A DNA stretch of 64,000 nt from Patescibacteria group bacterium (lineage in GTDB: Bacteria > Patescibacteriota > Minisyncoccia > UBA6257 > 2-01-FULL-56-20). This document shows positions 1 to 64,000 of the stretch, one piece after another. The position numbers and the translations under genes were made by a program. The notes below the pieces were generated by a model. It ran no database searches, was not told the origin of the DNA, and saw only the letters and a list, made by a program, of their open reading frames with translations. Positions within the stretch are counted from its first letter, which is position 1; every line of letters starts with the position of its first letter. The stretch spans positions 173,956-237,955 of the forward strand of contig JAGXBC010000001.1 of NCBI GenBank assembly GCA_018971305.1. Direction: 5' to 3'.

Positions 1-1977
1 ATGGGCGTCGGGAACGTTCTCATCCAGTTCCAGGGCGTATTTCAAAAGAGCCAAAGCTTGAGACGTGTCCCCCTCCAGATATTTTGTCTTGGAAAGAGAA
101 AAATAAACCTCCTGCCGGTTGGGGCTGAGCGAGAGGGCGATGGCTGCTTCTTTTTCGGCTCCGGGCAAATATAGTTTTGGGTCAATCGCCGAGCTTTGGT
201 TATAAACGTCAACGAGCAGATAATGGTTGAAGGCATCCAGGGGATGGGCGTCTCTTACCTTTTCCATCTGTTCGATAGACCACTTAACCTCATCCTCGGG
301 CACGCCGCCGTTATTATTATAAAAATAGGCCTGCGACATATCCGTCGCATAATCGCGGACAAAATTATAGTTATAGGGCGACCATACGCCTATGGCATCA
401 TGGAAATAATTTATACCCTGCTCTACCTTCCCATTGGCTAGATATTGATAGGCCCAATATTCATCGTAAGCCGCCTGGACCGTTAGAATATTGACGAAAT
501 AAACGACTATAGCGGCGGAGACAATTGCCGCATAGATTGCATATCCGGCAATAATTCCTCGTGGTTTTCCTGCGCCACCGTTGTTCTTAAAGTTATAACC
601 ACCAACTTCACCGCTGTCAGAGCTTTCTCGCCAATAAATTCCGTTAAGCAAGCCGAAAAGCATATAGAGCATCAACGCCGGCCCCAAAGTGTCAAATAGA
701 AAAAGATTCTGGACCGCGTAGGCCACGAAGGTGGCGACGGCTATTTGCCCGAAGATATTACGCGAACGCCAAGCCTCCCAAATAAAAGCCACGACTAGCC
801 CTAGAAAAGCCAGGGTAAGAGCAATCCCCCCCGCATTCAAAAGTTCCATAAGGAAATTGTGGGGCTTGTCGAATCTAGTTTCCTGATAATTGAGTTCCAG
901 GGAATGCGGGTCGTAATACTTATTGAAAACTATATTAAAGTTTTCCCAGCCCCAGCCCAGAACCGGCTTATCCAGAAAACCCTTCCAAGCGGCACGGATA
1001 GCGGAAAGACGCGGCTGGAGTTCTTCGCTGGAAAGAGAGACGGAAACATCTTTAAAGCGATTCAGACCGGGAATCCGCGACCAGAAAGAATTGCTCCTCG
1101 TAAACCAAAACCCAGCCCCTCCAACAATAATAAGAACCAGGACTATTCCATACAGCGAACGCTTATTGAGCCACTTGTTAGTAAGGGCAGGTGGTCGGAG
1201 AGTAAAGAGAATTAGTAGAATGAAAAGCCCCATACCCCAGCCGAGAATCGCCCCGCGCGTCTGAGTGAAGAACAGCGCAATAATGGAGGACGCCATGGAC
1301 AAAAACAAAAAAATGATCAGACCAAGATTCTTCTCTGATTTTTTTGCATTATTATTGATTACCCCGCCGATTTTATTCCTGAATTCGTCGAATAACAGAT
1401 ATAAAGCGAAGAAAAAATTGAAAATAAGATAGCCGGCCAAAAAAGAAGGGTTATCGAAAGTAGACCCTGGACGGTAATAACTAGCGGCCGAAGTGTCCAG
1501 CAGTTTTATCCAAGGCATGATCTCCGGAAACTTAACCTGAGAAATGGCGGTGATCGCCACCACGAAAGATGATATAAGTGTGGCATAGAGCAATCTTCGG
1601 TTATCCTTTTTTGTAAAAATAGAAGAGATTATAAGCATAAACGCCACCATATGAATTATAGTTACAACGCCGAAATCCCGCTCGTAACCGGACCAAAAAC
1701 TGTGCGAGGGATCAACTCCAAAAATTGAAGTTATAATAAGAGCGCCCAGAAAAACCGTTATCCCCCAAACAATCGGGGTCAATTTCGGTCTGTAATCTTT
1801 ATTAAATATAACGAGCGCAAGCCATAGAAAAAAAGCTGCTTCCGTTAGCGACTGGAAAAGGGCGGTTTTAGGAATAATCGCCGGATAAACCGTATCGGAT
1901 ATAAAAAACAGCGGCGTTACCGCAACTATGGCAAAGACAAAGAACTTTATTGTGTTTAAAAGATTACGTTCACTCAT
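1..1977 (-). CDS. polytopic membrane protein, O-antigen ligase/polymerase-like (Wzy/WaaL type); partial, C-terminal end runs past window position 1
   Basis: Minus-strand ATG at 1977 gives MSERNLLNTIKFFVFAIVAVTPLFFISDTVYPAIIPKTA... The frame stays open to position 1, where the translation reads ...QALALLKYALELDENVPDAH. It is absent from the ORF track because it is unterminated in the window. It is mostly hydrophobic helices with a soluble tail. Confidence 0.5.
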   Translation of the reverse strand, partial: MSERNLLNTIKFFVFAIVAVTPLFFISDTVYPAIIPKTALFQSLTEAAFFLWLALVIFNKDYRPKLTPIVWGITVFLGALIITSIFGVDPSHSFWSGYERDFGVVTIIHMVAFMLIISSIFTKKDNRRLLYATLISSFVVAITAISQVKFPEIMPWIKLLDTSAASYYRPGSTFDNPSFLAGYLIFNFFFALYLLFDEFRNKIGGVINNNAKKSEKNLGLIIFLFLSMASSIIALFFTQTRGAILGWGMGLFILLILFTLRPPALTNKWLNKRSLYGIVLVLIIVGGAGFWFTRSNSFWSRIPGLNRFKDVSVSLSSEELQPRLSAIRAAWKGFLDKPVLGWGWENFNIVFNKYYDPHSLELNYQETRFDKPHNFLMELLNAGGIALTLAFLGLVVAFIWEAWRSRNIFGQIAVATFVAYAVQNLFLFDTLGPALMLYMLFGLLNGIYWRESSDSGEVGGYNFKNNGGAGKPRGIIAGYAIYAAIVSAAIVVYFVNILTVQAAYDEYWAYQYLANGKVEQGINYFHDAIGVWSPYNYNFVRDYATDMSQAYFYNNNGGVPEDEVKWSIEQMEKVRDAHPLDAFNHYLLVDVYNQSSAIDPKLYLPGAEKEAAIALSLSPNRQEVYFSLSKTKYLEGDTSQALALLKYALELDENVPDAH

Positions 1978-2051
1978 TTTAGATGTACCGTTTTAATCAA
2001 TATAACAAATGTCGCCGCATATCGGCAATATTTTGTTTTCTCTACCGCAAC

Positions 2052-2080
2052 CAAAAAGACCCCCGAAGGGGCCTTTTTGG
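2052..2080 (-). terminator. rho-independent terminator after the surface-protein gene
   Basis: AAAAAGACCCCCGAAGGGGCCTTTTTGG forms a GC hairpin flanked by an A-run and a T-run. Confidence 0.5.
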
Positions 2081-2124
2081 TTCATACGATCTGGCAGTCT
2101 CAAGCCGCCGAACCGTAAGGCAAA

Positions 2125-5100
2125 CTACGTACCCTGAGCGAAGCTCGCCGAATTCAACTGAATCGGGAATAGCTGGCTCGAAGGCAGCGTAATGTTGCTG
2201 TTCGCGGCGCTATCAAGACCATCGGTGTAGAGAACATCCGTGGACCGAGTAGAGACGGTCGCAGCGAGAGACGTCACGTTCTGACCTGTAGAGGCCTGGG
2301 TCTTGGAATCGTTGACCTGCAGTGTCCAGTTCCTCGTCGAGCCGGCAGAAATCTGCTGGCCGTTAGACGTAGAACCGAAGTTGAAGGTAACCGAGCAAGA
2401 ACCCGAGCCGCCAGCGGCAACTGTCTGACATGTCGCAGCCGAGGATGTAGATTGAACCGTTCCAATGGATTGGTTGTTTTCATCCAAGATCTTGATGCCA
2501 TCCAAGAAACCAGTGCCGGAAACTGCGTTACCAGTGAAACTCACAACCATCGTGTTCAGAGCAACCGCACCCGCGCTGTCAGCCGAGAAGCTAAGAGTCG
2601 CGAAGTTGTCGGAAGTGCTCTTGGACCGTCCGGTTGTGGAACCCAAGGCCGTCGCGGCAAACGAAAGTTTGCTCCTCAAGACGGTCTGAGTGTTGCCGGC
2701 AGCAGAAGTGGTTGATACCGAAGACGTGCTGTTGGACGTAGCACCTAAGGCCGTAACAGCCGAACCATTCGCAATGTTGAACTGGTGGTTGGCATTATCC
2801 GTGGCTCCCGAAGAAGCGTAGGAAGAAGCGTCACCTTTCAAAGTAAGCGAGATGGAGTTCGCCTGCGGAACAACGAACGGAGTGGCAAAGTGGAATGTCC
2901 ATGCCCACAAGGCCGTTCCCGAAGTGACAGCCGAGCCGGCCGTGCCAACAGCCGTTGAGCCGTTGTACAAGGTCAGATTGCTGAATGTCGATTTAACGGT
3001 GGAAGTAGAAGAGACCGTGTCGGCGACCGTAAGGTCGGTGACCTTAACGTTTTCCGCGTTCGTGGTTTCCGTAAAGCGGAAGGTAGCCAAAGGATTCTGG
3101 GATGAACCCATCACAATCTGGCCAGCCGGGGCCTGCGAGGAATCGGCAGTTACCGAAACCGTCGCCTGTCCGGCAATCGTAATTCCCTGTCCAGCCGTCG
3201 AGGAACAGGTCAAGGCGTTGTAAGACGTCTGGCCCGTACCAGAGCAGGAAGAAAGGGTTGAGGCCGGGCTTACGGACGCAGCGCCGGACAGAATGTCGGC
3301 GTAGACGTCAACGTAAGTCGTACCGCCCTTCGCAACCGTGAACGGTGTTCCCGAGAACGAGTAGGAACCGCCCGAGGAAACTAACCCTTGGGTAGAACCG
3401 AACTGCGAGCCGTTAATCATAACGTGCAAGTTGCTGAGGAATGCCGTAGCGCCAGCCTTTACCGTCAAGTTGGAAACGGTCACGCCGTCAGCCGATGAGG
3501 CCGTCAAAGCGTAAGAGCCAATCTTAACGTTGGACGAAGGCGAGGCAACGGTCTGGTTGCCCAAAGCCGTGTTCTGCGCCGTCGTGAGCTGTGTGGACTG
3601 GAGCGTCAAAGACGAACCAGTTGCTCCGCCCGAAGAGTTGCTTGCGGACGAAGTCAAACCCTGCAGGTTACTGGTATTGCCAGTCAGAGAGGCAACTACC
3701 GTACCGAAGTCAGCACCAGACTGAATGTCTGCCTTTATAGACAAGACACGGGTCGTGTTCGCCGGAACTATATAGTTGATCGGCGAGGTGCCTGTACCAA
3801 AACAGTCGGTGTAGACACCACCCGTGTAAGAGGTGTTGCTACCACCGCCAACCGTAATATCACAAGTGTTCGTCGTGGCGGAAGGAGGCGTGTTGATGGT
3901 TGTACCCACCTGACCACCCGCGTCATCCGTCAAGGCGACATTTTTGACCTCGTTAGACAAGGTTGTCGTCGAATTGCCGAACGTCATCTTAAAGGTTAAG
4001 AATTTAACCTTAACCGCTTCACCCGCCGCGTAAATTGTGTACTTGGCGAGCGTCACGTTGGACTGTCCAGGAGCCAAGTTTCCAGTCGGCGTATCGGCCG
4101 CCTGAGAAACGGTTATTTGACCCTGCTGGATTGAAACCTGCGTGCCAGTGTTGGACGAGCCGGCGATCGGCACGTTGTACTGGGAGTCCACAGCGTAGAG
4201 ATCGTAAGAGTTCAAGATCTCAAACTGGAAGTTCTTGTTCGGAGAACCCATAACATCGGAGTAAACCTGAATGTTATTGGAGCCCGTGTTCAGAGTCCCT
4301 GGGTTGGACGACATATCAAAGTAGGCAGTTCCATCAGCCCCAACTGAGGCCAAGGTAGTGCCAGCCTGCGTGCCGTTAACCATTATTTTCACGTTGCGGA
4401 GGTCGGCGTTATTGGCCGAACCGATAACCGTGAACTTCAATCCTTTCAGCCAAACTTTGCTGTTGGAGACGCTGAAGTTCCAGGAACCGACAATGTTGTT
4501 CTGAGTACCGGCAGTGTCAGTCGTCGCAATGGAACTGGACGTAATTGTCAAGCTCGCAATGGAAGGATTGGTGACTGTCGTTACCGTGAACGTATTGCCG
4601 CTAAGAGGGAAGGCTCCGGAGGCCGAAACCGCCGCGCCGCCGCTCGTCGCGGAAACATTGCTTGCCGCTGCAATCGCGAATCCGACCGTGTTACCAGCCG
4701 TAAGACCCGTTGAAGGGTCTATGGCAAGCCACAAGGTGCGGGTGGCCCCGGCGTTTACGTTCAAATTCAATCCGGCGAAGTCAATGACTCCGTTGGAGAT
4801 GGAATTGTACTGATAAAGCACCTGGCCGTTTTCAACCAAGTAAGCTCCGGAAATGGAGCTATCGGAGATGACTCCGGTCTTGTTGAATTTCAATTCGGAA
4901 ACCGTAACTGCGCCAGAATTGCCTGCGGTCAAGTTCACGGCCATAACCGGAACGCGAGCCGCGGCAGTTGAAGCACTCGAAATGAGCGCGCCGGCTGATG
5001 GGTTCTGTGAAGACAGAGACACAACTAAACCGGAAGCTGGAGCAGGAACACTCGGAGTACTACTAGTAGAAGGAGTACTGGCCGACAAAGACGCGACGTA

Positions 5101-5520
5101 AGCGCGTGACTTTGCCCCGAAGTAACCGGCAGCCGGGCTAATGCCGTGAGCCGCCTGATACTTCGCAACAGCCGCCTTTGTTAAGGCACCGAAGTATGTT
5201 GATTCATGTCCCGGAGAACCCGCGCCGGACGCCGCAATCTGCGCGCCATTCGCATTCAAGAACTGCTGCAAGGCCTTAACATCGGCTCCGGAACTGCCCA
5301 CGGTGAGGTCGCGGGTATAGTTGTAAGAAGACGACATTGAAGAACCGCTGGCAGAGTTGAGCTGCGATTGGAGTTGCTGAATTTGCGTGAGCAACGCTGC
5401 GATCTGCGCCTGCAAGTCCGTAACGGACTGAGCAGAAGCAACCGGGAGAAGAGCGCCGGAGAACGTTATTAATGTCGTTCCCGCGAGCGCCAAAGAAACT
5501 AATTTCTTTGAGATATTCAT
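2125..5520 (-). CDS. large secreted/cell-surface protein with signal peptide, coiled-coil, peptidoglycan-binding-like domain and a long Ser/Thr/Gly/Ala-rich repetitive region
   Basis: 1131-aa ORF. The N-terminus MNISKKLVSLALAGTTLITFSGALLPVASAQS is a signal peptide. The LQAQIAALLTQIQQLQSQL segment is coiled-coil. ...LQQFLNANGAQIAASGAGSPGHESTYFGALTKAAVAKYQAAHGIS... resembles a PG_binding_1 domain. About 900 aa of low-complexity T/S/G/A/N-rich sequence follow. Confidence 0.8.
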   Translation of the reverse strand: MNISKKLVSLALAGTTLITFSGALLPVASAQSVTDLQAQIAALLTQIQQLQSQLNSASGSSMSSSYNYTRDLTVGSSGADVKALQQFLNANGAQIAASGAGSPGHESTYFGALTKAAVAKYQAAHGISPAAGYFGAKSRAYVASLSASTPSTSSTPSVPAPASGLVVSLSSQNPSAGALISSASTAAARVPVMAVNLTAGNSGAVTVSELKFNKTGVISDSSISGAYLVENGQVLYQYNSISNGVIDFAGLNLNVNAGATRTLWLAIDPSTGLTAGNTVGFAIAAASNVSATSGGAAVSASGAFPLSGNTFTVTTVTNPSIASLTITSSSIATTDTAGTQNNIVGSWNFSVSNSKVWLKGLKFTVIGSANNADLRNVKIMVNGTQAGTTLASVGADGTAYFDMSSNPGTLNTGSNNIQVYSDVMGSPNKNFQFEILNSYDLYAVDSQYNVPIAGSSNTGTQVSIQQGQITVSQAADTPTGNLAPGQSNVTLAKYTIYAAGEAVKVKFLTFKMTFGNSTTTLSNEVKNVALTDDAGGQVGTTINTPPSATTNTCDITVGGGSNTSYTGGVYTDCFGTGTSPINYIVPANTTRVLSIKADIQSGADFGTVVASLTGNTSNLQGLTSSASNSSGGATGSSLTLQSTQLTTAQNTALGNQTVASPSSNVKIGSYALTASSADGVTVSNLTVKAGATAFLSNLHVMINGSQFGSTQGLVSSGGSYSFSGTPFTVAKGGTTYVDVYADILSGAASVSPASTLSSCSGTGQTSYNALTCSSTAGQGITIAGQATVSVTADSSQAPAGQIVMGSSQNPLATFRFTETTNAENVKVTDLTVADTVSSTSTVKSTFSNLTLYNGSTAVGTAGSAVTSGTALWAWTFHFATPFVVPQANSISLTLKGDASSYASSGATDNANHQFNIANGSAVTALGATSNSTSSVSTTSAAGNTQTVLRSKLSFAATALGSTTGRSKSTSDNFATLSFSADSAGAVALNTMVVSFTGNAVSGTGFLDGIKILDENNQSIGTVQSTSSAATCQTVAAGGSGSCSVTFNFGSTSNGQQISAGSTRNWTLQVNDSKTQASTGQNVTSLAATVSTRSTDVLYTDGLDSAANSNITLPSSQLFPIQLNSASFAQGT

Positions 5521-5934
5521 TTAGTAAGTTTAATTTATTTTCGATTTAATTTATTTTATCGACCTGTTTTTGATTGGGTCGTCGACCTTTTTAATTTAAT
5601 TTGGAATCCACTGGCCTTCGTTTCGACCCCCATATCATCGGTGAGGACAATGTGCGGGGAACAAATAGCCGCGGAGTTGGTTTCTAATTATTAAAAAACT
5701 CGCTGTTCAAGGCGAGGCTGTCTAAGTTTAAAGATAAACCATACAACTATGACCAAAAAATATCATAGCCGCTAGCTTTTATCTTCGTGTCCGTTTTCAC
5801 GAACTGGTCCAGCCTCACACTGAACCTCTATTAAATTCTAGCAGAACCAAGAGCTAAAAGATGTGCATAAACCGACAGAATCAAGCTTTTGGTTAGCAAT
5901 ATATATAACGATGCTAAGGGCGAAAGGTTACCAA

Positions 5935-6615
5935 CTATTGTTGCCTACTTATCGTCCTATAGTAAGTAGACGGCCCACCATTTCCGGCCCTTTCTATGAG
6001 CCCCCGGGAAAGCAAATTTTGCATATCGTAACGCAACGTTCTTTCGCTAACACCAGGCAATATACCCTGTATTTCCTTCAATCGGCAATTGCCGTTTTGC
6101 CGTATTCTTTCCAATATTGCCGATTGCCGCATTTCCGATTTAATATAGTTGCCGCTTCCATTATCTAATTGACCATAATCAGAGTTATCCCGATTAACAG
6201 TGTTTTCAACGGTTAAATCTTTTGCCGTATTATCTTCAGTTGAATTAGTAATAGATGATTTATCGTATCCGGAAAATATATCATCCAATTTTATCTCATC
6301 TATTTTTGCCGGATTATCATATTCGGCAATTGCCGAATTTAGACCATATAATTCAGATATCACCTTATCAGAATTTGCCGGATGGAAAACCCCGACATCA
6401 GCTCCAAATCTTAGCAATCTTTCTAGGTTATCAGATGCCGAAAACATCGCAACCCGATCTTCGGAGGAAAATGCCCCCAAGACGATAAGCGCCGCGTCTT
6501 CCGCTTTATCCCTAAAACTTCCACTATTGACAGAGGACGCCATTCTCCAGACGGCATAGGCAACTTCATATGCTTTCTTTGTTAAAAACTTATCCTGATT
6601 ATTTATCCTGGACAT
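5935..6615 (-). CDS. putative transcriptional regulator with C-terminal DeoR-type winged HTH
   Basis: The C-terminus ...SAILERIRQNGNCRLKEIQGILPGVSERTLRYDMQNLLSRGLIERAG matches the DeoR/HTH_11-like pattern. A TTGACA-18-TATACT promoter lies upstream on the minus strand at 6630-6662. Confidence 0.5.
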   Translation of the reverse strand: MSRINNQDKFLTKKAYEVAYAVWRMASSVNSGSFRDKAEDAALIVLGAFSSEDRVAMFSASDNLERLLRFGADVGVFHPANSDKVISELYGLNSAIAEYDNPAKIDEIKLDDIFSGYDKSSITNSTEDNTAKDLTVENTVNRDNSDYGQLDNGSGNYIKSEMRQSAILERIRQNGNCRLKEIQGILPGVSERTLRYDMQNLLSRGLIERAGNGGPSTYYRTISRQQ

Positions 6616-6688
6616 TGAGAATCAGTATATTGCCGCAAGGCAAAATATGTCAACAGGCAAAAAATTAATATACCGATGCGGTAACTAT

Positions 6689-6719
6689 TAAAAAATCCCG
6701 CTTGGTATGGGATTTTTAT
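6689..6719. terminator. bidirectional rho-independent terminator (serves the sugar nucleotidyltransferase gene on the minus strand)
   Basis: AAAAAATCCCGCTTGGTATGGGATTTTTAT: AATCCC/GGGATT stem flanked by A- and T-runs. Confidence 0.6.
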
Positions 6720-6739
6720 TATATCTCTTTTATTCACCG

Positions 6740-7552
6740 CTATCTGTTGGCGATTTTGAGGATCTCTTCCGCCTTCTTAAGTTTTTCCAGCGTTCCGCAA
6801 TCAAGTCGTCTGCCCGGAAATTCCCAGCCATAAACCCTTCCCTTTATTATAAGCTCTATTTGCAAAGCAACTGCCAGAGGCAAGGCGTCGTCAGCAACCA
6901 TGGGCAACGTATCGGAAACACTTTTTAGATTTCTTAATATTGAAGGGGTTATGATATATCCGCCGACAATAGTGAGATTAGAAGGGGCTTCTTTGGCAAG
7001 GGGTTTTTCCACTATCTCCGTAACCTCGTAGATATTCCCTCCCCATCTATTATTTTTTGCCGCATATGTTTTTACCTTCTTGATCCCCACGACACCAAAA
7101 CGGGAAACTATTTTTTTAGGGACCCTTTCTAAAAGCAACACCGGAGAACGTTGCGATTCGTAGATTCTAATAAGAGATTGTAAAACAGGGGGTTTTTCGA
7201 TAATAATATCGTCACAAAATCTAACGGCGAAGGCCTCGCCACGGAGCAGATCGTAGGCCTGAATAATTGCGTGTCCATTGCCACCCGGAGTAGCCTGTTC
7301 ACGAACGTGAAAGCCCAATTCCGGGAATTTCTTTCCATGGACACGTAAATATTCCTGGAATTTGCCGCGGCCGGAGGGATTAACAATTAAGATAACTTCT
7401 TTTATGCCGCTCAGTACGGCCTCTTCTAAAACGTATTCAATAAGGGGCCTGCCGTTAACTTTTATGAGGTTTTTAGGGATGTGGCGGGTTAAGGGCAACA
7501 GCCGCTTTCCCCTGCCGGCCACAGGCAGAACAAGCTTTGTTATTCTCTTCAT
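6740..7552 (-). CDS. sugar-1-phosphate nucleotidylyltransferase, UTP-glucose-1-phosphate uridylyltransferase (GalU)-like
   Basis: The N-terminus MKRITKLVLPVAGRGKRLLPLTRHIPKNLIKVNGRPLIEYVLEEA has the LPxAGxGxRxxPxT nucleotidyltransferase signature. Length is 270 aa. Confidence 0.75.
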   Translation of the reverse strand: MKRITKLVLPVAGRGKRLLPLTRHIPKNLIKVNGRPLIEYVLEEAVLSGIKEVILIVNPSGRGKFQEYLRVHGKKFPELGFHVREQATPGGNGHAIIQAYDLLRGEAFAVRFCDDIIIEKPPVLQSLIRIYESQRSPVLLLERVPKKIVSRFGVVGIKKVKTYAAKNNRWGGNIYEVTEIVEKPLAKEAPSNLTIVGGYIITPSILRNLKSVSDTLPMVADDALPLAVALQIELIIKGRVYGWEFPGRRLDCGTLEKLKKAEEILKIANR

Positions 7553-7591
7553 GTTTTAAATTCTATAATCTAAATTATATATTCTCAAATC

Positions 7592-8314
7592 TCACAAACC
7601 CCACTGCGCCAACCCTAAAATCACCACCAGGAATGAGAAAAATATGGAAAAAGAAATCAATACCTTATCTTTTATTAATATCCCAGCCGAATAATCGGCA
7701 GCCAGCTCCATAAGCATCGTAGCTGTTAAAAATACCAGGGCCGACTGATAAAAAAAGTTTATAGGCAGAAGGAGGGCGACAAGAGATATCTGCCAGATGA
7801 TAATTGCTGAAATGCCAGCTATTATAGACGGGGGTATTCGAGCGCCGCCCGATGAATCAGGACGGTCAGCAAACCGCAGGAATTCATTGATGAGGAAGAA
7901 AAAAACAGCGGCAATTACAATCATCCAAACAAATCCAGCCACCGTCCCCCAGTTGTCAAATTTTGCAAAGAACTTAATAAAAGTCAAAAACATAATTGCC
8001 AGAACCAAAATCTCGTGAGCGGATTTCCTTCCGATAAAAATCAGGTCTTTGATGCCAAGAATGAGATAGAAAACCAACGACAACAGCACTGCAAACGGCA
8101 ATCCCGCCGGTTCCGCAATAGAGAAAAAAATAAGCACTGCGAAAGGCAGGAGTAACTTGATCGGCCGGAAAAACGGGACAAAATACATATATAAAGCTAT
8201 GAGGAAGAAAATCCAGAATGGCAGAAAAAACCAAGCTGCGCCGAAAATTACAGCCTTCACAACGTGGGCACGCAAGGGAATGGCCTTTTTAATTGTCGTT
8301 ATAAATTTATCCAT
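7592..8314 (-). CDS. hypothetical polytopic membrane protein
   Basis: The ORF is open from 8404. The probable start is the internal Met of MDKFITTIKK. At least six hydrophobic helices follow. No recognisable family. Confidence 0.45.
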   Translation of the reverse strand: MDKFITTIKKAIPLRAHVVKAVIFGAAWFFLPFWIFFLIALYMYFVPFFRPIKLLLPFAVLIFFSIAEPAGLPFAVLLSLVFYLILGIKDLIFIGRKSAHEILVLAIMFLTFIKFFAKFDNWGTVAGFVWMIVIAAVFFFLINEFLRFADRPDSSGGARIPPSIIAGISAIIIWQISLVALLLPINFFYQSALVFLTATMLMELAADYSAGILIKDKVLISFSIFFSFLVVILGLAQWGL

Positions 8315-8494
8315 CCCGTTAAAAAATGAACTCCTTGGCTCTCGACAAGGGACTGCATATGGCAATTGCAACGTGCCGATAGTTAAATGCCAGCCGACGA
8401 GCAATATTTACAACCGGATTCATCTATATAAAAATACCCCTCTATTGAAGAGTTGTAAAATTAACGGTCCACCCGTGCACGATATGAATAAGAT

Positions 8495-11143
8495 CTAATT
8501 GAATACCAAAGAGTCAAGGCGGAAATTTACCTTTACCTTGCTGCCATCTTTCAGTTCCCCGCGGATAATCTTGTCTGCCAATTTATCCAAAATAACCTTC
8601 TGCATTAAGCGCTTAAGGGGGCGCGCTCCATATTCAGCGCTAAAACCTTCTTTAATAAGATATTCGCGGGCAGTTTCGTTCACATCAATTTTAATTTTAT
8701 GGGCATCAAGACGCTTCTGGATCATATCAATCTGGATATCAACTATTTTGCCCAAGTCCTCTTTATTTAGGGGGTTGAAAATCACGATCTCATCTATCCG
8801 GTTCAAAAATTCCGGCCGGAAGCTCTCCCGCAGTGATTCCATAACTTTTTCTTTATAGCCGCCATCCTCGCTATCGCGGCTTATTTCATTATTTGCTGCG
8901 CTGAATCCGAAACGAGACATACCCTTCAAATATTGGCTGCCGACATTTGAGGTCATAATGATTATGGCGTTCTTGAAGTTGACAACCTTGCCTTTGCCGT
9001 CGGTGATGCGCCCGTTATCTAAGATCTGTAGTAACAAATTGAAGACCTCCGGGTGGGCTTTTTCTATTTCATCAAAAAGTATCAAGCTGTATGGCCTGTG
9101 GCGCACTACTTCCGTAAGCTGCCCGCCTTCGTCATAACCGACATAACCCGGTGGCGCTCCAATCAAGCGGCTGGTGGCATGTCTCTCCATATATTCGGAC
9201 ATATCTATGCGCACAAGAGCTTTTTCATCGTTGAACATAAACTCGGCCAGTGCCTTAGCGAGCTCTGTCTTACCGACCCCGGTAGGACCAAGAAACATGA
9301 ATGAACCCAATGGACGATTCTCGTCAGAAAGGCCGGCTCGAGCCCGGCGTAAAGCGTTAGCCACGGCTTTTATGCCGTCCCCTTGGCCGACAACTCGGTT
9401 ATCCAATACATCTTCTATCCTCACGAGCTTGTCGCTTTCTGATTCCAGCATGCGCCGAAGAGGAATACCGGTCCAAACGGAAACCACGGCGGCGACATCC
9501 TCTTTATCCACCGATTCCTTAAGGAACGATTCGTCGGTTGATTTTTTACCCTTCTTGGCGCGAATAGCGCTGAAGTGTTTCTTTTCAAAAGCGGTGAAGT
9601 CTTTTTCGGATTGCGGCAGTTCTCCGTACATTATCTGCGCCGTACGCTCAAGGTTCCCTTCGCGCTCCGCAATTTCGGCTTCACGCTTAAGATTGTCAAC
9701 TTTTTGGCGGAGCTGATGCAGTGTTTCAAACTTGATTTTCTCGGAATGCCAACGCGCGGAAAGCTCGTCATTTGTTTCTTTAAGACCTTTAAGGCCTTTA
9801 TCAATTTCCTTAAGACGCCCGCTGTTGTTTTTTTCTCCCTCTTTACTAAGGGCTTGGCGTTCTACTTCCAAGCGCGTGATATCGCGGCGGATGCCGTCTA
9901 TCTCTTTCGGCAAGCTTTCCGTCTCCAACCTGCGGGCAGCAGCCGCTTCGTCTATCAAATCAACCGCTTTGTCCGGCAAAAATCTATCTGTAATATAGCG
10001 GGATGACAGATTTACCGCCTCAATTATAGCTTCATCCGATATCCGCAAACCGTGATGAATTTCGTATTTTTCCTTTAGGCCTCGCAAAATGGCGATGGAA
10101 TCTTCAATAGACGGCTCTTCAACTATAATCGGCTGAAACCTGCGCTCCAGTGCCGGATCTTTTTCTATATAGCGCTGATATTCGCGGATAGTCGTAGCTC
10201 CGATTGTGTGAAGCTCGCCGCGCGCCAAAGCCGGCTTTAAAAGATTAGAGGCATCTACCGCGCCTTCAGCGGCTCCCGCACCAACGATCGTGTGGATCTC
10301 GTCTATAAAAAGAATTATCTGTCCCGAAGCGTTTTTTATTTCATTAACGAAAGCCTTAAGGCGGTCTTCAAATTCTCCGCGGAATTTAGTACCGGCGATG
10401 AGCGACCCCAGATCTAACATCAAAATTTTCTTATCTTTAAGCGGCTCCGGTACGTCGCCGGAGACTATTCTTTGAGCAAGCCCCTCAACAATGGCGGTCT
10501 TCCCGACTCCGGGTTCTCCGATAAGCGCCGGGTTGTTCTTCGTGCGGCGAGAGAGAACCTGCATCACGCGTCGTAACTCTTCTTCGCGGCCGATGACCGG
10601 ATCAAGTTTTCCGGCCTTAGCTTTTTCGGTTATATCTATAGAATATTTTTCCAGAACCTGGAACTTGCTCTCTGGAGTTTCGTCGGTAATCCGCACGGAG
10701 CCCCTAAGCTGGGCCAATGTCCGCCAAACAGCTTCGCGGCGAACGGCAAACTGGTCTAAAACATTTTTTGCCGCCGAGGGAACCTCTAGAATGGCAAGAA
10801 GCATATGCTCGCAGGAAACAAATTCGTCTTTCTGTTGAGCGGCAACTTTTGCAGCCTGATCCAAAACCTTCATTAACTCCTGGGAAAGATAAAGCTGGCC
10901 TACCGTAGAATTGGCCACAAGCCGCGGCAAGCGGCTCAGTTCCAAATCAACGTTTTCTGCCAATTTTTCTACATTTATTCCTATCCTATTCAGGACAGGA
11001 ATAATTAGAGACGATGGGTCTTCTAATAGTGACGCCAAAAGGTGAAGCGCCTTAAGCTCCCCATGACTTTTCTTGGCCGCAAGTTCCTGGGCGTTCTGCA
11101 AGGCTTCCTGGGCTTTGATTGTGAAACGATGGAAGTTGGGCAT
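8495..11143 (-). CDS. clpB: ATP-dependent chaperone ClpB (Hsp100 disaggregase)
   Basis: 882 aa. Clp N-domain at the start ([22 protein letters not shown]...). Two AAA+ modules with Walker A motifs ([18 protein letters not shown]; [16 protein letters not shown]). A long coiled-coil middle domain lies between them. Confidence 0.95.
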
Positions 11144-11299
11144 TGATAAAAATTTTCAATTTCCAATTAATCAATTTTAAAAAGTTTGGAAATTGGAACT
11201 TAATTATATTATAGCAATTCTAGCGCAAAACTATCCCATTGTCAATCTAGGTGTTAGATTGCCAATGACACGCCGTCTTCCCTACTCTACGGATATAAT

Positions 11300-12619
11300 C
11301 TATTGCACCGGCCGCTTCTCAAGTTTCACCGACAATACCATTTCCTTTCCATTACGATTTATTTTGATGGTTATCGCATCGCCGACAGAAAACTGAGAAA
11401 TGACGGCGCCAAGAGAATGGTCGCTGTCAATCTTCTGGTTATTAACCTGCAATATTATATCCTCGGCTTCAATGCCGGCTTTGTCTGCCGGAGAACCGAT
11501 AATAACTCCCGGACCGTCGCTTGAACCGCGGACCAGGGCACCATAATCAACGGCTAATTTCTGTGCTTTCGCTATGTCGGGGGTAACGACAATATACCTT
11601 ACGCCCAAATATGGCACAGAAATTTCTCCGCTCACTTTCACGGAACTTATATCCCGCTTCGCTCTGTTTATCGGAATAGCGAAACCGATGCTCTGAGCTC
11701 CCTGAGCTATGGCGGTATTTATGCCGATAACTTGTCCGCTCAAATTCAAAAGCGGTCCGCCGGAATTTCCCGGATTGATAGCGGCATCGGTCTGGATAAC
11801 ATTATCAATAGTTTCAGACCCCAAATCAGGACCGGAAGCCGTAACAGTACGCGCAAGGCCGGATATCACGCCAACGGAAACGGTGTTTCGGAATTCTCCG
11901 AGGGCGTTGCCGATAGCGATGGAAGTCTGGCCCAATTCAACCGCGTCGGAATCTCCGAGTTCAACGGTCGGCAAGCCATGCGCATCTATCTTGAGAACCG
12001 CCAAATCCTGGCTCGGGTCAACAGCCGAAATCTTCGCATTATATTTTTTCCCGTCATTCGTGAAAACCGTGTAAGATGCGGTCTTATCACCGGCAACATG
12101 CTTATTAGTCAGGATCAGGCCGTCGGAAGAAATGATAAATCCAGAACCTCCTCCGACTTCCTGGAGTTGAGTCTTGCCCGTATCGCAAGGCACGCTGAAC
12201 TGAGGGAGATCGTTTCCAAAAAACTGCTGGAATTCCGGCGGCAGATTGCCGAAAGAATTTTGCGGACAATTTTCTATTATCGGGACATTCTTGGAAATTG
12301 TAATGGAGACCACAGCCGGGGACGCTTTCTTAACAGCATCCACGACAGCTTTTTCGTAGTCAACGACCGGCTTATAGGGCGACACACTGTTGTTGTCCGT
12401 AGGCGGAACAGTGCCGGTAGCGTTACCTCCTCCGAACATCTGGGTGCTTGTGGATATTCCGCCCAAGAAGGGAGAAATAAGATTATTGAAAAAATCGTTA
12501 AAAAAATTGGCTTTGGCCGGCTGGGCATTGATAAATCCGCCGAAAAATAAGCCCGTGGCCAGCCCTAATGCCAAAAAACCGAGAAATTTTTTATTTTCCT
12601 TGAAAATTCCCATCTTCAA
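11300..12619 (-). CDS. HtrA/DegP-family trypsin-like serine protease with C-terminal PDZ domain
   Basis: N-terminal membrane anchor. Catalytic motifs are GSGFIISSDGLILTNKHV (His), DLAVLKID (Asp) and GNSGGPLLNLSGQVIGINTAI (Ser). A PDZ-like C-terminus follows. Confidence 0.9.
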   Translation of the reverse strand: MKMGIFKENKKFLGFLALGLATGLFFGGFINAQPAKANFFNDFFNNLISPFLGGISTSTQMFGGGNATGTVPPTDNNSVSPYKPVVDYEKAVVDAVKKASPAVVSITISKNVPIIENCPQNSFGNLPPEFQQFFGNDLPQFSVPCDTGKTQLQEVGGGSGFIISSDGLILTNKHVAGDKTASYTVFTNDGKKYNAKISAVDPSQDLAVLKIDAHGLPTVELGDSDAVELGQTSIAIGNALGEFRNTVSVGVISGLARTVTASGPDLGSETIDNVIQTDAAINPGNSGGPLLNLSGQVIGINTAIAQGAQSIGFAIPINRAKRDISSVKVSGEISVPYLGVRYIVVTPDIAKAQKLAVDYGALVRGSSDGPGVIIGSPADKAGIEAEDIILQVNNQKIDSDHSLGAVISQFSVGDAITIKINRNGKEMVLSVKLEKRPVQ

Positions 12620-12742
12620 TAATTTATTACGTTAATAAAATTAAAAAAGTTACATTCTTTATTATACTCGGCAACAAAGATGAAATAAACAATATTTTCC
12701 CGCTTATTCCCCGGGAACGAACCGATCTCTTGGACTAAGCGA

Positions 12743-13930
12743 TTATAAACAATTTTTAATAACAGTTAGCGCATTATCAACCTCTACCTTCGTCGTCGGC
12801 CCGCCTAAACTGAAGCGGATACTCTGCCTCGCGCGTTCCTTTGGATATCCAAGAGCTTCAATCACATAAGAACTATCCACTGCACGGCTGCGGCAGGCGG
12901 AACCGGCGGAAACCGCGAGGCCGGCCAAATCAAATTCAGCAAGCAAGTCCTCGGCTTTGCGACCCGGGAAATAAACATTAATAATATTCGGCAATTTATC
13001 GGCAGAATTTTCCGGACCGTTGATTTCCGCCTGCGAACAAATTTTCTTGAGCTCATCCCAAAAATAATCGCGTAGTTCTAAGATTCTCTTACTTTCTAAT
13101 TCCCGCCTGCCGACAGGCAGGCGCGCGCCTACGCCTATGAGCTCCACTGCTTTAGAAAAACCGACGATTGCCGGCACGTTCTCCGTGCCGCTACGCCAGC
13201 CAAATTCCTGCCCGCCGCCGGTCAGAATCGGAGCGAGGACAGAACCGTTTCTTATGTATAGTGCACCAACTCCTTTTGGTCCGTAAATCTTATGCGCGGA
13301 TAGAGTCATCAAGTCAATTCCAAGTTTTTCGACGCCGCAATCCAAAAACTGCAGCGCCTGCGCCGCGTCCGTATGAAGTAACGGATAAAACTTATCGTTC
13401 CTGAAATCCGAAACGGTCCTAGACAATCGTTCAATATTGTTAACGGCACCAATCTCGTTGTTCGCGTACATAATCGAAACCAAAGCCGTCCGCTCGTTTA
13501 GCTCTCTCGCCAAATCAGCCGGGTCAACAATTCCTCTTTTATCTACCGGCAAACGAACGACTTCAGCTCCGTCTTTTTCTAAATCCTGAGCCGTCTCCAA
13601 AACGGATTCGTGCTCTATACAAGAAATGATGATCTTGGGATTTTTTATATTGTTTCTAACAACCCTTATCGCACCGCGCAAAGCCAAATTATTTGCCTCC
13701 GTAGCGGAACCGGTGAAAATAATCTCTCTAAACTCGGCGCCGATTGCTTTGGCGATAGTCTCCCGCGAGGCATCAACGGCAGACAATGCCTCCTGCCCAA
13801 AAGAATGCAATGACCCGGGATTGCCGAATATATCCCTAAAATACGGCTGCATCGCCTCAAGCACGCGCGGATCCACGGGCGTAGAGGCGGCGTAATCAAA
13901 ATAAAGTCGCATATTCCTTAGAGAATTCAA
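12743..13930 (-). CDS. iscS: cysteine desulfurase (class V aminotransferase, IscS/NifS group)
   Basis: PLP-lysine motif SAHKIYGPKGVGALYIR. C-terminal SAGSACRS active-site cysteine loop. 395 aa. Confidence 0.85.
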   Translation of the reverse strand: MNSLRNMRLYFDYAASTPVDPRVLEAMQPYFRDIFGNPGSLHSFGQEALSAVDASRETIAKAIGAEFREIIFTGSATEANNLALRGAIRVVRNNIKNPKIIISCIEHESVLETAQDLEKDGAEVVRLPVDKRGIVDPADLARELNERTALVSIMYANNEIGAVNNIERLSRTVSDFRNDKFYPLLHTDAAQALQFLDCGVEKLGIDLMTLSAHKIYGPKGVGALYIRNGSVLAPILTGGGQEFGWRSGTENVPAIVGFSKAVELIGVGARLPVGRRELESKRILELRDYFWDELKKICSQAEINGPENSADKLPNIINVYFPGRKAEDLLAEFDLAGLAVSAGSACRSRAVDSSYVIEALGYPKERARQSIRFSLGGPTTKVEVDNALTVIKNCL

Positions 13931-14468
13931 CTTTAATCACCTTCCCGGTCTTCTTGTCGGGAATCATAAAAAATCTCTGCTTGATGTATAGATCATAAAG
14001 CTTTTTCGTAAGTTCAACATCTTTAAGACAATAGGATTTAAGTTCCTCAATCTTGCCTTCTTTATATAAACTGATTGCCTCTGAACCATGGCGGTCTTTT
14101 TTTACACCCAAATTAGCTTCCGACAACCTGGATAAACTTATCCTCTGTCCCGCAGCCATTTCAATCTCCTGGAGCAAATCCACCCGTTCTTTCTCCCAAA
14201 TGTTCTGCATCGGAATACCAAACCTCTGGAAATAAAGATTCAAGACGGGGATATCATAACTATTCATGCTGAAACCGACGATGCGGCTCGCATCGGCAAA
14301 AAGTTCGGCGAGCTGAGACATCTCCGACTCTTCAAAGCAAAAATATTTGTCGCGCATATAGGAATAAACGCCGACTACGGATATTTTGAGAGCCTCAAAA
14401 TTATCCCGGCCAACCCCGGGGTCTGTGAAAAAATTAGATGTTTCTATGTCAAAGACAATCGTGTCCAT
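13896..14468 (-). CDS. predicted RNase H-fold 3'-5' exonuclease (DEDD/PolB-exonuclease-like)
   Basis: The probable start is the internal Met of MDTIVFDIETSNFF, a classic Exo I DxE motif. About 190 aa. Adjacent to the preceding ORF. Confidence 0.55.
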   Translation of the reverse strand: MDTIVFDIETSNFFTDPGVGRDNFEALKISVVGVYSYMRDKYFCFEESEMSQLAELFADASRIVGFSMNSYDIPVLNLYFQRFGIPMQNIWEKERVDLLQEIEMAAGQRISLSRLSEANLGVKKDRHGSEAISLYKEGKIEELKSYCLKDVELTKKLYDLYIKQRFFMIPDKKTGKVIKVEFSKEYATLF

Positions 14469-14469
14469 T

Positions 14470-14949
14470 TTATACGTGCCTATCGGCAACGTTGGTCGCC
14501 GCGTAACTTTCCGGCTTGGTTTTAGCTTCAAAATTATTGGCGCGGATCATACCTACGACCTCCTGGATCATAGGGCTCGTAGGGCCGTTCGCGCCGACAT
14601 CGGCATGGATCTCAAACTCAAACTGCACCTCTGGGAATTTTTTCAGCTCCTCAAGCAGATCTTTTGCTATATCTATCGATATCAGGACTTCCTTGATTAT
14701 TCTGTCGCGCAAAGTATGGAGTTTGTCCATCTCGAACCGCCTCCAGAAATATCTGCCGCCGTTCCCCATGCGATGGACAACGATAGCCGTAACAAAATCG
14801 GCCTTATTGTGCGGCAAACGCTCGGAATCGGTTCCGATCGTAACCTTATAGTGATAGCGGTCGTCTTCTTTAATAAAACGGATTAATTCCTGAACAACCT
14901 GTTTAACGGTGAGCTTTAAGCCAAGGGATGAGTTTAAAAATTCTGGCAT
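14470..14949 (-). CDS. hypothetical protein (possibly DUF458/YkuK-like RNase H-fold)
   Basis: 159-aa ORF with no clear motif. The family assignment comes from recall only. Confidence 0.35.
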   Translation of the reverse strand: MPEFLNSSLGLKLTVKQVVQELIRFIKEDDRYHYKVTIGTDSERLPHNKADFVTAIVVHRMGNGGRYFWRRFEMDKLHTLRDRIIKEVLISIDIAKDLLEELKKFPEVQFEFEIHADVGANGPTSPMIQEVVGMIRANNFEAKTKPESYAATNVADRHV

Positions 14950-15024
14950 ACTCTGGACTATAAGCCGCGATCATCGATTTTGTCAATAAAAACAGCGCAA
15001 AAACTCATAGGCAGGATTATTAAA

Positions 15025-16309
15025 TCACTTTATCAACCCCGACAATTTTTTAAATTCGACACTTACAATCTTTGGCGTTTTGGCTTCAATATTCAGGCGT
15101 AAAAGAGGCTCGGTATTGGACTCTCGAATATTGAACCACCAATCTTGAAATTCCATCGTAAGACCGTCTAGGTGGGAAACCCTGTTTGTCCGACGCCGAT
15201 AAATATTTTCAATAGTTTTAACCGTACCTCTTTTATTTTTGACGACAAAGTTAGTTTCTTTAATACGATAATATGCCGGCAAAGAATCAAGCCAAGAAGA
15301 AAGTTTTTGCCCGGCCAGATTTAACTCACCCACGGCATTAGCAAAATGGACCATCGCCCTGATACCAGAATCAAAATAACTTTTATTCCGACCGAACTTA
15401 TTTTCAAAATAAATATGCCCGGAGAATTCCACTCCGAGTTTTATATTCTTGGCCTTCATTGTTCTCTTAATAAAATAGTGGCCGACGCGAGATTCAATAA
15501 ATTTAAGCGGAGATTTTTTAACCAGCCAACCCATACGCAGATCAATAAGATACGGAGAAGGAAAATCTCTCGCCAAGAGCAAGGCAACGGCCTCCTGCGG
15601 CACCAGGCGCCCGCGATCGTCCACGAAAAATACCCTGTCTCCGTCGGCATCGAAAATCGCACCGAAGTCCGCTTTTATTTTTTTGACGCGGCTTATTATG
15701 TCGGTCATGGCGCCGCCTGCCCAAGGGTCCGGCCCGTGCGCGGGGAATTTACCGTCCGGACTAGAGTTTATCAAATCTATAAATAATTTATTGCTCTTTA
15801 GCCGGCGCAAAACCGAACCGACCGTACCATTCGATGAGTCGCAAACACAACGCAAATTCGCTTCCAGCTTCAAAAATTTTTTCAGATAATCGGCGTAAAT
15901 CTTGGCGCATTCCATTCTATTGGCCGATAACTGATTTTTTAATATCCTCGCCGCTTATCGGCACCGCAGCTGCGCCGACTACCTTCAAACCGTTATATTC
16001 TCCGGGATTATGCGAAGCGGTTATCATTATTCCTCCCGAAGCCCTGAAATAATTGACGAAGAAATAAAGCATCGGCGTAGTAGAGACACCGATGGATATT
16101 ATTTTTATTCCCTTGAATTTTTTGAGACCGGCGATGGCGGCAGCGTAAAGCCGCGGCGAGCTCAAACGCGCGTCGCGCGCCACAACCACTTTTCCTTTTT
16201 TGAAAAATTTCTGTAGGCCACCGACTATCTTTTTAACGTTTTCTTCATTAATGGCATCCGGATATTTACCACGAATATCATAGGCCTTAAAAATTGATTG
16301 CGGAATCAT
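15025..16309 (-). pseudogene. phosphoglucomutase/phosphomannomutase interrupted by a frameshift in an A6 run
   Basis: The 16309..15917 ORF carries domain I (FKAYDIRG, active-site TASHNPGEYNG). The 15915..15025 ORF carries domains II-IV (DADGDRVFFVDDRG, ESNTEPLLRL). Deleting one A from the AAAAAA run at 15935-15940 restores one continuous frame (...DIKNQLSANRMECAK...). Confidence 0.7.
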
Positions 16310-16391
16310 TGTCTAATTATAGCTCATAATGTCAGGGATGAAATTCTGCCGCTCTTTTTTATTGTGAGAATATAGTAGAATTTACATATAA

Positions 16392-18503
16392 ATGGCAAAA
16401 CGCAACGGTAAGAAAAATAACGACGAAGGCGATAGATATTATTCGCCGAGATCGCCCCGCCTCCACCCCGATGCCAAAAAAAGCGTCTGGGCGATAGCCT
16501 TCGCGGGCTTGGCGATAATTCTCGCACTCGCCGCATTTGATAAGGCAGGACCAGCAGGCGAGCTGGCGTATAAGGCGCTTGTAACCCTCTTGGGCTGGGG
16601 ATATTTTATTTTGCCCGCGGCACTGCTCTTCGCCGCAGGTATGCTGATATTCTCGGAAAGAGAAAAGGTTGTGAGTATGACGCTTTTGGGCTCGGGGCTG
16701 TTCGTTCTCGCGGTTTTAGGGCTTATCGAACTGTTCTCTCCGGGCAACGGCGGCTGGCTCGGATTTATTCTCGGTGCGCTGAAGATTCCCTTCGGCGAAA
16801 CCGCGGCAATAATCATAAACATCATTATCCTTATCATATCCGGGGTCATCGCTTCCAACGTCCCATTGAAATTCAAATGGCCCGAAAAGGAGGCTTCTCC
16901 TCTTATAACCGGCTCGGAAATAAAAACAAAAATTAAAAATCCTGCCGTAGACGAAGAAGCAGGTCAGGAAGCAAGTCCAGAAGAAAGAGAAGAAGAAATT
17001 ATCCCTGCCGTTGAGGCCTATGCCGCCCCGTCTTTAAAAAATAAAAGGGCGGCCGTAACGGCAAAAAAATTCGCGGACTATGTTCCCCCGCCGCTATCGC
17101 TCCTCAAATCTGCGAGCGATAAACCGACTACCGGAGATCTCCTTGCTAACGCCAACGTCATCAAAAGAACTTTGGACAGCTTTGGTATCCCCGTAGAAAT
17201 GGGGGAAATAAATGTTGGACCGGCTGTCACGCGCTATACTCTTAAGCCAGCGGAGGGCGTAAAACTTTCTCGTATTGAGGCGCTGCATAATGACCTGGCA
17301 CTCGCTCTCGCCGCGCACCCCATAAGGATAGAGGCACCGATTCCAGGAAAGTCACTTGTGGGAATTGAGGTCCCTAATAAAGCAGCGGCCTTGGTGCGCC
17401 TCGGAAGCCTGATGGCCTATCCTGAATTCCAAAAATCCGGGCCGCTGGGATTTGTGCTTGGGAGAGATGTTTCCGGGGAACCGGTTTTTGCCGATATAGA
17501 AAAAATGCCGCACATGCTTGTTGCCGGAGCGACAGGAGCCGGGAAATCAATTCTCATCCACTCTCTTTTAGCCTCACTTCTATACAAAAATTCACCGGCG
17601 ACATTGAAGATGATACTCATAGACCCAAAGAGAGTGGAGTTGTCCATATATAACGGCCTGCCGCATCTTGTAAACCCAGTGATAACGGAAAATAAGAAAG
17701 CCGCCGGCGTATTCAAGTGGGCGATAAACGAGATGGAGCGGCGCTACGACTTACTCCTTCACGCCGGCAGCCGGGATATAAAAAGCTACAACGCTAACGG
17801 CGGCAAGGACGACCCGCTCCCCTATCTTCTTATAGTCATAGATGAACTCGCAGACCTTATGGCCTCATATGGCCGCGAAGTTGAGGGCTCAATCGTCCGG
17901 CTCGCACAGATGGCGAGGGCGACAGGATTGCATCTCGTCCTTTCCACACAGCGGCCATCCGTGGAAGTTATAACTGGCCTGATTAAGGCAAATATTACGG
18001 CGCGCATCGCGCTTCAGGTCGCAAGCCAGATAGATTCGCGGACGATCTTGGACACATCCGGAGCCGAAAAACTTTTGGGCCGTGGCGACTTATTATTTAT
18101 TTCCTCGGATCTTTCTAAACCCAAGAGGATCCAGAGTTCATATATAACAGAGGAAGAAGTAAATAAGGTCACGGATTTTATTCGGGAAAATAATCGCAGC
18201 TCTCCCGCAGGAACAGAAGAAGTAAATTTCGAAGTTAAGAACTCCGAAAACGGCGGCGTTCCGGCTAATGGCGAAAATATGTTTGATGAATTTCTTGAGG
18301 ATGATGACGACGAAATGTACGATGAAGCTGTAAACGTTGTCCGCGAAGCTAAAAAGGCTTCAGCCTCTCTTCTGCAGCGCCGCCTTAAACTGGGCTATGC
18401 CCGCGCAGCCCGCCTGCTTGATCTTATGGAAGCGAAGGGTCTTATCGGCCCCGGAGATGGCGCCAAACCTCGGGAAGTATTTATAGACGATCTACCTGAA
18501 TAG
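16392..18503 (+). CDS. ftsK: DNA translocase FtsK/SpoIIIE
   Basis: N-terminal transmembrane helices. Motor domain Walker A LVAGATGAGKSILIHS. C-terminal winged-helix gamma domain ...SLLQRRLKLGYARAARLLDLMEAKGLIGP. Confidence 0.9.
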   Translation: MAKRNGKKNNDEGDRYYSPRSPRLHPDAKKSVWAIAFAGLAIILALAAFDKAGPAGELAYKALVTLLGWGYFILPAALLFAAGMLIFSEREKVVSMTLLGSGLFVLAVLGLIELFSPGNGGWLGFILGALKIPFGETAAIIINIIILIISGVIASNVPLKFKWPEKEASPLITGSEIKTKIKNPAVDEEAGQEASPEEREEEIIPAVEAYAAPSLKNKRAAVTAKKFADYVPPPLSLLKSASDKPTTGDLLANANVIKRTLDSFGIPVEMGEINVGPAVTRYTLKPAEGVKLSRIEALHNDLALALAAHPIRIEAPIPGKSLVGIEVPNKAAALVRLGSLMAYPEFQKSGPLGFVLGRDVSGEPVFADIEKMPHMLVAGATGAGKSILIHSLLASLLYKNSPATLKMILIDPKRVELSIYNGLPHLVNPVITENKKAAGVFKWAINEMERRYDLLLHAGSRDIKSYNANGGKDDPLPYLLIVIDELADLMASYGREVEGSIVRLAQMARATGLHLVLSTQRPSVEVITGLIKANITARIALQVASQIDSRTILDTSGAEKLLGRGDLLFISSDLSKPKRIQSSYITEEEVNKVTDFIRENNRSSPAGTEEVNFEVKNSENGGVPANGENMFDEFLEDDDDEMYDEAVNVVREAKKASASLLQRRLKLGYARAARLLDLMEAKGLIGPGDGAKPREVFIDDLPE

Positions 18504-18522
18504 AGAAGCATTAGGCTAGAAG

Positions 18523-18550
18523 CTCTCCACCCTCAGTGGAGGCTTTTTTA
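18523..18550 (+). terminator. rho-independent terminator of ftsK
   Basis: CTCCAC-CCTCA-GTGGAG hairpin followed by GCTTTTTT. Confidence 0.65.
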
Positions 18551-18681
18551 TTATCTGCCCGCTGATACCCAGCCGCTTGCGGCGGGGATGAAGCGGTGCG
18601 CAGATAATAAACCCCGCCGACGGCGGGGTGAATAACCGCCTTGCTGTAAGCAGATACCGCGCTGCTTGCAGCGCGGTTATT
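18548..18681 (+). other. about 130-nt nested inverted-repeat intergenic element (possible structured RNA or cis-regulatory element)
   Basis: Four inverted-repeat pairs. TTATTATCTGC (18548-18558) pairs with GCAGATAATAA (18600-18610). CCCCGCCG-A-CGGCGGGG sits at 18612-18628. AATAACCGC (18631-18639) pairs with GCGGTTATT (18673-18681). The last encloses the 18-nt palindrome CGCGCTGCTTGCAGCGCG. Confidence 0.4.
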
Positions 18682-18683
18682 CA

Positions 18684-18713
18684 TTTACAAAAATTTAAAT
18701 ATGGCGGTATAAT
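18684..18713 (+). promoter_or_regulatory. sigma70-type promoter for the RodZ-like/recA unit
   Basis: TTTACA (18684-18689), 18-nt spacer, TATAAT (18708-18713), about 30 nt upstream of ATG 18745. Confidence 0.55.
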
Positions 18714-18744
18714 CCTTTAGTCAACCAGTTAATAATATTTCCAA

Positions 18745-19416
18745 ATGGAAAACGAAGAATTGAATTTCGCGGAGTTTCTCAGGGAGAGGATAAAAGACAC
18801 GGGAATAAATATTAAAAAACTATCCGATGCCTCGGGGATCGCTGTTAAGCACCTCGAAGGGATGTTAAGCGGCAACCTGGAAAATCTTCCGTCCGCGCCA
18901 TACTTCCGGGGATATTTAATAAGGCTCGGAGAAATTTTGAATTTTGATTTTGAACCTTGGTGGAGCTCCCTAAAAAACAGCGGAGCAATAAAGGGAGCCC
19001 ATGCACCCCTGCCGAAGAATAGGTTCGTCAGGAAGTCCATCCCAAAGATTGCCTGGGTCGGAACATTTGTCGCAATTATTATAATTTATTTTCTATTTCA
19101 GTACTCGCATATTCTGGGCAAGCCGGAAATAACCCTAATTTCTCCATCCGGAAATCCCGCTTTATCCTTAGTCAACCAAGTAGACATAAGCGGTTCCCTG
19201 AATAATGGCGGAACGCTTTATATAAATGGTGAGCAGATAAGCATTAATAAGGATGGTACCTGGTCCAAAATGGTGCTCCTCCAAACGGGCATCAACTCTC
19301 TGAAAATAACCGCCAAAAAATTCTTAGGAGGGGAAACTAGCATCATGGAACAGATAATTTATCAGCCGCAAACAACCTCATCAGCTCCCGCACAGGCATT
19401 TAATCAATACAATTGA
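18745..19416 (+). CDS. RodZ-like membrane protein (N-terminal HTH, single TM, C-terminal domain)
   Basis: N-terminal XRE-like HTH ([36 protein letters not shown]). TM helix [19 protein letters not shown]. Extracytoplasmic C-terminal domain. Confidence 0.55.
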
Positions 19417-19448
19417 CAACTTTATCCGTGCGCGTAAAATTAATTCCA

Positions 19449-20495
19449 ATGACACAGGCTCCAAAAAAATCCAAAGAGGAAAACACAAAAGAACTTGACG
19501 GCCTTATCTCCTCCCTTCGGGAAAAATTCGGCGAGGGAGCGATAATGAAGCTCGGCGAAGCGAAACACGTTGACGTATCGGTTGTTCCCACCGGTTCATT
19601 CTCTTTAGACCTTGCACTCGGCGTCGGCGGCCTGCCTCGGGGAAGAATCATTGAGATTTACGGACCGGAATCCAGCGGCAAAACAACTTTGGCTTTGAAT
19701 GTTGTGGCTCAAGCACAACGCCAGGGAGGAAAAACTGCTTTTATTGACGCTGAGCACGCCATGGACCCCGAATACGCAGCGCGCCTGGGAGTTAAGATCA
19801 ATGAACTCTTGATATCCCAGCCCGACAGTGGTGAAGAGGCCCTCAATATTCTAGAAAGCTTAGTGCGTTCGGAAATGATTTCCGTTGTAGTTGTTGACTC
19901 CGTGGCGGCACTCACTCCTAAGGCAGAAATTGAGGGAGAAATGGGAGCTCAACACGTCGGCCGCCAGGCAAGAATGATGGCCCAGGCCCTGCGGAAACTC
20001 ACAGCTCTTGCCGCGAAAACGCAGACGATGGTAATTTTTATAAATCAATTGCGGATGAAAATAGGCGTAATGTTCGGCAACCCGGAAACGACACCTGGAG
20101 GAATGGCCTTAAAATTCGCGGCATCGGTGCGCATTGACGTCCGCCGAATCGCCCAAGTGAAAAAGGGTGAAGAGGTTATGGGAAACCGTGTAAGGGCAAA
20201 GGTTGTAAAAAATAAAGTGGCCCCGCCGTTCCGCCTCGCGGAATTCGACATAATGTTCAACGAAGGAATCTCCTATGAGGCAGACGTACTTAATGCCGGG
20301 ATAAAATACGATGTGGTCAAGAAATCCGGCGCAAGTTATTCTTTCGGCGGAGAAAAACTGGGGACTGGCTTTGATAATGTCCGCGAAAAGCTTAAAGAAG
20401 ATAAAAAAATCGTCAACGAGATAAAGAAGAAAGTGGTGGAGGCTATAAAAACTGGCCCAGCGAAAGAAAAGGAAGAGGATAAGAAAACTTCCTGA
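19449..20495 (+). CDS. recA: recombinase RecA
   Basis: Walker [10 protein letters not shown]. ...[11 protein letters not shown]... and the L1/L2 loop context match RecA. The ORF track starts at TTG 19413, but ATG 19449 (MTQAPKK...) gives the canonical N-terminal length. Confidence 0.95.
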
Positions 20496-20517
20496 TAATA
20501 GATGTGTAAATAAAAAT

Positions 20518-20538
20518 GAGGCGCGCTTGCGCCTCTTT
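20518..20538. terminator. bidirectional terminator between convergent recA and the 20551 gene
   Basis: GAGGCGC-GCTT-GCGCCTC hairpin flanked by TAAAAAT and TTTAAAT. Confidence 0.6.
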
Positions 20539-20550
20539 AAATATCCAATC

Positions 20551-21204
20551 TTATTCAAGATAATCTACAACGACAGGCTCTGGCCTTAATTCATTATTTC
20601 CCTTGGCGCCACCGAAAATCCTAAGAGTGCTAAATCCCCTCACAAGCGAATGACCAATCCACCTCCTGTCTACCGGAGAAAATTTGTTCTGATCATCGCC
20701 GTCTTCAAAAAGAAGGCTTAAACCTAAAAATTCAAGCCATTCTTCGTGCCGCATGGCATTCAATCCCAGGTAATGGTAAGACCTCCCCGACGCTATAATA
20801 TATCCGGGGAGAACCAGGTCGCTTTTCGATCTGCTCATAACCGTTCCGAATTCTTGTCGTAATATGCCAATAGCATCGTCTGAAATCGGAATGGAAAAAT
20901 CTAATTGAGGTAAATACATAGCTTCACCGTTCTTATGTCGGGCAACAGAGCATAAGCCGACAACGGTTGACACGCTTAACGCACAATTATCACGTAATAA
21001 AAGCAGCTCTTCCTTAACCGTATCTTTTTTAGAAACGTCTAGCAAAGAATACTTGCGCTCCGATTCGCTTTGCGTCATACCATTCGACTTATAAATAAAA
21101 CAAACTGTTCGTAGGTTGACTAACTCTTTATTCCTTTCGGCAATTTCCAAGACAACGTCGATAGAATGCGCCGTCCCGTTCAGAGGAAGCATATAGACCT
21201 CCAT
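20551..21204 (-). CDS. hypothetical protein
   Basis: 217-aa ORF with no firm family. It contains an ...IASGRSYHYLG... segment reminiscent of the AEP-primase SGxGxHxY motif (speculative). Confidence 0.45.
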   Translation of the reverse strand: MEVYMLPLNGTAHSIDVVLEIAERNKELVNLRTVCFIYKSNGMTQSESERKYSLLDVSKKDTVKEELLLLRDNCALSVSTVVGLCSVARHKNGEAMYLPQLDFSIPISDDAIGILRQEFGTVMSRSKSDLVLPGYIIASGRSYHYLGLNAMRHEEWLEFLGLSLLFEDGDDQNKFSPVDRRWIGHSLVRGFSTLRIFGGAKGNNELRPEPVVVDYLE

Positions 21205-21270
21205 GATTCAAGGATGTAAATTCGAGCTGTTTAGAATATAACCAATCTGAACCTATGGCGCAATAGTTTT

Positions 21271-22290
21271 CTACAACCTCGATATTGCTTCGTTAAATCC
21301 GCTCTCTGAAGCGCTCATAATTAGATAACCGTTATACCAGCCGTAAACGAAAGCGGCGCCCGGCGAAGAAAATGTCAGTTCGCGCGCTGGCTGACCGCTT
21401 AAAGTTATATCCTTGAATCCATTCGTGTCGGCATTGCCCGGGGAAGTTAAAAAGAATCCGGGAACTTGCGACGATTGTTCGATTTTTGCAACGTCGTCTT
21501 TCAGGAACAACCAATTCTCGGTCGGCTTCAGTTGCAGAATATATCCGGGCCAGGAACCATTTTTATCTTTGTAAACAAACATCGTCGCGTCCGTATTGAA
21601 ATGGGCGAAGAGATAAGCCGGATCCAAAAGCGCCACATCGGCATAATTTAAAAGCTGGATTGCTTCATAGTTATTGCCTTTCTCATCCTCGGCGTTCACT
21701 TCAAAGAAACCTCCGGTACTCGTTGACGGCAAAATTCCTAAAAGTTTTTGGCTGTACGTTTGCAAATCAAAAGAACTTTGGGCCGTGGAACGGATAACAA
21801 GCACAAGCGTTTTATCCGCAGATTTCTTAAAGAACGATTGATGAATAGTACTCCCTGCCGCAGTCACCGATTGATTTGCGCCAGTTTGTTGCTGTGCCGG
21901 CTGTCCTGCCTGATCCTGTTTCTGAATGGTAGCGGGGGCTCCGGTACTGCCACCAGGAGGAGGCAAGATATTATAGAACAAAAATGCTCCGGCACCGATA
22001 GCGCCAATGGCAATGAGTGTGATGAGGGGAATTAAAAAACTATTTTTTTTTATGCCTCCAGCCGGTCCGTTGGTTTCTTCCGTTTGCACCGGACGCACGG
22101 TTGCGACTTTCACGCTTTTGAATCTCGGGCCAGAACCTCCGCTTGCCACCATCGATTCAATATCCGATTGCATCGTACGAATCCTTACCTCGTGCGGCGG
22201 CTCGGGAATGCTCGGGCTTGAATCTTCGGTGTTTGGCGATTGCCCGACACTGCCAGCTGCCCAAAAATTTTCTTGATTGTTTTCTGCCAT
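21271..22290 (-). CDS. hypothetical membrane-anchored protein (disordered N-terminus, one TM, extracytoplasmic C-terminal domain)
   Basis: 339 aa. TM helix SFLIPLITLIAIGAIGAGAFLFY. Q/T/S-rich linker. No recognisable catalytic motif. Confidence 0.5.
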   Translation of the reverse strand: MAENNQENFWAAGSVGQSPNTEDSSPSIPEPPHEVRIRTMQSDIESMVASGGSGPRFKSVKVATVRPVQTEETNGPAGGIKKNSFLIPLITLIAIGAIGAGAFLFYNILPPPGGSTGAPATIQKQDQAGQPAQQQTGANQSVTAAGSTIHQSFFKKSADKTLVLVIRSTAQSSFDLQTYSQKLLGILPSTSTGGFFEVNAEDEKGNNYEAIQLLNYADVALLDPAYLFAHFNTDATMFVYKDKNGSWPGYILQLKPTENWLFLKDDVAKIEQSSQVPGFFLTSPGNADTNGFKDITLSGQPARELTFSSPGAAFVYGWYNGYLIMSASESGFNEAISRL

Positions 22291-22374
22291 TTGTTTTTAT
22301 TTTAACATCCGGAAACCGATTATCGCCAACGGCACCGATTACTAAAATCCCAGGGATGGTTTAGAATTAAAGTT

Positions 22375-23907
22375 ATGCAGAAACGTTCGGTAATGCTTAT
22401 AATTTTGGACGGTTGGGGAATTGGCAAAGAAGACGATACCAATCCGGTTAACATCGCGAAGCCGGAGACATTTTCCTGGCTACGAAAAAATTTTCCCTTA
22501 ACTAGCCTGCGGGCATCGGGTATTGCAGTAGGTCTCCCCTGGGGAGAAACAGGCAACAGCGAGGTCGGACATTTAACGCTCGGTGCCGGCAAGGTTATAT
22601 ATCAATACTACCCGAAAATCACTATGGCTATTCAAGACGGCAGCTTCTTTGAAAATCCGGTCTTAAAAGATGCCTTCGCCCATGCAAGAAAAAATAGCTC
22701 GGCAGTCAACTTCGCCGGGCTTTTGAGCCGCGGCAACGTCCATGCGGCGCTCGATCATCTGCTAGCTCTTATTGAAATGGGCGAGAAAGAAAACGTGCCG
22801 GTGAAACTTCATCTTTTCGCCGACGGCAAGGACACCCCTCCCAAGAGCGTGCTAAAATTCCTCAAAGAAATTCCCGCGGAAAAAATTGCCACGCTCACCG
22901 GCCGCTATTACGCGATGGACCGCAGCGGAAAATGGCAACTAACTGAACAGGCTTATAACAACCTTGTCGGTAAATCAGGAATAATCGTCGTGAGTCCCGA
23001 CGAAGAGTTGGAAAAGGTTTTCTCCCGCGATCTTTCGGAAGAATATCTACCGCCCTTAAGATTCGGCGCCGGAAGTGAGATAAAAGACGGCGAGTCGCTT
23101 GTCTTCTTCAACTACCGCGAAGACAGCATCCGTCAGACAGCCGAGGCCTTCATTTTAAAAGATTTCAACGAATTCCCGCGTGAAAATTTCCAAGACCTGT
23201 ATATCGCCACATTCACCCATTATGAAGACAAACTTACTGCTCCGGTTGTTTTTGACGGCGACAAAGTAATGGAACCTCTCGGCAAAGTCATAAGTGATGC
23301 CGGGAAAAATCAACTGCGTCTCGCCGAGAGCTATAAATATGCCCACGTAACATTTTTTTTCAACGGCTATAGAGAATCACCTTTCAAAAACGAGTATAGA
23401 ATTTTAATTCCTTCTCTCTCAACCGCCAAACCAGAAGAGCATCCCGAACTCCAAGCCCAGGCCATAACCGACCGCCTGCTGGAAACAATACAAAATCCGG
23501 CATTTGATTTTATTCTTGTCAATTATTCCAACCCGGATACGATGGGACACACTGCCAACTTTGAGGCCGGCGTGGAAGCCGTTCGCACCATAGATAAAGA
23601 ACTCGGCCGCCTTTTAAAATCGGCGATAAACCCGGACATGGCGATTATCATAACTTCCGATCACGGCAATATAGAAGAAATGCTTGATCCAACCACTGGT
23701 TTACCCGAAAGTCAGCACGATCCGAACCCGGTCCCCTTATATCTCATCGCTCCGGAATTCAAGGGGAAAAAATTCTTGAACTGGCAGAATATTGAGAACG
23801 AAACGATGGGCGGACTAGCGGATGTCGCCCCTACCATTTTGGAACTTTTAGGCATCAAACAGCCGCCCGAAATGACGGGTAGAAGCCTATTGGAGGGGTT
23901 AATATAA
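22375..23907 (+). CDS. gpmI: 2,3-bisphosphoglycerate-independent phosphoglycerate mutase
   Basis: 510 aa. The N-terminus MQKRSVMLIILDGWGIGKEDDTNPV... matches the iPGM signature. Ser phosphotransfer region and metal-binding C-terminal domain (TSDHGN). Confidence 0.95.
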   Translation: MQKRSVMLIILDGWGIGKEDDTNPVNIAKPETFSWLRKNFPLTSLRASGIAVGLPWGETGNSEVGHLTLGAGKVIYQYYPKITMAIQDGSFFENPVLKDAFAHARKNSSAVNFAGLLSRGNVHAALDHLLALIEMGEKENVPVKLHLFADGKDTPPKSVLKFLKEIPAEKIATLTGRYYAMDRSGKWQLTEQAYNNLVGKSGIIVVSPDEELEKVFSRDLSEEYLPPLRFGAGSEIKDGESLVFFNYREDSIRQTAEAFILKDFNEFPRENFQDLYIATFTHYEDKLTAPVVFDGDKVMEPLGKVISDAGKNQLRLAESYKYAHVTFFFNGYRESPFKNEYRILIPSLSTAKPEEHPELQAQAITDRLLETIQNPAFDFILVNYSNPDTMGHTANFEAGVEAVRTIDKELGRLLKSAINPDMAIIITSDHGNIEEMLDPTTGLPESQHDPNPVPLYLIAPEFKGKKFLNWQNIENETMGGLADVAPTILELLGIKQPPEMTGRSLLEGLI

Positions 23908-23967
23908 TCCGCTCCATTAAAGAAAATATACATCCGCTTTGCCCGTTTTTTGCTATAATTATATAAA

Positions 23968-24315
23968 GTGAAATTTCTAGCTAAAATCTTTCTCGTCATA
24001 GCCGCTAACGCCGGAGCAATCTGGGCGGCAGCGACTTATGTTCCCGGATTCCATTTCTCCGGGAGCACGATAGAACTCCTTGAGCTCGCCCTTATATTAA
24101 TGGCTCTCAATCTTATATTAAAGCCAATCGTTAAATTACTTCTCGGTCCGATAATTGTCCTCACGCTCGGCATCGGCCTTATAGTAGTAAATGCTTTAAT
24201 GCTTTATATTCTTGACATTTTTTCCAAAAGCATTACGATTGAAACCATTCCTGCGCTAGTTTACGGAACGCTCATCGTCAGCGTTATAAATTTTATTGTT
24301 CACCTTGCGACGTAG
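23968..24315 (+). CDS. small 4-TM membrane protein (DUF360 / phage holin family IV-like)
   Basis: 115 aa, four hydrophobic helices. The pattern is similar to YvlD/holin-4 family proteins. Confidence 0.45.
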   Translation: MKFLAKIFLVIAANAGAIWAAATYVPGFHFSGSTIELLELALILMALNLILKPIVKLLLGPIIVLTLGIGLIVVNALMLYILDIFSKSITIETIPALVYGTLIVSVINFIVHLAT

Positions 24316-24324
24316 GAATCTTTA

Positions 24325-24546
24325 TTGGACATGTTAATCCCAATTCTCCAAATAATTATCGCTCTGGTCTTGGTCGTACTTATATTACTGCAGGAACGTT
24401 CTGCCGGGCTTTCCGGTATTTTTGGCGGCGAAGGCGGCGGGTTCTATCAAACTCGCCGAGGCCTGGAAAAGGTTATTTTTTATTCCACGATAGTGCTTAC
24501 GATTATTTTCGTAGCTCTTGCGATATATCAGCTTATTTACGGTTAA
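24325..24546 (+). CDS. secG: preprotein translocase subunit SecG
   Basis: 73 aa. Two TM helices flank a Gly-rich loop (LLQERSAGLSGIFGGEGGGFYQTRRGLE). Confidence 0.7.
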   Translation: MDMLIPILQIIIALVLVVLILLQERSAGLSGIFGGEGGGFYQTRRGLEKVIFYSTIVLTIIFVALAIYQLIYG

Positions 24547-24621
24547 AACCGGCGGCGGATAACGAATTTCATCGCGTACGAACGAATTCGTAAAATTTGC
24601 GCCGGATCAGAAATTCGTTTT

Positions 24622-26271
24622 ATGTATACGCTTAAAAAAATATTCCTTGCGCTCACTGTTAAAGAAAAAGTCGTCTTTGTCGGAGCCGCTATACTCTTTA
24701 TTATCAGCGGTCTTACTCTTTTCGGCCTCGGGCTAGCCAAATCCACGGAGGCCGTACCGGCGGCAGGCGGAAGATATGCTGAGGGAGTTGTGGGCCAGCC
24801 CATCTATATAAATCCCGTAATAGCTTCAAACGAAATAGACAGGGGTTTGGTCAAACTTGTTTTCAGCAACATCCAGGATATTGCGGACAAAATTGACGTT
24901 TCACCGGACGGCAGGATATGGAAAATACGCCTCAAAACCGATCTCCATTGGCAGGACGGAGAGAAGCTCACTAGCGACGACGTTATTTTCACAATCCAAA
25001 AAATACAAGACCAAGAAACCAATTCTCCATTTTTCGGTGAATGGCAGGGGGTGGCGGCTCAACGCTTAAGCGAATTAGAATTGCAACTAAGCCTTGTAAA
25101 CCCCTACGCCTTTTTCTCCGACACCCTCAAGAATCTTTACATTTTACCAAAACACCTTTTCGCAGACGTACCGCCTGCCAACTGGCGACTCTCCGATTAT
25201 AATTTAAAACCCATCGGCAGCGGGCCTTATAAATTCCTCTCTTACGATAAAAGAACCGATGGTTTTATTTATATGTACAGACTTGCCGCCTGGGATAAAT
25301 ACTTCGGAGACAAATCGCTTATCCAAAATTTTGACTTTCAACTATTTTCCAACGCAGACGACCTTATCAATAATTTCAACTCTGGGGCCATTGATGGCAT
25401 TGCCGGAATTGAACCGGCTGAAATCGCGCAGATAAAACGCCCCTACGAAAACATCTCTTTCCGCTTGCCTAACTACTATGCCGTATTCCTCAATCAGTCA
25501 AAAAGCGTTCCGCTTAAGGATGTAGCCGTACGCCAGGCACTGACATTAGCGACTGACAAAGAAAATATCATAAATAGCGTTTTGGGTGGACGTGGCAGTA
25601 TTGATGCCGGTCCGATTCCCGAAGGCGCACCCTACTACAATCCGGGAATAGAAACTGCCACCAACTCCCTCGAACTTGCCTCCGCGACCCTGGATGCCGC
25701 CGGTTGGAAAATTGACGCTTCCGGCACGCGCGAAAAGACCATCGGTAAAACCAAGGTGCCGCTGGAGCTGAACCTCTCGGTACCGCAAATAGATTTTCTG
25801 ACACAGACCGCGGATATTCTGCGGCAAGAATGGCAGCGTGTCGGATTTAAAATCAACATCGTCTCGCAGCCTATTAACGATATAACTGATAACACGATAA
25901 AAAATAGGGACTACGAAATGCTCTTGTTCGGCAATGTTCTCGGCCGGAGTTCAGACCTTTTTTCTTTCTGGCATTCATCGGAAAGATTCTACCCTGGGTT
26001 AAATCTGGCAATTTACAATAATAAAACGGCCGATCCGCTCATTGAGTCAATCAGGCAAAATCTGGATAATACCAATCGAACCGATCAGTTCAACAAACTA
26101 TTAAGTATTATAATGAACGACTATCCCGCGGTTTTTCTCTACTCTCCGGACTACCTATACCTCGCGAGCAAGAATCTTCACGGAGTTGAGAGCGGATTCC
26201 TATCTGATCCATCCGATATCTTCACCACTGCCAATAAATGGTATCTAAAAACAGCAAGGGTGCTAAAATAG
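24622..26271 (+). CDS. ABC transporter substrate-binding protein, family 5 (peptide/nickel type), membrane-anchored
   Basis: 549 aa. N-terminal TM anchor, then a large periplasmic domain with SBP_bac_5-like architecture. Confidence 0.6.
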   Translation: MYTLKKIFLALTVKEKVVFVGAAILFIISGLTLFGLGLAKSTEAVPAAGGRYAEGVVGQPIYINPVIASNEIDRGLVKLVFSNIQDIADKIDVSPDGRIWKIRLKTDLHWQDGEKLTSDDVIFTIQKIQDQETNSPFFGEWQGVAAQRLSELELQLSLVNPYAFFSDTLKNLYILPKHLFADVPPANWRLSDYNLKPIGSGPYKFLSYDKRTDGFIYMYRLAAWDKYFGDKSLIQNFDFQLFSNADDLINNFNSGAIDGIAGIEPAEIAQIKRPYENISFRLPNYYAVFLNQSKSVPLKDVAVRQALTLATDKENIINSVLGGRGSIDAGPIPEGAPYYNPGIETATNSLELASATLDAAGWKIDASGTREKTIGKTKVPLELNLSVPQIDFLTQTADILRQEWQRVGFKINIVSQPINDITDNTIKNRDYEMLLFGNVLGRSSDLFSFWHSSERFYPGLNLAIYNNKTADPLIESIRQNLDNTNRTDQFNKLLSIIMNDYPAVFLYSPDYLYLASKNLHGVESGFLSDPSDIFTTANKWYLKTARVLK

Positions 26272-26291
26272 GCAATCATCAAAGGCGCGGC

Positions 26292-26319
26292 TTGACTTTA
26301 CTGCCCTATCTGCTATAAT
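26292..26319 (+). promoter_or_regulatory. near-consensus sigma70 promoter upstream of tRNA-Leu
   Basis: TTGACT (26292-26297), 16-nt spacer, TATAAT (26314-26319). Confidence 0.55.
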
Positions 26320-26438
26320 GATAATAATCTCAATTAATACCTCCTTTTGCTAATTGACTTCGATGATGGCTTTTAACCAGGCGACATATCTGCTGTTTTA
26401 AGAGAATTCTGCGTGCTTTTTGTTATTAAATTTTCCTT

Positions 26439-26522
26439 GCCCTCCTGGTGGAATTGGCAGACACGTACGCTTCAGGTGCGTATGTCCGCAAGGACGTAGA
26501 GGTTCAAATCCTCTGGAGGGCA
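26439..26522 (+). tRNA. tRNA-Leu (anticodon CAG), class II with long variable arm
   Basis: Acceptor GCCCTCC/GGAGGGC, discriminator A. Anticodon stem TACGC/GCGTA with loop TTCAGGT. Variable stem GTCC-GCAA-GGAC. T-arm AGAGG-TTCAAAT-CCTCT. CCA not encoded. Confidence 0.9.
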
Positions 26523-26614
26523 CAAGCGCATCCCGCCGAAACGGGACGATCACAAAATTATAGGGGTTCCAACACCGCTCCCCTAACACAAAATAAAATC
26601 TAAATAAAAAAATT

Positions 26615-28504
26615 ATGCTAAAAAAATCAACGGAACGTCCGCGGATAAAACCTCCGGCCGTGCCGCGTCGTAATCCTCCGGATGCAGGCGGGGCAATTCC
26701 AAAGCGAACCGCTCGTCCGGCACAAACCGGATCACGAGGCGGAAATGGCAACGCCTTTCAACACGCGCGTCATTTTTCGCGCACACGCGAAACTAATCCA
26801 TCTCCGAAACCGGAATACGAAAAAACGGGCGGCGATGAAAATAGCGACAAACTCCGCTTCGTACCCCTTGGCGGACTGGAAGAAGTCGGGAGAAATTCTA
26901 TGTTCTATGAATACAAGAACGAGATCGTCGTGGTAGATCTCGGCCTGCAATTTCCGGAAGAAGAAACTCCGGGAATAGATTATATAATTCCCAACGTCAC
27001 TTATCTTGAAAAGAAAAAAACCAATGTCCAGGCCGTAATTTTGACTCACGCTCACTACGACCACATCGGCGCCGTTCCGCACGTCATAGAAAAACTCGGC
27101 AATCCTCCGATATACACGACATCCATCACGAAAGCGATAATAGAAAAACGCCAATCGGATTTCCCGAACAGTCCGAAACTGAACATTGAGGTCATCAAGA
27201 ATGGAGATAAAATCAAACTCTCTAATTATTTTGAAGCGGAGTTCTTCGGCGTACCGCATACTGTCCCAGAAACTGTCGGAGTTGTTTTAAAAACTCCCAT
27301 AGGAAATATGGTTCACTTCGCCGACTTCAGAATTGAATATGACGAGAAGGGAACCGCTCACGGCCTTGAAGAATTCGAGCGCATCGGCAAACTCGGTATC
27401 CACACATTTACCATAGACAGCACCAATGCCGAAAAAGAAGGAAAAACAATTTCGGAAAAAACCGTTGAGAAAAACCTGGAAGAGATCTTCCGCAAATCAG
27501 ACGGCAGGATAATCGTCGCCACCTTCGCTTCGCTTTTAACCCGCATCGCGGAAATAATAAAAATAGCCGAGAAAATCGGGCGGCGCGTGGCTTTATCCGG
27601 CTATTCAATGAAAACCAACGTACAGATCGCGCAAAACCTCGGCTTTATCAAAGCCAAACAGGGAACGATAATCTCTCTTGATGAAATAAACAAGCATAGG
27701 GACGAGAAACTTCTTATCCTCTCCACCGGCGCCCAAGGCGAAGCGAATGCCAGCTTGATGAAAATAATCAACGGCGAACACCGGCAGGTTAAACTCAAAC
27801 ACGGCGACACGGTTGTGCTTTCGTCTTCCGTAATCCCGGGAAACGAGCGAAGCGTCCAAGTCGTGAAAGATAATCTGGCAAGACAGGGTGCGATAGTCCA
27901 CACTTCGGCATTGATAGACATCCACTCTTCCGGACACGCCCCCAAAGATGACCTGCAACTCGTAATGAAACTTATTAAGCCGAAATTCCTGCTCCCCGTT
28001 CATGGCTACTATTTCATGCGCTCGGCAAACGCCCAGTCGGCGCGGGAAGTTGGCATACCGAAAGAAAACGTCATCTTGATGGACAACGGCCAAGTCGCCG
28101 AACTTGATAAAGACAGTTTCAAAATAACCAAAGAAACCGTTCCGGCGTTTTACGTTATGGTTGACGGCCTTGGCGTCGGCGACGTGGAAGAAGTGGTTCT
28201 CCGCGACAGGCGCGCGCTTGCCGCCGAAGGAATGGTTGTGATTATCACAACCATAGATAAAGACAAAGGTAAATTACTTAAGAGCCCGGACATCATTTCG
28301 CGCGGATTTATTTATCTCAAAGAAAATCAGGAGGTCTTAGATCAGGTGAGAAAAAAGATCCGCGACCTGATGCAGCGCCTGCCGAGCTACCAGCCGATTG
28401 AAGCCGACTATCTGAAAACCCTTATCCGCGATCAAGTAGGACAGTTCCTCTATACTAAAACCAAGAGACGTCCCATGATATTGCCGGTAATAATAGAAAT
28501 CTAG
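26615..28504 (+). CDS. rnj: ribonuclease J (MBL/beta-CASP) with about 75-aa Arg/Pro-rich N-terminal extension
   Basis: KLRFVPLGGLEEVGRNSMFYEY matches the RNase J N-terminus. HxHxDH motif ILTHAHYDHIGAVPHV. Beta-CASP and C-terminal domains. Length 629 aa. Confidence 0.9.
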   Translation: MLKKSTERPRIKPPAVPRRNPPDAGGAIPKRTARPAQTGSRGGNGNAFQHARHFSRTRETNPSPKPEYEKTGGDENSDKLRFVPLGGLEEVGRNSMFYEYKNEIVVVDLGLQFPEEETPGIDYIIPNVTYLEKKKTNVQAVILTHAHYDHIGAVPHVIEKLGNPPIYTTSITKAIIEKRQSDFPNSPKLNIEVIKNGDKIKLSNYFEAEFFGVPHTVPETVGVVLKTPIGNMVHFADFRIEYDEKGTAHGLEEFERIGKLGIHTFTIDSTNAEKEGKTISEKTVEKNLEEIFRKSDGRIIVATFASLLTRIAEIIKIAEKIGRRVALSGYSMKTNVQIAQNLGFIKAKQGTIISLDEINKHRDEKLLILSTGAQGEANASLMKIINGEHRQVKLKHGDTVVLSSSVIPGNERSVQVVKDNLARQGAIVHTSALIDIHSSGHAPKDDLQLVMKLIKPKFLLPVHGYYFMRSANAQSAREVGIPKENVILMDNGQVAELDKDSFKITKETVPAFYVMVDGLGVGDVEEVVLRDRRALAAEGMVVIITTIDKDKGKLLKSPDIISRGFIYLKENQEVLDQVRKKIRDLMQRLPSYQPIEADYLKTLIRDQVGQFLYTKTKRRPMILPVIIEI

Positions 28505-28518
28505 TTAACCATAAAAAA

Positions 28519-28540
28519 ACCGCACAAAATGCGGTTTTTA
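28519..28540 (+). terminator. rho-independent terminator of rnj
   Basis: ACCGCA-CAAAA-TGCGGT followed by TTTTTAT. Confidence 0.65.
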
Positions 28541-28556
28541 TGTTAGAATTTTAATT

Positions 28557-29549
28557 ATGAAACCAATTCTTGTTTCCGGCATCCAGACTTCAGGCCGATT
28601 GCACCTTGGCAATTATTTGGGCGCCTTAAAAAATTTTGTTGACCTGCAAAATTCGGGAAAGTACGATTGTTATTTTTTCTTAGCCGACTTACATTCATTA
28701 ACCGAGGCGTTCAATCCAGAAGATAAACATAAACAAGTCATTGAACTGGCCGCGGATTTTCTGGCTGCCGGCCTGGACCCCAAGAAATCCGTTATCTTCC
28801 AGCAATCGCAGGTCCCGGCGCATACGGAACTCGGATGGATTTTCAATACGATTACGCCATTCGGAGAATTAAACAGGATGACACAGTTTAAAGAGAAATC
28901 CGACGCGCAAAAAGAAAATGCGAATGTCGGGCTTTTAACTTATCCCACTCTGATGGCCGCCGACATTCTTTTATATGACGCCAAATTTGTGCCGGTTGGC
29001 GACGACCAAAAACAGCATTTGGAACTCACGAGAACTATCGCCCGTAAATTCAACGCCAAATTCGGCGAAACTTTCACGGAGCCACAACCACTATTTACAG
29101 CAGCCACTCGGGTGATGAACCTTGGCGAACCGGAGCGAAAAATGTCCAAGTCGCGCTCGCATCCACAAAACGTGATTTTCGTTGACGACTCGCCGGAAGA
29201 AATTTCCGCCAAAATAAAATCCGCCGTAACAGACTCCGGCTCGGAGGTTAAGTACGACATCAAAAACAAACCCGCAATAAGCAACTTGCTTACTATCTAT
29301 TCCGCCCTAAGCGGAGAAGCCATCCCTAAACTGGAGAAATATTTCACAGGGAAAAAGTATTCAGAGTTCAAAGTTAAGCTTGCAGAGCTGATATCCGATT
29401 ACTTCGCGGATTACCGCAAGAAGAAAAAGTTATTACTCGCCAAACCGCAGACACTTATAACAACGCTCAAATCCGGTTCAGCCAAAGCGGCAAAAGTTGC
29501 CGACAAAAAGATACACGAAGTTAAAAAAATAATAGGATTGGCGATTTAA
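28557..29549 (+). CDS. trpS: tryptophanyl-tRNA synthetase
   Basis: HIGH-region equivalent SGIQTSGRLHLGNYLG. KMSKS motif (RKMSKSRSH). 330 aa, class I TrpRS. Confidence 0.95.
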   Translation: MKPILVSGIQTSGRLHLGNYLGALKNFVDLQNSGKYDCYFFLADLHSLTEAFNPEDKHKQVIELAADFLAAGLDPKKSVIFQQSQVPAHTELGWIFNTITPFGELNRMTQFKEKSDAQKENANVGLLTYPTLMAADILLYDAKFVPVGDDQKQHLELTRTIARKFNAKFGETFTEPQPLFTAATRVMNLGEPERKMSKSRSHPQNVIFVDDSPEEISAKIKSAVTDSGSEVKYDIKNKPAISNLLTIYSALSGEAIPKLEKYFTGKKYSEFKVKLAELISDYFADYRKKKKLLLAKPQTLITTLKSGSAKAAKVADKKIHEVKKIIGLAI

Positions 29550-32500
29550 ATCTTCCTTACAGCCAACCAGGAATCCGCGCCGTTAACCTTCGTTTCCGCC
29601 TCCGCTTCAAATTTTTCCGATTTTTTATATTCTATCGCTTCGGCTCCGACCTCAACTTTCAAAACTTTTTCGTACTTGTAGATTGCGAGACGCACTTCCG
29701 CCGGCAACTGGGCCATCAATATCATTTTATCCTTCGGCTTAAGCCCGGATTTTTGCCGCAGCTCCTGAACGGCCCTTATTATCTCCCGCAATATACCCTC
29801 TTCGCGCAGTTCCGGCGTGACAACGGTATCCAGTTCAATTTCTTCCTTAAATCTGGCACTGAAAACAACTTTCTTAATATTCACCTCTTCTGCTAAAATA
29901 CCAAGCAATTCTTTGGGAATCTTCAGCTTTCCGGTTTTAACCCTGAGTTCACCGAGAGGCTGACGGACTTTTATTCCCGCCTCCGCCCGCTTGGCCAATC
30001 CCAAACTAGCCAAACGCCTCACTTCGGCCATTCCTTCCAGTAATTTAGAATTTTGAGTTTTTAATTTTGGTTTTGTCTCCGGCCAATCTTCCAAATGAAC
30101 TGATTCCTGCGTTCCGTTAAGTTCTCCGTAAAGTAATTCCGAAAAGAATGGTGCGAAGGGAGCTGTTAGTTTCGCCGTTTCACGCAGAACCAAGCCGAGT
30201 GTGGCGCAAGCCGAATCAAAATCCTTGGCGCTCTCCGGTTTTTGCAAGCGCCGGCGCGAACGGCGGATATACCAGCGCGACAGATCGTCAACCAACTTCT
30301 CTATAACAAGCGCGGCTTCTCTTATTTCGTATTTATCCAGGTGCTTTGTGGTATCGGCAACAGTTTCTCCGAGCCGAGACAGAATCCATTTGTCCAGAAC
30401 ATTGGTCGAGGATGGAATTTTATCTCCCGAACTTTTCTCGCTCGCATATGTTTTATAAAATACCAAACTGTTCCAAAGAAGCATGTGCATCCTGCGGTAT
30501 GTTTTCGAAATCTCGTTCTCGTCAAAATTTTTTGTCTCGCCCGGAGGATTCACGGTATAGAAATACCAGCGGACGGCATCAACTCCGTATTTATTGATAA
30601 CCTCCCAGGGGTCAACTATATTCCCTTTGGACTTGGACATTTTCTGCCCGTGCTTATCGTTTATCAGCCCCAAAGAAACAACGTTCTTATATGGCGCCGG
30701 GTATCCCAAAGATGTAGCAACTGCAAGCAGGGTGTAAAACCATCCTCGCGTCTGATCCATTGCCTCCGAAATATAATCTGCCGGATAAGCGCGGCTTTTG
30801 TCTATAGCATCCTCATTCTCAAAAGGATAATGCTGCTGAGCGAAAGGCATTGAGCCGGAATCAAACCAGACGTCAGCTACTTCTTTGACCCGTCCTGTTC
30901 TCGCGCCGCATTGCGGGCAGGCAATATGGATACCATCGGCATATGGCTTGTGCAGGTCTATAACTCCAGTACCATCACGGGGCACTATCTTTAGAGTTAA
31001 CTCTCTTGTTTCAGCTACGCCGATAAAATCCTGGCCACGGCTTATTTTTTCCCGTATAGCGCGTTTTTCATCCCATGCTTCCGCCGCGTGCGTAAGCATC
31101 CAGATCGGATACTCATGGCTCACGAGCAGGATATTCTTGCCGCGGTATTTTTTTTCCAATTCCTGCAAAATTTCCCAAACCCGACTGCGCAAATCGCGCA
31201 GGGACTCGCCTCCTTCCGGCTTGCCCTCAAACTTTGATTCGTATGTGGGAAAAAGCTTATGGTAGCGGCTATCACGGCCCCCCTGAAGCATTGAACCCAA
31301 ATCTACCTCGCGCAGACGTTTGTCGAAAACTACTTTTTTGACGCCCAATGCCTCCGCCGCAATCTCGGCTGTTTCTTTTGTCCGGATTATGTCCGAAGAA
31401 ACGATGACGTCTATTTTTTTTCTGCTGCTTTTTAGTTTCTGCAAAAAATTTTTCGCCGACTTTTCCGCGAGCGAGCGGCCGATAACGGTCAAAGTGTTGT
31501 CTTTAGACCAACCGGAATCAATAAAGTGTTCGGCGTTGCTTTTCGCCTCTCCGTGCCGCATAACCCAATAATTATTCCTGGAACCTCCGGCAAGCTTACT
31601 GAGCTCGTCAATGCCTCCCGCCACTTCGCAGTGATTGCATTTTTTGCATTCCCAGATCGGTAACGGCGTTCCCCAGAACCGTTCACGGGAAAAATTCCAA
31701 TCTTTAACCTCACGCAGCCATTCGCCGAAACGCCCCTGTTTTACGTATTCCGGCGTCCAATTGATTTTATTGTTATTGGCTATAAGCTGCTTCCTTAAAC
31801 CGCTCATGGCTACGAACCAGGAATTTCTTGCGTAATATAGAATTGGCGTGCCGCACCGCCAGCAGTAGGGATAATCATGCTTGTAGGGAAGAACTTTCAG
31901 GAGCGAACCGCGCTGTTTTAAATGTTCAACGATGCCAGCCTCGGTTTCCTTGGACTTCGCGAACAGGCCGGAGAAACCAGAAACGTCCTTAGTGAACTTC
32001 CCAACTTCATCAACCGTGTGATACCTCGGTAAGCCGACTTTAAGTCCCAGCTGATAGTCATCTTCGCCGTACATAACCGCAGTGTGGACTACCCCGGTTC
32101 CCTCTGTCGTATTAACAAAATCGGCGTCGTAAACCTTGTACGAACTTGGCGAACGCAATGCCGGAATTTCAAAAAGCGGCTCGTAGCTCAGGCCGATAAG
32201 TTCGTTCCCCTCAAAAATCTCCCTCAGGTCGGGGGCGGAACCAAAAATAGCGGGATTATTCTTAACGGCTTCCTCAGCTACAATCCAACGCTCTATTTTC
32301 CCGTCAATCATCTTCTTCAGTACGGCGTATTTGATGTTTTTACCAACGGCCAAAGCCACATTTCCTGGGAGCGTCCACGGCGTAGTCGTCCAGGATAAAA
32401 CATACGTATCATCTCCCGCCGAGAAATATCCGCCGATTTTCTGCCCCCTCTTCAATTTGAATTTTATATAAACGGAGTCATCAGTAGTTTCTTTGTAACC

Positions 32501-33076
32501 CAAAGCAAGCTCGTGCGAAGAAAGCGACGTGCCGCAGCGCACGCACCAGGGAACTACCTTATGTCCCTTATAAAGAAGTTTTTTTGTCCAAAAGCGCTTT
32601 ATTATCCACCAAAGAGTTTCTATGTAGGAGCTTTCGTAAGTTATGTAAGGGTCTTTCAGGTCCAGCCAAAAGCCCATCCGTTTTGTGAGGCGCTCCCATT
32701 CGTCTTTGTATTCCCAGACGGACTCGCGGCATTTTTTATTGAAGGCCTCAACGCCGTAGTTTTCAATGTCCTTTTTCGTTTTCAGGCCCAATTGTTTTTC
32801 CACCCCTATCTCCACGGGCAATCCGTGCGTGTCCCAGCCGCCTTTTCTCGGAACCAAATAGCCCCGCATCGCCTTGTAGCGTGGGATTATGTCTTTGAAG
32901 GCACGAGCCAGAATATGGTGCACGCCCGGCCTGCCGTTAGCAGTTGGCGGACCCTCGTAAAATATGAACTTTTTAGCGCCTTTCCGCTTAGCGAGAGTTT
33001 TTGCAAAAATGTCGCTTTCGTTCCAAAATTTCAAAACTTTTTCCTCCTCCTTGGGAAGATTGAATTCTTCGGGCAT
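29546..33076 (-). CDS. ileS: isoleucyl-tRNA synthetase with an inserted histidine-phosphatase (PGAM-like) domain
   Basis: HIGH motif PPTANGRPGVHHILARAF. CP1 editing domain. KMSKS (HGQKMSKSKGNIVDP). The anticodon-binding C-terminus is intact. Between the zinc-knuckle Cys pairs WECKKCNHC (aa about 476-483) and IACPQCGARTGR (aa about 719-728) lies a 230-aa insert instead of the usual 30-40 aa. Confidence 0.95.
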   Translation of the reverse strand: MPEEFNLPKEEEKVLKFWNESDIFAKTLAKRKGAKKFIFYEGPPTANGRPGVHHILARAFKDIIPRYKAMRGYLVPRKGGWDTHGLPVEIGVEKQLGLKTKKDIENYGVEAFNKKCRESVWEYKDEWERLTKRMGFWLDLKDPYITYESSYIETLWWIIKRFWTKKLLYKGHKVVPWCVRCGTSLSSHELALGYKETTDDSVYIKFKLKRGQKIGGYFSAGDDTYVLSWTTTPWTLPGNVALAVGKNIKYAVLKKMIDGKIERWIVAEEAVKNNPAIFGSAPDLREIFEGNELIGLSYEPLFEIPALRSPSSYKVYDADFVNTTEGTGVVHTAVMYGEDDYQLGLKVGLPRYHTVDEVGKFTKDVSGFSGLFAKSKETEAGIVEHLKQRGSLLKVLPYKHDYPYCWRCGTPILYYARNSWFVAMSGLRKQLIANNNKINWTPEYVKQGRFGEWLREVKDWNFSRERFWGTPLPIWECKKCNHCEVAGGIDELSKLAGGSRNNYWVMRHGEAKSNAEHFIDSGWSKDNTLTVIGRSLAEKSAKNFLQKLKSSRKKIDVIVSSDIIRTKETAEIAAEALGVKKVVFDKRLREVDLGSMLQGGRDSRYHKLFPTYESKFEGKPEGGESLRDLRSRVWEILQELEKKYRGKNILLVSHEYPIWMLTHAAEAWDEKRAIREKISRGQDFIGVAETRELTLKIVPRDGTGVIDLHKPYADGIHIACPQCGARTGRVKEVADVWFDSGSMPFAQQHYPFENEDAIDKSRAYPADYISEAMDQTRGWFYTLLAVATSLGYPAPYKNVVSLGLINDKHGQKMSKSKGNIVDPWEVINKYGVDAVRWYFYTVNPPGETKNFDENEISKTYRRMHMLLWNSLVFYKTYASEKSSGDKIPSSTNVLDKWILSRLGETVADTTKHLDKYEIREAALVIEKLVDDLSRWYIRRSRRRLQKPESAKDFDSACATLGLVLRETAKLTAPFAPFFSELLYGELNGTQESVHLEDWPETKPKLKTQNSKLLEGMAEVRRLASLGLAKRAEAGIKVRQPLGELRVKTGKLKIPKELLGILAEEVNIKKVVFSARFKEEIELDTVVTPELREEGILREIIRAVQELRQKSGLKPKDKMILMAQLPAEVRLAIYKYEKVLKVEVGAEAIEYKKSEKFEAEAETKVNGADSWLAVRKI

Positions 33077-33103
33077 AGATTAAAAATATCACGTTATTCG
33101 TAT

Positions 33104-34072
33104 CTATTCAAAAAATCTGCTGCGTATTTTATGGGTATTGCCATGGCTCAAAAGTCCAAGATAAGCGTTAATCGTCGCTGGCGCTGGGTTGGCTATTACC
33201 ATCTTTAACATTCTTCTTCTCGTCGTTGTCCGAAAAACACGGTGATCAGGAAAATTTATCCACCCCAAAAAATCAACTCCGGACGCAATGGTATTTATGA
33301 AAATTTTATTTGGATGAAGCGTAAGTCGCAATTTATTTTCCAAAAATTCTTTTATTTTTGGAACTAGAGATTCCAGCAATCCGCGGTTCTCCGAGAAAAT
33401 AACGAAGTCGTCCGCATAACGTATATAGTGCCTTGTTTTCAGTTTGTGCTTCACAAACTGGTCAAACTCGTTCATATAAACATTTACAAAGAGTTGTGAA
33501 GTGAGGTTGCCGAGCGGTAAACCTTGTCCAGGCGCGCTTGATGAAAAACTCTCGATAACTCTTTCCAGGAGCCGCAGCGTATCAGCGTCTGGGATATATG
33601 AACGTAGAATATCAAGGAGGACGGCGTGGTCGATGTTGGCAAAAAACTTTTGAATGTCACACCTGAGAACCCAGGAGGTACGCGTATTGTTCTTACTAAT
33701 AATGCGGGCGAACGCGCGAAAACGATTCATTGCGGCATGCGTTCCTTTTCCGACTCGGCATGAGAACGAATCAGCTATGAAAGTTTTATCGAAGAACGGA
33801 TAGAGCACCCGGTAGATGGCGTGATGGAGTAAGCGGTCGCGGACGGTTGCCTTGTGGATATTCCGCGGTTTCGGGTCGCAGATGTTGAATGCTTGATACC
33901 CACCGTGTCGGTACGCACCGTTCAAAATATCCGCGCGAAGTGATAGAATGTTATCCATAAGGCGCGATTGGAACTCCTGCACATCACGTTTCCCGCTCTT
34001 GCCGCGCAAAAATTCCCTCCAGGCCTCAAGCAGGTTTTCCACGCTTATGATTTCCTCAAATTTATGAACCAT
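33104..34072 (-). CDS. diversity-generating retroelement reverse transcriptase
   Basis: The start is Met of MVHKFEEIISVENLLEAWREFLRGKSGKRDVQEF (domain 0). RT motifs ...IHKATVRDRLLHHAIY..., GLPLGNLTSQLFVNVYMNEFD (DGR-type motif 4) and IRYADDFVIFSE (YADD). No maturase/X domain. About 322 aa. Confidence 0.85.
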   Translation of the reverse strand: MVHKFEEIISVENLLEAWREFLRGKSGKRDVQEFQSRLMDNILSLRADILNGAYRHGGYQAFNICDPKPRNIHKATVRDRLLHHAIYRVLYPFFDKTFIADSFSCRVGKGTHAAMNRFRAFARIISKNNTRTSWVLRCDIQKFFANIDHAVLLDILRSYIPDADTLRLLERVIESFSSSAPGQGLPLGNLTSQLFVNVYMNEFDQFVKHKLKTRHYIRYADDFVIFSENRGLLESLVPKIKEFLENKLRLTLHPNKIFINTIASGVDFLGWINFPDHRVFRTTTRRRMLKMVIANPAPATINAYLGLLSHGNTHKIRSRFFE

Positions 34073-34105
34073 CTTAATTTTCACAATAAAAATTTTCAAG
34101 TAACT

Positions 34106-34116
34106 CCCCCCCCCCC
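34106..34116. repeat. C11/G11 homopolymer tract between the divergent RT and Avd-like genes
   Basis: 11 consecutive C on the plus strand. It sits 30 nt after the RT start codon (on the opposite strand) and just after the in-frame stop (TAA 34101) that precedes the Avd-like frame. Confidence 0.9.
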
Positions 34117-34121
34117 GACAC

Positions 34122-34460
34122 ATCACGCTTCCTATCATCCAACACCTGGTAGCGGCGTACAAAACCTGGCATGAATTTCTGCCGCATGTACCCAAGGATG
34201 CGAGATACTCGTTAGGAACTAAGGTCGACGCTTCGTTTATAGAAACGATTGAAGCGGTATTCACCGCAAGCTATCTCAGTAGAGAGAGTAAACTTCCTTA
34301 TCTCGAAAAAGCTGCCGCGAAACTGGACATGGTTAAATTCTTTCTCCAGATAATCTGGGAAGTCAAGGCGCTCGACAATAAAAAATATATTACACTCTCG
34401 GAAAAGCTGGATGAAATAGGCAGAATGCTCGGCGGATGGCTTAGGAAAATGTCTACTTAA
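34122..34460 (+). CDS. Avd-like four-helix-bundle accessory protein of the DGR (no canonical start codon in frame)
   Basis: The plus-frame translation is ITLPIIQHLVAAYKTWHEFLPHVPKDARYSLGTKVDASFIETIEAVFTAS...KLDMVKFFLQIIWEVKALDNKKYITLSEKLDEIGRMLGGWLRKMST*. It follows the Avd/TIGR02436 pattern (VW.K...L...IY..T..FPK.E.Y.L.SQ.RRAA.S...NIAEG; E..F..IA.GS..E...QL..A; EI.KML..LI..L). The first in-frame codon after stop 34101 is CTC. ATC at 34122 or ATG at 34064 (+1 frame, across the C11 tract) are the only start candidates. Confidence 0.6.
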   Translation: MTLPIIQHLVAAYKTWHEFLPHVPKDARYSLGTKVDASFIETIEAVFTASYLSRESKLPYLEKAAAKLDMVKFFLQIIWEVKALDNKKYITLSEKLDEIGRMLGGWLRKMST

Positions 34461-34497
34461 ACCATTCCGCCGGACATCGCCCGTTGTTTTCATTTGC

Positions 34498-34624
34498 TGC
34501 CAATTACTCGCGACGCGACCGTTGCGATTGAAGTCGTTGTCAAGCCAGTTCCAGTTCAGGTACCAGCGCTCGCCGTTCTGATTGAGGTAGGGAACGTTCC
34601 GGTTGCCGTTCGCGTTCAGCACGA
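34498..34624 (-). repeat. DGR template repeat (TR)
   Basis: 127-nt repeat matching 34958-35084 (offset 460). On the minus strand it reads ...VLNANGNRNVPYLNQNGERWYLNWNWLDNDFNRNGRVASN with 8 AAC codons. Confidence 0.85.
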
Positions 34625-34886
34625 ATGTGCGCAAGGCCGTCCGGGCCACCATCCTTCGAGTCACAAACAAAAACCATACTCTCGGGATTGTATCGTATTC
34701 GGAATTTTGAATTCCTTAGCCTCGCACACCAAGTAGCAACAATTATGAAGCGATTAACGAATGCACGCTAGGAGAAAACCCGTCCTCCCCCATTCCGGCA
34801 GACGCCATCGCGGAATTCGATGCGCACAACCTTAGCCGTGCGCATAATATCTACTATCCATAAGGATTATATCAAAAAAATTTAAT

Positions 34887-34908
34887 GGGCCCTAACGAAT
34901 TAGGGCCC
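34887..34908 (-). other. GC-rich hairpin with UUCG loop downstream of VR (DGR-associated hairpin / target-gene terminator)
   Basis: Minus strand GGGCCCTAA-TTCG-TTAGGGCCC, a perfect 9-bp stem, 52 nt after the target stop. It is followed by ATTAAATTTTTTTGATATAATCC. Confidence 0.7.
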
Positions 34909-34959
34909 AAGGGTTGAGGGTTCAAGCGACACAAAGGATCTGAGTCACAAGAACCAATG

Positions 34960-35580
34960 CTACTTGCTCGCGACGCGACCGTTGCGATTGAAGCCGCAGT
35001 CAAGCCAGCTCCGGCCCAGGTACCAGCGCTCGCCGTTCCGACTGAGGTAGGGAACGTTCCGGTAGCCGTTCGCGTACAGCACGACCAAACCCGGAAAATC
35101 GATGTAAACTTTTCCGAGAAGGGACATGAATACGGGGAATTCATCCTGGTGCTCAACAAGCCAAACGGCCTGCTGGTAACCCAGGACAAGATTCCGGCGG
35201 GACACGAGCCTGCGCTCGTATTCGCTGCCAACGATAGACTTCTCGTCAGAACGCAACAATGTGCCAAGACGGAGAATAACTTCATCGGTTGGCGAAGAGT
35301 CGGACTCGATTTTTTCGATCTGAGAGAACGCCCTGCGGAGTTCCTCGAGTGTCGGCTGCTTCAGGGCTGGAATCCGAACGGCGACATCTTCCATCGTCTT
35401 CCAGAATTCCAACATCTTGATCTCGGCGTTGCCGAGATAGATGTCACGGACGCCTGAAAGGTTGGTGCCGGTTGAAAGCCATTTTACAAAATCGGGCGTG
35501 CAACCATTCCGCTCAAGCGCATGATCGAATTCTGCGGCTTGGCGAGCAAACATGACGGGTTGAGACTTGTCATTAGGCAT
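34960..35580 (-). CDS. DGR target protein with C-terminal variable region (VR 34963-35084), probable minimal C-type-lectin/FGE-like fold
   Basis: 206 aa. The C-terminus VLYANGYRNVPYLSRNGERWYLGRSWLDCGFNRNGRVASK aligns to the TR. The residues that differ from the TR are mostly where the TR has AAC (Asn) codons. AAGGAGG RBS 7 nt upstream of ATG 35580. No signal peptide. Confidence 0.8.
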   Translation of the reverse strand: MPNDKSQPVMFARQAAEFDHALERNGCTPDFVKWLSTGTNLSGVRDIYLGNAEIKMLEFWKTMEDVAVRIPALKQPTLEELRRAFSQIEKIESDSSPTDEVILRLGTLLRSDEKSIVGSEYERRLVSRRNLVLGYQQAVWLVEHQDEFPVFMSLLGKVYIDFPGLVVLYANGYRNVPYLSRNGERWYLGRSWLDCGFNRNGRVASK

Positions 35581-35600
35581 GACATGTCCTCCTTTTCTAT

Positions 35601-35725
35601 GCGACGTGTTCCAGATTAGGAACGTGTCGCGATGCCACTGGCTCCCCCGATCAAACTGGGTTTTGCCATAGCAGAAAACTATCCGATTGCCTAGAGCTTA
35701 TCGAAAGGCTTTCTGCTATGGCAAA
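35601..35725 (-). promoter_or_regulatory. structured 5' leader of the DGR target gene
   Basis: A 16-bp perfect inverted repeat TTTGCCATAGCAGAAA (35662-35677) / TTTCTGCTATGGCAAA (35710-35725) has a 32-nt spacer. A 10/12 inverted repeat GCGACGTGTTCC..GGAACGTGTCGC (35601-35630) abuts the RBS. An extended -10 TGTATAAT lies on the minus strand near 35755-35762. Confidence 0.4.
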
Positions 35726-35774
35726 TGTAAATAAATCAGGTTTTCAAAGTACGCTACAATTATACACCATATTA

Positions 35775-37502
35775 CTATATTCTGTCAATAGCAGTGATTC
35801 CCAATAAATTCAGCCCTTTTTCTATGATTTTCGCCGTTATATTAATAAGCCCAAGAAGCGCGCTCCGCCGACTGGCGGATTCTTCTTTGAGTACCGGCGT
35901 GGTTTCGTATAAACGGTTAGCCAACACGGCCAGCTTATAAAGATAGTTAGCTAGGTTGCTCGTCTGCAGTGTTTCCCCACTTCGCGCCACTTCGTCGGGA
36001 AATTCAAAAATTTTCCGAGCGAGCGCAAGTTCAACATCAGAATTTAATAATGTAAAGTTCTTGCTTTTAGGTTTTAGAGCTTGGGACTTTCTTAAAATAC
36101 TCTTAAGGCGGGCATACGTGTACTGCAAATACGGCCCGCTGTCTCCGGAAAAATCCAGCATTCTTTTCCAGTCAAAAACGATGTCGGTTGTGCGTCCCTC
36201 CCGCAAATCATTGTATTTCAAGGCTCCAACGGCAACCGCCTCAGCGATTTTATCTTTTTCTTTAGCCGATAATTCTTTATTTTTTTCTTCAACAATCTCC
36301 CTCGCCAGCTTGATAGCCTTACCTAAAACCTCTTTAAGTAATATGGTCCTCCCTTCGCGTGTAGCGAGCTTTTGGCCGCTCTCCCCTAGAACCAAACCGT
36401 ATTTAACGTGCTTGAGTTCAACCCCATCGGCCAATCCAAGAATATTAGTTATGGCGAAAAGCTGTTCAAAGTGCAGAGATTGTTCGTTGCCCACAACATA
36501 TAAAATTTTCTCCGGCTTATATTTTTTGACACGGTATTCAATATTCGCAATATCGCGCGTAAGGTAAAGGGATGCTCCATCCGCTTTTTCTATTAACGCC
36601 GGAGGCAGATTGAACTTATCTAGTTTTATAACTATCGCGCCCTCGCTTTTTACGGCGACGCCGTCTTGCACAAGGCGCGAAACAAGCGGCTTCATATCTT
36701 TCTCAAAAAAGCTTTCGCCTTTCCATTCGTCGAACTCTACACCGAGCTCTTTATATGTTCTCTCGAATTCTTTAAGCGATTCTTTTTTAAACCATTGCCA
36801 AAGCTTGCGGTTTTCCTTATCGCCTTCTTCTAATTTTTTGAATTCTTCCTGGCCCTCCAGCTCCAATCCCGGGCGGGACTTCATCTCGTCGTGAAAGCGG
36901 ACGTAGAGCTTCTGCAATTCCTCTATTGGTTTTTCTTCTATCTTTTTCTTATCGCCCCACATTTTATAGGCGGCGATAAGTTTGCCGAACTGCGTCCCCC
37001 AGTCGCCCAAATAATTCCAGCGGATAACTTTATATCCCAGTGATTCAAAAACATTGGCAAGCGCCGCGCCGATTATCGTTGTCCGCAAATGGCCCACGTG
37101 CATCATCTTCGCGATATTCGGCTGAGAATATTCAACGATAACGGTTTTGCTTTTTCCAATACTTCTCTCGCCATATTTTTTTATATTCTTGGTAACCATG
37201 GCCAATTCGTTTTGCAGCGCTTCAGGTGAAAACCAAAAGTTTATAAATCCCGGCGCAGCGGCTTCAACTTTTTGGAAAAACCCAGCCGGCGCAGCGGCAC
37301 TAATTTTCTGCACCAATTCCCTGGCCAGTTCAAGAGGATTTTTCTTTTCCCGCTTAGCCAAAACCATAGCCAAGTTCGTGGAATAATGGCCGAAGTTTTC
37401 TTGTTCCGGAACTGTAACGCTAAAATCTCTGCCATCGGAAAACTCGGATAAAATTTTTATTATCTTATCTTTCATTACCATTAAGAATAATATAAAAAGC
37501 AA
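35775..37502 (-). CDS. argS: arginyl-tRNA synthetase
   Basis: 575 aa. HIGH-type motif region MMHVGHLRTTIIGAAL. Class I ArgRS domain order: N-terminal add-1, catalytic core, DALR anticodon-binding C-terminus. Confidence 0.95.
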   Translation of the reverse strand: MLFILFLMVMKDKIIKILSEFSDGRDFSVTVPEQENFGHYSTNLAMVLAKREKKNPLELARELVQKISAAAPAGFFQKVEAAAPGFINFWFSPEALQNELAMVTKNIKKYGERSIGKSKTVIVEYSQPNIAKMMHVGHLRTTIIGAALANVFESLGYKVIRWNYLGDWGTQFGKLIAAYKMWGDKKKIEEKPIEELQKLYVRFHDEMKSRPGLELEGQEEFKKLEEGDKENRKLWQWFKKESLKEFERTYKELGVEFDEWKGESFFEKDMKPLVSRLVQDGVAVKSEGAIVIKLDKFNLPPALIEKADGASLYLTRDIANIEYRVKKYKPEKILYVVGNEQSLHFEQLFAITNILGLADGVELKHVKYGLVLGESGQKLATREGRTILLKEVLGKAIKLAREIVEEKNKELSAKEKDKIAEAVAVGALKYNDLREGRTTDIVFDWKRMLDFSGDSGPYLQYTYARLKSILRKSQALKPKSKNFTLLNSDVELALARKIFEFPDEVARSGETLQTSNLANYLYKLAVLANRLYETTPVLKEESASRRSALLGLINITAKIIEKGLNLLGITAIDRI

Positions 37503-37557
37503 TAATTGTCGCAGAAAACAAAAACCGCCGCTTTTATGCGACGGTGGATTCCCAAGG

Positions 37558-37794
37558 TCAGCGAAACTTCAAGCCGTATTTAAAAAGAAAGTCGTGCATA
37601 ACCAATACGCAAATCAGAGCGCTAACTAAACCGGCTGGACCAGATATTCCGACGAAAGCTGCTGAAATCTGGTGTTGAACCTTGCATTCCGTTGCCACTT
37701 GAGAAAATTTCCCCTGTAAATAGGCGAAATATCCTCCGTATACCAAAATCGCGCAAACAATCCATATCACAACAAATAAAACGGTCATATTCAC
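37558..37794 (-). CDS. small membrane protein (2 TM), hypothetical
   Basis: 78-aa ORF with two hydrophobic helices. A minus-strand terminator CCGTCGC-ATAAAA-GCGGCGG+TTTTTGTTTT lies at 37515-37548. Confidence 0.45.
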   Translation of the reverse strand: MNMTVLFVVIWIVCAILVYGGYFAYLQGKFSQVATECKVQHQISAAFVGISGPAGLVSALICVLVMHDFLFKYGLKFR

Positions 37795-37866
37795 CTCTCA
37801 AACGTATTTCTGATGATCATACTACATCGCGTGCGACCACGGGTCAAACAGCTTATAATTTAATAA

Positions 37867-38310
37867 ATGAAAACAATCGCGGAAAACCGCCGGGCGCGGT
37901 TTGACTATGAAATATTGGAAACAATGGAAGCGGGCGTGGAGCTGCGCGGTTTTGAAGTTAAAAGCGCCAAAGCAGGAGGTTTTAATCTGGCTGGAAGCTA
38001 CGCTATTCTGAGAAACGGGCAGGCCTGGCTTATTAACTCTCAAATTCCACCATATCAGCCCAAAAACACTCCGGATGGCTATGATCCCTCCCGCTCTCGC
38101 CGCCTGCTCTTACACACATCGGAAATCATCTCCTTGGCAGGAAAACTTAAAGATAAATCGGTTCACCTGATTCCATTACGTACTTATATAAAAAATAATT
38201 TGGTAAAGATTGAACTCGGACTTGCGCGTTCACGAAAAAAATCCGACAAGAGGGAACTTATTAAAAAGCGCTCCGCAGAAAGAGAAATGATGCGGGCTAC
38301 CTCAAGGTAA
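37867..38310 (+). CDS. smpB: SsrA-binding protein SmpB
   Basis: 147 aa. ...ENRRARFDYEILETMEAGVELRGFEVKS... and ...LLLHTSEI... are SmpB hallmarks. The C-terminus is basic. Confidence 0.95.
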   Translation: MKTIAENRRARFDYEILETMEAGVELRGFEVKSAKAGGFNLAGSYAILRNGQAWLINSQIPPYQPKNTPDGYDPSRSRRLLLHTSEIISLAGKLKDKSVHLIPLRTYIKNNLVKIELGLARSRKKSDKRELIKKRSAEREMMRATSR

Positions 38311-38311
38311 A

Positions 38312-38839
38312 ATGATTATCGTCTTTACGGGTAACGGCAAGGGAAAAACCACGGCATCTCTCGGCCAAATGGTTCGGGTTTTGGGGCGTGGTAAAAAAGC
38401 GCTGATGATCCAATTTATCAAAGGCCCTTGGCGTTCTGGCGAGGATGAGTTCGCCGCCAAATTCCAGATTCCAGATTCAATATTCCATATAGAAAAAATG
38501 GGGCTCGGCTTCGTTGGAATCCTAGGGGATAAACTTCCGCGCGAAGAACACGAAAAAGCAGCTGAGAAAGCAATCGCACATTTCGAAGAGGAATCGCGCT
38601 CCGGCAAGTGGCATTTGATTATATTAGATGAAATTAATGTGGCGGTGTCTCTCGGGCTCTTGAGCGCCGCGCGTGTAGTTGAAGCCGTAAAAAATTATCC
38701 CGAAAACAGAATCTTAATGCTGACCGGCCGCAACGCTCCGCAGGAATTCCTCGACCTTGCGGACCTTGCCACGGAAATGCGGGAAATAAAACACCCCTTC
38801 CAAAGCGGCGAACGGGCGAAGTTTACGGTGGAATTTTAA
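38312..38839 (+). CDS. cob(I)yrinic acid a,c-diamide adenosyltransferase (CobO/BtuR-type corrinoid adenosyltransferase)
   Basis: The modified P-loop MIIVFTGNGKGKTTASLGQ is typical of the CobA/CobO family. 175 aa. Confidence 0.75.
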   Translation: MIIVFTGNGKGKTTASLGQMVRVLGRGKKALMIQFIKGPWRSGEDEFAAKFQIPDSIFHIEKMGLGFVGILGDKLPREEHEKAAEKAIAHFEEESRSGKWHLIILDEINVAVSLGLLSAARVVEAVKNYPENRILMLTGRNAPQEFLDLADLATEMREIKHPFQSGERAKFTVEF

Positions 38840-38868
38840 CGGGTGGCGAACCCCATACAAAAGAAAAT

Positions 38869-38899
38869 GCCCGGGTTCTTTTCCGGGCTTTATGATTTT
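38869..38899. terminator. bidirectional terminator
   Basis: GCCCGG-GTTCTTTT-CCGGGC followed by TTTATGATTTT. It is preceded by an A-rich stretch on the other strand. Confidence 0.55.
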
Positions 38900-38910
38900 G
38901 CTCATAGAAA

Positions 38911-39057
38911 CTATTTCATCTTGGCCGACGTAGCAGCAGAACCGGCCTCGCGATTGACGACCTTAGCGCAACCATTGCAGAAGATCTTCTCTTGACCCTC
39001 AAGGCATTTACCACATTTGTGGCAAACCTTCTTTTGCGGCGACGCTTTCGTTTCCAT
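38911..39057 (-). CDS. small zinc-ribbon protein (48 aa, CxxC-x9-CxxC)
   Basis: METKASPQKKVCHKCGKCLEGQEKIFCNGCAKVVNREAGSAATSAKMK. Strong SD AAGGGAGGT 5 nt upstream of the ATG. Below the ORF-track length cutoff. Confidence 0.55.
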   Translation of the reverse strand: METKASPQKKVCHKCGKCLEGQEKIFCNGCAKVVNREAGSAATSAKMK

Positions 39058-39236
39058 CAGAACCTCCCTTCGCACTATGAGTTGGATACATCTTAATATA
39101 TATACGAGAAGAAGTCAATATTAGAAACGGTAGGCCAAAAACAAAGTTGTCATAAGATTAGAACAACGGTTTTGGTAAATACGATTTCTGCGTAAAAAAG
39201 GCTGCATATAGCCGCAGGGAGAAGATAAATAAAACA

Positions 39237-39644
39237 CTAACCACGTTGATGGATCACGTACTTTGCTGTAATCTTCTCACATTTCAGAACCTCTCCTACC
39301 ACGACAACGAATACACGCCTTTCGAAGTCCGTGAATTGTTTGATTCCCAACTCCGTTACGCCCTTGTAGTGGATGTCGAACGTAACTTCCCGACCAGAAC
39401 TGATAAACCTAATATCAGTGAATCTCTCCTCGGGAGATTGGTTATCCAAAACTCTGATCAGCCTTCTAAGCTCTACCGCATCAAGGTTATACGACCTGAA
39501 ACAATTACTGCATCCTTCCTCATGGTAGCGCAATGTTGCCCTTAATGGCTCATCGGGACAAACAGAGAACGTTAACCTACATCCTTCCTTTCGTAAAATA
39601 AATTCTGTGTTTGAATTAATTCCGCCGTTGCGATCAACTATCAT
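39237..39644 (-). CDS. hypothetical Cys-containing protein
   Basis: 135-aa ORF with GGAGGG SD 3-4 nt upstream. Cys at 22/29/45/48 could form a metal site. No family recognised. Confidence 0.4.
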   Translation of the reverse strand: MIVDRNGGINSNTEFILRKEGCRLTFSVCPDEPLRATLRYHEEGCSNCFRSYNLDAVELRRLIRVLDNQSPEERFTDIRFISSGREVTFDIHYKGVTELGIKQFTDFERRVFVVVVGEVLKCEKITAKYVIHQRG

Positions 39645-39769
39645 TTTTCCCTCCGATATTCTTTTATGGCTATAATACTAATGCGAGTATAGTTGATATA
39701 TTTTAGAGCGTCAATTTGGATAACCCTAAGAAATTATCAATGGCGAGAATTTCCAATTATAATAAATGA

Positions 39770-40852
39770 ATGCGCGGAATTAATATTTTTAGCCGAGGTG
39801 AAGATTTCTACAATAGTATTGAGAGCGAAATGGCCCGGGCCGAGAAAGAAATCCTCATTAATGTTTACGCGTTCCAAAACGATTCGGTTGGAAAAAGATT
39901 TATTGAAATAATAAAGAGAAAATTAAGGAGTGGCATAACCGTAAGAGTGATAATTGACGGCTTGGGAACCAGGCGCAATGGAGACGAGATAGCGCGCGCG
40001 CTTGCAGGATACGGAGATGTCGTGCGCATATTCCGTCCGCGAGGCGGATATTTCTGGCACAATCCCAAAATGTCCTTGCGCCGCGACCATGCAAGAATAT
40101 TTTTGGTAGACAAAAAAATTCTCGGCGTAGGCGGCATATGCATCGGCGACATCTATAACGAACGGCAGGACATAGCCGCGCTCGTTTCCGCTGAAGATAC
40201 AAGTAGTGTCATTGATTATTTTGATTATCTCTGGATGCTTGCCGGCAATAAAAATGGCGACCCAGAAGCACTGGTACCAAAACAGCTTTCCTCTCCCTTC
40301 TCTCTCGCCCCCGAAGTTAAAGCGCTTATCTCGGGACCATTGGAAGCAGAACAGGCAATCTATAGATGGGCCCTAGAGCGGATAATTACCGCAGAAAGAC
40401 AAATCGTTATCGTATCGGCATGGTTTCTCCCAACCACAGAGCTCATTAAAGCTCTTTGCGATGCCAAGGAACGAGGGGTGGACATTTCTATTATCACCCC
40501 ATCCCACACAGACAAACGCTGGTACGACGAATTCCGCGGCGCGGCCATACCGAAGCTATTAAAAAAAGGAATACGCTGGTACGGTGCGCACGAATATTTC
40601 CATCAAAAATTCTTTTTCGTTGACGATGACTGGTGCTTGGGAAGCGCAAATTTTGATATGGTAAGCATGAACAGGAATTACGAACTCAACATCTGCGGCC
40701 ATGGCGGAGAGGTGCTCAAAGAACTCCAAAATAATTTCCAGGCGCTCGTTAAAAACAGCAGACCGATAGGATATACCAGAGTGAGCTTATTTGTAAAAAC
40801 AGTTAGAGTGTTTGCCTATCGGTTATTTGAGACGTTGATAGTAACGCGGTGA
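39770..40852 (+). CDS. phospholipase D / cardiolipin synthase family protein (two HKD-like motifs)
   Basis: First motif RRDHARIFLVDKKILGVGGICIGD (degenerate HxR). Second motif HQKFFFVDDDWCLGSANFD (canonical HxK..D...GSxN). Confidence 0.7.
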   Translation: MRGINIFSRGEDFYNSIESEMARAEKEILINVYAFQNDSVGKRFIEIIKRKLRSGITVRVIIDGLGTRRNGDEIARALAGYGDVVRIFRPRGGYFWHNPKMSLRRDHARIFLVDKKILGVGGICIGDIYNERQDIAALVSAEDTSSVIDYFDYLWMLAGNKNGDPEALVPKQLSSPFSLAPEVKALISGPLEAEQAIYRWALERIITAERQIVIVSAWFLPTTELIKALCDAKERGVDISIITPSHTDKRWYDEFRGAAIPKLLKKGIRWYGAHEYFHQKFFFVDDDWCLGSANFDMVSMNRNYELNICGHGGEVLKELQNNFQALVKNSRPIGYTRVSLFVKTVRVFAYRLFETLIVTR

Positions 40853-41051
40853 TGTGGAGCGTATCGGCCTGCCTGCCGGCTGGCAGGGACAACCGACAAA
40901 CTCTGGTACGTGGTATTTATGAGATGTTGATTAATACAGTATAAGTCTTATAAACCCATAGTATAGTAACGTTCATAGCGTGCGTGACGTTAATGAAAAA
41001 AATAAGCCCTGCTCCGATTCGGATAGATACAGGGCCATTGAATAACGATGG

Positions 41052-41546
41052 TTAATTACGAGGACGAAGAAGAACTGTTAGGGCTCGATAGTAATGGTTA
41101 TTACTACGGTCGGCGATGCCTTCGGCCAAAGCAACGTAATACGCCGACTTACCGTAGTAAGTTTCCGCCAAAATAATCATTAATGCTTCATCGAGTAACT
41201 CTGGGAACCCGGAGAAGGAGAAGATATGGTCGTTGGTTAATCTGATCGCTCCGCCCCACTGTCCTGCTTCGGGATTCCTGCTCTCATAGCTCGAACAGTA
41301 GATTAAGGGTCTCGATGCCAGTCGTTGCGCCTTTTCTTTACAAAGTTGCATATACTTCTCGGCCTTCTCGACTGCAACTTCACCGATTTGGGTTGGTTCG
41401 AAGAAGGGCTTACCGTTTCCGTCCGCAAGGCAGAAATATCCACCCCTTCGATTGCCCACTTCTTGGTTGTTTTTGAATAGGAAATTTACATCGCCGACGA
41501 GCGAAACCAAAGTGCCTCGCAGTTTCTCAAATTCATCCCTTAACAT
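41052..41546 (-). CDS. hypothetical protein
   Basis: The start is Met of MLRDEFEKLRG, preceded by a GAGGAGG SD. About 164 aa. No family recognised. Confidence 0.4.
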   Translation of the reverse strand: MLRDEFEKLRGTLVSLVGDVNFLFKNNQEVGNRRGGYFCLADGNGKPFFEPTQIGEVAVEKAEKYMQLCKEKAQRLASRPLIYCSSYESRNPEAGQWGGAIRLTNDHIFSFSGFPELLDEALMIILAETYYGKSAYYVALAEGIADRSNNHYYRALTVLLRPRN

Positions 41547-41700
41547 CGTTGTCCTCCTCATCGAACTGTGCTGCCGACATTTTACCACTTGACTACCAAC
41601 TAGTCAAGGATATGGTTCAATTCCAGTAATCTCTCCCTCTGTTTTTGACCATTTTTGCGATTTTGGGGAAACCGAAAATAAGTTAGGTAAATAAAGAACG

Positions 41701-41720
41701 AACTCCTATTTCTAGGAGTT
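41701..41720 (-). terminator. rho-independent terminator of ssrA
   Basis: Minus strand AACTCCTA-GAAA-TAGGAGTT followed by CGTTCTTTATTT. Confidence 0.6.
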
Positions 41721-41732
41721 CAATTCTGTGTC

Positions 41733-42049
41733 GGTGGAGATGGGCGGAATTGAACCGCCGTCTAAGGATTGCGCCGCTGAACCATCTACGAACGTATTTC
41801 AGTTAAGAACTGAACAAAAGCGATTCTAATTTTCGCTCCAATGCAGAATCATCCATCGGAACTACGCCTCCTTATATAAGACCGGTATTAACCTAAGAGG
41901 TCCAGATTAGCCGATCCTCCGGTGTTACGCGTAAGCGAATGCCGGAGCCGCAACTTTTGAGTTGGCAGTTATTGTTTTTTCGCGAGTTTAACGAGTCCGC
42001 CCTCGGTCCGCAAATTCAGAACGCATCCTTATCGAAGCCGATCATCCCC
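41733..42049 (-). ncRNA. ssrA: tmRNA (transfer-messenger RNA, SsrA)
   Basis: Minus-strand 5' end GGGGATGATCGGCTTCGATAAGGATGCG... 3' T-arm GGCGG-TTCAATT-CCGCC. Acceptor 3' strand CATCTCC+A+CC gives the G3.U wobble pair. The tag-reading region ...GCGAAAAAACAATAACT GCC AAC TCA AAA GTT GCG GCT CCG GCA TTC GCT TAC GCG TAA encodes ANSKVAAPAFAYA. Confidence 0.8.
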
Positions 42050-42068
42050 GTATTCAATTTTCAATTAG

Positions 42069-42097
42069 ATTATATCAATATTGTCAGAGAAAGTCAA
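42069..42097 (-). promoter_or_regulatory. sigma70 promoter for ssrA
   Basis: Minus strand TTGACT (42097-42092), 17-nt spacer, TATAAT (42074-42069), about 20 nt upstream of the tmRNA 5' end. Confidence 0.55.
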
Positions 42098-42165
42098 GAA
42101 AGTCGGGCTTTGTTATAATGAATAAGACGCAATCGTAAAGGTCGTAATACTAAAAAATCATAGAA

Positions 42166-42384
42166 ATGGACAATTCAAATATGTCTTCCGGGAACGGAAT
42201 GGTTTGCCGCTGTCCGCACCACAAGATGGTTCCTCTTCTTGTGGTCCTCTTTGGACTCGCCTTCCTCCTTGAAGCTCTTGGCACATTGAGTGCGAGCTTC
42301 GTGAACATCGCCTGGCCGGTTCTCGTGATACTGGCTGGAGGTATGAAATTGATGAAAGGGATGTGCAAATGTTGCGCTAATTAA
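42166..42384 (+). CDS. small Cys-rich membrane protein, hypothetical
   Basis: 72 aa. Cys motifs CRCPHH and CKCC flank two TM helices. Followed by a strong terminator. Confidence 0.45.
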   Translation: MDNSNMSSGNGMVCRCPHHKMVPLLVVLFGLAFLLEALGTLSASFVNIAWPVLVILAGGMKLMKGMCKCCAN

Positions 42385-42392
42385 GGAATAAA

Positions 42393-42428
42393 CTCCCCCC
42401 GCCTACGGCGAGGGGGGATTTTTTATTA
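42393..42428. terminator. bidirectional GC-rich terminator
   Basis: CTCCCCCCGCC-TAC-GGCGAGGGGGGA followed by TTTTTTATTATT. Confidence 0.65.
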
Positions 42429-42440
42429 TTATTCCTAATT

Positions 42441-43010
42441 CTATTTGTCCTCAACTATTTTTTGCACATTCGCCCGCCGCAAAAGCTCTTCTTGTAATTT
42501 TTCGGCGACGTCTTTATCAAGTGCCGGCAGAATTCCTTCTGATTGCCCCGTGCCATCTTTGGCGTCTTCATGCCCGGCAGTAAGAATCACGAGTCGGCTC
42601 AAACCCCACAAGCGATAAGTTATGCTCCGCTCTATGGTTACATCCTGAATCTGGCGATAGGGAATGGCCACTTGCTCCTGGCTAAAAATTCCCCGTTTTA
42701 CCTTAAGCGAATCGACATCCAACATATATTTGTAAGTTACATAAAAAAGCCAGCTTATAAAGAAAGTCATGCCGGCAACCACTGCGAAAAGGCCCAGGCC
42801 GTAAAACCCTATTAACCTCAAATTAACCATATAACCAAAAACGTTTTTTATACCATCGCCGCCGGTTCCGCTTGCGAGAAGAACGAATATGGAGACCAGT
42901 AATATGACGAGCGACACAGTACTCTTCCCTGAAAGAAAAAGCCAAAGAGTTTTTTTGCCCAGATTTCTATATTGTCCTATCCCAAAAGCGACATCATTCT
43001 CGTTATCCAT
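42441..43010 (-). CDS. membrane protein with bacterial PH (bPH/YdbS-like, DUF304) domain
   Basis: Two N-terminal TM helices, then a soluble domain with the YdbS/YdbT-like topology. Confidence 0.5.
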   Translation of the reverse strand: MDNENDVAFGIGQYRNLGKKTLWLFLSGKSTVSLVILLVSIFVLLASGTGGDGIKNVFGYMVNLRLIGFYGLGLFAVVAGMTFFISWLFYVTYKYMLDVDSLKVKRGIFSQEQVAIPYRQIQDVTIERSITYRLWGLSRLVILTAGHEDAKDGTGQSEGILPALDKDVAEKLQEELLRRANVQKIVEDK

Positions 43011-43130
43011 AAATTACATTATAACATCCGGCCTTAATCTCGTTTTGACAAAACCGGGGTGTTCGGCTTACAATGATAAGCGCGCAACGAAATAGGAACC
43101 TGTTAAAATAAACCCATAATTAAACCCAAA

Positions 43131-43622
43131 ATCAACAGCCAAATAACCGCCCCGGAATTAAGGGTGGTGGACGAGAAGGGCCAGAACTTAGGCGTTCTAA
43201 AACGCGAGGAGGCGCTTGCGCTCGTAAAACCCGGTAGCGGCGTAGATCTCATAGAAATAGCTCCGAGTGCCAAACCGCCCGTAGCTCGGCTTATGAGCTA
43301 CGACAAATACCGATACGAAAGGGAAAAGCAGGAAAAGAAAGAGCGTATGGCGCAAAAGACAAGTGGTCCGAAGCAGGTACAGATAAGCGCCCGGGCGGCT
43401 CAAAACGACCTATTAATAAAATCCCGCCAGGCAGATAAATTCCTAGGTGAAGAGCATCCAGTGGAAATTCAAATGCGTTTGCGGGGCCGGGAGAAATATA
43501 ACAAGGATTGGGCTCGACAAAAATTAAACGAATTTATGAAAATGATCACTGTGGAATATAGGGTGATAGGCGAACCAAAATTCGGAGGCCGAGGCATGAT
43601 GGCACAGATAACTAAAAAATAA
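43131..43622 (+). CDS. infC: translation initiation factor IF-3, probable non-AUG (ATC/ATA) start
   Basis: The conserved N-terminus INSQITAPELRVVDEKGQNLGVL (IF3 pattern IN..I....VRLI...G) begins upstream of the track's GTG 43164. In-frame ATC 43131 and ATA 43143 follow stop 43116. The C-domain ...EHPVEIQMRLRGREKYNKDWA... is present. Confidence 0.85.
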   Translation: MNSQITAPELRVVDEKGQNLGVLKREEALALVKPGSGVDLIEIAPSAKPPVARLMSYDKYRYEREKQEKKERMAQKTSGPKQVQISARAAQNDLLIKSRQADKFLGEEHPVEIQMRLRGREKYNKDWARQKLNEFMKMITVEYRVIGEPKFGGRGMMAQITKK

Positions 43623-43630
43623 TTACGATA

Positions 43631-43798
43631 ATGAAAAAAAGCGTATCCAAAAGATTCAAGCTGACCAAAAACGGAAAACTCGTCAGACGGTCAATGTCCG
43701 TTAACCATTTTCGCACCAGAAAAAGCACGAAGAATGTCCGCCAAAAACGGCAAACACGGGGAATCGATTACCCTAATAAAAAAATAATGAACTACTAA
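43631..43798 (+). CDS. rpmI: 50S ribosomal protein L35
   Basis: 55-aa basic protein MKKSVSKRFKLTKNGKLVRRSMSVNHFRTRKSTKNVRQKRQ... It sits between infC and rplT, the canonical operon order. Confidence 0.8.
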   Translation: MKKSVSKRFKLTKNGKLVRRSMSVNHFRTRKSTKNVRQKRQTRGIDYPNKKIMNY

Positions 43799-43802
43799 AT
43801 CC

Positions 43803-44147
43803 ATGCCAAGAGTTAAACGCGGAATAATAGCCCATAAAAGACGGGAGAAAGTTCTTAAATACACAAAAGGGTTCCGTTGGGGACGGAAATCAAAAGAGCG
43901 CGCCGCCAAGGAAGCCCTGCTTCACGCCTGGACACACTCCTTCCAGGGACGCAAAGAAAAAAAGCGTGTCTATCGCCAGCTTTGGAACGTCCAGATAAGC
44001 GCATCTTCCCGCGCCGAAGGCCTTAGTTACAGCAAGTTGATTGCCGCGCTAAAGAAAAAGAATGTCCGCCTAGACCGAAAGATTCTGGCCGAACTAGCCA
44101 AAAACGAACCTATTGTTTTTAAGAAAGTGGTTGAATTCGTAAAATAA
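43803..44147 (+). CDS. rplT: 50S ribosomal protein L20
   Basis: MPRVKRGIIAHKRREKVLKYTKGFRWGRK... 114 aa. Confidence 0.95.
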   Translation: MPRVKRGIIAHKRREKVLKYTKGFRWGRKSKERAAKEALLHAWTHSFQGRKEKKRVYRQLWNVQISASSRAEGLSYSKLIAALKKKNVRLDRKILAELAKNEPIVFKKVVEFVK

Positions 44148-44205
44148 TTATCGGTTTTCAGATAAAATAAATAAAAATCGCGCCGGGCAATAAGCTCTGC
44201 GCGTT

Positions 44206-44793
44206 TTATTTTGGCTTGGCGGATGGATCGTAAATCCCCACAGGCACAAACTTAGGCAGGATCTTCTTTATAACGAAAATAAATTTCTTCTGTTTTCTGA
44301 TTACGCTCCGCAATTCCCGAAGAGCTTCGTGTTCTTCCCGCGTTTTAGTTTTTTCTATTCCCTCAATGTTCGGGGTAACGATCACGAAGCATCCATACTT
44401 TGATTCGCATAAAAGGTCGCCGCCGCCGATACTAACAAAATTCTCCAGCCAATTATTCGGCGGAAGAACCGGATTGTCAGCTGTTCTTTGAAGCATCCTC
44501 ATTGTCGTTCCACATGATTCTCCTCTGAAGATATCCGAGTCCGTCAACTTGCGGAATATACGCAGTGCATTCCGATGTATTAAAAGGTTCCTTTGGGCAC
44601 AAAGATAGAAAATCAATTTATGAAAAGTTTCGTCGTCATCCACCAAAAAGGCGGCGGACTCTTCCTTAAATCGTTTTTCAAAATATATCTTAATGGAAAC
44701 CCAGTATATTAACGCTAAGATCGGTGCGCCAGCATATAAATAGATAAAACAGACAAGGGCAACGAAAACAAGGATCCAAATCCACCACGTCAT
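44206..44793 (-). CDS. hypothetical membrane-anchored protein
   Basis: 195 aa. N-terminal TM MTWWIWILVFVALVCFIYLYAG, then a soluble domain. No family recognised. Confidence 0.45.
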   Translation of the reverse strand: MTWWIWILVFVALVCFIYLYAGAPILALIYWVSIKIYFEKRFKEESAAFLVDDDETFHKLIFYLCAQRNLLIHRNALRIFRKLTDSDIFRGESCGTTMRMLQRTADNPVLPPNNWLENFVSIGGGDLLCESKYGCFVIVTPNIEGIEKTKTREEHEALRELRSVIRKQKKFIFVIKKILPKFVPVGIYDPSAKPK

Positions 44794-44877
44794 CTTCCTA
44801 CCCCCCCAATCAAAATTGCTATATTAAGGCTAACAATCCTTACAGTTTATGCAATTTTCGCCGATTAACTATCTTTC

Positions 44878-45342
44878 TCAGGCACGACGGCCATATCTCG
44901 CGGAAGGACCACGCATTCTGGCTCGCAAAAAGTCGTAGGCCTGCCTTAAGACCTTTTGGCTGTCTTTATACTTACCTAAAATTCTTTGGGCGTCCCTGAA
45001 TAAAAACCAGCCGTATCCTTGATGCTCAAAAGAAATTCTTACGTCTTTTTTGGAAGATTCCGCCAGATAAAAAATTACCACTTTAAATATGCTCTGCCCG
45101 GATTTTTTGAAGTAAAACCTCTCATAAGCCTGGAATCCCGGTATTAGGCGCAGGTCGTGCCCGGAAAGTCCGGCCTCCTCCCTCGTCTCGCGAAGCGCGG
45201 CCGCTAAACTCTCTTCTTCCGATTCAATATGCCCCTTGGGAAAATTCCAATAACTGCCACCGTGATATAGAATCAAAAACTTGGGACCTTCCTTGGTCCT
45301 CCTATAGGCGATTATTCCTGCCGATATCTCTTGTTTTGTCAT
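44878..45342 (-). CDS. NUDIX hydrolase
   Basis: Nudix box GHIESEEESLAAALRETREEAGL (GX5EX7REUXEEXGU). Confidence 0.85.
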   Translation of the reverse strand: MTKQEISAGIIAYRRTKEGPKFLILYHGGSYWNFPKGHIESEEESLAAALRETREEAGLSGHDLRLIPGFQAYERFYFKKSGQSIFKVVIFYLAESSKKDVRISFEHQGYGWFLFRDAQRILGKYKDSQKVLRQAYDFLRARMRGPSARYGRRA

Positions 45343-47069
45343 TTTAGAAATTCTAACATTTTTGCCACGGGCCAGGCATTAATAATGTCTTTTCTCTCGG
45401 CCCAACCGCGACGCGCCTGCGCAATGCCATATTCCAGATAAGGAAAGTGCGCGGGCGAATGAGCATCGGAGTCGATGGACATTTTCACCCCCATCTCCAC
45501 GCACTTTCTAATATGGTCGTCTTTCAAATCTAAGCGGTCGGGGTAGGCATCTATTTCCATTATTGTTCCGGTTTTTTTAGCCGCCTTTATTAATTCATCC
45601 ATATCAACTTCATAAGCTTCGCGGCGATTAATAATGCGTCCTGTTGGATGGAAAATAATATCAACATTTTTATTTTCCATCGCCCGCTTAATACGCGCGG
45701 TCTGCTCAGCGCGCGGCAAGTTAAAATAGGAGTGGACCGAGGCACCAACGACATCCAGCTTTGCCAAAATATTGTCCGGCAGATCAAGTGATCCGTCCTT
45801 TAAAATATCGCACTCGCTACCCTTCAGAATTTTGATTTTTCCGGCAAACTTCTTGTTTAGACGATCTATCTCGGCCATCTGCTTTAGAATCCTTTTTTCG
45901 TCCAGACCGTGCGTCATAGCCAGGCGCTTTGTGTGATCGGTTATAACTATATATTCAAGTCCATTTTTTCTAGCCGCAAGCGCCATATTCTCTATAGAAG
46001 CAGAACCGTCCGTCCATTCCGTCTGCACCTGCAAATCGCCACGGAGATCGTTATAGCCGACAAGCACCGGCAGGGCGTGTTTCCTAGCCAGCTCTATCTC
46101 GCCAGTGTTCTCGCGCATCTCCGGCTCAATATAATCCATACCGAGAGCTTTATATAGCTCTTCTTCGTTTTTGCCGGCAACCTGTTTTTTCCTTTTAAAC
46201 AATCCGTATTCGTTCAATTTATAACCCTTAGAGATGGCGATTTTGCGCAGAGCTACGTTATGGTCTTTGGAGCCGGTAAAATAATTAAGCGCCGCGCCAT
46301 ACGAGTTCGCCCTAACTACACGCAGATCAATATCCATTCCTGATTTTATTTTAATGGAAGATTTGGTCGCTCCATGCGCATGAACTTGTGCCACCTCCGG
46401 CATCTCAACAAAATAATCCATTATCGGCGCCGGTTTTTTTGAAACTACGAGAATGTCCGCATCTCCTATTGTTTCCTTGCTACGCCGAGTTGATCCGGCG
46501 ACTATTGTTTTTTCCACGCCCGGTAAAGAACGCAGACGCTCTTCAATCGTTTCTATAGTGGGCATAACAGAACCCAACACGAACCGCCCGCCCGATTTCT
46601 TTACGAATTCAATTCCCTTTAGGATATTCTCTTCGCTTTTCTTTCCAAAACCATCAAGGCGAGAAATTTTTCCCGCACGCGCCGCTTTTTCCAAATCAGC
46701 AATACCCTTAATTCCTAACTTTTGATAAAGCTTTTTTATGGACTTCGGCCCAAGACCCTCTATCCCCCCGAACTCTTCTAGCCTAACGGGTGTTTTCTTT
46801 TTTATATCTTCGTAATATTTACAACGCCCGGTTTTGATTATCTCCTCTATTTTTTCTGCGATAGACACGCCAACTCCAGGAATTTCTTCAAGCGCCTTTA
46901 GTCCGCCTTTTTCATAAATATCCCTCGCTTCTTCTTCCAGCCCGCCTATAATCTCCGCGACTTTTTCGTAAGCGCGCGGCTTAAAGGGCACGTCCTGCAT
47001 TTCCAGGTAAATAGATATCTCCGAGAGTATTTCCGCGATAATTCTATTAGTAATCTGATCTCTGGACAT
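45339..47069 (-). CDS. DNA polymerase X family protein with C-terminal PHP phosphoesterase domain (PolX)
   Basis: N-terminal HhH/Pol-beta-like domains (start MSRDQITNRIIAEILSEIS...). C-terminal PHP histidinol-phosphatase-like region (HTKRLAMTHG, HSYFN, DSDAHS). Confidence 0.85.
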   Translation of the reverse strand: MSRDQITNRIIAEILSEISIYLEMQDVPFKPRAYEKVAEIIGGLEEEARDIYEKGGLKALEEIPGVGVSIAEKIEEIIKTGRCKYYEDIKKKTPVRLEEFGGIEGLGPKSIKKLYQKLGIKGIADLEKAARAGKISRLDGFGKKSEENILKGIEFVKKSGGRFVLGSVMPTIETIEERLRSLPGVEKTIVAGSTRRSKETIGDADILVVSKKPAPIMDYFVEMPEVAQVHAHGATKSSIKIKSGMDIDLRVVRANSYGAALNYFTGSKDHNVALRKIAISKGYKLNEYGLFKRKKQVAGKNEEELYKALGMDYIEPEMRENTGEIELARKHALPVLVGYNDLRGDLQVQTEWTDGSASIENMALAARKNGLEYIVITDHTKRLAMTHGLDEKRILKQMAEIDRLNKKFAGKIKILKGSECDILKDGSLDLPDNILAKLDVVGASVHSYFNLPRAEQTARIKRAMENKNVDIIFHPTGRIINRREAYEVDMDELIKAAKKTGTIMEIDAYPDRLDLKDDHIRKCVEMGVKMSIDSDAHSPAHFPYLEYGIAQARRGWAERKDIINAWPVAKMLEFLK

Positions 47070-47076
47070 TGTCGGT

Positions 47077-47757
47077 TTAACGATTTTTGTCCAAAGGCAC
47101 ACTTAGTTTCGCGGAAGGACCATCCTTAGGGATAACAGTGGCTAGGGGGGTTGTTTGTTTCGGCAAAATAAGGTCTGGGGCCATTATCAGCAAAACCGCC
47201 GATAACGCAGAAAATATTCCGGCGAAGATGAAAACCGCCGGGAACCCCCAGGAGTTAGCGATAATTCCCCCGACAAATCCGCTTACACCGGCCGAAACTC
47301 CGGCCGCCGTACTATCCAATGCCCAATCAAAAGAAATCCTGTCTTTATCCAAGTGCCGCGAGAAAATAGCCGGCCAGGAGGCGGCGTAGAGAGCGAAACC
47401 AATAGCGTGAATAATCTGAACCAAATATAATTGCCAGATCTCTTTTACGAGAGCGAAAGAAATTGCCGAAAAGGCGGCAAGCAATAAGCCAAATATCAGA
47501 GCGTAGAAATCATCTTTCTCTCCCGGTGTCTTATCTAAATAATTGGCGAGTGGAAGTTGTAGCAACGATTTGAGAAGCCAATAAATAGCGGCCGAGGCCC
47601 CAACGGTTATCAGAGTGGCTCCGGCTATATTCTGAATTATAAATATGGAAAATACGGGTTCGATCAAACCCCAGCCGGCCAAAAGGGTTAAATCAGACAA
47701 AATAAAATACTTTACGAGGCGGCCAACTTTTATGTCCAGGCTTATTCTTATTTTCAT
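47077..47757 (-). CDS. 6-TM MFS-like half-size membrane protein (possibly a truncated transporter)
   Basis: 226 aa, six hydrophobic helices. Resembles the C-terminal half of an MFS permease. No N-terminal half in either flank. Confidence 0.4.
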   Translation of the reverse strand: MKIRISLDIKVGRLVKYFILSDLTLLAGWGLIEPVFSIFIIQNIAGATLITVGASAAIYWLLKSLLQLPLANYLDKTPGEKDDFYALIFGLLLAAFSAISFALVKEIWQLYLVQIIHAIGFALYAASWPAIFSRHLDKDRISFDWALDSTAAGVSAGVSGFVGGIIANSWGFPAVFIFAGIFSALSAVLLIMAPDLILPKQTTPLATVIPKDGPSAKLSVPLDKNR

Positions 47758-47860
47758 CCCGTTAGAAAATTAAAGCCTGCGCCGGTCGACTCCGGGCCCC
47801 CGATTACTTGGTCGGTTGTTTTATCGTTACCTATTAGCATTATTAATTTTCTAACTGGAT

Positions 47861-50413
47861 TCATGCCTTTGTTTCGCCGATCTCATTAAATTGTATTTCT
47901 TCTCCGACAGAAGAAACCTTTATATGGCTGCCGCGATTTACTGTTTTTTTCAATATCTTCTGCGCGAGCGGGGCACGAAGCTTTTCATCTATCACTCGGC
48001 GCAGAGGCCTCGCACCGAATGCAGGATCATAACCAAGCTTAACAAGCTCACTAATCAGAGAGTCGTCGAATTCCATCTTTATACCCTGCTCGGCTACCAT
48101 GGCCGCGACATCCTGCAGATTAATTGAGACTATCTTAGCCAGATCTACCGGAAGAAGATTTTTAAAAATAACGATGCGCGAGAATCTATTGATAAGTTCC
48201 GGCTTAAAAACATCGGTTAATCTTTTCTTTAGATATTCCGATATTTCCGACATGGACTGTCCTTTATTCAGAGCATCGTTGATGATATCCGAATGGGCGT
48301 TGGACGTGGCGATAATAACCGTATTTTGAAAATCAACCACTCTTCCCAAGTTGTCGGTCAGGCGGCCATCATCCAAAACCTGCAGAAAAAGGTTGAGTAT
48401 GTCCGGAAATGCTTTTTCAAACTCATCCAAAAGCACCAAGCTGTATGGTTTCTGTAAAATCGCATCTGTGAGCGTACCGTTCACGCTGCCATCCGGTGAA
48501 CCGATAAATCTGTAGAAACTTTGCTTGTCTTGGTATTCCGTCATATCAAAACGCACCATCGCTTTTTCCGAGCCGAACTGAACGCGCGCCAGAATCTTAG
48601 CGAGCTCGGTTTTGCCGACGCCGGTAGGGCCAACAAAGAGAAAACTGGAAATCGGGCCGCCGGCGCGAGAAAGGCCGCTTCTATATTCTCGTAAAGATTC
48701 GGATACGGCGCGCACGGCTTCTTCCTGATCGATTAGACGTTCGTGAATAATATTCTCCAGGTTCAAAAGTTGTTTAGCTTCGTCACCGGACGCCTCGTGG
48801 ATAGGAATATTCACCTTAGCCTCTGCCACCCTGATAACCTGCTCCGGGCCAAGAACTTTTTCTCCCCTTCTTTTTACGTCTACTACAGCGCTTTTCAATA
48901 GTTCCTCGGCGCTTGCCGGTAAAAATTTATTGCGAAAATATTTTTTAGCGAGAATCACGGATTTCTTTACGGCGCCGAAACTAATGGTAACGCCAAACTG
49001 CTTCTCCAACAGCAACCCATCGTAACTCAAGATTTTTTCGGCTTCGTCTTCCTTTATTTCATTAACTCTGATAATTTCAAATGCGCCGGCGAAATCGCTT
49101 CTCGGCTCAATGAACTGCTTAAACTCTTTGGGATATGTAGCACCAATTATAGGAAAAGAATTATTCATAATTATCGGCATCAGCTCATCGGCGGCGGAAA
49201 GGTATGCCGTACCCGAGGTCCGCACTAAATTATGAATGTCCGCGATATAGATTATAATATTGCCGGCAGTTATGATCTCCTCAATAATTTTCTTCAGCCG
49301 CTGATTCAACTCTTCCGGCGGCGCTCCCGCAACCAAGCTACCAAGCTCCAATCCCACAAGCCTCTTGTCGAAAAGTGCCTGTGGCACTTCGTCTTTGGAT
49401 AATTTATAAGCCAAGTGGGCAACCAATGTTTCCTTGCCTATACCGGATTCACCTATCAGCAAGGCATTAGGGTTTATCGGCCGAGCCAATGTATCTATTA
49501 ATCGTTCCAATTCTTCTTTATGACCGATAAGAAACCCCGCGCGTCCCTGCCTGGCTAAATCGGTGAAATCGGTGGAATATCTATCTAGAGTAGGAGTCGG
49601 TCTTGAAGTCCAATCCCTGTTCATGATTCTGTGCCTTGACCGAACCGGTCCCGACACAAAACCGGCTACGCTGCCGGGCAAACGTCCGAACGAAGAACTC
49701 TTACTTAAGGAGCTGAAAATCAATGCTCTTTCCAGGTCCCCGGCATCAATCCCGAAGATTCCGAATATCCTCTTCAAAGATTCGTTTTCTATTAGGGGGA
49801 GGGAAGAAAATAGGTCGCTTAATTCTATGAATGCGTGTCCCGACTCCAACGCCCGATTCAGAGCGCTAACCGTTAAAAGTTCCACGTTCCCGAGGAGAGA
49901 TTCTTGTGTCGGACCCACTCCTTCGCCCCTGCCGCTGGCGGATAAAAATTCTTCGATTTTCTGCCTGAATTCATCAAAGGGAATATCAAGGCGCCTCAAG
50001 CCGCTTTCTATTTCAGAAAAATTAAGAAGCTGGCGCGCCAGTTCCAAAAAGAAATCGTGCCGAGTGATTAGGCTACTATCGAAAGATTTTTCTATTATCC
50101 CGAATGCCTTCGGCCTAAGAAATAAGGCCAGATTAACCCTTCCCTTTCTGGGGAATTCTGTAAGCGGCTTATCCGCCTGCCTCAGGTGCATTACTCTGTC
50201 TAGTAAGAATAAAATCAGAAATATACCGAAGAAACGCATCCAGGTTAAATCAGACAAAATAAATGTCGCGGTTGCGGCGGCAAGAACCAGGTATCCAATG
50301 TAGCTCAAAATCCTCACCAAAAATCTGCCTGGCCAGCTCATCCGCAGGCGCGGGTCGTTGAAGGAAAGTTTTAATTCCTGAGCTCTTTTTGTTTTAGAAA
50401 TTTCTTGCTGCAT
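47861..50413 (-). CDS. membrane-anchored ClpB/ClpC-like double-AAA+ protein with degenerate D1 ATPase domain
   Basis: N-terminal TM helices (FLVRILSYIGYLVLAAATATFIL; FFGIFLILFLL). D1 Walker A LLIGESGIGKETLV has K-E in place of K-T. D1 Walker B IIIYIADIH has A-D in place of D-E. D2 is intact: [38 protein letters not shown]. Confidence 0.75.
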   Translation of the reverse strand: MQQEISKTKRAQELKLSFNDPRLRMSWPGRFLVRILSYIGYLVLAAATATFILSDLTWMRFFGIFLILFLLDRVMHLRQADKPLTEFPRKGRVNLALFLRPKAFGIIEKSFDSSLITRHDFFLELARQLLNFSEIESGLRRLDIPFDEFRQKIEEFLSASGRGEGVGPTQESLLGNVELLTVSALNRALESGHAFIELSDLFSSLPLIENESLKRIFGIFGIDAGDLERALIFSSLSKSSSFGRLPGSVAGFVSGPVRSRHRIMNRDWTSRPTPTLDRYSTDFTDLARQGRAGFLIGHKEELERLIDTLARPINPNALLIGESGIGKETLVAHLAYKLSKDEVPQALFDKRLVGLELGSLVAGAPPEELNQRLKKIIEEIITAGNIIIYIADIHNLVRTSGTAYLSAADELMPIIMNNSFPIIGATYPKEFKQFIEPRSDFAGAFEIIRVNEIKEDEAEKILSYDGLLLEKQFGVTISFGAVKKSVILAKKYFRNKFLPASAEELLKSAVVDVKRRGEKVLGPEQVIRVAEAKVNIPIHEASGDEAKQLLNLENIIHERLIDQEEAVRAVSESLREYRSGLSRAGGPISSFLFVGPTGVGKTELAKILARVQFGSEKAMVRFDMTEYQDKQSFYRFIGSPDGSVNGTLTDAILQKPYSLVLLDEFEKAFPDILNLFLQVLDDGRLTDNLGRVVDFQNTVIIATSNAHSDIINDALNKGQSMSEISEYLKKRLTDVFKPELINRFSRIVIFKNLLPVDLAKIVSINLQDVAAMVAEQGIKMEFDDSLISELVKLGYDPAFGARPLRRVIDEKLRAPLAQKILKKTVNRGSHIKVSSVGEEIQFNEIGETKA

Positions 50414-50741
50414 AGATTAAGATGGCTGCGGGAATCAAAAGCCAGATACCATACATGGCCAAAAATATCGCCGCCACAAACATATAAATAACACCGCCTA
50501 TTAAAATTCTCCCGGAGCGGAATATAAAACCAAGCAGTCTGCCGACGACCGTGTAGTCTTTATATAGCGGTTGAAACAGATAATGGAAGGTTATCCTGAT
50601 GGCAAAGGTTTTATCCAGATTCTCCAGGGTGGAAATGAATTTGTGGGCGAACGAACGCGTGCCGTCAACGTACCAATGATGGAAAAAATCTCCAAGGCGG
50701 TAGAAAAACCTGGCCGTCAGATATGTTAGGGCGAAGTTCAT
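50394..50741 (-). CDS. small membrane protein, hypothetical (overlaps the start of the Clp-like gene)
   Basis: 115 aa. Two or three hydrophobic helices. Its stop overlaps the downstream start by 20 nt. Confidence 0.4.
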   Translation of the reverse strand: MNFALTYLTARFFYRLGDFFHHWYVDGTRSFAHKFISTLENLDKTFAIRITFHYLFQPLYKDYTVVGRLLGFIFRSGRILIGGVIYMFVAAIFLAMYGIWLLIPAAILIYAARNF

Positions 50742-50791
50742 ATATTTACATTATAGCAACAAAAAGGGACAGATATAATCTGTCCCCGGTA

Positions 50792-51382
50792 TTATTCGGA
50801 TAAGGGCAACCGATATCTTCCGGTCTCCTCATTTAGGCGAAAACCCGAGCGTTTTGCGGTAACATCGTAGTGCATATACATACGCTCCCTAACCCCACCG
50901 GTTTCCAACTTATACCAAGGACTTTGTTCGGAGCTAATAATTTCAATCAGTCGGACACCATAAGATTTTGACCAATCAACAACTATCGCTACCAACATTC
51001 TTTCCCACCTGATTGCACTAAGATAATCCTTCACAAAAGGAGATCCCTGTATCTGTTGTATTGTTAGTGTCTTGGAATTACAATCAAAATCGAAACCAAT
51101 CAAGGCTATCGGAGATGCCATCAATAAATTTTTTCTGACGACAAGTAAAAAGTTATACTCGGCATCAAGATATATAGCCGGAGAAACCAATCCAGAAACG
51201 AAGCTTGCGGAATAATAATTGGATTTGCCTGCAGTGCCCCGCCTCTCGGAAAAGAGACGGTAATGGTATGCCTGCGATTGGCCAGGTTTCAAAAAACGCT
51301 TCAGATAGAAACCAATATCAATATCATCAGCCTCTCTATAGACATCAATGTTATTGAGACCAGCCAAAACATTCTTCACCAA
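50792..51382 (-). CDS. hypothetical protein
   Basis: 196-aa ORF with no family recognised. Confidence 0.4.
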   Translation of the reverse strand: MVKNVLAGLNNIDVYREADDIDIGFYLKRFLKPGQSQAYHYRLFSERRGTAGKSNYYSASFVSGLVSPAIYLDAEYNFLLVVRKNLLMASPIALIGFDFDCNSKTLTIQQIQGSPFVKDYLSAIRWERMLVAIVVDWSKSYGVRLIEIISSEQSPWYKLETGGVRERMYMHYDVTAKRSGFRLNEETGRYRLPLSE

Positions 51383-51461
51383 GAGTCACCCCCCGTCCGC
51401 AAAAAGATAATTCAATAAACTTTCTATTTTATAAACCTAGTTATGAATAAAGTAAAGACTC

Positions 51462-52163
51462 TTAAAACAATTTCTGCGGCGGTTTTTTTGTTGCGATTTT
51501 TTTGGCTTTAGCCTCCGGCATGGGCGGCATAGCGGTCAGCGCCTCGGCGACTAATTCCCCTGAAACGACTTTCGGCAGCTTCTTCATGTCTTCGCGGAAA
51601 GTTTCCATCATCTGCGTGGAGCGCAATGCCGCGGCCGGATGATAAACCGGGAAAATCAAGCGGTCGTCTATCTTAAAGACACGTCCGTGGTCGCGCGTAA
51701 TCTTCGCAAGCGGCAAGAAATAATTCATTGAGAAGCGGCCGAGGCAAACTATAACTTTCGGATTTATAATGTCTATCTGCCTCGTAAGGTATGGCTTATA
51801 TTTTTCTATTTCTTCTGGCAGAGGGTCGCGGTTGTCTGGCGGTCGGCGCTTAACTATATTTGTAATATAAACGTCTTTCCGCTCCCAGCCAATTTCTTGT
51901 ATGAGTTTATCCAAAAGCTGTCCGCCCCGCCCGACAAACGGGCGGCCCAAACGGTCCTCGTTGAATCCTGGCGCTTCCCCTACAAACATAACTCGGCAAT
52001 CCGGATTGCCTTCGCCAAAAACAAGATTTGATTCGCGTAGCGGCAACGAGACATTGGCGATAATCTCTTTTTCTAAGTCCCTAAGCGCTCCTGATTTTTC
52101 CATATCCATATTATATATCAACAACCCAAATAAACTTATTGCCATCAAAAAACCGCCCCTCAC
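51462..52163 (-). CDS. uracil-DNA glycosylase, family 4 (UdgA-type)
   Basis: GEAPGFNEDRLGRPFVGRGGQLLDKLI... matches the family-4 UDG signature. Lys-rich C-terminal tail. Confidence 0.8.
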   Translation of the reverse strand: MRGGFLMAISLFGLLIYNMDMEKSGALRDLEKEIIANVSLPLRESNLVFGEGNPDCRVMFVGEAPGFNEDRLGRPFVGRGGQLLDKLIQEIGWERKDVYITNIVKRRPPDNRDPLPEEIEKYKPYLTRQIDIINPKVIVCLGRFSMNYFLPLAKITRDHGRVFKIDDRLIFPVYHPAAALRSTQMMETFREDMKKLPKVVSGELVAEALTAMPPMPEAKAKKIATKKPPQKLF

Positions 52164-52171
52164 GAGCGGTT

Positions 52172-52195
52172 TTTTTCTTTGTGCACAAAGAAAAA
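52172..52195. repeat. perfect 24-bp palindrome immediately downstream of hup
   Basis: TTTTTCTTTGTG|CACAAAGAAAAA. A second terminator hairpin (ACCGC..GCGGT + T6 on the minus strand) follows at 52150-52171. Confidence 0.8.
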
Positions 52196-52200
52196 CGGTG

Positions 52201-52485
52201 TTAGTTCAAAATCGCCTCTTTGGCGGCTTTGGCTACACGGAATTTAACAACTGTCTTGGCCTTGATCTGGATCTGCTCTCCAGTCGCCGGATTTCGCCCC
52301 ATGCGAGCCGCACGGTGCTTCTTGACCAACTTGCCGAATCCCGGAAGAGAGAATTCACCGGCGGATTTGACCTGGCCGTAAGCGATACTGGCAAGCGTTT
52401 CCAAAAAAGCTCCTGCCTGCTTTTTGGACACCTCGGATTTCTCAGCGAGCTGGCCCAAAAGCTCTGACTTTGTCATTTTTGCCAT
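52201..52485 (-). CDS. hup: DNA-binding protein HU
   Basis: 94 aa. MAKMTKSELLGQLAEKSEVSKKQAGAFLETL...GFGKL...RNPATGE... is the HU/IHF signature. Confidence 0.9.
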   Translation of the reverse strand: MAKMTKSELLGQLAEKSEVSKKQAGAFLETLASIAYGQVKSAGEFSLPGFGKLVKKHRAARMGRNPATGEQIQIKAKTVVKFRVAKAAKEAILN

Positions 52486-52566
52486 GGCTTTATTTTTTAA
52501 TTTTATTATCGACTTTTATGTATTTATTATAGCAAAAACGCCCAAATAGCAAAAACCGCCTTCTTG

Positions 52567-52638
52567 TGCCCCCGCGAGGAATTGAACCTCGATCACCTCC
52601 TTCGGAGGGAGATATTCTATCCGTTGAACTACGAGGGC
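52567..52638 (-). tRNA. tRNA-Arg (anticodon CCG)
   Basis: Minus strand GCCCTCG-TA-GTTC-AACGGATA-GAAT-A-TCTCC-CTCCGAA-GGAGG-TGAT-CGAGG-TTCAATT-CCTCG-CGGGGGC-A. The acceptor has one T.G wobble. Confidence 0.85.
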
Positions 52639-52646
52639 AATTGGTC

Positions 52647-53768
52647 TTATCCTACGATAAAATAGTAGATTTCGTAAGCCGCCGCCAAAATAAATATCGC
52701 AGATGCCAAATGAAATAATAGCTTCTTAATTCCCGGGGGATCCAAGACTTTTTTACCGACAAGAACTATAAATAAGTACTGCAAGCTAACAAACACCCCG
52801 CCGACAAGCCCGATGACTTTTAAGAAATTATTCAATCCGAGGAGAAAAAGCATTGGTGGCAAAAAGGCGACCAACACCAATCCATATAGCGGCTTCCAAC
52901 TTAAATCTGATTCCAGGGAATTCTTGATTTCCAACCCTATCGGCAAGTAAGAAGTCCAGATGGCAGATAATCCCAGAACGCCGATTATTATAATTTTAAA
53001 GCGTTGCCAACCGACAAGAGCGGAAATCGTATCGGGAGTTATAAAAAGTACCGAGCCCAGAATCCCCATCACGAACATTAAGTAAAGAAGGGCTGTGCCT
53101 GTCGTACCGCAGATCATTGCCAGATAGGGTTGACCAGGAATGGTTAAGTTTTTCTTTGCGTCCTCCTCAATCCCATAAACAGGTTCAATTGCCGTCCAGC
53201 CAGCCAAAGAAAAAAATATTGCGCCGAAGGGCAGAAAAATATTTTTCACGTCAAATATTTTTAATTGAGCAAGAGCACCGGATGGATTAGATGTAAAAAA
53301 AATAAAAACTATGGCGGCGGCCATAAGTGCTATCCCTCCGGTTTCAAGGAGAACACTACGACGCTCCTTGAATAAGAATGGAGTGGTGGCCAAGAGCCAG
53401 AATATCAACGTAGCGGCAACAGGTGAGAGGTTTGGAAATAAAATCTTAATAAATTGGCTGCCAAGGATTAGATAGACAACGAGCGTAAGAACAAGGCCAG
53501 CTAGAACCACAAAAATCCCGAAACCGAAAGCGTAGGAACCCAAATAGGTTCTGATTAAACCCAATAAACGGTTCTTTTCTCTTATTTTCTCCAGAACCCG
53601 GAAATAAATAAAATGGACCAGGATAATAATAATGGAGAAAATGCATAAATAAAAAAGCCCGGTTAGCCAGCCGGACACCGCAAAAACATAGGGTAGCGCA
53701 AAAATCCCCGCCCCAAGTGTTGTCGCCGCAACAATCCCGGATTCTTTAATAAAGCCGCCGAGGCGCAT
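52647..53768 (-). CDS. amino acid permease (aromatic/APC-type amino acid transporter family)
   Basis: 373 aa, about 11 TM helices. The N-terminal TTLGAGIFALPY motif is typical of TnaB/Mtr-type transporters. Confidence 0.55.
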   Translation of the reverse strand: MRLGGFIKESGIVAATTLGAGIFALPYVFAVSGWLTGLFYLCIFSIIIILVHFIYFRVLEKIREKNRLLGLIRTYLGSYAFGFGIFVVLAGLVLTLVVYLILGSQFIKILFPNLSPVAATLIFWLLATTPFLFKERRSVLLETGGIALMAAAIVFIFFTSNPSGALAQLKIFDVKNIFLPFGAIFFSLAGWTAIEPVYGIEEDAKKNLTIPGQPYLAMICGTTGTALLYLMFVMGILGSVLFITPDTISALVGWQRFKIIIIGVLGLSAIWTSYLPIGLEIKNSLESDLSWKPLYGLVLVAFLPPMLFLLGLNNFLKVIGLVGGVFVSLQYLFIVLVGKKVLDPPGIKKLLFHLASAIFILAAAYEIYYFIVG

Positions 53769-54034
53769 CAGGCAAGTAGATACACCAAATCTCCCTCACG
53801 AACCTTGCCATCGACTTTAATGCCGACTTCTTGCCCCTTCTTCGCAGAGGCAATACCTTTATGGTCGTACTGCATTGATTTTATCGCTTCTTCAAGATCT
53901 GTAGTGGCTCCTTTAAAATGAACCTTTGTGCCAACCTCAACTTTTTTACTGAATTTTACTATAGCCACGCTCAGGTTGCCATAAAAATGGGTAACTGTGC
54001 CGATCGGTTTCTGTTCTTTTTTATTCTTGGGCAT
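53768..54034 (-). CDS. small beta-barrel protein (EF-Tu domain-2-like), hypothetical
   Basis: 88 aa, Lys-rich, GxVxHFxxxLSVAIVK pattern. Confidence 0.35.
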   Translation of the reverse strand: MPKNKKEQKPIGTVTHFYGNLSVAIVKFSKKVEVGTKVHFKGATTDLEEAIKSMQYDHKGIASAKKGQEVGIKVDGKVREGDLVYLLA

Positions 54035-54067
54035 AAAAATAAATCATTGATCCGACCTTTTGGGAAT

Positions 54068-54664
54068 TTATTCCTCAAGGCCTTTTTCTTCCTTCTTTAT
54101 CAATTCAATGACTTTTCCCAAAAGCGCTGCCGGGTCGCTCTCAAAAACAACCTTTCCTGTGCCGCGGTGCGCTCCCTCTAAAATATCCTGCAGCATATCG
54201 CTTATTCCTCCGCTGCCCAAAAGTACCCCTTGAGGTTTTTTATCTTCAAAGGCAATCGTGAATTCATTCAGCGTCCCTGTCCTGCCGCAAATAGTTATGA
54301 CTGCGTCGGCGGAACGAGTCAGGAGAAGGTTCCTGCCGGCGTAATCAAATCCGGTATAAACAATAAGATCGTGATAATCCAGTGGCAGGTGGTAGCTTTT
54401 TACGTGAGCTATTTTAGAGGCCGCCGGCGAGAGACCGATTACGATACCGCCGGCTTCCTTAGCCCCTTTAGCAGACCAAAAAGGAATTCCAGTGGTTGCC
54501 CCGGTCACAACTATCATATCCATCTCGGCTATAAGTCTGCCAATCTCCTCGGCCTTCTCGGCCGCCTCTTTTGAACAGATATCGGTTTCTGCCGCCCCGG
54601 AAATACAGATCTTATACTTCGGCTGATAAGTGTTGTCTCCGTGAGAATGATTGTCTTGAGGCAT
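54068..54664 (-). CDS. LOG/TIGR00725-family Rossmann-fold nucleotide-binding protein
   Basis: ICISGAA...VVTGATTGIP...ADAVITICGRTGTLNEFTIA matches the LOG/SLOG family pattern. Confidence 0.65.
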   Translation of the reverse strand: MPQDNHSHGDNTYQPKYKICISGAAETDICSKEAAEKAEEIGRLIAEMDMIVVTGATTGIPFWSAKGAKEAGGIVIGLSPAASKIAHVKSYHLPLDYHDLIVYTGFDYAGRNLLLTRSADAVITICGRTGTLNEFTIAFEDKKPQGVLLGSGGISDMLQDILEGAHRGTGKVVFESDPAALLGKVIELIKKEEKGLEE

Positions 54665-54696
54665 TTGTTTAATTATAACACCAAATCCGCGACTAT

Positions 54697-56046
54697 TTAT
54701 AAATTGACGCTTTCGCCGAATTTTTCCGGAACGAACGCTTGAACAGCCAGATCATCTACGATTTTCCGGGCCAAGGCGTCGCTTGATTCTTTTTCCCCCT
54801 GCACAACAAAAACTTTTTTTAGGGTTTTCCTCATCGCGGAAATCCATCCCAAAAGATGGGGCTGGTCAGCGTGCGCGGAATAACCAGGAATAACTCTTTT
54901 TTTGCAGCGCACAGCTACTTTTTCTCCAAAAATTTTCACCTCTTCTTTGCCATCTAGAATTTCTCTGCCCAAAGAGCCATGTGCCTGGTAACCGACAAAA
55001 AGAACCATGCTTTTGGGATCGGGGAGATAGCGCATCTCGTGGTGTAAAATACGACCGCCATGAGACATTCCCGAGCCAGCGATAATAACCTTCGGGGACG
55101 GCACGTTATTTATTCCTTTCGATTGCTCGGTGGTCAGGGTTAATCTCAATTCCGGAAAATTTAAAATATCGTCGCCAGATTTTGCCACCGCCAAAGTTTC
55201 TTTATTGAAGCTGCTTTCGTACTTCTTATAAATGGCCGTAAGTTTTATCGCCAGCGGACTGTCAATAAAAACAGGAACGCGCGGAATCCGCCCCTCCGAG
55301 AATAATTGATGCAAATGGAAAAGCAATTCCTGCGTACGCTCCATGGCAAAAGTAGGTATCATAAGCGTGCCTCCGGACTTCACCGTGTCTTCAATCGCAT
55401 CTTCCAACTGTTCCTTTCTTTTGTCGACGCCCTCGTGAATCCTGTCTCCGTAAGTGGATTCCACTAAACAATAATCGGCATCTGTTATCTTCTCCAGGGG
55501 CTGGATGATTGGTGCGGGAGAATTCCCAAGATCTCCGGAAAAAACCACCGACTTGTTCTCGGCCTCAATTTTTATGAATGCGGAACCCAAGATATGCCCG
55601 GCATCATAAAATTCCGCCCGGAACGGCCCTACCTCTACGGCTTCGTGATAGGAGCGTTTCTGCCAAAGTTTCATAACGCTGTTTACATCATCCACATTAT
55701 AAAGCGGCGGTTTTTTCTCGCGCTTCGCTTCGTCGTCCAGAATATGTTCGGAGTCCAAGAGTAGAAGTTCGGCGAAGTCTTTTGTCGCCGGAGTAGAATA
55801 AATCGTTCCGCGAAAACCGTCTTTCCAAAGTTTCGGCAGGCGACCAATGTGGTCTATATGCGAATGGGTTATGAAAACCGCCTTGATTTCTTTGGGATTA
55901 TAGGGAAATGGTTCAAAATTTTGTTTTTCGGCATAATGACTGCCCTGGTGCAAACCACAATCAACAAGGATTCTTTGTCCTCTCGACTCAAGCATGTAAT
56001 TGGAACCGGTCACCTCGCCCACGCCCCCGTAAAAAGTTAGCTTCAT
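54697..56046 (-). CDS. MBL-fold beta-CASP ribonuclease (CPSF/RNase J-like RNA-metabolising hydrolase)
   Basis: HxHxDH motif ITHSHIDHIGRLP. Beta-CASP motifs (D..GHILGS; ...SAHAD). 449 aa. Confidence 0.75.
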   Translation of the reverse strand: MKLTFYGGVGEVTGSNYMLESRGQRILVDCGLHQGSHYAEKQNFEPFPYNPKEIKAVFITHSHIDHIGRLPKLWKDGFRGTIYSTPATKDFAELLLLDSEHILDDEAKREKKPPLYNVDDVNSVMKLWQKRSYHEAVEVGPFRAEFYDAGHILGSAFIKIEAENKSVVFSGDLGNSPAPIIQPLEKITDADYCLVESTYGDRIHEGVDKRKEQLEDAIEDTVKSGGTLMIPTFAMERTQELLFHLHQLFSEGRIPRVPVFIDSPLAIKLTAIYKKYESSFNKETLAVAKSGDDILNFPELRLTLTTEQSKGINNVPSPKVIIAGSGMSHGGRILHHEMRYLPDPKSMVLFVGYQAHGSLGREILDGKEEVKIFGEKVAVRCKKRVIPGYSAHADQPHLLGWISAMRKTLKKVFVVQGEKESSDALARKIVDDLAVQAFVPEKFGESVNL

Positions 56047-56372
56047 AGATATTATTATTGCATATTATCGACGGTTTGCCGATATCCTTTAGCTCGTGCT
56101 AATATAAACCACAGTAAACAGCCATCGCGGAGGGAAACCTTGCTCCAACAGGAAGATGCGACCACAACGGCAGAATCACGAATAGACGAATCGGAAGAAG
56201 CACCCGAGACACTGGATTACGGCGATAACCAGAAAAAACAAAAGCAGCCACGCGACAGGACCAGAATTCAACCGAAGCCAAATCGCGCCCGCCCGTTTGT
56301 GTTCTGCACACAAAGAAAGTAGCGTTGCGAATTAACCGCCTACTTATTTAACCCCAATCAAGGCCCACCCAC

Positions 56373-57662
56373 TCAGGTGCGGCCATTTTTATTTTCATTC
56401 AAGACCTCTTCAAGGATTGCCCTCTCGTTCCAGGGAATTTTTCTGCCGTTCGCAACATGTATCCAATCCTCACTACCCTTGCCGGTGGCAATAATGGTGT
56501 CACCATTACCAGCCAGACCGACAGCCGCCTTGATTGCCTCGCGCCTGTCGGGAATTTCTCTTGTCACAAGCGACTTGCCGTCCGGAATCCCGGATTTTAT
56601 CTCCGATAGAATCTGCCCGGGGTTCTCGTCGTAAGGGTCTTCGTCCGTCAAAAATATCTCGTCACAGAATTCGGCGGCTACTCTTCCCATCTCCGGACGC
56701 TTCCATTTATCGCGTCCTCCACCGGCAGCACCCAGCACACAAATAAACCTGGAACCCTTAACTGCTTCGACTCGCAATGCTTCATAAATCTTACGCAACG
56801 AATCTGGCGTATGGGCATAATCTACTACGACGGAAAATGGTCTCCTTTGCAGGAACTCCGCTCTTCCCTGAACCCCACGGAAATTCAGCAAAGCTTCTTC
56901 TATTATCTTTTCGGGAATCCCCAGACTATGCGCCACTGCAGCCGCCGCAGCAACGTTATCCCTGTTAAAATCGCTTGGTAAAAACTTGGGGGGCTCGGTT
57001 GCTACAGCTAAGCGGGCCGGGTTGAATTTTGGAAAAACCCTTTCGCTTTCCTCCGTCTCCCGGGAAAAAACGATCGGATTGAACTTTGCGAGTTTCTCTA
57101 AAAAAAATCCGGAATTCTCGTCTTCGCTGTTTATAAAAATTCTTCCCCCACGGACGCCGACGTAATTTAAGAATCCAAGTTTGGCCCTTCGATAATTTTT
57201 AAAAGAACCGTGCGACTCTATGTGTTCCGGTGACAGGTTTGTCAGGACGCCGGCGTTCCAATTTATAAATCTGTGGCGATATAAAACCGCCCCCTGGGAA
57301 GTAACTTCAACCAAGGCATATTTACATCCGGCTCTGACTGCGTCCGATAAAAAGCGCTGGATATAAAACCTCCCGGGCATAGTGTTGCCGAAATTACTTT
57401 TCTTGCTCTGCTCGCCCATCTTCACCCGCAGGGAAGACATCAGCGCCGTCTTTTTACCTGCGGCTTCTAAAATCGCGTTCAGAAGTTCCAGCGTTGTTGT
57501 TTTTCCTTTAGTCCCCGTGACACCGATGACAAAAATTATCTTACCGGGAAAACCGTAGAACAAGGCAGCGCAAACTGCCCAAAGAAAATGGTACAGAGAT
57601 ACTAATCCCGGTACGCGATAGAGAGCCCTAATTAAAGGGAAACGTTTTATTTTGTCCAGCAC
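56373..57662 (-). CDS. MurE-like Mur ligase lacking the N-terminal domain, with N-terminal hydrophobic segment
   Basis: P-loop VIGVTGTKGKTTTLELL. DYAHTPDSL motif. C-terminal Mur-ligase domain (IIATGKGSE). The ATP-binding domain starts at about aa 45. Confidence 0.6.
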   Translation of the reverse strand: MLDKIKRFPLIRALYRVPGLVSLYHFLWAVCAALFYGFPGKIIFVIGVTGTKGKTTTLELLNAILEAAGKKTALMSSLRVKMGEQSKKSNFGNTMPGRFYIQRFLSDAVRAGCKYALVEVTSQGAVLYRHRFINWNAGVLTNLSPEHIESHGSFKNYRRAKLGFLNYVGVRGGRIFINSEDENSGFFLEKLAKFNPIVFSRETEESERVFPKFNPARLAVATEPPKFLPSDFNRDNVAAAAAVAHSLGIPEKIIEEALLNFRGVQGRAEFLQRRPFSVVVDYAHTPDSLRKIYEALRVEAVKGSRFICVLGAAGGGRDKWKRPEMGRVAAEFCDEIFLTDEDPYDENPGQILSEIKSGIPDGKSLVTREIPDRREAIKAAVGLAGNGDTIIATGKGSEDWIHVANGRKIPWNERAILEEVLNENKNGRT

Positions 57663-57686
57663 GTTGATTCTTGCTTTCTCAATTAA

Positions 57687-58265
57687 TTATTTACCGCCCA
57701 AAATACTAAGCGCCTCTTTGAGCCGTGCTTCCAAGCCGACAACCTTTTCGCCAACTTTAGATAAAGCTGCTTTGGCGACGTCCCGCTTGTAACCCAAGCT
57801 TACGAGCGTTTCCACTAAATCCGAATCTGATTCCATTTTTTGAACAACAGCACCGGATTCTTTTGCTTGGACCTTGCTTTTTAAATCCAAAATTATCCGC
57901 TCGGCGGTTTTGCGGCCGATGCCCGATGCACGCGTCAAAAGGTCGGGCCGATTTTCTTTTATGGCCGCTGATAAATTTTTAATTTCTGCTATCTCCAGTA
58001 CGGATAATGCCGACTTCGGTCCAACGCCAGATACTGAAATTAAAAGTTCAAAAAAACCGAGCTCAACTTCATCTAAAAATCCGTATAGCTCCAAACCATC
58101 CTCGCGCATATGGAGATGGCAAAAAAACTTAACTTCGCCTCCGAGGGGGGGAAGTTTCCCTAAATTCCGCGCGTTGGTAAAAATCTTCAATCCCAAACCG
58201 GCAGCGTCAACCACCGCAAACTGTCCGCTCTTTGCCGTTAATTTTCCCGACAAGCTGTAAATCAT
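57687..58265 (-). CDS. ruvA: Holliday junction DNA helicase RuvA
   Basis: 192 aa. OB domain, HhH motifs (LISVSGVGPKSALSVL; LTRASGIGRKTAERI). C-terminal domain III. Confidence 0.9.
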   Translation of the reverse strand: MIYSLSGKLTAKSGQFAVVDAAGLGLKIFTNARNLGKLPPLGGEVKFFCHLHMREDGLELYGFLDEVELGFFELLISVSGVGPKSALSVLEIAEIKNLSAAIKENRPDLLTRASGIGRKTAERIILDLKSKVQAKESGAVVQKMESDSDLVETLVSLGYKRDVAKAALSKVGEKVVGLEARLKEALSILGGK

Positions 58266-58394
58266 CCTTATAATTATAAGTTAACGAGGCCGAAAGTTCA
58301 TCTGCGGTATTTTTCTTAAAACCCTTGACACCGATAGGAAATCTGAGCCATTCTTTAACCAGGATTAATATTTAAATACCGTACGGAGGCATGC

Positions 58395-59045
58395 ATGAAA
58401 GACGGACAGATAGGCGAATTCCTAAAACAACGGTGCCGGGAGGAACAATTGCGGCGTGCATTTGCAGATACTTATAGGCAAATCGGCATTGATCTGCTGG
58501 ATAAGTATATGAGCGCCAATATGGACGACCCAACGAAAGAATTGCTCAAAAACACCAATGATGCTTTAGGCAGAATGATTTTATTTTCTGGGAATAATAG
58601 TGGCAGGATAATGCAGGTAGACAAGAGAACGCTACTCGACCTTCTCTTTATCTACAAAACGTACAAAGAAGTGTATCAATATTTTTTTGATACGTACGAA
58701 ACCCTGCCGAACAACGTCATCAGGAAAAAGTGGGGCAGAGCGAGCATGGAACAAGTGGCTAAGTTCGCAGAATCTCGCCTTGAAACATTACAGGCAGATC
58801 TGAAAGATATGGAATCAATAATTTCCGCGACTATTTATATTGATGGGGAAACGATGGAAGAAATGCAGGCATCTTTAACCTGGTTATACTACACAGTATT
58901 CGGAGAAAACGACGAAAATGCCTTCATTAGTACATTCCGTCGGCAAATGATTATTTTGAACAGCGAGGTGGTTCAAGTCGCTGCCAAACAAAGAATTTTA
59001 ACTGCCGAACTTCTCGGCGGTGGTCCCAAGATAGGCAACGCCTAG
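58395..59045 (+). CDS. hypothetical cytoplasmic protein
   Basis: 216-aa ORF with GGAGG SD. Terminator GTGACCGTT-AAAAA-ACGGTCAC+T-rich at 59058-59090. Confidence 0.45.
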   Translation: MKDGQIGEFLKQRCREEQLRRAFADTYRQIGIDLLDKYMSANMDDPTKELLKNTNDALGRMILFSGNNSGRIMQVDKRTLLDLLFIYKTYKEVYQYFFDTYETLPNNVIRKKWGRASMEQVAKFAESRLETLQADLKDMESIISATIYIDGETMEEMQASLTWLYYTVFGENDENAFISTFRRQMIILNSEVVQVAAKQRILTAELLGGGPKIGNA

Positions 59046-59154
59046 ATTATTAAGTGTGTGACCGTTAAAAAACGGTCACATTTATTTTGGGCTTGCAATT
59101 TTCCATTATATCCATATACTATATTCTGTATTCTAAATTATATATTTTAAACCA

Positions 59155-59409
59155 ATGCCAATTACAGCCTCAGCGAAAAAGGCCTGGCGCCAGTCAAAAA
59201 CCAGGCGCGTCAAAAATCTCGTAAAGAAAGAGGTTTATAAAAAACTCGTAAGCCGATATAGAAAGTTTGTAACGGGCAAAAACATTGAGGAGGCGAAAAA
59301 AATCCTGCCCGCAACTTATAAAGCCCTTGATAAGGCGGCGAAGGCTAATATTATTTCTAAGAACAAGGCCAATAGATTGAAATCGCGTCTTACAAAACTA
59401 GCTAAATAA
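59155..59409 (+). CDS. rpsT: 30S ribosomal protein S20
   Basis: MPITASAKKAWRQSKTRRVKN...IISKNKANRLKSRL. 84 aa. Confidence 0.9.
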   Translation: MPITASAKKAWRQSKTRRVKNLVKKEVYKKLVSRYRKFVTGKNIEEAKKILPATYKALDKAAKANIISKNKANRLKSRLTKLAK

Positions 59410-59490
59410 AATAATGAACGGCTGCCGTAGTGGACGGCCGTTTTTTATATAGGATTTATTATCGCGCTTACGGCAAAACAAAGCCAAGAC

Positions 59491-60282
59491 TCAACCGATT
59501 ACCAAATCAACCAGAGCTTCTTCATAATCCATTTTTCCGGACTTAACTTTCAAATCGTATTCCGCCATTCTTGGAATTTTTTCATGCCATTGCGAAGCAA
59601 GAATGTTAAAAATCTTCGCCGGTGGATCTCCTATTGCCAAAATCTTCTCCAGAGCAGCAAGCCTGTTTGCCACGCTGGCGCCCTTGAGGCCGCTTATAAT
59701 AAACCAGTAGTTCGGAGCTACTTCTAGGTCAAGATTTTTAAAATCTTTCACGTCCACTTCCCCCTTCTGCATATTACTGATTTTCTGGAGTTCTGTTATG
59801 AGTCCCCAGGTATTTTCCCGATAAGCATCAGCTAAAAATTGAGCAGCGGGACCAGTAAGCGATAAACCGATATTTTGGGCCTCTTTTTTCACATAAGTTT
59901 CCCATTCATATCCAGTTAAATGGACGAATTCTTCAACTTTTGCCTGCTGTTCTAAAAGAAAGGCGAATGCCCGGCGCGGTGCCTTGCGTTCAGAAAATAA
60001 AAACGCTGTGGTTCTCTCTAAAACAAGCGGCGGAAATTCCTTAATGAAATACTTTTCGTTTTTCTCGTTTAATTCGCTTAGGTTTTCAACTATAATCAGC
60101 TTCTTGGGCTCAAAAAGCGACTCGCTCCGCGCGAATGATTTCAGTTCCTCTGGTGCAGCGGAATCTTCCAAATCAAAAATACCCAGGCTCAGGTTAGAGT
60201 ATTTTTTTTTGAATTCATTTACATACCATCTCTTCCTTTCTCCCCGGCGATAATCGTCCGGACCGTATAAGAAAATAATCAT
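59491..60282 (-). CDS. holA: DNA polymerase III delta subunit
   Basis: The N-terminus MIIFLYGPDDYRRGER has the delta-subunit pattern (hhhhYG.D.). 263 aa. Confidence 0.65.
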   Translation of the reverse strand: MIIFLYGPDDYRRGERKRWYVNEFKKKYSNLSLGIFDLEDSAAPEELKSFARSESLFEPKKLIIVENLSELNEKNEKYFIKEFPPLVLERTTAFLFSERKAPRRAFAFLLEQQAKVEEFVHLTGYEWETYVKKEAQNIGLSLTGPAAQFLADAYRENTWGLITELQKISNMQKGEVDVKDFKNLDLEVAPNYWFIISGLKGASVANRLAALEKILAIGDPPAKIFNILASQWHEKIPRMAEYDLKVKSGKMDYEEALVDLVIG

Positions 60283-60287
60283 TATTG

Positions 60288-61949
60288 TTATATTCTCGGC
60301 TTCGTTTTATATTTTGCGGCAGCCTTGATAAATTCCACAAATAAGGGGTGAGGAGATAATGGGCGCGATTTAAGCTCCGGATGGAACTGCGTTCCCAAAA
60401 AAAACGGGTGTTGTTCGCGCGACAATTCTGCTATTTCCATCAGACGGCCGTCGGGAGAATGGCCGGAAAATTCCAGGCCACTTTTTTCCAGTTTAACTAT
60501 ATAATCTGGATTTACTTCGTAGCGGTGCCGATGGCGCTCTGAAATCTTATTTGTACCGTAGGCGCCGATCGCAATTGTTTTCTTATCCAGAATGGCCGGA
60601 TAAGCCCCAAGACGCATTGTCCCACCATAATTTTTTTCGGCCATCAGCTTTTTCTGCTCCGGAAGAATATCAATAATTGGGTGTTTTGTTTTAGGGTCGA
60701 TCTCGGTCGTATTAGCATCTTTTAATTTCAGGACATTGCGCGCGAACTCCACGACTGCCAATTGCATTCCATAGCAGAGACCAAAGTACGGGATTTTGTG
60801 CTCGCGGCAATACTCTATTACTTTTAGCTTTCCTTTGATGCCACGGCTGCCAAAACCTCCGGGCACAATAATTCCATTATAATCACCCAACTTTTTAAGT
60901 TCGCCGGCGCCTTTTTCAAACTTTCCTGCGTCCAACCACTCTATTTCCGGATTACATTTTAAAGCTGCGGAGGCGTGTTTAACGGCCTCAATCACAGAAA
61001 TATAAGAATCGGTTAAGACAAAATTCCCGGATTCAAAATACTTTCCCACAATACCGATTTTCAAAGTTCTTTTGGCATTCCGCATAGCCGAAACAAGCCG
61101 CCTCCATTGCTTCAAATCCCTGTGTCCGAATCTTAACGAAAGTTTGCCCAATATTCTGTCCCCCAAGTTATCTTTTTCAAAGTTGATTGGCACTTCATAA
61201 ATATTTTTAACATCCGGAGCGGAAATAACATTTCCATGGTCAAGACTGCACATGAATTCTATTTTGTCTTTTCTTTTTTTATCCAGAGGAACTGGCGCCC
61301 TGGCTAAAATAACATCCGGATGTAAACCCACCGAATTCAAACTTCTCACGGCGTGCTGAGTCGGTTTGGTTTTTAGTTCCGTGCCCCCGGCCCCGAGTGC
61401 CGGCAAAAAACTCACAAGAACCAAGGCCACGTTGTGAGGATATTTTAGTTTAAGCATCCTGATCGCTTCCAAAAAAAGTATGTTCTCGTATTCACCGACC
61501 GTTCCCCCCACTTCCGTAATCACGATTTCGGCATTATTTTGAGAAGCAGCTGTGTTTATTCTATCTATAACCTCTAACGGTATGCGCGGGACGACTTCCA
61601 CCTGCTTGCCGCCGTATCCCAAGTTGCGCTCACGGGTGATAACAGACAAATAAATACTGCCGGTTGTCATATAATTGGCACGCGTAAGATCCCGATTTAA
61701 AAATCTTTCGTAATTACCCATATCCTGATCGCACTCCGTACCATCATCCAAAACAAAAACCTCGCCGTGCTCTGTCGGATTCATCGTTCCGGCATCAACG
61801 TTCACGTAGGGGTCTATCTTTATGGCAGTAACTTTAAAACCCCGCGACTGCAAAATTTTTCCGATAGAAGCCGACGCCACGCCCTTGCCTACTCCGGACA
61901 TCACTCCGCCGACAACGAAAACATATTTAGGATTTTTTATTTTTGGCAT
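60288..61949 (-). CDS. pyrG: CTP synthase
   Basis: 553 aa. N-terminal synthetase domain (VFVVGGVMSGVGKGV). C-terminal glutamine amidotransferase (GLCYGMQ; HPEL). Confidence 0.95.
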   Translation of the reverse strand: MPKIKNPKYVFVVGGVMSGVGKGVASASIGKILQSRGFKVTAIKIDPYVNVDAGTMNPTEHGEVFVLDDGTECDQDMGNYERFLNRDLTRANYMTTGSIYLSVITRERNLGYGGKQVEVVPRIPLEVIDRINTAASQNNAEIVITEVGGTVGEYENILFLEAIRMLKLKYPHNVALVLVSFLPALGAGGTELKTKPTQHAVRSLNSVGLHPDVILARAPVPLDKKRKDKIEFMCSLDHGNVISAPDVKNIYEVPINFEKDNLGDRILGKLSLRFGHRDLKQWRRLVSAMRNAKRTLKIGIVGKYFESGNFVLTDSYISVIEAVKHASAALKCNPEIEWLDAGKFEKGAGELKKLGDYNGIIVPGGFGSRGIKGKLKVIEYCREHKIPYFGLCYGMQLAVVEFARNVLKLKDANTTEIDPKTKHPIIDILPEQKKLMAEKNYGGTMRLGAYPAILDKKTIAIGAYGTNKISERHRHRYEVNPDYIVKLEKSGLEFSGHSPDGRLMEIAELSREQHPFFLGTQFHPELKSRPLSPHPLFVEFIKAAAKYKTKPRI

Positions 61950-62743
61950 TTGCTACAGAAAAAAGACGAGCGCCCGCCCACCTTTATTCTCTTTATTTTA
62001 ACACCACAACGAAAACATTTCTCGCCCTCCCGGCCATAGACAGTATGTGATTCCTGATAACCGCCGGATGAGCCGTCTACCCTCTTATAATCACGGAGGG
62101 TGGAACCGCCTTGTTTGATAGCCTCCCGCAAAATCTTCTTTATCGCAGCCACAAGCCGGGCCGCCTCCGTTTTATTTAAGCTACCAGCCTTTCTCAACGG
62201 CTTTATTTTGGCTAGCCATAACGATTCATCCGCATAAATATTGCCTATACCAGCAACCAAGTGCTGATCCAAAAGTGCCAATTTTATAGCACGGGAAGAA
62301 TTTTTGAACGCCGCCATCAGGAAGGCAACGTTAAAACCGGAGGACAACGGCTCAATCCCGAGTCGCGGCAACAATTCCTTGTTCTTTAGCCAATTGATAG
62401 TTCCGAAACGTCGTACGTCCACGAAGCGCAGAATTGAGCCATCGTGAAAATGAAAACGGGCCCGTTCGTGTTTGCCGATATCCTTACCATTGTTGTTCGA
62501 AGCCTGATCGTCAAAAAGTAATTCCCCCGTCATACGAAGATGCACAATACAGCGCATCCCCTTGTCTGTTTCGCAGACGATATATTTTCCCCGCCTGCCA
62601 ACCGATACAAAACTCAAGGGCAGAGAAAGGCGCGGTTTTGAAATTCTTTTCTTATCCGAAATAGAAAAGCGGCGCAGTTTTTTTCCTAAAACCCTGCGCC
62701 GTAAACCGCGAACAATTGTTTCTACCTCAGGAAGTTCTGGCAT
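61937..62743 (-). CDS. mutM: formamidopyrimidine-DNA glycosylase (Fpg/MutM)
   Basis: MPELPEVETIVRGL N-terminus with catalytic Pro2/Glu3. H2TH motif. C-terminal zinc finger CFRCGVKIKRIKVGGRSSFFCSKCQ. Confidence 0.95.
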   Translation of the reverse strand: MPELPEVETIVRGLRRRVLGKKLRRFSISDKKRISKPRLSLPLSFVSVGRRGKYIVCETDKGMRCIVHLRMTGELLFDDQASNNNGKDIGKHERARFHFHDGSILRFVDVRRFGTINWLKNKELLPRLGIEPLSSGFNVAFLMAAFKNSSRAIKLALLDQHLVAGIGNIYADESLWLAKIKPLRKAGSLNKTEAARLVAAIKKILREAIKQGGSTLRDYKRVDGSSGGYQESHTVYGREGEKCFRCGVKIKRIKVGGRSSFFCSKCQK

Positions 62744-62761
62744 TATGAAAATTTAACAAAA

Positions 62762-63994
62762 TCATTCTTCCAGCGCCATCTCGTGCTGCGGCACAGAATT
62801 AATATCTGTAGCGATAGTAAAATGGAAAACGCTGCCGCGTCCCGGCTCGGAATCCACCCAGATTTTGCCGCCATGAGCCTGCACGATATTTTTCACAATA
62901 TACAAACCCAAGCCGGTACCCTCCGTTTGCGTCTTAACGGCGTTACTTGCCCTGTAAAACTTTTTGAAAAGATTGTCTATGTCAGCAGGAGCGATGCCGA
63001 TACCAGTATCTTTAACGCTAATTTCGAGGAACGGCCCGTCGGAAACCTTTTCCACCCTGACAATAACTTCTCCGTTCTCCGTATTGTAGCGAACTGAGTT
63101 CTCAATAAGATTATCCAGGGCACGAGATAATTTCGTCCGATCGATAAATGGCTGAGGTAGATCGTTTTTAGGTTTTTCGAAATATATCTTTATTCCCGCG
63201 CGCTCGGACATCGGCATAACGGTTCCGAGAACTTCATTAATGAACTGCACAATATCTACTTGTTCAAACTTATAGCCAAAATGTCCCTCTTCTATCTTCG
63301 CTACATCCAATAAATCCTCCACAACTTGGAAAAGGTTGCGCCCCGCCGTTAGTGCGGTTTCCACTATAGTTTTGGCGTTTTCGTTCAAACTCTCGTCACT
63401 AGCCAATGATTGTAAGGCCCAATTAATATCGGTTACCGGCGTACGTAACTGATGAGACGCAACGGTCAAAAATTCCCCCTTGGATTTTATAAGTGATATT
63501 TCCCTGGTGCGATCGCGGATTATTTTCATAAAACCGAGAAGTTCGTTCAGTTCTCCGCGGACAGGAATCGTCGAAACCCTCAGCTCCAGTTCGGGGTCGG
63601 TAAAGGATATATCAACAATTTGCGGGTACTCACCCACGCGCGAACGGCTGATAACCGTAGGCGCGAGCGACGAGAAAATAACCTGAGCCAAAAGTTTTTT
63701 GGATTCATTGCCCACATCCTGGGGCTGGAACTTCTGCCCAACGATATCCTCCGACTTCGTTTTAAATAAATTCTCAGCCGCCGGATTAAAAAATAAAATA
63801 TTGAAGTCGTGGTCGTAAACAACAAGGGCGTCGTCCAGGCCAAGCAATATATTCGCGAGTTCGCTTTTTTCCAGGCGGCCGGCGCGCTCACTTTTCGCGG
63901 CTCTATATATAAGGGCAAATGAAATCCCTCCGGTAACCATAAGCAGTCCGCCCTCGATAAACGCCACAAGTGCCGGCAAGAATATAAAACCCAA
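62762..63994 (-). CDS. sensor histidine kinase (TM + PAS-like + HisKA + HATPase_c)
   Basis: H-box ASHQLRTPVTDINWAL. N-box LDNLIENSVRYN. G-boxes DTGIGI and GTGLGLYIVKNIVQAHGGKIWV. Confidence 0.9.
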   Translation of the reverse strand: MGFIFLPALVAFIEGGLLMVTGGISFALIYRAAKSERAGRLEKSELANILLGLDDALVVYDHDFNILFFNPAAENLFKTKSEDIVGQKFQPQDVGNESKKLLAQVIFSSLAPTVISRSRVGEYPQIVDISFTDPELELRVSTIPVRGELNELLGFMKIIRDRTREISLIKSKGEFLTVASHQLRTPVTDINWALQSLASDESLNENAKTIVETALTAGRNLFQVVEDLLDVAKIEEGHFGYKFEQVDIVQFINEVLGTVMPMSERAGIKIYFEKPKNDLPQPFIDRTKLSRALDNLIENSVRYNTENGEVIVRVEKVSDGPFLEISVKDTGIGIAPADIDNLFKKFYRASNAVKTQTEGTGLGLYIVKNIVQAHGGKIWVDSEPGRGSVFHFTIATDINSVPQHEMALEE

Positions 63995-64000
63995 TATGAA

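Follow-up and report, generated by a model that had tools for sequence, protein, structure and literature searches.

Diversity-generating retroelements (DGRs) are common in the genomes of Patescibacteria (CPR), where 90% of them follow architecture B3, 'TR-(avd)-RT', with the avd gene reversed (Wu et al. 2018, PMC5758913), and where targets of about 200 aa without a recognisable domain are the norm (Roux et al. 2021, PMC8144416). Inverted repeats downstream of the IMH were reported for 34% of DGRs (Wu et al. 2018, PMC5758913), and [I/V/L]GxxxSQ has been defined as a DGR signature of the reverse transcriptase (PMC7826257). The mechanism has been described for the Bordetella phage BPP-1 element, in which the RNA flanking the template repeat is essential (bioRxiv 10.1101/2023.10.23.563531); upstream of the template repeat, the inspection by Handa et al. 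covered only 40 nt. In the literature searched, the regulation of DGRs is thinly documented.

Here, we analysed a locus within a 64 kb stretch of DNA (the window), in which a template repeat (TR), an avd gene on the reverse strand and a reverse transcriptase (RT) gene follow one another as in B3; the host is Patescibacteria group bacterium GCA_028865265.1. Judged from its sequence, the region is very probably a chromosomal DGR as found in Patescibacteria (CPR), arranged as target with variable repeat (VR), TR, oppositely oriented avd and RT. This reading is supported because TR and VR differ in an adenine-specific way, an ORF carries the VR at its 3' end, both repeats have IMH-like ends, the RT is of the DGR type, an Avd is encoded and the cassette is conserved in relatives; every sequence hallmark that we tested is present. 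As a DGR the locus is nothing new, and the value of the cassette and its roughly 100 relatives lies in the insight they give into how this DGR clade works.

Results

Repeat pair and target protein

The features of the locus are collected in Table 1. The order target-TR-(avd)-RT is kept in 10 genome loci and about 80 metagenome loci, and about 50 related cassettes have the same layout and the same A-bias.

Table 1. Features of the locus, in coordinates of the window
Feature	Coordinates	Strand	Description
RT gene	33104..34072	-	DGR reverse transcriptase, 322 aa; ATG 34072, stop 33104-33106
avd (accessory variability determinant)	34064..34460	+	Opposite strand to RT, TR and VR
C tract	34106..34116	+	Homopolymer of 11 C within the 5' part of avd
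Conserved Avd domain	about 34128-34457	+	Profile match
Candidate stem-loop	34430..34472	-	Just 3' of the TR; CGGCGGAAUGG (34472-34462) pairs with CCAUCCGCCG (34439-34430)
TR	34498..34624	-	Non-coding; 9 AAC and 3 AAT in the VR frame
IMH*-like end of TR	34498-34520	-	GGTCGCGTCGCGAG followed by TAATTGGCA
Structured RNA element	34625..34741	-	117 nt; directly adjoins the 5' edge of the TR
GC-rich hairpin	34886..34909	-	10-bp stem GGGCCCUAAU, 4-nt loop, then a U-rich run; 48 nt past the VR end
VR	34958..35084	-	Codes for the last 40 residues of the target
IMH-like end of VR	34958-34980	-	GC-rich start GGTCGCGTCGCGAG
Target (variable protein) gene	34960..35580	-	206 aa; AAGGAGG 7 nt upstream of ATG 35580
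Leader hairpin	35662..35725	-	24 pairs; 5' untranslated region of the target gene
Sigma-70-like promoter (predicted)	35759..35788	-	TTGACA-18-TATAAT; upstream of the target gene

TR and VR form a 127-nt direct repeat at an offset of 460 and with 89% identity, exactly where the initial annotation had placed them, and the 11 core mismatches that it listed were all correct. Read on the coding (minus) strand, ten of these 11 replace an adenine of the TR with another base in the VR (seven A>G and three A>T), an adenine bias with p=2e-6 (hypergeometric; 29 A among 117 core bases), and the sole remaining one is a T>C on the minus strand (plus-strand 34553 A>G). The changes at TR adenines all fall at codon positions 1 or 2. 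Only 10 of the 29 core adenines are altered in the VR, the sequence of which is the same in the window and in the GenBank record of the same genome. The same bias extends across the clade: in 49 non-redundant related TR/VR pairs, adenines account for 860 of 923 core differences (93%), with adenine making up 25% of the TR bases. Both repeat peptides had likewise been quoted correctly, but the 8 AAC codons attributed to the TR are, counted in frame, 9 AAC plus 3 AAT.

Three further mismatches (34501, 34503 and 34506) lie within the last 9 nt, beyond a shared GC-rich 14-mer, GGTCGCGTCGCGAG, which is followed by CAAGTAGCA in the VR and by TAATTGGCA in the TR. The repeat ends diverge in the manner first described for them and look like IMH and IMH*. 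The TR itself is intergenic, the sole ORF across it being antisense to avd. A search of the 64 kb window returned no additional VR copy and no target paralogue.

For the target, GenBank calls a shorter product of 197 aa from ATG 35553. The protein belongs to a family of at least 68 homologues, almost exclusively from Patescibacteria, the alignment of which comprises a conserved core and, after a conserved YIDFPGLVVV, a hypervariable C-terminal segment of 40 aa that is the VR segment; its fold appears compact and weakly C-type-lectin-like. The description of the target as unusually small for a DGR does not hold, as about 200 aa without a recognisable domain is usual in CPR and at least 68 homologues exist. 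A family of this size class may represent a minimal variable-protein scaffold, of possible interest for structure or engineering.

Reverse transcriptase and avd

The RT most likely starts at ATG 34072, which is also the 322-aa call of the GenBank record, and not with the 386-aa ORF that opens at a GTG. It matches Pfam RVT_1 (E=1.6e-23), and its best match among solved structures is 8ub7_A (E=1.2e-46, 163 bits, aligned over residues 5-293), which we take to be the RT of the Bordetella-phage DGR (BPP-1 bRT-Avd-RNA structure); group II and retron-type RTs score 78 bits at most. The protein retains PKPR (bRT R74), LPLGNLTSQ as its form of [I/V/L]GxxxSQ, YADD, the catalytic aspartates and a hydrophobic residue at the I181 position. 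There is no DGR-RT family among its NCBIfam matches, the top one being the group II intron RT/maturase model TIGR04416 (142.7 bits, cutoff 300).

Avd is the accessory protein of DGRs, a four-helix-bundle pentamer. An Avd-like gene between TR and RT had been proposed, and its presence is confirmed by a match to Pfam bAvd PF22296 (E=3.6e-15, 56.8 bits, cutoff 40) and by full coverage of the NCBIfam profile DivGenRetAVD at 76.6-77.3 bits, just below the cutoff of 80. However, the gene lies on the plus strand and is without an in-frame start here. With 10 C in its homopolymeric tract, avd encodes 131 aa, and this call in GenBank shares 9 nt with the start of the RT gene; with the 11 C of the window, ATG 34064 is out of frame, and the reading frame that is cut off from it contains no in-frame ATG, GTG or TTG. 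The canonical Avd profile begins 21 residues past ATG 34064. The element can therefore be called complete, as it was initially, in respect of all hallmarks tested, but not in respect of the avd start in the window version; the inversion of avd is the known B3 layout.

Structured RNA elements

Directly 5' of the TR we found a structured RNA of 117 nt, composed of a 12-bp closing helix P1, a hairpin P2 and a bipartite P3, with the conserved junctions CCGAAUAxGAUACA and GGUGGC. In 60 non-redundant aligned copies (RNAalifold), compensatory changes occur at 22 of 24 pairs; 95.7% of the cells pair, compared with 33-54% when the partners are slid, and cells with double changes number 316, compared with 34-65. 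None of 500 shuffles reached the observed covariation values. In Rfam, positions 32900-36000, the 117-nt RNA included, gave no match at E<=1, so that neither a group II intron nor a retron RNA family turned up there; the DGR literature searched yielded no description of this three-helix RNA. We regard it as a concrete candidate for an RT/Avd-binding scaffold in the inverted-avd (B3) architecture, to which the Bordetella 'spacer' model does not apply as it stands.

On the other side of the TR, one arm of the candidate stem-loop, CCAUCCGCCG, lies antisense to the codons that specify LGGW in avd. An equivalent stem of 9-11 bp, (AU)GCUCGGCGG/CCGCCGAGC(AU), is present in the six closest relatives, but across the clade the feature is not conserved (the best stem averages 5.7 bp, and 5.0 bp in shuffled tails), and the comparison only weakly suggests a real element. 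The GC-rich hairpin past the VR could be the terminator of the target gene, the DGR inverted repeat downstream of the IMH, or both; 23 of 55 related loci have a perfect, similarly spaced stem of at least 7 bp. Homologues of the leader hairpin with compensatory changes lie 20-80 nt upstream of the target genes at eight related loci, and such leader hairpins are also found at loci that lack an intact DGR. The predicted promoter agrees with the consensus at 12 of 12 positions, as a pattern match only.

The C tract at the 5' end of avd

On the RT strand, the tract is a run of G located 34 nt upstream of the RT ATG. The window has 11 C (out of frame), whereas JAGWKQ010000001.1, the GenBank record for this genome, has 10 C (in frame), and this is the single difference between the two over 6594 bp. 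It is the sole G/C run of at least 8 nt in the 64 kb window, where 0.012 runs of at least 11 nt are expected, and at the related loci 63 such runs lie at the avd/RT junction versus 4 elsewhere in 370 kb. A tract was found in 70 of 82 non-redundant related cassettes, with 37% in frame. An ATG lies upstream in frame in every one of the 10 repeat-free cassettes versus 26 of the 72 repeat-bearing ones (Fisher p=1.2e-4), so that mixed frame states are confined to cassettes with a repeat, and the two tract-less exceptions to this rule bear a (CA)n repeat at the same spot. ATG-initiated ORFs enter the tract in the three frames at a ratio of 26:17:25.

Tract length differs between records in two of three populations: lengths of 9, 10 and 11 occur in a second population, and a third, with an 8-C tract, shows no variation among 4 assemblies. 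Coverage of the polymorphic contigs is merely 4-6x, and three contigs terminate at the tract or within 3 nt of it. Among the proline codons of the genome, CCC has a share of 20%, and CCCCCC occurs in 0 of 15 Pro-Pro dicodons. The first conserved Avd residue coincides with an ATG, GTG or TTG in 32 of 82 loci (TTG 27, ATG 4, GTG 1), so that a complete Avd domain could start there without the tract; the Leu codon at this residue varies synonymously between TTG, TTA, CTG and CTA. In 23 of 70 loci, the window included, a canonical start is missing both from the in-frame sequence upstream and from the vicinity of the conserved N-terminus.

Discussion

By analogy with the Bordetella-phage DGR, we infer the transcript boundaries, the RNA-protein binding, the cis-priming and the present-day activity of the element as follows. 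A non-coding RNA of the minus strand would run from the 117-nt element through the 127-nt TR into a short 3' tail. RT and an Avd barrel would jointly bind the flanking RNA structures and copy the TR into cDNA, with random nucleotides presumably inserted opposite the template adenines during synthesis, and the cDNA would then replace the VR, with the GC-rich IMH end common to both repeats as its guide. As an outcome, up to 12 AAY codons could be recoded within the 40 C-terminal residues of a small protein that looks cytoplasmic and may have a compact CLec-like fold. Translation of avd would proceed from ATG 34064, overlapping the start of the RT gene, and pass through the C homopolymer.

Is the supply of Avd set by this homopolymer? 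The sequences suggest that avd expression depends on slippage through the tract, with sequencing error as a further possibility; because tract length sets the avd frame, the supply of Avd, and hence mutagenesis, would probably depend on tract slippage. We tentatively propose that, throughout this large group of Patescibacteria DGRs, the poly-C tract within the first ~20 codons of avd, or the CA repeat that sometimes replaces it, acts as a switch by slippage. Such a switch would render Avd supply and hypermutation stochastic and heritably ON or OFF and, together with the clade-specific three-helix RNA 5' of the TR, would define a regulated DGR variant of distinct architecture. Slippage could occur during replication; slippage in transcription and +1 ribosomal frameshifting at CCC-C are just as possible. 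The DGR literature searched contained no account that we could find of repeat tracts governing DGR activity, nor any description of read-through of an avd C tract. A homopolymer that sets the frame of avd, the gene of an essential cofactor, is a simple hypothesis for DGR regulation and, if true, would make the tract a contingency locus governing a diversity generator.

It may equally be that the tract has no switching role, an explanation that we hold to be a serious possibility without favouring it. The tract would then be a linker or leader, its length differences would be homopolymer sequencing or assembly errors, and Avd would come from a downstream start or by routine read-through. The distribution of the entering frames fits the random expectation for an untranslated tract, and no single upstream frame is specially kept open. 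The low coverage and the contigs that end at the tract are as expected of poor poly-G sequencing, the 8-C tract agrees in all four assemblies, and the N-terminal extension would be dispensable for the Avd fold because the profile starts only 21 residues after ATG 34064. An untranslated linker, however, does not agree with the in-frame ATG of every repeat-free cassette, nor with the fact that the two tract-less exceptions bear a (CA)n repeat, and proline codon usage does not account for a pure C run. At the first conserved residue the synonymous leucine variation resembles that of an internal, translated codon, and almost a third of the tract-bearing loci, the window among them, have a canonical start in neither place. 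An error rate of 63% in assembly consensus sequences is also implausible.

Less likely, in our estimate, is that the locus is a DGR by descent which is now silent or decaying, with 11 C frameshifting avd, no Avd made and the VR frozen. This would agree with the lack of an in-frame avd start in the window, with the small share of altered adenines (10 of 29) and the one non-adenine change, and with decay among relatives: at two loci (L006 and L009) the target stands beside only a C-terminal RT fragment, and at about 10 of 21 genome loci a target is found with no DGR nearby. Against it, the RT ORF is uninterrupted and keeps both the catalytic YADD and the signature motif, and TR, IMH ends, RNA element and Avd domain are likewise intact; avd is in frame in the 10-C GenBank record for this genome, and a frame-breaking tract is the rule across the clade and not the decay of a single locus.

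An ordinary duplication with random drift next to a group II intron or retron RT is refuted, since the top NCBIfam match that speaks for it falls far under its 300-bit cutoff, 8ub7_A scores double any group II RT, LGxxxSQ stands in place of the group II QGxxxSP, the mismatches are biased to adenine both locally and across the clade, Rfam gave no intron or retron RNA in 32900-36000, and an Avd is adjacent.

Compared with known systems, the core of the locus shows no difference from that of the CPR DGRs (B3, PMC5758913; DGR clade 2, Roux et al. 2021, PMC8144416), with which it shares gene order, reversed avd and host group, a chromosomal position between housekeeping genes (ileS, argS), and one neighbouring target, which bears the VR at its C-terminus and lacks a recognisable transmembrane or other conserved domain. 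In the CPR DGR literature searched, we found no mention of the avd tract, the RNA 5' of the TR or the target leader hairpin. Among variable proteins, the closest fold class that can be named is the C-type-lectin fold (Mtd, Treponema TvpA 2y3c, FGE-like, DUF1566/Lcl-type), to which the likeness of the target is weak.

With the Bordetella phage BPP-1 DGR (mtd-avd-TR-brt) the locus has in common the RT (alignment E=1e-46), Avd, adenine-specific differences, an AAC-dominated TR, a GC-rich IMH start, a hairpin after the VR and structured RNA flanking the TR. The large conserved RNA, however, lies upstream of the TR here and is self-folding, whereas that of BPP-1 is mainly downstream, and the target is a 206-aa cellular protein of a chromosomal element and not the tail fibre of a phage-borne one. 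The RT-10 RNA motif (Weinberg et al. 2017, PMC5737381) and the Avd-binding stem-loop and cPRT-Stop duplex of Handa et al. are likewise structured RNAs joined to a DGR template and presumed organisers of reverse transcription; the element described here differs from them in its position 5' of the TR and in its three-helix architecture.

A possible counterpart of the tract is seen in simple-sequence contingency loci, the poly-G/C tracts of phase-variable genes in Neisseria, Campylobacter, Haemophilus and Bordetella, which also lie in 5' coding sequence (for example PMC1891110, PMC8355987). In our case the gene encodes a cofactor of a mutagenic retroelement and not a surface antigen, the host is an uncultivated CPR bacterium, and switching is a proposal drawn from assembled sequences. 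As at those loci, a pure homopolymer of 7-11 nt lies near the 5' end of the ORF, the frame state varies among genomes, lengths differ within the records of a population, and a dinucleotide repeat sometimes takes the place of the homopolymer.

The repeat pair and the reverse transcriptase

The locus is a bona fide diversity-generating retroelement (DGR), a fresh example of a well-described CPR type, and the reading of the initial annotation, that the DGR is complete, is supported. Its 127-nt direct repeat lies exactly at the coordinates proposed, 34498-34624 (template repeat, TR) and 34958-35084 (variable repeat, VR), offset 460 and 89% identical, and all 11 core mismatches that had been listed are correct. 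On the minus (coding) strand, ten of these replace a TR adenine by another base and one is a T>C change; with 29 A among the 117 bases of the TR core, the hypergeometric probability that ten of 11 mismatches fall at A is 2e-6. All changes at TR adenines fall on position 1 or 2 of the target-frame codons, of which the TR holds 9 AAC and 3 AAT in frame rather than the 8 AAC first counted. Three more TR/VR mismatches occur in the last 9 nt of the repeat, past a common GC-rich 14-mer, GGTCGCGTCGCGAG. Within the 64 kb window, a search with an A-to-N degenerate TR returned no second VR and tblastn no paralogue of the target.

Is the adenine bias shared by related cassettes? In 49 non-redundant TR/VR pairs that align without gaps, TR adenines account for 860 of the 923 core differences (93%; 514 A>G, 204 A>T and 142 A>C), while adenine makes up 25% of the TR bases. 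Thus, the clade behaves as adenine-mutagenic DGRs do.

The most likely start of the reverse transcriptase (RT) is ATG 34072, for a protein of 322 aa with Pfam RVT_1. Among all PDB sequences its top match by far is 8ub7 chain A (E=1.2e-46, 163 bits). The entry also holds a chain named Avd and is, in our reading, the bRT-Avd complex of the Bordetella phage. No group II or 'retron-type' RT exceeded 78 bits in the same comparison. The NCBIfam ranking gave a group II model, at 143 bits versus a cutoff of 300. The DGR-type motifs recognised at the outset are indeed present: the alignment with 8ub7_A keeps PKPR (bRT Arg74), LPLGNLTSQ and YADD. The DGR signature is [I/V/L]GxxxSQ, where group II introns have QGxxxSP, and R74 together with I181 promotes adenine mutagenesis (PMC7826257).

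The accessory gene and the target family

The accessory gene avd had been identified correctly as Avd-like; it lies on the plus strand, opposite to the RT, TR and VR, where an ORF matches Pfam bAvd above cutoff (E=3.6e-15) and covers the whole NCBIfam DivGenRetAVD profile, scoring 77 bits where the cutoff is 80. An oddity or misassembly as the source of this inversion is ruled out, as the arrangement is kept in all related cassettes and is published as Architecture B3, 'TR-(avd)-RT' with avd on the reverse strand, which accounts for 90% of a CPR set (Wu et al. 2018, PMC5758913). CPR DGRs also form their own clade (Roux et al. 2021, PMC8144416). Given this published layout and literature, neither the inverted avd nor a small target in which no domain is recognised is unusual.

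Neither Pfam nor NCBIfam matched the 206-aa target, and Foldseek against the PDB gave no significant match. The target had been called unusually small, a description contradicted by its family, which has 68 more members of about 200 aa each; small targets lacking recognisable domains are the CPR norm. All taxonomically named homologues belong to Patescibacteria, Parcubacteria, Paceibacterota or Minisyncoccia, and one entry, KGJ89_01050 ('Patescibacteria group bacterium'), is 100% identical. The family alignment shows a variable N-terminus, then a well-conserved core closing with YIDFPGLVVV, and after it 40 hypervariable residues at the C-terminus, matching the extent of the VR.

When the target alignment was run against GTDB species genomes, 21 loci came up, almost all from Patescibacteria MAGs. 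The complete order target/VR - TR - avd (opposite strand) - RT is found in 10 of the 21, the window counted; in about ten the target stands alone, and in two it lies beside a C-terminal RT fragment only (L006:5826-5924, L009:5882-6091; L numbers denote related loci). A target with such a fragment or with no DGR nearby was observed in L003, L005-L007, L009, L011, L013, L014, L016 and L018-L020. These loci are either decayed cassettes that left 'frozen' variable proteins behind or remote targets. Another 80 loci came from metagenomes searched with an Avd alignment specific to the clade, and in every one of them the RT is divergent from avd. The family members P0034, P0051, P0047 and P0060 lack a comparable adjacent DGR or have one usable contig. 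A second target-family gene was seen downstream of the RT at L010:7546-8004, and the target proteins P0048 and P0049 share one 12.4-kb contig; this DGR clade may include multi-target cassettes.

A cytosine tract at the start of avd

The conserved Avd domain is immediately preceded by 11 consecutive C (34106-34116), the sole G/C run of at least 8 nt in the window, where 0.012 runs of at least 11 nt are expected. Related loci, 370 kb in total, have 63 G/C runs of at least 8 nt at the avd junction versus 4 elsewhere. Of 82 non-redundant cassettes, 70 have six or more consecutive C at this junction, with lengths of 6 (3 loci), 7 (5), 8 (7), 9 (20), 10 (27), 11 (6), 14 (1) and 30 nt (1), the longest in L069, at the 5' site of avd; in two further cassettes, L041 and L096, (CA)n takes its place. 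In another cassette, L113, the sequence past the tract turns into a different RT-side sequence (25/51 mismatches), and the tract may mark a point of recombination or an assembly break.

The length of the tract decides whether avd has a start. With 11 C, the gene has none, and in-frame ATG, GTG and TTG codons are all absent from avd in the window. The GenBank record of the same genome, GCA_028865265.1, JAGWKQ010000001.1, agrees with the window throughout a 6,594-bp stretch that takes in the VR, save for a tract of 10 C. This shorter tract lets the frame of ATG 34064 run on into a 131-aa Avd, MNHLNFHNKNFQVTPPPRHITLPIIQHL..., and the starts of this avd and of the divergent RT overlap by 9 nt. Hainich well H43, a second population with an identical target protein (P0042), yielded five assemblies with a tract of 9 nt, one with 10 and one with 11, and with 0-2 differences in 3 kb of flanking sequence. 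Three contigs of the H43 population stop at the tract or at most 3 nt from it. In a third population, four of four assemblies agree on 8 C, and the only near-identical pairs among the first 100 loci, L071/72 and L099/100, have equal tract lengths within each pair.

Is the tract translated? Clade-wide, ATG-initiated frames enter it in frame in 26 cases, at +1 in 17 and at +2 in 25, a distribution indistinguishable from random, and 37% of tract-bearing cassettes are in frame. The frame statistics alone would fit an untranslated tract equally well. Such a tract is also consistent with the curated Avd profile, which starts 21 residues past the ATG, and with a TTG, ATG or GTG at the first conserved Avd residue in 32 of 82 loci, though canonical downstream starts are not enriched in out-of-frame loci. 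The polymorphic contigs, moreover, have 4-6x coverage in an error-prone poly-G context. The repeat-free cassettes provide the decisive comparison: all ten have an upstream in-frame ATG, in eight of them 13-22 codons off and comparable to 34064 in the window (e.g. L038, MSQLNFHNNFSNNFSPRKNLSIIQ), and the only tract-less loci without an in-frame start are the two with (CA)n (Fisher p=1.2e-4). The region around the tract is therefore coding sequence, and a scrambled frame goes together only with a simple repeat.

We read these sequence comparisons as suggesting that, in this clade, the expression of Avd hinges on tract slippage. Avd could be reached by replication slippage, i.e. phase variation, by transcriptional slippage or by +1 ribosomal frameshifting, for which CCC-C is a possible site.

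An upstream frame kept open does not discriminate as proof of translation, with two of three frames open in most loci. A role as promoter spacer is rejected, as no convincing -35/-10 pair flanks the tract; the sole promoter-like match nearby, TTGAAA-17-TAAGAT (34099-34071, 9/12), overlaps the RT ATG. Selection for poly-proline is ruled out by codon usage: CCC makes up 20% of Pro codons in the housekeeping genes of the window and CCCCCC none of 15 Pro-Pro dicodons. Finally, 9-10 nt is, by reasoning, too short for an intramolecular G-quadruplex, even a two-tier one with 1-nt loops.

A conserved RNA element adjoining the TR

From the target stop to the TR runs a spacer of roughly 330 nt, which closes with a conserved block against the TR. 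Its 60 non-redundant copies align well, and RNAalifold on this alignment gave a 12-bp closing helix, a 4-bp hairpin and a bipartite third helix (P3) with an insertion-tolerant loop. Compensatory double changes occur in 22 of 24 pairs. When the partners were slid by 1-3 columns, paired cells dropped from 95.7% to 33-54% and double-change cells from 316 to 34-65, and none of 500 shuffles reached any observed measure. The junctions CCGAAUAxGAUACA and GGUGGC are nearly invariant. Rfam over 32900-36000 returned no family, just sub-threshold miRNA noise on the leader hairpin upstream of the target.

On the other side of the TR, base-pairing is possible between the RNA tail and the antisense of the codons for LGGW in avd, and the avd coding sequence may thus double as template-RNA structure. 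Equivalents of 9-11 bp exist in the closest relatives only; the stem is real there and ruled out as a clade-wide feature. The TR RNA is predicted to begin near 34840 and either to end just past 34498 or to continue into antisense avd.

Other elements of the cassette

The promoter upstream of the target overlaps the end of argS and is directed into the target gene; this predicted sigma-70 element suggests that the gene of the variable protein is strongly and constitutively transcribed. Between promoter and target, the leader hairpin has homologues with compensatory changes 20-80 nt upstream of targets in at least eight other loci, namely L002, L003, L006, L009, L010, L012, L015 and L020. Its persistence in some DGR-less loci makes it part of the target gene, not of the retroelement core, with a regulatory leader or an operator palindrome as candidate roles. 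The hairpin past the VR, similar in at least 23 of 55 related loci, may be the target terminator, an IMH-proximal inverted repeat of the DGR, or both; such repeats occur in 34% of DGRs (Wu et al. 2018, PMC5758913).

A palindromic unit (about CCCGTTAGAAA...TTTCTAACGGG) is inserted at differing places in different cassettes, which suggests a small mobile MITE-like element in these genomes. In the neighbouring isoleucyl-tRNA synthetase, Pfam places His_Phos_1 (histidine phosphatase) between two tRNA-synt_1 segments, an unusual domain fusion for IleRS.

Predicted elements of the cassette and its surroundings
Feature	Position	Strand	Remarks
Sigma-70 consensus promoter, TTGACA-18-TATAAT	35788-35759	minus	12/12 match, upstream of target
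Leader hairpin, 24 pairs	35725-35662	minus	consensus about UUUCGCCGYAGCGC...GCGCUGCGGCGAAA
GC-rich 10-bp hairpin with U-run	34909-34886	minus	48 nt past VR
117-nt three-helix RNA	34741 to 34625	minus	UGUUGCUACUUGGUG...UUGCGCACAU; abuts 5' edge of TR
Stem 3' of TR	34430-34472	minus	10 bp, one bulge
Isoleucyl-tRNA synthetase	29546-33076	minus	1176 aa
Palindromic unit			between tract and RT start in L004, L008, L027 (possibly L035)
Palindromic unit			P3 loop of RNA element in L074, L085

Discussion

The DGR by itself is ordinary, and the special interest once drawn from its small target is unfounded. It is the C tract and the TR-attached RNA that make this locus and its roughly 100 relatives an entry point to the regulation and assembly of CPR DGRs. 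Paul et al. 2017 (Nat Microbiol) left aside, we found no literature tying DGRs to homopolymer switching and, apart from a possible mention in that paper, both the avd C tract and the RNA are, as far as we checked, undescribed.

For the RNA, the closest comparison is the Bordetella DGR, in which RNA flanking the TR on both sides wraps bRT-Avd, primes in cis and halts polymerisation; for other DGRs, that study inspected only the 40 nt upstream of the TR (bioRxiv 10.1101/2023.10.23.563531). Because of its position, its conservation and the analogy with the Bordetella RNA, the three-helix element is probably the RT/Avd-binding scaffold of this clade's template RNA.

Follow-up and report, generated by a model that had tools for sequence, protein, structure and literature searches.

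A close described counterpart of the locus reported here is the DGR of Bordetella phage BPP-1, in which avd is co-directional with the other components (avd-TR-brt) and has an ordinary start. To our knowledge, BPP-1 avd carries no repeat tract. In that system, Avd together with bRT is required for adenine-mutagenic cDNA synthesis (PMC6182149). Patescibacteria are significantly enriched in DGRs (PMC8144416), and according to the accessible text of Wu et al. (2018, NAR; PMC5758913), the architecture B3, TR-(avd)-RT, makes up 90% of the CPR DGRs in their set. The on/off and low-level control of DGRs is largely obscure, with one recent study pointing to transcript levels (10.1101/2024.11.15.621889). 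The accessible text of Wu et al. is silent on homopolymers or repeats in avd, on frame disruption and on phase variation, and the accessible text of other DGR surveys is likewise silent. In the literature on DGR or Avd combined with homopolymer, phase variation, frameshift, slipped-strand or contingency switching, no report was found.

The window analyzed here is a stretch of 64,000 nucleotides (64 kb) from a Patescibacteria group bacterium, and it contains a DGR cassette with the following features:

33104..34072, minus strand: DGR reverse transcriptase (RT), 322 aa (RVT_1, 83.9 bits; alternative in-frame start GTG 34084)
33921..33949, plus strand: promoter-like site TTCAAA-17-TAGAAT with extended TG, within the 5' part of the RT coding sequence; candidate avd promoter, consensus match only
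34064..34105, plus strand: avd leader, ATG plus 14 codons MNHLNFHNKNFQVT, then the tract; antisense overlap with the RT start codon
34101..34103, plus strand: TAA stop in the Avd frame, immediately 5' of the tract
34104..34460, plus strand: Avd frame downstream of the break, ending in TAA 34458-34460; encodes a four-helix bundle, its helices equivalent to residues 23-130 in the 131-aa in-frame protein
34106..34116, plus strand: C11 homopolymer coding for Pro-Pro-Pro, proposed slipped-strand switch; OFF length here, ON would be C10 or C13
34122..34124, plus strand: ATC codon at which the public record of this contig begins avd (112-aa MBU6500401.1, beginning MTLPIIQ); probably no real start
34498..34624, minus strand: template repeat (TR), a direct repeat whose alignment has differences at adenines
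34846..34875, minus strand: promoter-like site upstream of TR; candidate promoter for a TR/antisense-avd/RT transcript, consensus match only
34886..34909, minus strand: terminator-like hairpin and T run, located between the target gene end and TR
34958..35084, minus strand: variable repeat (VR) at the target gene 3' end, aligned with TR as a direct repeat
34960..35580, minus strand: DGR target gene, 206 aa, from the ORF list

TR and VR are 127-nt repeats, and TR has adenines at 10 of the 11 differences in the repeat core. The 206-aa target gene is without a match in Pfam or NCBIfam. Read along the minus strand, the order is VR (35084-34958), TR (34624-34498), avd on the opposite strand (34064-34460, plus) and RT (34072-33104). 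The sequence-only reading had already placed TR, RT and target on the minus strand with avd opposite, and this arrangement was borne out. The divergent orientation of avd is not distinctive: avd lies between TR and RT on the opposite strand, and the genes are ordered and oriented exactly as in the B3 architecture, as that is described in the accessible text of the published survey (PMC5758913). A separation of about 50 bp had been given for the two starts; that distance holds for the Avd helical core and the RT start, while the start codons themselves, avd ATG 34064 and RT ATG 34072 (minus strand), overlap, with 9 nt in common. In a sister assembly of the same strain, RT is annotated alike and the coding sequences of RT and avd overlap by the same 9 nt.

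Pfam, NCBIfam and fold matches show that the plus-strand frame 34104-34460 does encode a DGR Avd. Profile search, which had been named as a check on the proposed four-helix Avd protein, gave 56.6 bits against PF22296 bAvd (cut-off 40) and 77.1 bits, slightly under the cut-off of 80, against NF033474 DGR Avd; among the matches listed (at least 120 homologues), PF22296 was present in all. The AlphaFold model (pLDDT 87.8) has helices at residues 23-41, 44-69, 73-99 and 105-130, and Foldseek aligned it to BPP-1 Avd 4dwl with a target-normalised TM of 0.87 and rmsd of 1.8, with further matches to 8ub7 and 8ubb (sequence identity in the fold alignments about 18%). Family profile, four-helix fold and the setting in a DGR cassette therefore agree on the membership. 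Like BPP-1 Avd (4dwl; RNPs 8ub7-8ube), the protein has the common four-helix-bundle fold, belongs to the same Pfam/NCBIfam family and adjoins DGR RT, TR and VR. In contrast to BPP-1, avd in the window is divergent, has its start region in common with RT in antisense, and has a 22-residue disordered leader with the C tract. In the AlphaFold model, this leader (residues 1-22) is predicted to be disordered and helix 1 begins at residue 23, so a change between PPP and PPPP should be tolerated.

The C11 run at 34106-34116 (plus strand) is the sole C/G run longer than 7 across the 64 kb, and by our own estimate only about 0.01 C/G runs of at least 11 are expected per 64 kb at the window composition, so the tract is no chance feature. 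The share of CCC among proline codons in the window is just 21%. Since the TAA at 34101-34103 precedes the tract, the Avd frame is shut to every upstream start; after it the frame reads CTC CCC CCC CCC CGA CAC ATC and then enters the helical core, with no ATG, GTG or TTG between the stop and the core. ATG 34064 is one base out of the Avd frame because the tract is C11: a +1 shift is needed, C10 or C13 would join the two frames, and in the C11 allele the leader ORF closes after 36 codons. The tract, the stop and the missing canonical start had all been described from the letters alone and were recovered unchanged, and translation verified that shortening to C10 or lengthening to C13 brings ATG 34064 into the Avd frame. 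A homopolymer of slippable size (at least 7-8) thus lies inside the coding region of the avd leader, and its length switches the frame, with C10 giving a 131-aa Avd and C11 giving a 36-codon ORF plus a start-less Avd frame.

The C10 allele exists among the public assemblies. In another assembly of the same strain (L170, JAGWKQ010000001.1), the region of window positions 31064-37460 (6,397 bp) is identical save one C, and the tract is C10. The Avd of this assembly (P0121, 131 aa) agrees exactly with the protein predicted for C10, in frame, and in the C10 sister assembly avd is annotated from the ATG equivalent to 34064. ATG 34064 is thus supported as the probable true start of avd, as judged from sequence comparison: homologues share the leader M.QLNFH...PPP in frame with the core. 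Conservation of M.QLNFH is by itself no proof of translation, since these 21 bp also code, in antisense, for the N-terminus of RT, and we relied instead on the conservation of frame at repeat-free loci described below.

To place the tract in its family, 160 related Patescibacteria DGR loci were fetched, and a de-duplicated set of 146 was used for tract counts. RT and avd are head-to-head in nearly all of the 160 loci with sufficient flank. At 118 of 146 loci (81%), a C run of 8 or more lies no further than 75 nt upstream of the Avd core, ranging from C8 to C30 (C8, 19; C9, 39; C10, 38; C11, 14; C12, 4; C13, 2; C14, 1; C30, 1), so that the comparison with related loci proposed by the sequence-only reading recovered both the poly-C and the divergent orientation. 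C/G runs of at least 8 number 117 at the avd site versus 2 elsewhere in 788 kb. Other loci carry different repeats at the same avd site, namely (AG)7, (AG)11, (CA)8, (CA)18 and (CA)5. A poly-proline peptide was considered as the selected feature and discarded: PPP is absent from repeat-free homologues, the prolines of long-tract loci lie inside an unbroken C run though CCC is a minor codon, and (AG)n or (CA)n can stand in for the C run.

Among these loci, the RT-overlapping start is scrambled in frame with respect to the core (in frame, +1 and -1 at 18, 28 and 28 loci; a uniform distribution is not rejected, P-value = 0.26), and its frame tracks the tract length, C9 being mostly in frame, C10 mostly +1 and C8 and C11 mostly -1. 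At loci with a C run of at most 6 and no dinucleotide repeat of at least 5 units, start and core are in frame in 10 of the 10 that could be classified. Three loci are out of frame without a C run of at least 7, and they are precisely the dinucleotide-repeat loci. Out-of-frame (OFF) loci retain intact Avd cores and, if the contig extends enough, a full-length RT, which indicates that these loci are not decayed, and a canonical start in the Avd frame is absent at 46 of 56 of them.

These comparisons bear on the start codon used in the public annotation. The ATC at 34122, which had been raised as a possible rare start, would give a leaderless and constitutive Avd; it is permitted by translation table 11, its product retains all four helices (in the long form, the first helix starts at residue 23), and it is used by the public record MBU6500401.1. 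Such a start is very improbable in our judgement. A near-cognate codon (ATT/ATC/ATA/CTG) between tract and core occurs in just 5 of 56 out-of-frame relatives, at varying positions, and the lack of conservation of the codon is the reason for rejecting it; moreover, it has no purine-rich ribosome-binding sequence (the preceding bases are CCCCCGACAC), and the sister assembly starts at ATG 34064.

The same comparisons weigh on a role of the tract mainly in the DNA or on the opposite strand, where it would be a divergent-promoter spacer, or poly-G in the RT mRNA's 5' leader, tuning RT and TR-RNA, with the effect on the avd frame as collateral. Promoter-spacer C tracts are an established mode of phase variation, as in the Bordetella fim promoters, and here, on the strand of the TR-RT transcript, the tract precedes the RT start codon by 34-44 nt, with a promoter-like TTGAAA-17-TAAGAT directly downstream of the tract on the minus strand. 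However, this promoter-like site would initiate transcription at or after the RT ATG, and the distance between Avd core and tract varies little (median 9 nt, IQR 9-12), while that between tract and shared start region varies widely (13-57 nt). The agreement of ATG and core at all ten repeat-free loci further shows that the ORF across the tract site is what selection acts on. We therefore consider a role mainly on the other strand or in the DNA quite unlikely, although less so than the ATC start.

Tract length also differs between assemblies of single strains. In addition to the window strain, eight assemblies of one strain (L171-L178) have 1,300-nt flanks identical but for a single SNP in L171, and their tracts are C9 in six, C10 in one and C11 in one, of which C11 alone is in frame; similarly, L018 and L101 are identical at 800 of 800 flanking bases and have C10 and C9, respectively. 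Three strains in all show tract length variation between assemblies with identical flanks, apart from the one SNP in L171. A Ryanbacteria strain (P0075) has C10 (OFF) in every one of 9 assemblies, and four further identical-flank pairs have the same tract length within each pair, which suggests that switching is too slow for the consensus to change freely. Contigs end at most 12 nt from the tract in 8 or 9 cases, and N runs adjoin the tract at 2 loci. A Logan contig obtained from an IleRS look-up stops 18 nt before the tract.

Differences between assemblies could be technical, arising by stutter or polishing at runs of at least 10. The contig of L170 is 319,837 bp and the window contig 319,838 bp, one base more, and both window-strain assemblies may share raw data. 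A homopolymer sequencing error had been named from the start as the dull alternative: the organism would truly be C10 with a normally initiated 131-aa avd, and the C11 of the window would be a meaningless miscount. C10 and the in-frame gene are indeed present in two further public records of this strain, the 1-bp contig difference could reflect the same data polished differently, homopolymers of at least 10 are error-prone, and contig breaks and N runs occur at the tract site. A C10 misread as C11 is thus possible at this tract, but error fails to explain the family-wide pattern. It accounts neither for the existence of the tract, considering the low share of CCC and the concentration of runs at the avd site, nor for the spread from C8 to C30, nor for the out-of-frame dinucleotide repeats at the same site, a repeat type that is read well in sequencing. 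The length calls are moreover reproducible (C10 in 9 assemblies and C9 in 6, in two other strains), and the two window-strain assemblies have no other indel in 6.4 kb and apparently none in 320 kb. As a full account, miscounting appears improbable, though somewhat less so than the other-strand role.

The alternative that deserves most weight is recoding, in which slippage of RNA polymerase, or of the ribosome on CCC_CCC_C at a poly-proline stall, supplies full-length Avd at a low and constant level whatever the tract length, and the tract is a dosage setter with no on/off switch. It is known that tRNA-Pro can undergo +1 slippage on CCC-C. The frames are uniform and about three quarters of the long-tract loci are out of frame, yet all Avd cores are intact; one strain is stably C10 and out of frame in 9 assemblies; and a 2026 preprint describes frameshifted SSR 'OFF' alleles that are leaky via frameshift suppression (10.64898/2026.04.01.715767). 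That most loci are OFF fits equally well with Avd supplied by slippage and a genomic frame that is irrelevant. On the other hand, +1 and -1 are needed equally often (28 loci each, with 18 needing no shift), so no single shift direction is conserved; the flanks are not conserved, and no conserved stimulatory element was seen near the tract among the related loci. A uniform programmed +1 frameshift at CCC_C was dropped, -1 being needed as frequently as +1. Besides, the (AG)n and (CA)n repeats that substitute at the site are classical substrates of DNA slippage and no slippage sites for RNA polymerase or for poly-proline stalls, length differences at the DNA level are seen between assemblies of the same strain, and the genomic frame at the tract is not fixed across relatives, unlike in known cases of programmed transcriptional slippage. 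Recoding in place of a switch therefore seems unlikely, but it is the least unlikely of the alternatives, and it is compatible with a phase switch, the two not being mutually exclusive.

We favor a phase-variable switch, and assign a probability of roughly 0.6 to the reading that the C11 tract acts by slipped-strand mispairing on avd and hence on DGR activity. The anatomy of the locus and the presence of both alleles among the assemblies of one strain are plain, as are, across the family, the conservation of the repeat, its variable length, the scrambling of frame and the replacement of one repeat type by another. Gating of avd by homopolymer length, first suggested from the window alone, is thus supported by the C10 allele, the conserved but variable tract, the scrambled frames and the substitute repeats. 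The proposed mechanism is as follows. The tract would be a contingency locus, a hypermutable simple-sequence repeat within the disordered N-terminal avd leader, and translation from ATG 34064, which is shared in antisense with the RT start, would cross it to reach the four-helix core. Slipped-strand mispairing in replication would alter the tract length; C10 or C13 would put the core in frame (ON), and C11, as in the window, or C12 would let the leader ORF close (OFF). Were Avd scarce or absent, the DGR would cease to diversify its target and a useful variant would be locked in, while a minority of cells slipping back to ON would resume hypermutation. Some leaky rescue of OFF alleles by slippage of RNA polymerase or ribosome is likely, and is compatible with the switch.

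In this model, the differences in tract length would arise in vivo, frequently and reversibly, and OFF alleles would truly be without Avd. We also infer that the tract controls DGR activity, by analogy with the Bordetella phage system, the one system from which the requirement for Avd is known. For the wider proposition that DGR hypermutation is phase-variable CPR-wide through a conserved, slippage-prone avd leader repeat, mostly poly-C but at some loci (AG)n or (CA)n, we see the odds as even; diversification would then be a heritable and reversible trait of subpopulations, with most lineages OFF at any time. If true, the locus would be a two-tier evolvability device, with a stochastic switch atop a targeted mutator.

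A conserved hypermutable repeat gating a presumably essential accessory factor would be a simple answer to how DGRs are controlled in Patescibacteria, the largest environmental reservoir of DGRs. It predicts that VR diversification tracks the frequency of the in-frame allele in metagenomic time series. In most of these genomes avd is truncated or mis-started by gene callers (the ATC start here, MAAYK..., MPHVPK...), as a result of which surveys may under-count or mis-annotate Avd and might wrongly score DGRs as defective. Within the literature on DGR-related subjects, no contingency locus in Patescibacteria was found earlier, and the avd tract would add a clear one.

Among known systems, genes with programmed transcriptional slippage (Thermus dnaX, Shigella mxiE and some IS transposases) have A/T runs and a fixed genomic frame. 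They resemble avd in having a homopolymer in the coding region and a functional frame that differs from the genomic one, whereas the run in avd is C, the genomic frame differs between relatives and between assemblies of single strains, and dinucleotide repeats can take the place of the run. In mismatch-repair genes, Salmonella mutL among them, tandem repeats serve as switches in which a slippage-prone repeat toggles mutation capacity reversibly. Those switches change the genome-wide rate through loss of repair, while the avd switch would toggle retroelement mutagenesis of one target. The poly-G/C loci of Campylobacter, Neisseria, Haemophilus and Helicobacter likewise have runs, roughly 8-13 nt long and close to the 5' end of coding regions, whose changes in length turn the frame on and off (PMC8355987, PMC5084427, PMC4965091), and they are further alike in that lengths vary among close relatives and that ON and OFF alleles both occur among genomes. 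These loci are mostly from host-associated pathogens, whereas the avd tract belongs to environmental Patescibacteria and is conserved over a very broad range of lineages. The pathogen loci mostly gate surface structures or restriction-modification, and the avd tract would gate a component of targeted hypermutation.

The plus-strand frame that had been called Avd-like from the sequence alone was identified as DGR Avd by profile search (PF22296 bAvd, 56.6 bits against a cut-off of 40; NF033474 'DGR protein Avd', 77.1 bits, slightly under the cut-off of 80). AlphaFold modelling of the in-frame product (pLDDT 87.8) gave a disordered leader (residues 1-22) followed by four helices, at residues 23-41, 44-69, 73-99 and 105-130. 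The fold matches Avd of the Bordetella phage in structure 4dwl (target-normalised TM 0.87) as well as the Avd chains in 8ub7, a ribonucleoprotein structure of the DGR. The core differences between the template repeat (TR) and the variable repeat (VR) lie at TR adenines in 10 of 11 cases. The other features of the cassette are as follows.

Features of the DGR cassette (window positions)
34072-33104, minus strand: reverse transcriptase (RT) gene, RVT_1
34624-34498, minus strand: TR
35084-34958, minus strand: VR, at the 3' end of the 206-aa target gene
34909-34886: terminator-like hairpin after the target gene (consensus scan, pattern match only)
34875-34846, minus strand: promoter-like site upstream of the TR (consensus scan, pattern match only)
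33921-33949, plus strand: promoter-like site that would serve avd, within the 5' part of the RT gene (consensus scan, pattern match only)

The divergence of avd from the RT, also pointed out in the sequence-only reading, is real; the two genes stand head-to-head in nearly all of 160 homologous loci wherever the flank suffices, and the avd ATG typically falls 8 nt into the RT start, as it does here. It is not new: Wu et al. (2018, PMC5758913) define it as architecture B3, TR-(avd)-RT with a reversed avd, and find it in 90% of their CPR DGR set. Like this architecture, the identity of Avd was known before. Elsewhere in the region, a perfect sigma-70 consensus (TTGACA-18-TATAAT, 12/12) lies at 35759-35788 on the minus strand and precedes the DGR target gene by about 180 nt, and an inverted repeat at 35662-35725 (26-nt arms, 85% complementary) falls in the would-be 5' leader of that gene; the two may be involved in its regulation. 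In the isoleucyl-tRNA synthetase at 29546-33076 (minus strand, 1176 aa), the precomputed Pfam annotation of the identical protein places a histidine-phosphatase domain (PF00300 His_Phos_1) as an insertion between two tRNA-synt_1 segments.

A C11 homopolymer occupies 34106-34116 on the plus strand. The Avd frame, which ends at TAA 34458-34460, has TAA at 34101-34103 followed by CTC CCC CCC CCC CGA CAC ATC, and no ATG, GTG or TTG was found in this frame between that stop and the Avd core. ATG 34064 reads in a different frame (MNHLNFHNKNFQVTPPPPTHH..., stop after 36 codons), which would be joined to the long Avd frame if the tract were C10 or C13. The tract, the absent canonical start and the joining at these two lengths, as first noticed, were all reproduced from the window sequence. 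Because no other C or G run in the 64-kb window exceeds 7, and CCC has a share of only 21% among proline codons in its long ORFs, the tract is a product of neither chance nor codon usage.

The true start of avd is predicted to be ATG 34064. Leaders opening homologous proteins (e.g., MDNKLNFHKNFSKEAPPRFNLPIIQ or MNSPVTPPRHLTLPIIQ) agree with what the window would encode if its ATG-34064 peptide ran into the Avd frame at the prolines. Conservation of the leader motif M.QLNFH is weak evidence of translation, because the same ~21 bp encode the RT N-terminus on the opposite strand; stronger support comes from repeat-free relatives, in which the RT-overlapping ATG is in frame with the core in 10/10 cases tallied across the fetched loci and, in several, is the sole start codon before the core. 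This dual-coding start region (window 34064-34084, Avd M.QLNFH and RT e.g. M-K-I-Q-L) is conserved in homologous loci; in the window, GTG 34084 on the minus strand is in frame with RT ATG 34072. The alternative of a rare ATC start was rejected, as ATC 34122 appears to be an annotation convenience whose codon is not kept in relatives, and a near-cognate codon occurs between tract and core in only 5/56 out-of-frame loci. Public annotations of the homologous proteins P0001, P0011, P0016, P0043, P0075, P0091 and P0101 show either truncated Avd starting inside helix 1 (MAAYK..., MPHVPK...) or a non-canonical ATC start because the leader is out of frame; across CPR genomes, such mis-called starts form a systematic artefact of annotation.

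A run of at least eight C within 75 nt upstream of the core is present in 118 (81%) of the 146 loci left after de-duplication (C8, 19; C9, 39; C10, 38; C11, 14; C12, 4; C13, 2; C14, 1; C30, 1), so that the poly-C, like the divergent orientation, is conserved among related DGR loci. In 788 kb of these loci, 117 such runs stand at the avd site and C/G runs of 8 or more occur just twice elsewhere, which argues against homopolymer error as the source of the tract itself. In the 74 long-tract loci where it could be placed, the RT-overlapping start is in frame with the core in 18, while 28 need -1 and 28 need +1, a split indistinguishable from uniform (P-value = 0.26). The frame follows tract length, most C9 loci being in frame, most C10 loci needing +1, and most C8 and C11 loci needing -1. 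In 46/56 out-of-frame loci, the Avd frame has no canonical start ahead of the core. Avd cores in out-of-frame loci are intact, and the RT is full length wherever the contig permits. Five related loci without poly-C (L069, L076, L102, L144 and L154) have dinucleotide repeats at the tract position, (AG)7, (AG)11, (CA)8, (CA)18 and (CA)5, and the only three out-of-frame loci lacking a C run of at least 7 are among them. A role of the tract on the RT side is disfavoured, as the tract keeps a narrow distance from the Avd core (median 9 nt), whereas its distance from the RT start varies widely (13-57 nt).

The longest leader tracts are the 30-nt run of L137 (Ga0209542_10000534), within a 91-kb contig, and the C14 of L108. 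One of the two off-site runs, G12 at 3311-3322 of L102, lies at the extreme contig end, 800 nt downstream of avd, and might represent a second such site in the opposite orientation. Metagenome contigs end within 0-12 nt of the tract in eight or nine loci (L024, L098, L113, L125, L131, L134, L157, L169), and masked stretches or N runs abut it in L031 and L055; assemblers evidently struggle here.

Tract length also differs between near-identical assemblies. Two proteins make up the 90% cluster to which the Avd annotated in the window belongs, P0001 (112 aa, MBU6500401.1, 319,838-bp contig, ATC 34122 translated as Met) and P0121 (131 aa, MDE2015099.1 and MDE2226527.1, 319,837-bp contig), the latter reading exactly MNHLNFHNKNFQVTPPPRHITLPIIQ.... 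The P0121 locus (L170, JAGWKQ010000001.1) comes from the same strain; compared with window 31064-37460 it shows a single difference in 6,397 bp, one C fewer in the tract, and the VR is unchanged. This difference could be technical, and the near-equal contigs may mean that both assemblies share raw data. In a second strain (L171-L178), 1,300 nt of flanks are identical except for a single SNP in L171, while the tract is C9 in six assemblies from different samples, C10 in one and C11 in one, only C11 being in frame. A third strain, represented by L018 and L101 with 800/800 identical flank bases, has the out-of-frame C10 in one and the in-frame C9 in the other. Consensus states are fairly stable and switching is not very fast, since one strain shows C10 (OFF) in 9/9 assemblies and four further identical-flank pairs have equal tract lengths.

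Extreme site-specific repeat enrichment, length-tracking frame scrambling, in-frame repeat-free loci and length differences despite identical flanks are the signature of a contingency locus. What unites the poly-C, (AG)n and (CA)n repeats is slipped-strand mispairing of DNA, and not an encoded proline peptide, a poly-G element in RNA or one particular ribosomal slippery site. From the signature and this shared property, we infer with a probability of roughly 0.6 that the tract acts in the avd leader as a slipped-strand switch, and the original suggestion of gating by homopolymer length thus gains support, including from the C10 sister allele. Leaky or constitutive rescue of OFF alleles by RNA polymerase or ribosome slippage is a less probable rival that partly overlaps with a phase switch; the predominance of OFF alleles fits it equally well, and a recent preprint reports leakiness of this kind in a phase-variable gene with an (AG)n repeat. 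Under a slipped-strand switch, the window's C11 would be the OFF allele and the sister C10 the ON allele. Because cDNA synthesis in the Bordetella phage needs Avd together with RT (PMC6182149), the likely effect of the tract is to turn diversification by the DGR on and off reversibly: OFF alleles would keep the current target-protein variant fixed, and the search for other variants would restart in rare ON cells.

No report of repeat-gated avd was found in literature searches that linked DGRs or Avd to homopolymers, frameshifts, slipped-strand mispairing, contingency loci or phase variation, nor was it mentioned in the DGR surveys searched for these subjects. The new aspect would be the application of a classical repeat-mediated phase switch, conserved across Patescibacteria, to a hypermutation retroelement.

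Follow-up and report, generated by a model that had tools for sequence, protein, structure and literature searches.

Members of the Clp/Hsp100 class serve as the classic example of machines that use ATP to thread polypeptides with the help of tyrosine pore loops. The locus described here raises the question of what a protein of this class might do when its N-terminus is of membrane type, its first AAA+ domain is degenerate and its gene overlaps that of a small membrane protein. The two open reading frames (850 and 115 codons, overlapping by 20 nt) are located on the minus strand of a 64-kb window, i.e., the whole stretch of Patescibacteria DNA that was analyzed; both had been recognized in an earlier note on the sequence and both were recovered. 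Here we present the features of the large protein (the ATPase) and of its small partner (Table 1), together with a comparison with homologs and an assessment of the possible functions. Conservation was determined in a close set of 120 homologs and in a wider set of 45 representatives at 32-52% identity.

Table 1. Features of the two-gene unit, in the direction of transcription (positions are those of the window; AF2, AlphaFold2)
Feature	Residues	Position	Strand	Evidence
Upstream boundary of two-gene unit		50750..50787	(-)	Terminator call and sequence reading
Partner gene	115 aa	50394..50741	(-)	ORF; directly upstream of ATPase gene
Partner, aromatic-rich helical part (FFHHWY, PLYKDY)	1-75	50517..50741	(-)	AF2, conservation
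Partner, 37-residue hydrophobic helix, predicted membrane anchor	76-112	50406..50516	(-)	Hydropathy, AF2
ATPase gene, divergent Clp/Hsp100	850 aa	47861..50413	(-)	ORF list, domain and profile searches
N-terminal motif YFDDPRLRMTxxGRxxVR, four conserved Arg, predicted cytoplasmic	14-34	50312..50374	(-)	Family alignment
Hydrophobic helical hairpin	35-71	50201..50311	(-)	Hydropathy, AF2
Eight-helix domain, probable diverged Clp_N	101-241	49691..50113	(-)	AF2, Pfam, profiles, Foldseek
Linker, predicted disordered, ending in RHRIMNRAWTSRPTP	242-274	49592..49690	(-)	AF2, family conservation
D1 AAA+ module, predicted pseudo-ATPase	275-520	48854..49591	(-)	Aligned to ClpB, ClpC and ClpA D1
D1 Walker A GESGIGKE (Thr to Glu)	321-328	49430..49453	(-)	Alignments
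D1 pore loop VAGAPPEELNQRL	361-373	49295..49333	(-)	Family alignment
D1 Walker B IIIYIADIH	386-394	49232..49258	(-)	Alignments
D1 Arg-finger site DFAGAFEII	440-448	49070..49096	(-)	Alignments
D2 AAA+ module, intact ATPase site	545-750	48164..48781	(-)	Pfam AAA_2, E 1.2e-51
D2 pore loop IGSPDGSVNGTLTD	637-650	48464..48505	(-)	Family alignment, AF2
ClpP-docking-loop site, deletion and conserved SNAHSDIIN	704-730	48224..48304	(-)	ClpC alignment, family conservation
ClpB_D2-small domain	757-833	47915..48145	(-)	Pfam, E 2.2e-22

From N- to C-terminus, the ATPase consists of a hydrophobic hairpin, a probable diverged Clp_N, D1 (degenerate), D2 (with its ATPase site intact) and D2-small. The tandem modules of class I Clp/Hsp100 proteins are present (Pfam AAA_2 and ClpB_D2-small, with AAA_lid_9 at residues 455-520 in D1), and both D1 and D2 align with ClpA, ClpB and ClpC using HMMER. 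The top structural match in Foldseek was full-length ClpC (E 1e-51, 800-840 aligned columns). In profile alignments, residues 275-834 of the ATPase match ClpA 168-734 as one block. The alignments with ClpB and ClpC are each split in two, the one with ClpB skipping ClpB residues ~420-522. The M-domain is thus absent, as the earlier note had held, and therefore the DnaK-coupling element is missing too. No peptidase domain, including a C-terminal M41 metalloprotease, was found by the Pfam and NCBIfam scans. The NCBIfam models scored 483.4 bits for ClpB (TIGR03346, cutoff 1232.1), 433.8 bits for ClpA (TIGR02639, cutoff 993) and 392.9 bits for ClpV/TssH (TIGR03345, cutoff 884.95). ClpB scores highest, mostly via D2 (291 bits with the D2 of Thermus thermophilus ClpB). 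By comparison, the protein encoded at 8495-11143 of the window, previously read as a canonical ClpB, matches TIGR03346 over its full length with 1229.5 bits (cutoff 1232.1). The initial reading of the 850-aa protein as a diverged paralog of the Clp/Hsp100 group, the N-terminus of which is of membrane type, was supported, and the name under which the family is listed in the databases ('ATP-dependent Clp protease ATP-binding subunit ClpA/ClpC') is a misnomer.

The N-terminal hydrophobic region had been described as transmembrane helices. In 119 of the 120 homologs the first 110 residues include a 19-residue window with a Kyte-Doolittle value of 1.6 or higher, and AlphaFold2 predicts helices at 27-53 and 57-75 (pLDDT ~85-90). 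The description holds for the hydrophobic character of the region, less well for the second helix: the first segment comprises 20 charge-free residues (35-54), the second only 11 (61-71), or 16 (56-71) if R60 is ignored, and ends at the invariant D72. Hydropathy, flanking charges and the predicted helices suggest that the hairpin inserts in the membrane; because the second segment is so short, a re-entrant or monotopic arrangement is possible. Between hairpin and D1, a domain of eight predicted helices had been overlooked in the first account of the architecture. Pfam Clp_N matches 6 of 16 family N-termini (best E 2.4e-5; the window protein itself is not among them), and weak profile matches to the N-domains of ClpC and ClpA in the PDB were obtained (E 0.002-0.2); hhalign of the N-terminal profile with the N-domain of the window's ClpB was not significant (probability 0.5%). 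The weak-to-moderate evidence points to a diverged Clp_N, a domain built as a double four-helix repeat. The N-terminal module was found only on proteins of ~800-860 aa. It is followed by a linker with pLDDT below 50 at residues 240-269, the terminal motif of which is family-specific and nearly invariant (R262, N265, R266, W268, T269, R271, T273 and P274 invariant).

The substitutions in D1 were already apparent from the sequence (Walker A Thr to Glu, Walker B DE to AD) and had led to the view that this domain is probably dead. In all alignments GESGIGKE is opposite GEPGVGKT and IIIYIADIH opposite IILFIDEIH. As HMMER alignments to T. thermophilus ClpB and Bacillus subtilis ClpC and a MAFFT alignment to the window's ClpB concur independently, a misalignment of the motifs was rejected. 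The substitutions are family-wide: GxxGxGKE and YIP[D/N/E]IH predominate among the 120 homologs, the Walker B Asp being replaced by Ala in the window protein and by Pro in most members, and the catalytic Glu by Asp. Both Arg fingers are gone (ClpB ERRFQ corresponds to AGAFE), and GATT is changed to GATY. Within the close subfamily the P-loop GxxGxGK is still invariant, which would be compatible with nucleotide binding; D1 may thus have kept this property. Among the 45 distant representatives the P-loop has drifted, about eight of them having lost the Lys; nearly all have Pro in place of the Walker B Asp, and none has kept the Arg fingers. Judged from these alignments, D1 is catalytically degenerate, and its degeneracy is both ancient and progressive.

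In D2, Walker A (595-603), Walker B (661-668), sensor-1 (ATSN) and the Arg finger (NR) vary little or not at all, and sensor-2 (GARPLRR, 800-806) is essentially invariant in the family motif counts. Even in the distant representatives Walker A is unchanged in 41 of 45 and Walker B in 37 of 45, the changes being conservative except in P0341 (GPIGVGKKE/LLNNLEKA). The site at which a ClpP-docking loop would be expected is altered: the HMMER alignment places a 7-residue gap exactly opposite KYVGF of B. subtilis ClpC, and an [IVL]G[FL] tripeptide is absent from the conserved SNAHSDIINxAL segment of the family, so that the original statement that no docking loop is present was borne out. No ClpP, ClpX or FtsH was detected by tblastn within the 64-kb window, a result that refers to the window and not to the whole genome. 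That the protein is simply a ClpA- or ClpC-type unfoldase subunit working with the ClpP protease is suggested by the source annotations, by the end-to-end alignment of ClpA over D1 and D2 and by the structural match to full-length ClpC. Given the deleted docking loop, NCBIfam scores far under the cutoffs (ClpA 434 vs 993, ClpB 483 vs 1232), the dead D1 and the missing pore-loop tyrosines, we regard this assignment as very improbable.

Regarding the pore loops, ClpB grips its substrate via Y251, within the D1 clamp K250-Y251-R252, and via Y653/V654 (PMC6546751). In the ATPase the KYR position of D1 reads APP, the loop is one residue shorter, and Y, F or W at the clamp position occurs in none of the 120 close homologs. 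The D2 loop is four residues shorter than that of ClpB and lacks the Tyr-Val pair; the ClpB-type GYVGYEEGG is replaced in the family by a variable G-x-x-x-G, again without an aromatic residue in any of the 120. Aromatic pore residues are likewise missing in 43 of the 45 distant representatives. The D2 loop tip (643-645) is the least conserved spot inside a block conserved to more than 95%, and AlphaFold2 places loop 638-646 between helices. The secondary D2' channel loop (TEYQDKQS, corresponding to ClpB 636-646) is conserved, and F636 takes the place of a ClpB Leu immediately ahead of the pore loop. A Lon-like register of D2, with F636-I-G as the Ar/Phi pair, needs two indels instead of one, and AlphaFold2 puts F636 within the helix that comes before the loop (630-637), where ClpB has its Leu; this register is retained as a caveat only. 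D2 had been called canonical, which stands for the ATPase motifs but not for the shortened, Tyr-less pore loop: the module is predicted to be canonical in catalysis, not in mechanics.

The suggestion of an unfoldase or extractor had assumed a threading motor, and this part of the earlier note does not agree with the lack of the aromatic grip from both rings in 120/120 homologs. Since the D2' loop is conserved and F636 precedes the pore loop, polypeptides might still be translocated in some form; since the gripping aromatics are missing throughout and the D2 tip is variable, classical unfolding or extraction, though possible, is not favored. In its specific form, as a processive extractor of the Msp1 or FtsH kind lacking a protease, the ring would lie under the membrane and pull client transmembrane proteins through its channel by non-aromatic contacts (the D2' loop, the shortened D2 loop and F636), the partner possibly delivering them. 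In favor of this, a membrane-anchored ring would present its pore entrance at the membrane, D2 retains its ATPase site, the D2' loop is conserved, and in Pex1/Pex6 D2 drives threading in spite of a dead D1 ring (PMC9265785). Both the Ar/Phi and the KYR loops are nevertheless lost in 120/120, what is left of the D2 tip varies, and well-studied threading Hsp100s all rely on pore-loop Tyr (PMC6546751); we consider an extractor of this kind unlikely.

The 115-aa partner has no match in Pfam, NCBIfam or PADLOC, and all of its 213 homologs are named 'hypothetical'. AlphaFold2 (mean pLDDT 83.6) predicts a two-helix protein without an AAA-like fold: helices at 3-46 and 48-53, a loop at 54-64 and a long helix at 65-113. 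Foldseek gave no PDB match below E 0.8, as expected for a simple helical hairpin. Invariant residues are Y7, R11, R15, F19, F20, W23, Y24, D43, P58, L59, D62 and R75. The hydrophobic stretch (Kyte-Doolittle peak 2.39, in agreement with the family-averaged hydropathy) could cross the membrane once at a tilt, or cross it and continue beyond W100/P104 in a short second segment. Because R75 and R78 precede this stretch, the positive-inside rule would place residues 1-75 in the cytoplasm.

The overlap of the partner gene with the start of the ATPase gene had been pointed out before, and the arrangement is conserved. At all 79 testable loci the partner is directly upstream on the same strand, usually overlapping; its stop codon precedes the codons for the ATPase DPR motif (DPR at about residue 20) by a median of 22 nt. 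It also adjoins the two most divergent ATPase members examined (32-36% identity), with overlaps of 4 and 17 nt. Upstream, a terminator-like hairpin (50765-50787) closes the preceding gene and is followed by TGCTATAAT with an extended -10-like hexamer (50750-50755) 8 nt ahead of the partner ATG. The hexamer was read by eye and is a putative promoter element; the promoter scan did not call it, as it demands a -35 element as well. The 196-aa gene upstream (50792-51382) was rejected as a third component, being missing from all 80 related loci.

In most of these 80 loci the gene order is UDG - small partner - ATPase - (half MFS) - PolX - Nudix, and it recurs at a member with 32% identity. This order, together with the polar, non-aromatic pore loops, could be taken to mean that the pair participates in nucleic-acid metabolism or uptake at the membrane, a polar channel handling DNA or RNA in concert with UDG, PolX and Nudix. 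The pore loops are not basic, however, a DNA-binding domain is absent, these reduced genomes broadly keep unrelated housekeeping genes in order (e.g., L20 and L35 beside Nudix), and the terminator and the -10-like element part the pair from the upstream gene here. Such a role appears improbable to us. (Note that the conserved neighbors UDG, PolX and Nudix carry no hint of membrane proteostasis either, and that UDG, MFS, PolX and Nudix do not constitute a T6SS context.)

The ATPase family was found in at least 319 species-level genomes, all of them Patescibacteria (Paceibacteria/Parcubacteria-type). Decay of a ClpB/ClpC paralog to a non-functional protein, accompanied by a chance small ORF, would account for the loss of several catalytic and mechanical motifs. 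But the D2 motifs are invariant in members spanning 32-81% identity, column identity averages 67% in the ATPase and 62% in the partner, and the pair recurs in these at least 319 genomes; this conservation effectively refutes decay, to which we attach next to no credence, and the alignments indicate that the ATPase is under strong purifying selection. A defense-system role was also rejected: PADLOC yielded only generic ClpB-D2-like matches (PDC-M37B, DolB) and none for the partner, and the universal single-copy housekeeping synteny speaks against it. A full-text literature search turned up no account of a bacterial Hsp100 from Patescibacteria that is membrane-anchored or lacks the pore loops. 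The pair appears to be a lineage-specific core feature of the Paceibacteria-type CPR bacteria, the membrane biology of which is, to our knowledge, almost unknown.

The anatomy of the pair is solid, and from it we infer the function as follows. We hold with about even confidence that the two proteins form a Patescibacteria-specific, ClpP-independent, D2-powered and membrane-tethered remodeling complex, in which the small protein is an obligate component and which is probably not a canonical threading unfoldase. The ATPase would assemble into a ClpA-like double ring with D1 as a structural pseudo-ATPase tier and D2 as the sole motor. The hairpins, both ends of which would be cytoplasmic, and the C-terminal anchor of the partner would hold the N-domain/D1 face to the inner side of the membrane. 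Through its aromatic-rich helices the partner may bind either the N-terminal region or the invariant linker; it would then be a stoichiometric subunit that serves as anchor, adaptor or regulator. ATP turnover in D2 could then remodel the conformation of clients associated with the membrane, or that of the partner platform, without ClpP, without DnaK coupling and probably without Tyr-mediated processive hand-over-hand threading. More tentatively, the family may represent an Hsp100 that abandoned threading altogether: a hexamer with a pseudo-ATPase D1 and a grip-less D2, the hairpins of which, together with six partner copies, form a platform that is switched or remodeled by ATP, or the lipids or proteins of which are.

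In either form, the pair probably works unlike every studied Clp/Hsp100 member. A widespread, strongly conserved subfamily has kept a pristine D2 site, whereas both tyrosine loops, the catalytic function of D1, the M-domain and the ClpP loop have been discarded; a predicted membrane anchor and a small partner have been gained. It would show either how a ring of this type works when the usual grip is missing, or that such rings can take on a new role as switches at the membrane that do not thread, an idea so far based mainly on eukaryotic Torsins. If threading has indeed been abandoned, the Torsin-cofactor principle would have a prokaryotic counterpart in this pair, which would serve as a housekeeping machine peculiar to CPR bacteria of the Paceibacteria type.

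Among known systems, ClpA and ClpC share the order Clp_N - D1 - D2 - D2-small, and ClpA also lacks a long M-domain. The ATPase differs from both in its predicted N-terminal membrane hairpin and dead D1, in the absence of the KYR and GYVG tyrosines, in the deleted ClpP-docking loop, in scoring less than half of the family cutoffs, and in having a small membrane partner in place of ClpS or MecA. With ClpB/Hsp104, which gives the highest sequence scores, it would have ClpP-independence in common, but it lacks the M-domain, the pore-loop Tyr, D1 activity and a soluble N-terminus.

Torsin has a Clp/Hsp100-related AAA+ fold and an N-terminal hydrophobic segment for membrane association; it is without aromatic pore loops and relies on transmembrane cofactors (PMC5425593). 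A transmembrane partner is thus common to Torsin-LAP1/LULL1 and the Patescibacteria pair, in which dependence on the partner is presumed, and active and degenerate AAA+ modules are combined in both, in trans in Torsin-LAP1 and in cis (D1) in the ATPase. Torsin, however, is a luminal protein of the eukaryotic ER and nuclear envelope with a single AAA+ domain and no Arg finger of its own, whereas the bacterial, cytoplasmic ATPase has two modules with the D2 Arg finger NR and sensor-2 GARPLRR intact, and its helical partner lacks the AAA-like fold of the Torsin cofactor. The resemblance would be a functional analogy only, not membership.

Pex1/Pex6 combines an ATPase-dead D1 with a D2 motor and a tail-anchored tether (PMC9265785). 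The double ring with a dead D1 tier and a D2 motor would recur here if the ATPase forms the proposed ring, and Pex15/PEX26, like the presumed role of the partner, is a small, C-terminally anchored helical tether that contacts the N-domain and is perhaps a client too. Pex1/Pex6 belongs to the classical AAA clade, is a heterohexamer, has no transmembrane segment of its own and, having kept aromatic D2 pore loops, threads its substrates.

FtsH, Msp1/ATAD1 and Bcs1 have, as predicted for the ATPase, an N-terminal membrane anchor that sets the ring entrance at the membrane surface. They consist of a single AAA ring of a clade different from Hsp100; FtsH bears a protease domain, and FtsH and Msp1 have aromatic pore loops. 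We know of none with a small partner like the 115-aa protein. In dispensing with Tyr-mediated threading, the logic proposed for the pair would be closer to that of Torsin-cofactor or Bcs1-type machines than to that of ClpB/ClpC.

The 850-aa ATPase and its 115-aa partner are encoded by two minus-strand ORFs, the stop codon of the partner gene lying 20 nt within the start of the ATPase ORF; the earlier note had described both proteins and the overlap of their genes. Against NCBIfam the ATPase scored best with the models for ClpB (483 bits, cutoff 1232) and ClpA (434 bits, cutoff 993), with further matches to ClpK, ClpV and ClpG, all five far under their cutoffs. The other Clp gene of the window (8495-11143), previously noted as a canonical ClpB, matches the ClpB equivalog from end to end (1229.5 bits), so the ATPase is a divergent paralog beside a genuine ClpB. 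The latter gene (minus strand) is flanked by an HtrA-like protease with Trypsin_2 and PDZ domains (11300-12619) and by a very hydrophobic 270-aa protein without family match (7592-8404, minus strand). The 64-kb window showed neither ClpX nor ClpP.

Features of the ATPase and partner genes (residue numbers refer to the ATPase)
Feature	Residues	Window position	Strand	Basis and remarks
ATPase ORF, 850 aa		47861-50413	-	ORF in window
Partner ORF, 115 aa		50394-50741	-	ORF in window
YFDDPRLRM...GR..VR motif	14-34			four conserved Arg
Hydrophobic segment 1	35-54			20 residues, charge-free; short turn next
Hydrophobic segment 2	56/61-71			11-16 residues; ends at invariant D72
Linker motif RHRIMNRAWTSRPTP	261-274	49592-49633	-	family conservation
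AAA_lid_9	455-520			Pfam
AAA_2	587-746			Pfam, E 1e-51
ClpB_D2-small	757-833			Pfam

The register of the first AAA+ module (D1) was established with HMMER against Thermus thermophilus ClpB and Bacillus subtilis ClpC and with MAFFT against the ClpB of the window, and the alignments concur. GESGIGKE stands opposite GEPGVGKT in Walker A and IIIYIADIH opposite IILFIDEIH in Walker B, so the substitutions reported earlier are correctly aligned; in addition, the double Arg finger ERRFQ is replaced by AGAFE and GATT by GATY, the second Thr of GATT being what we take to be the D1 sensor-1 of Escherichia coli ClpB. Among 120 homologs (61-81% identity), GxxGxGKE together with YIP[D/N/E]IH dominates. The P-loop of D1 is more drifted in 45 distant representatives (32-52% identity), where its last residue is E, D, T, S, K, R, Q or G, its Lys is missing in about eight, the Walker B Asp is nearly always Pro and the Arg fingers are kept in none. 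The ATP-site motifs of the second module (D2), including the NR Arg finger and GARPLRR, vary little or not at all over the whole range of distances examined. This drift of the D1 motifs beside constant D2 motifs points to D1 as an old pseudo-ATPase and to D2 as the only credible motor. Within the close subfamily the GxxGxGK backbone of D1 is still invariant, and D1 may there bind nucleotide without hydrolyzing it.

The description of D2 as canonical holds for its near-invariant ATPase motifs but not for its pore loop, which is four residues shorter than that of ClpB and has no Tyr. ClpB grips its substrate through K250-Y251-R252 in D1 and through Y653-V654 of the GYVG loop in D2 (PMC6546751). 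The corresponding loops of the ATPase family are VAGAPPEEL in D1 and IGSPDG-x-x-x-GALTD in D2; both loops are free of Tyr, Phe and Trp in all 120 homologs, and just two of the 45 distant representatives have an aromatic at the tip of the D2 loop. This loss of aromatics had been overlooked in the earlier note. Residues 638-646 form a short loop between two helices (AlphaFold2), and tip residues 643-645 show the lowest conservation within a block otherwise more than 95% conserved, a pattern unlike that of a substrate-gripping element. Two features qualify this reading: the family conserves TEYQDKQS, its secondary D2' loop, which corresponds to ClpB 636-646, and F636 takes the place of Leu at the end of the helix before the D2 loop.

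The absence of a ClpB middle domain and of a ClpP-docking loop was borne out by the alignments. ClpA aligns in one continuous stretch (ATPase 275-834 to ClpA 168-734), whereas the ClpB and ClpC alignments are interrupted at the position of their M-domains, and the ATPase is thus without an M-domain. Opposite the ClpP-docking loop KYVGF of ClpC the ATPase has a 7-residue gap, and an invariant SNAHSD..N segment occupies this site across the family.

Regarding the N-terminal hydrophobic region, 119 of the 120 members lie above the classical Kyte-Doolittle threshold, the remainder of the ATPase staying under it (median 1.31), and AlphaFold2 predicts helices at residues 27-53 and 57-75 (pLDDT ~85-90). 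The proposed N-terminal transmembrane helices are supported to this extent, but the second segment is short and may be either a full bilayer span or re-entrant. The charges on either side of the hydrophobic hairpin speak for a cytoplasmic location of its two ends, in keeping with cytoplasmic AAA+ rings. Residues 101-241 (eight helices in the AlphaFold2 model) are likely a diverged Clp_N domain, given Pfam Clp_N matches in 6 of 16 family N-termini (best E 2.4e-5), weak matches of the family profile to ClpC and ClpA N-domains in the PDB, and a Foldseek alignment of 800-840 columns to full-length ClpC; this assignment is made despite a single hhalign run of the Clp_N relationship, which was negative. 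The almost invariant motif RHRIMNRAWTSRPTP ends a linker of about 30 residues that is disordered in the AlphaFold2 prediction (pLDDT <50 from residue 240 to 269, a stretch stopping just short of the final residues of the motif). The linker is variable at this place in canonical Clp proteins, whereas RHRIMNRAWTSRPTP is specific to this family and is a candidate docking site for the partner or a neighbouring subunit.

Pfam, NCBIfam and PADLOC gave no match for the partner, every one of its 213 homologs carries the label hypothetical, and Foldseek returned nothing meaningful for its fold. In its AlphaFold2 model (pLDDT 83.6) a long helix at the N-terminus (3-46) is followed by the conserved PLYKDY loop and by a C-terminal helix of 49 residues, hydrophobic over its final 37. 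For its small size the protein is highly conserved (mean column identity 62%), and the invariant residues include F19, F20, W23, Y24, P58, L59, D62 and R75; this conservation suggests extensive protein contacts. In the window, the pair is separated from the preceding gene, a 196-aa ORF, by a terminator-like hairpin at the 3' end of that ORF (50765-50787, minus strand) and by an extended -10-like element, TGCTATAAT, 8 nt ahead of the partner ATG.

Scanning genomes with the ATPase N-terminal module yielded 319 species-level genomes, from which 80 loci were fetched. A partner homolog was present in 79 of these (the remaining locus is without upstream DNA), always directly upstream of the ATPase and on the same strand in all 77 loci with both genes identified, the ATPase ORF being uncalled in the other two. 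From the partner stop to the codon of the conserved DPR motif downstream of it (about residue 20 of the ATPase) the median distance is 22 nt, so the genes generally overlap or abut. The two ATPases with the greatest divergence among those examined (32% and 36% identity) likewise have an overlapping upstream gene (118 aa or 114 aa) that matches the partner profile (E 3e-27 and 2e-31). Across these loci the gene pair sought in the earlier note is conserved. All matches are from Patescibacteria MAGs, with labels including Paceibacteria/Paceibacterota, Parcubacteria, Liptonbacteria, Wolfebacteria, Harrisonbacteria and Minisyncoccia. (Note that many MAG records, L008, L009, L012 and L016 among the fetched loci, are titled 'uncultured Candidatus Saccharibacteria bacterium', a title that seems generic or wrong for carriers of a Paceibacteria-type pair.) When the N-terminal module profile was compared with 1.84 billion representative proteins, the complete sequences among the 521 matches were all of about 780-860 aa and the shorter ones resembled contig fragments; the module thus seems never to occur on another type of protein.

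The conserved gene order is permease-like membrane protein, family-4 UDG, partner, ATPase, (half-size MFS), PolX, Nudix and L20/L35. The part from UDG to L20/L35 (44878-52163, minus strand) is found in most related genomes, including the member at 32% identity. We read the neighbourhood as the generally conserved gene order of these reduced genomes; a functional link to DNA repair of the membrane AAA+ pair, which sits among genes of base-excision-repair type, is an unlikely rival. The 196-aa ORF between the UDG and partner genes (50792-51382, minus strand) was matched by none of Pfam, NCBIfam and PADLOC and is without homologs in the 80 related loci; it looks like a genome-specific insertion into the conserved block. 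The 226-aa MFS-type protein (47077-47757, minus strand), whose gene is overlapped at its 3' end by the PolX gene start, matches only the N-terminal half of MFS_1 (positions 8-172 of 347); with homologs in 44 of the 80 loci, it looks like a conserved transporter of half size rather than the product of a local truncation. Elsewhere, the window holds a tmRNA gene (41732-42049, minus strand; Rfam, 121 bits) with the ARAGORN tag peptide ANSKVAAPAFAYA, ending in AYA versus the common LAA, and G+C rises to 0.55 and 0.50 within 2001-6000 (~0.45 elsewhere), where Rfam detected no rRNA or other RNA family.

The ATPase belongs to the Clp/Hsp100 superfamily, yet by their defining tests it is not a ClpA, ClpB, ClpC or ClpV. 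Full-text literature searches turned up no description of the family, and the database names are ClpA or ClpC; we class it as an Hsp100 subfamily of its own, specific to CPR bacteria and with an obligate partner. Its anatomy would surprise an AAA+ specialist and is directly testable. From this observed anatomy we infer a function in which a double ring like that of ClpA, its D1 tier structural and its D2 tier the motor, would be held under the membrane by the ATPase's own hairpins, with the partner as a stoichiometric subunit, and would use ATP to remodel or switch membrane-associated clients or the partner platform; the chances of this whole package being right are about even. The missing M-domain speaks against ClpB-like DnaK coupling, the missing docking loop against ClpP feeding, and the missing gripping loops make classical hand-over-hand threading unlikely; together they favour remodelling or switching. 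The main rival, a non-canonical extractor or unfoldase as proposed in the earlier note, is in line with the hydrophobic anchor region and the intact D2 site, but gripping loops for classical threading are absent, and we consider it rather improbable. Parts of the logic proposed here, remodelling or switching by a tethered ring, have precedent, by analogy and not by membership, in Torsins, which are without aromatic pore loops, are membrane-associated and need transmembrane cofactors (PMC5425593), and in Pex1/Pex6, which combines a dead D1 tier and a D2 motor with a tail-anchored tether, possibly itself engaged in the pore (PMC9265785).
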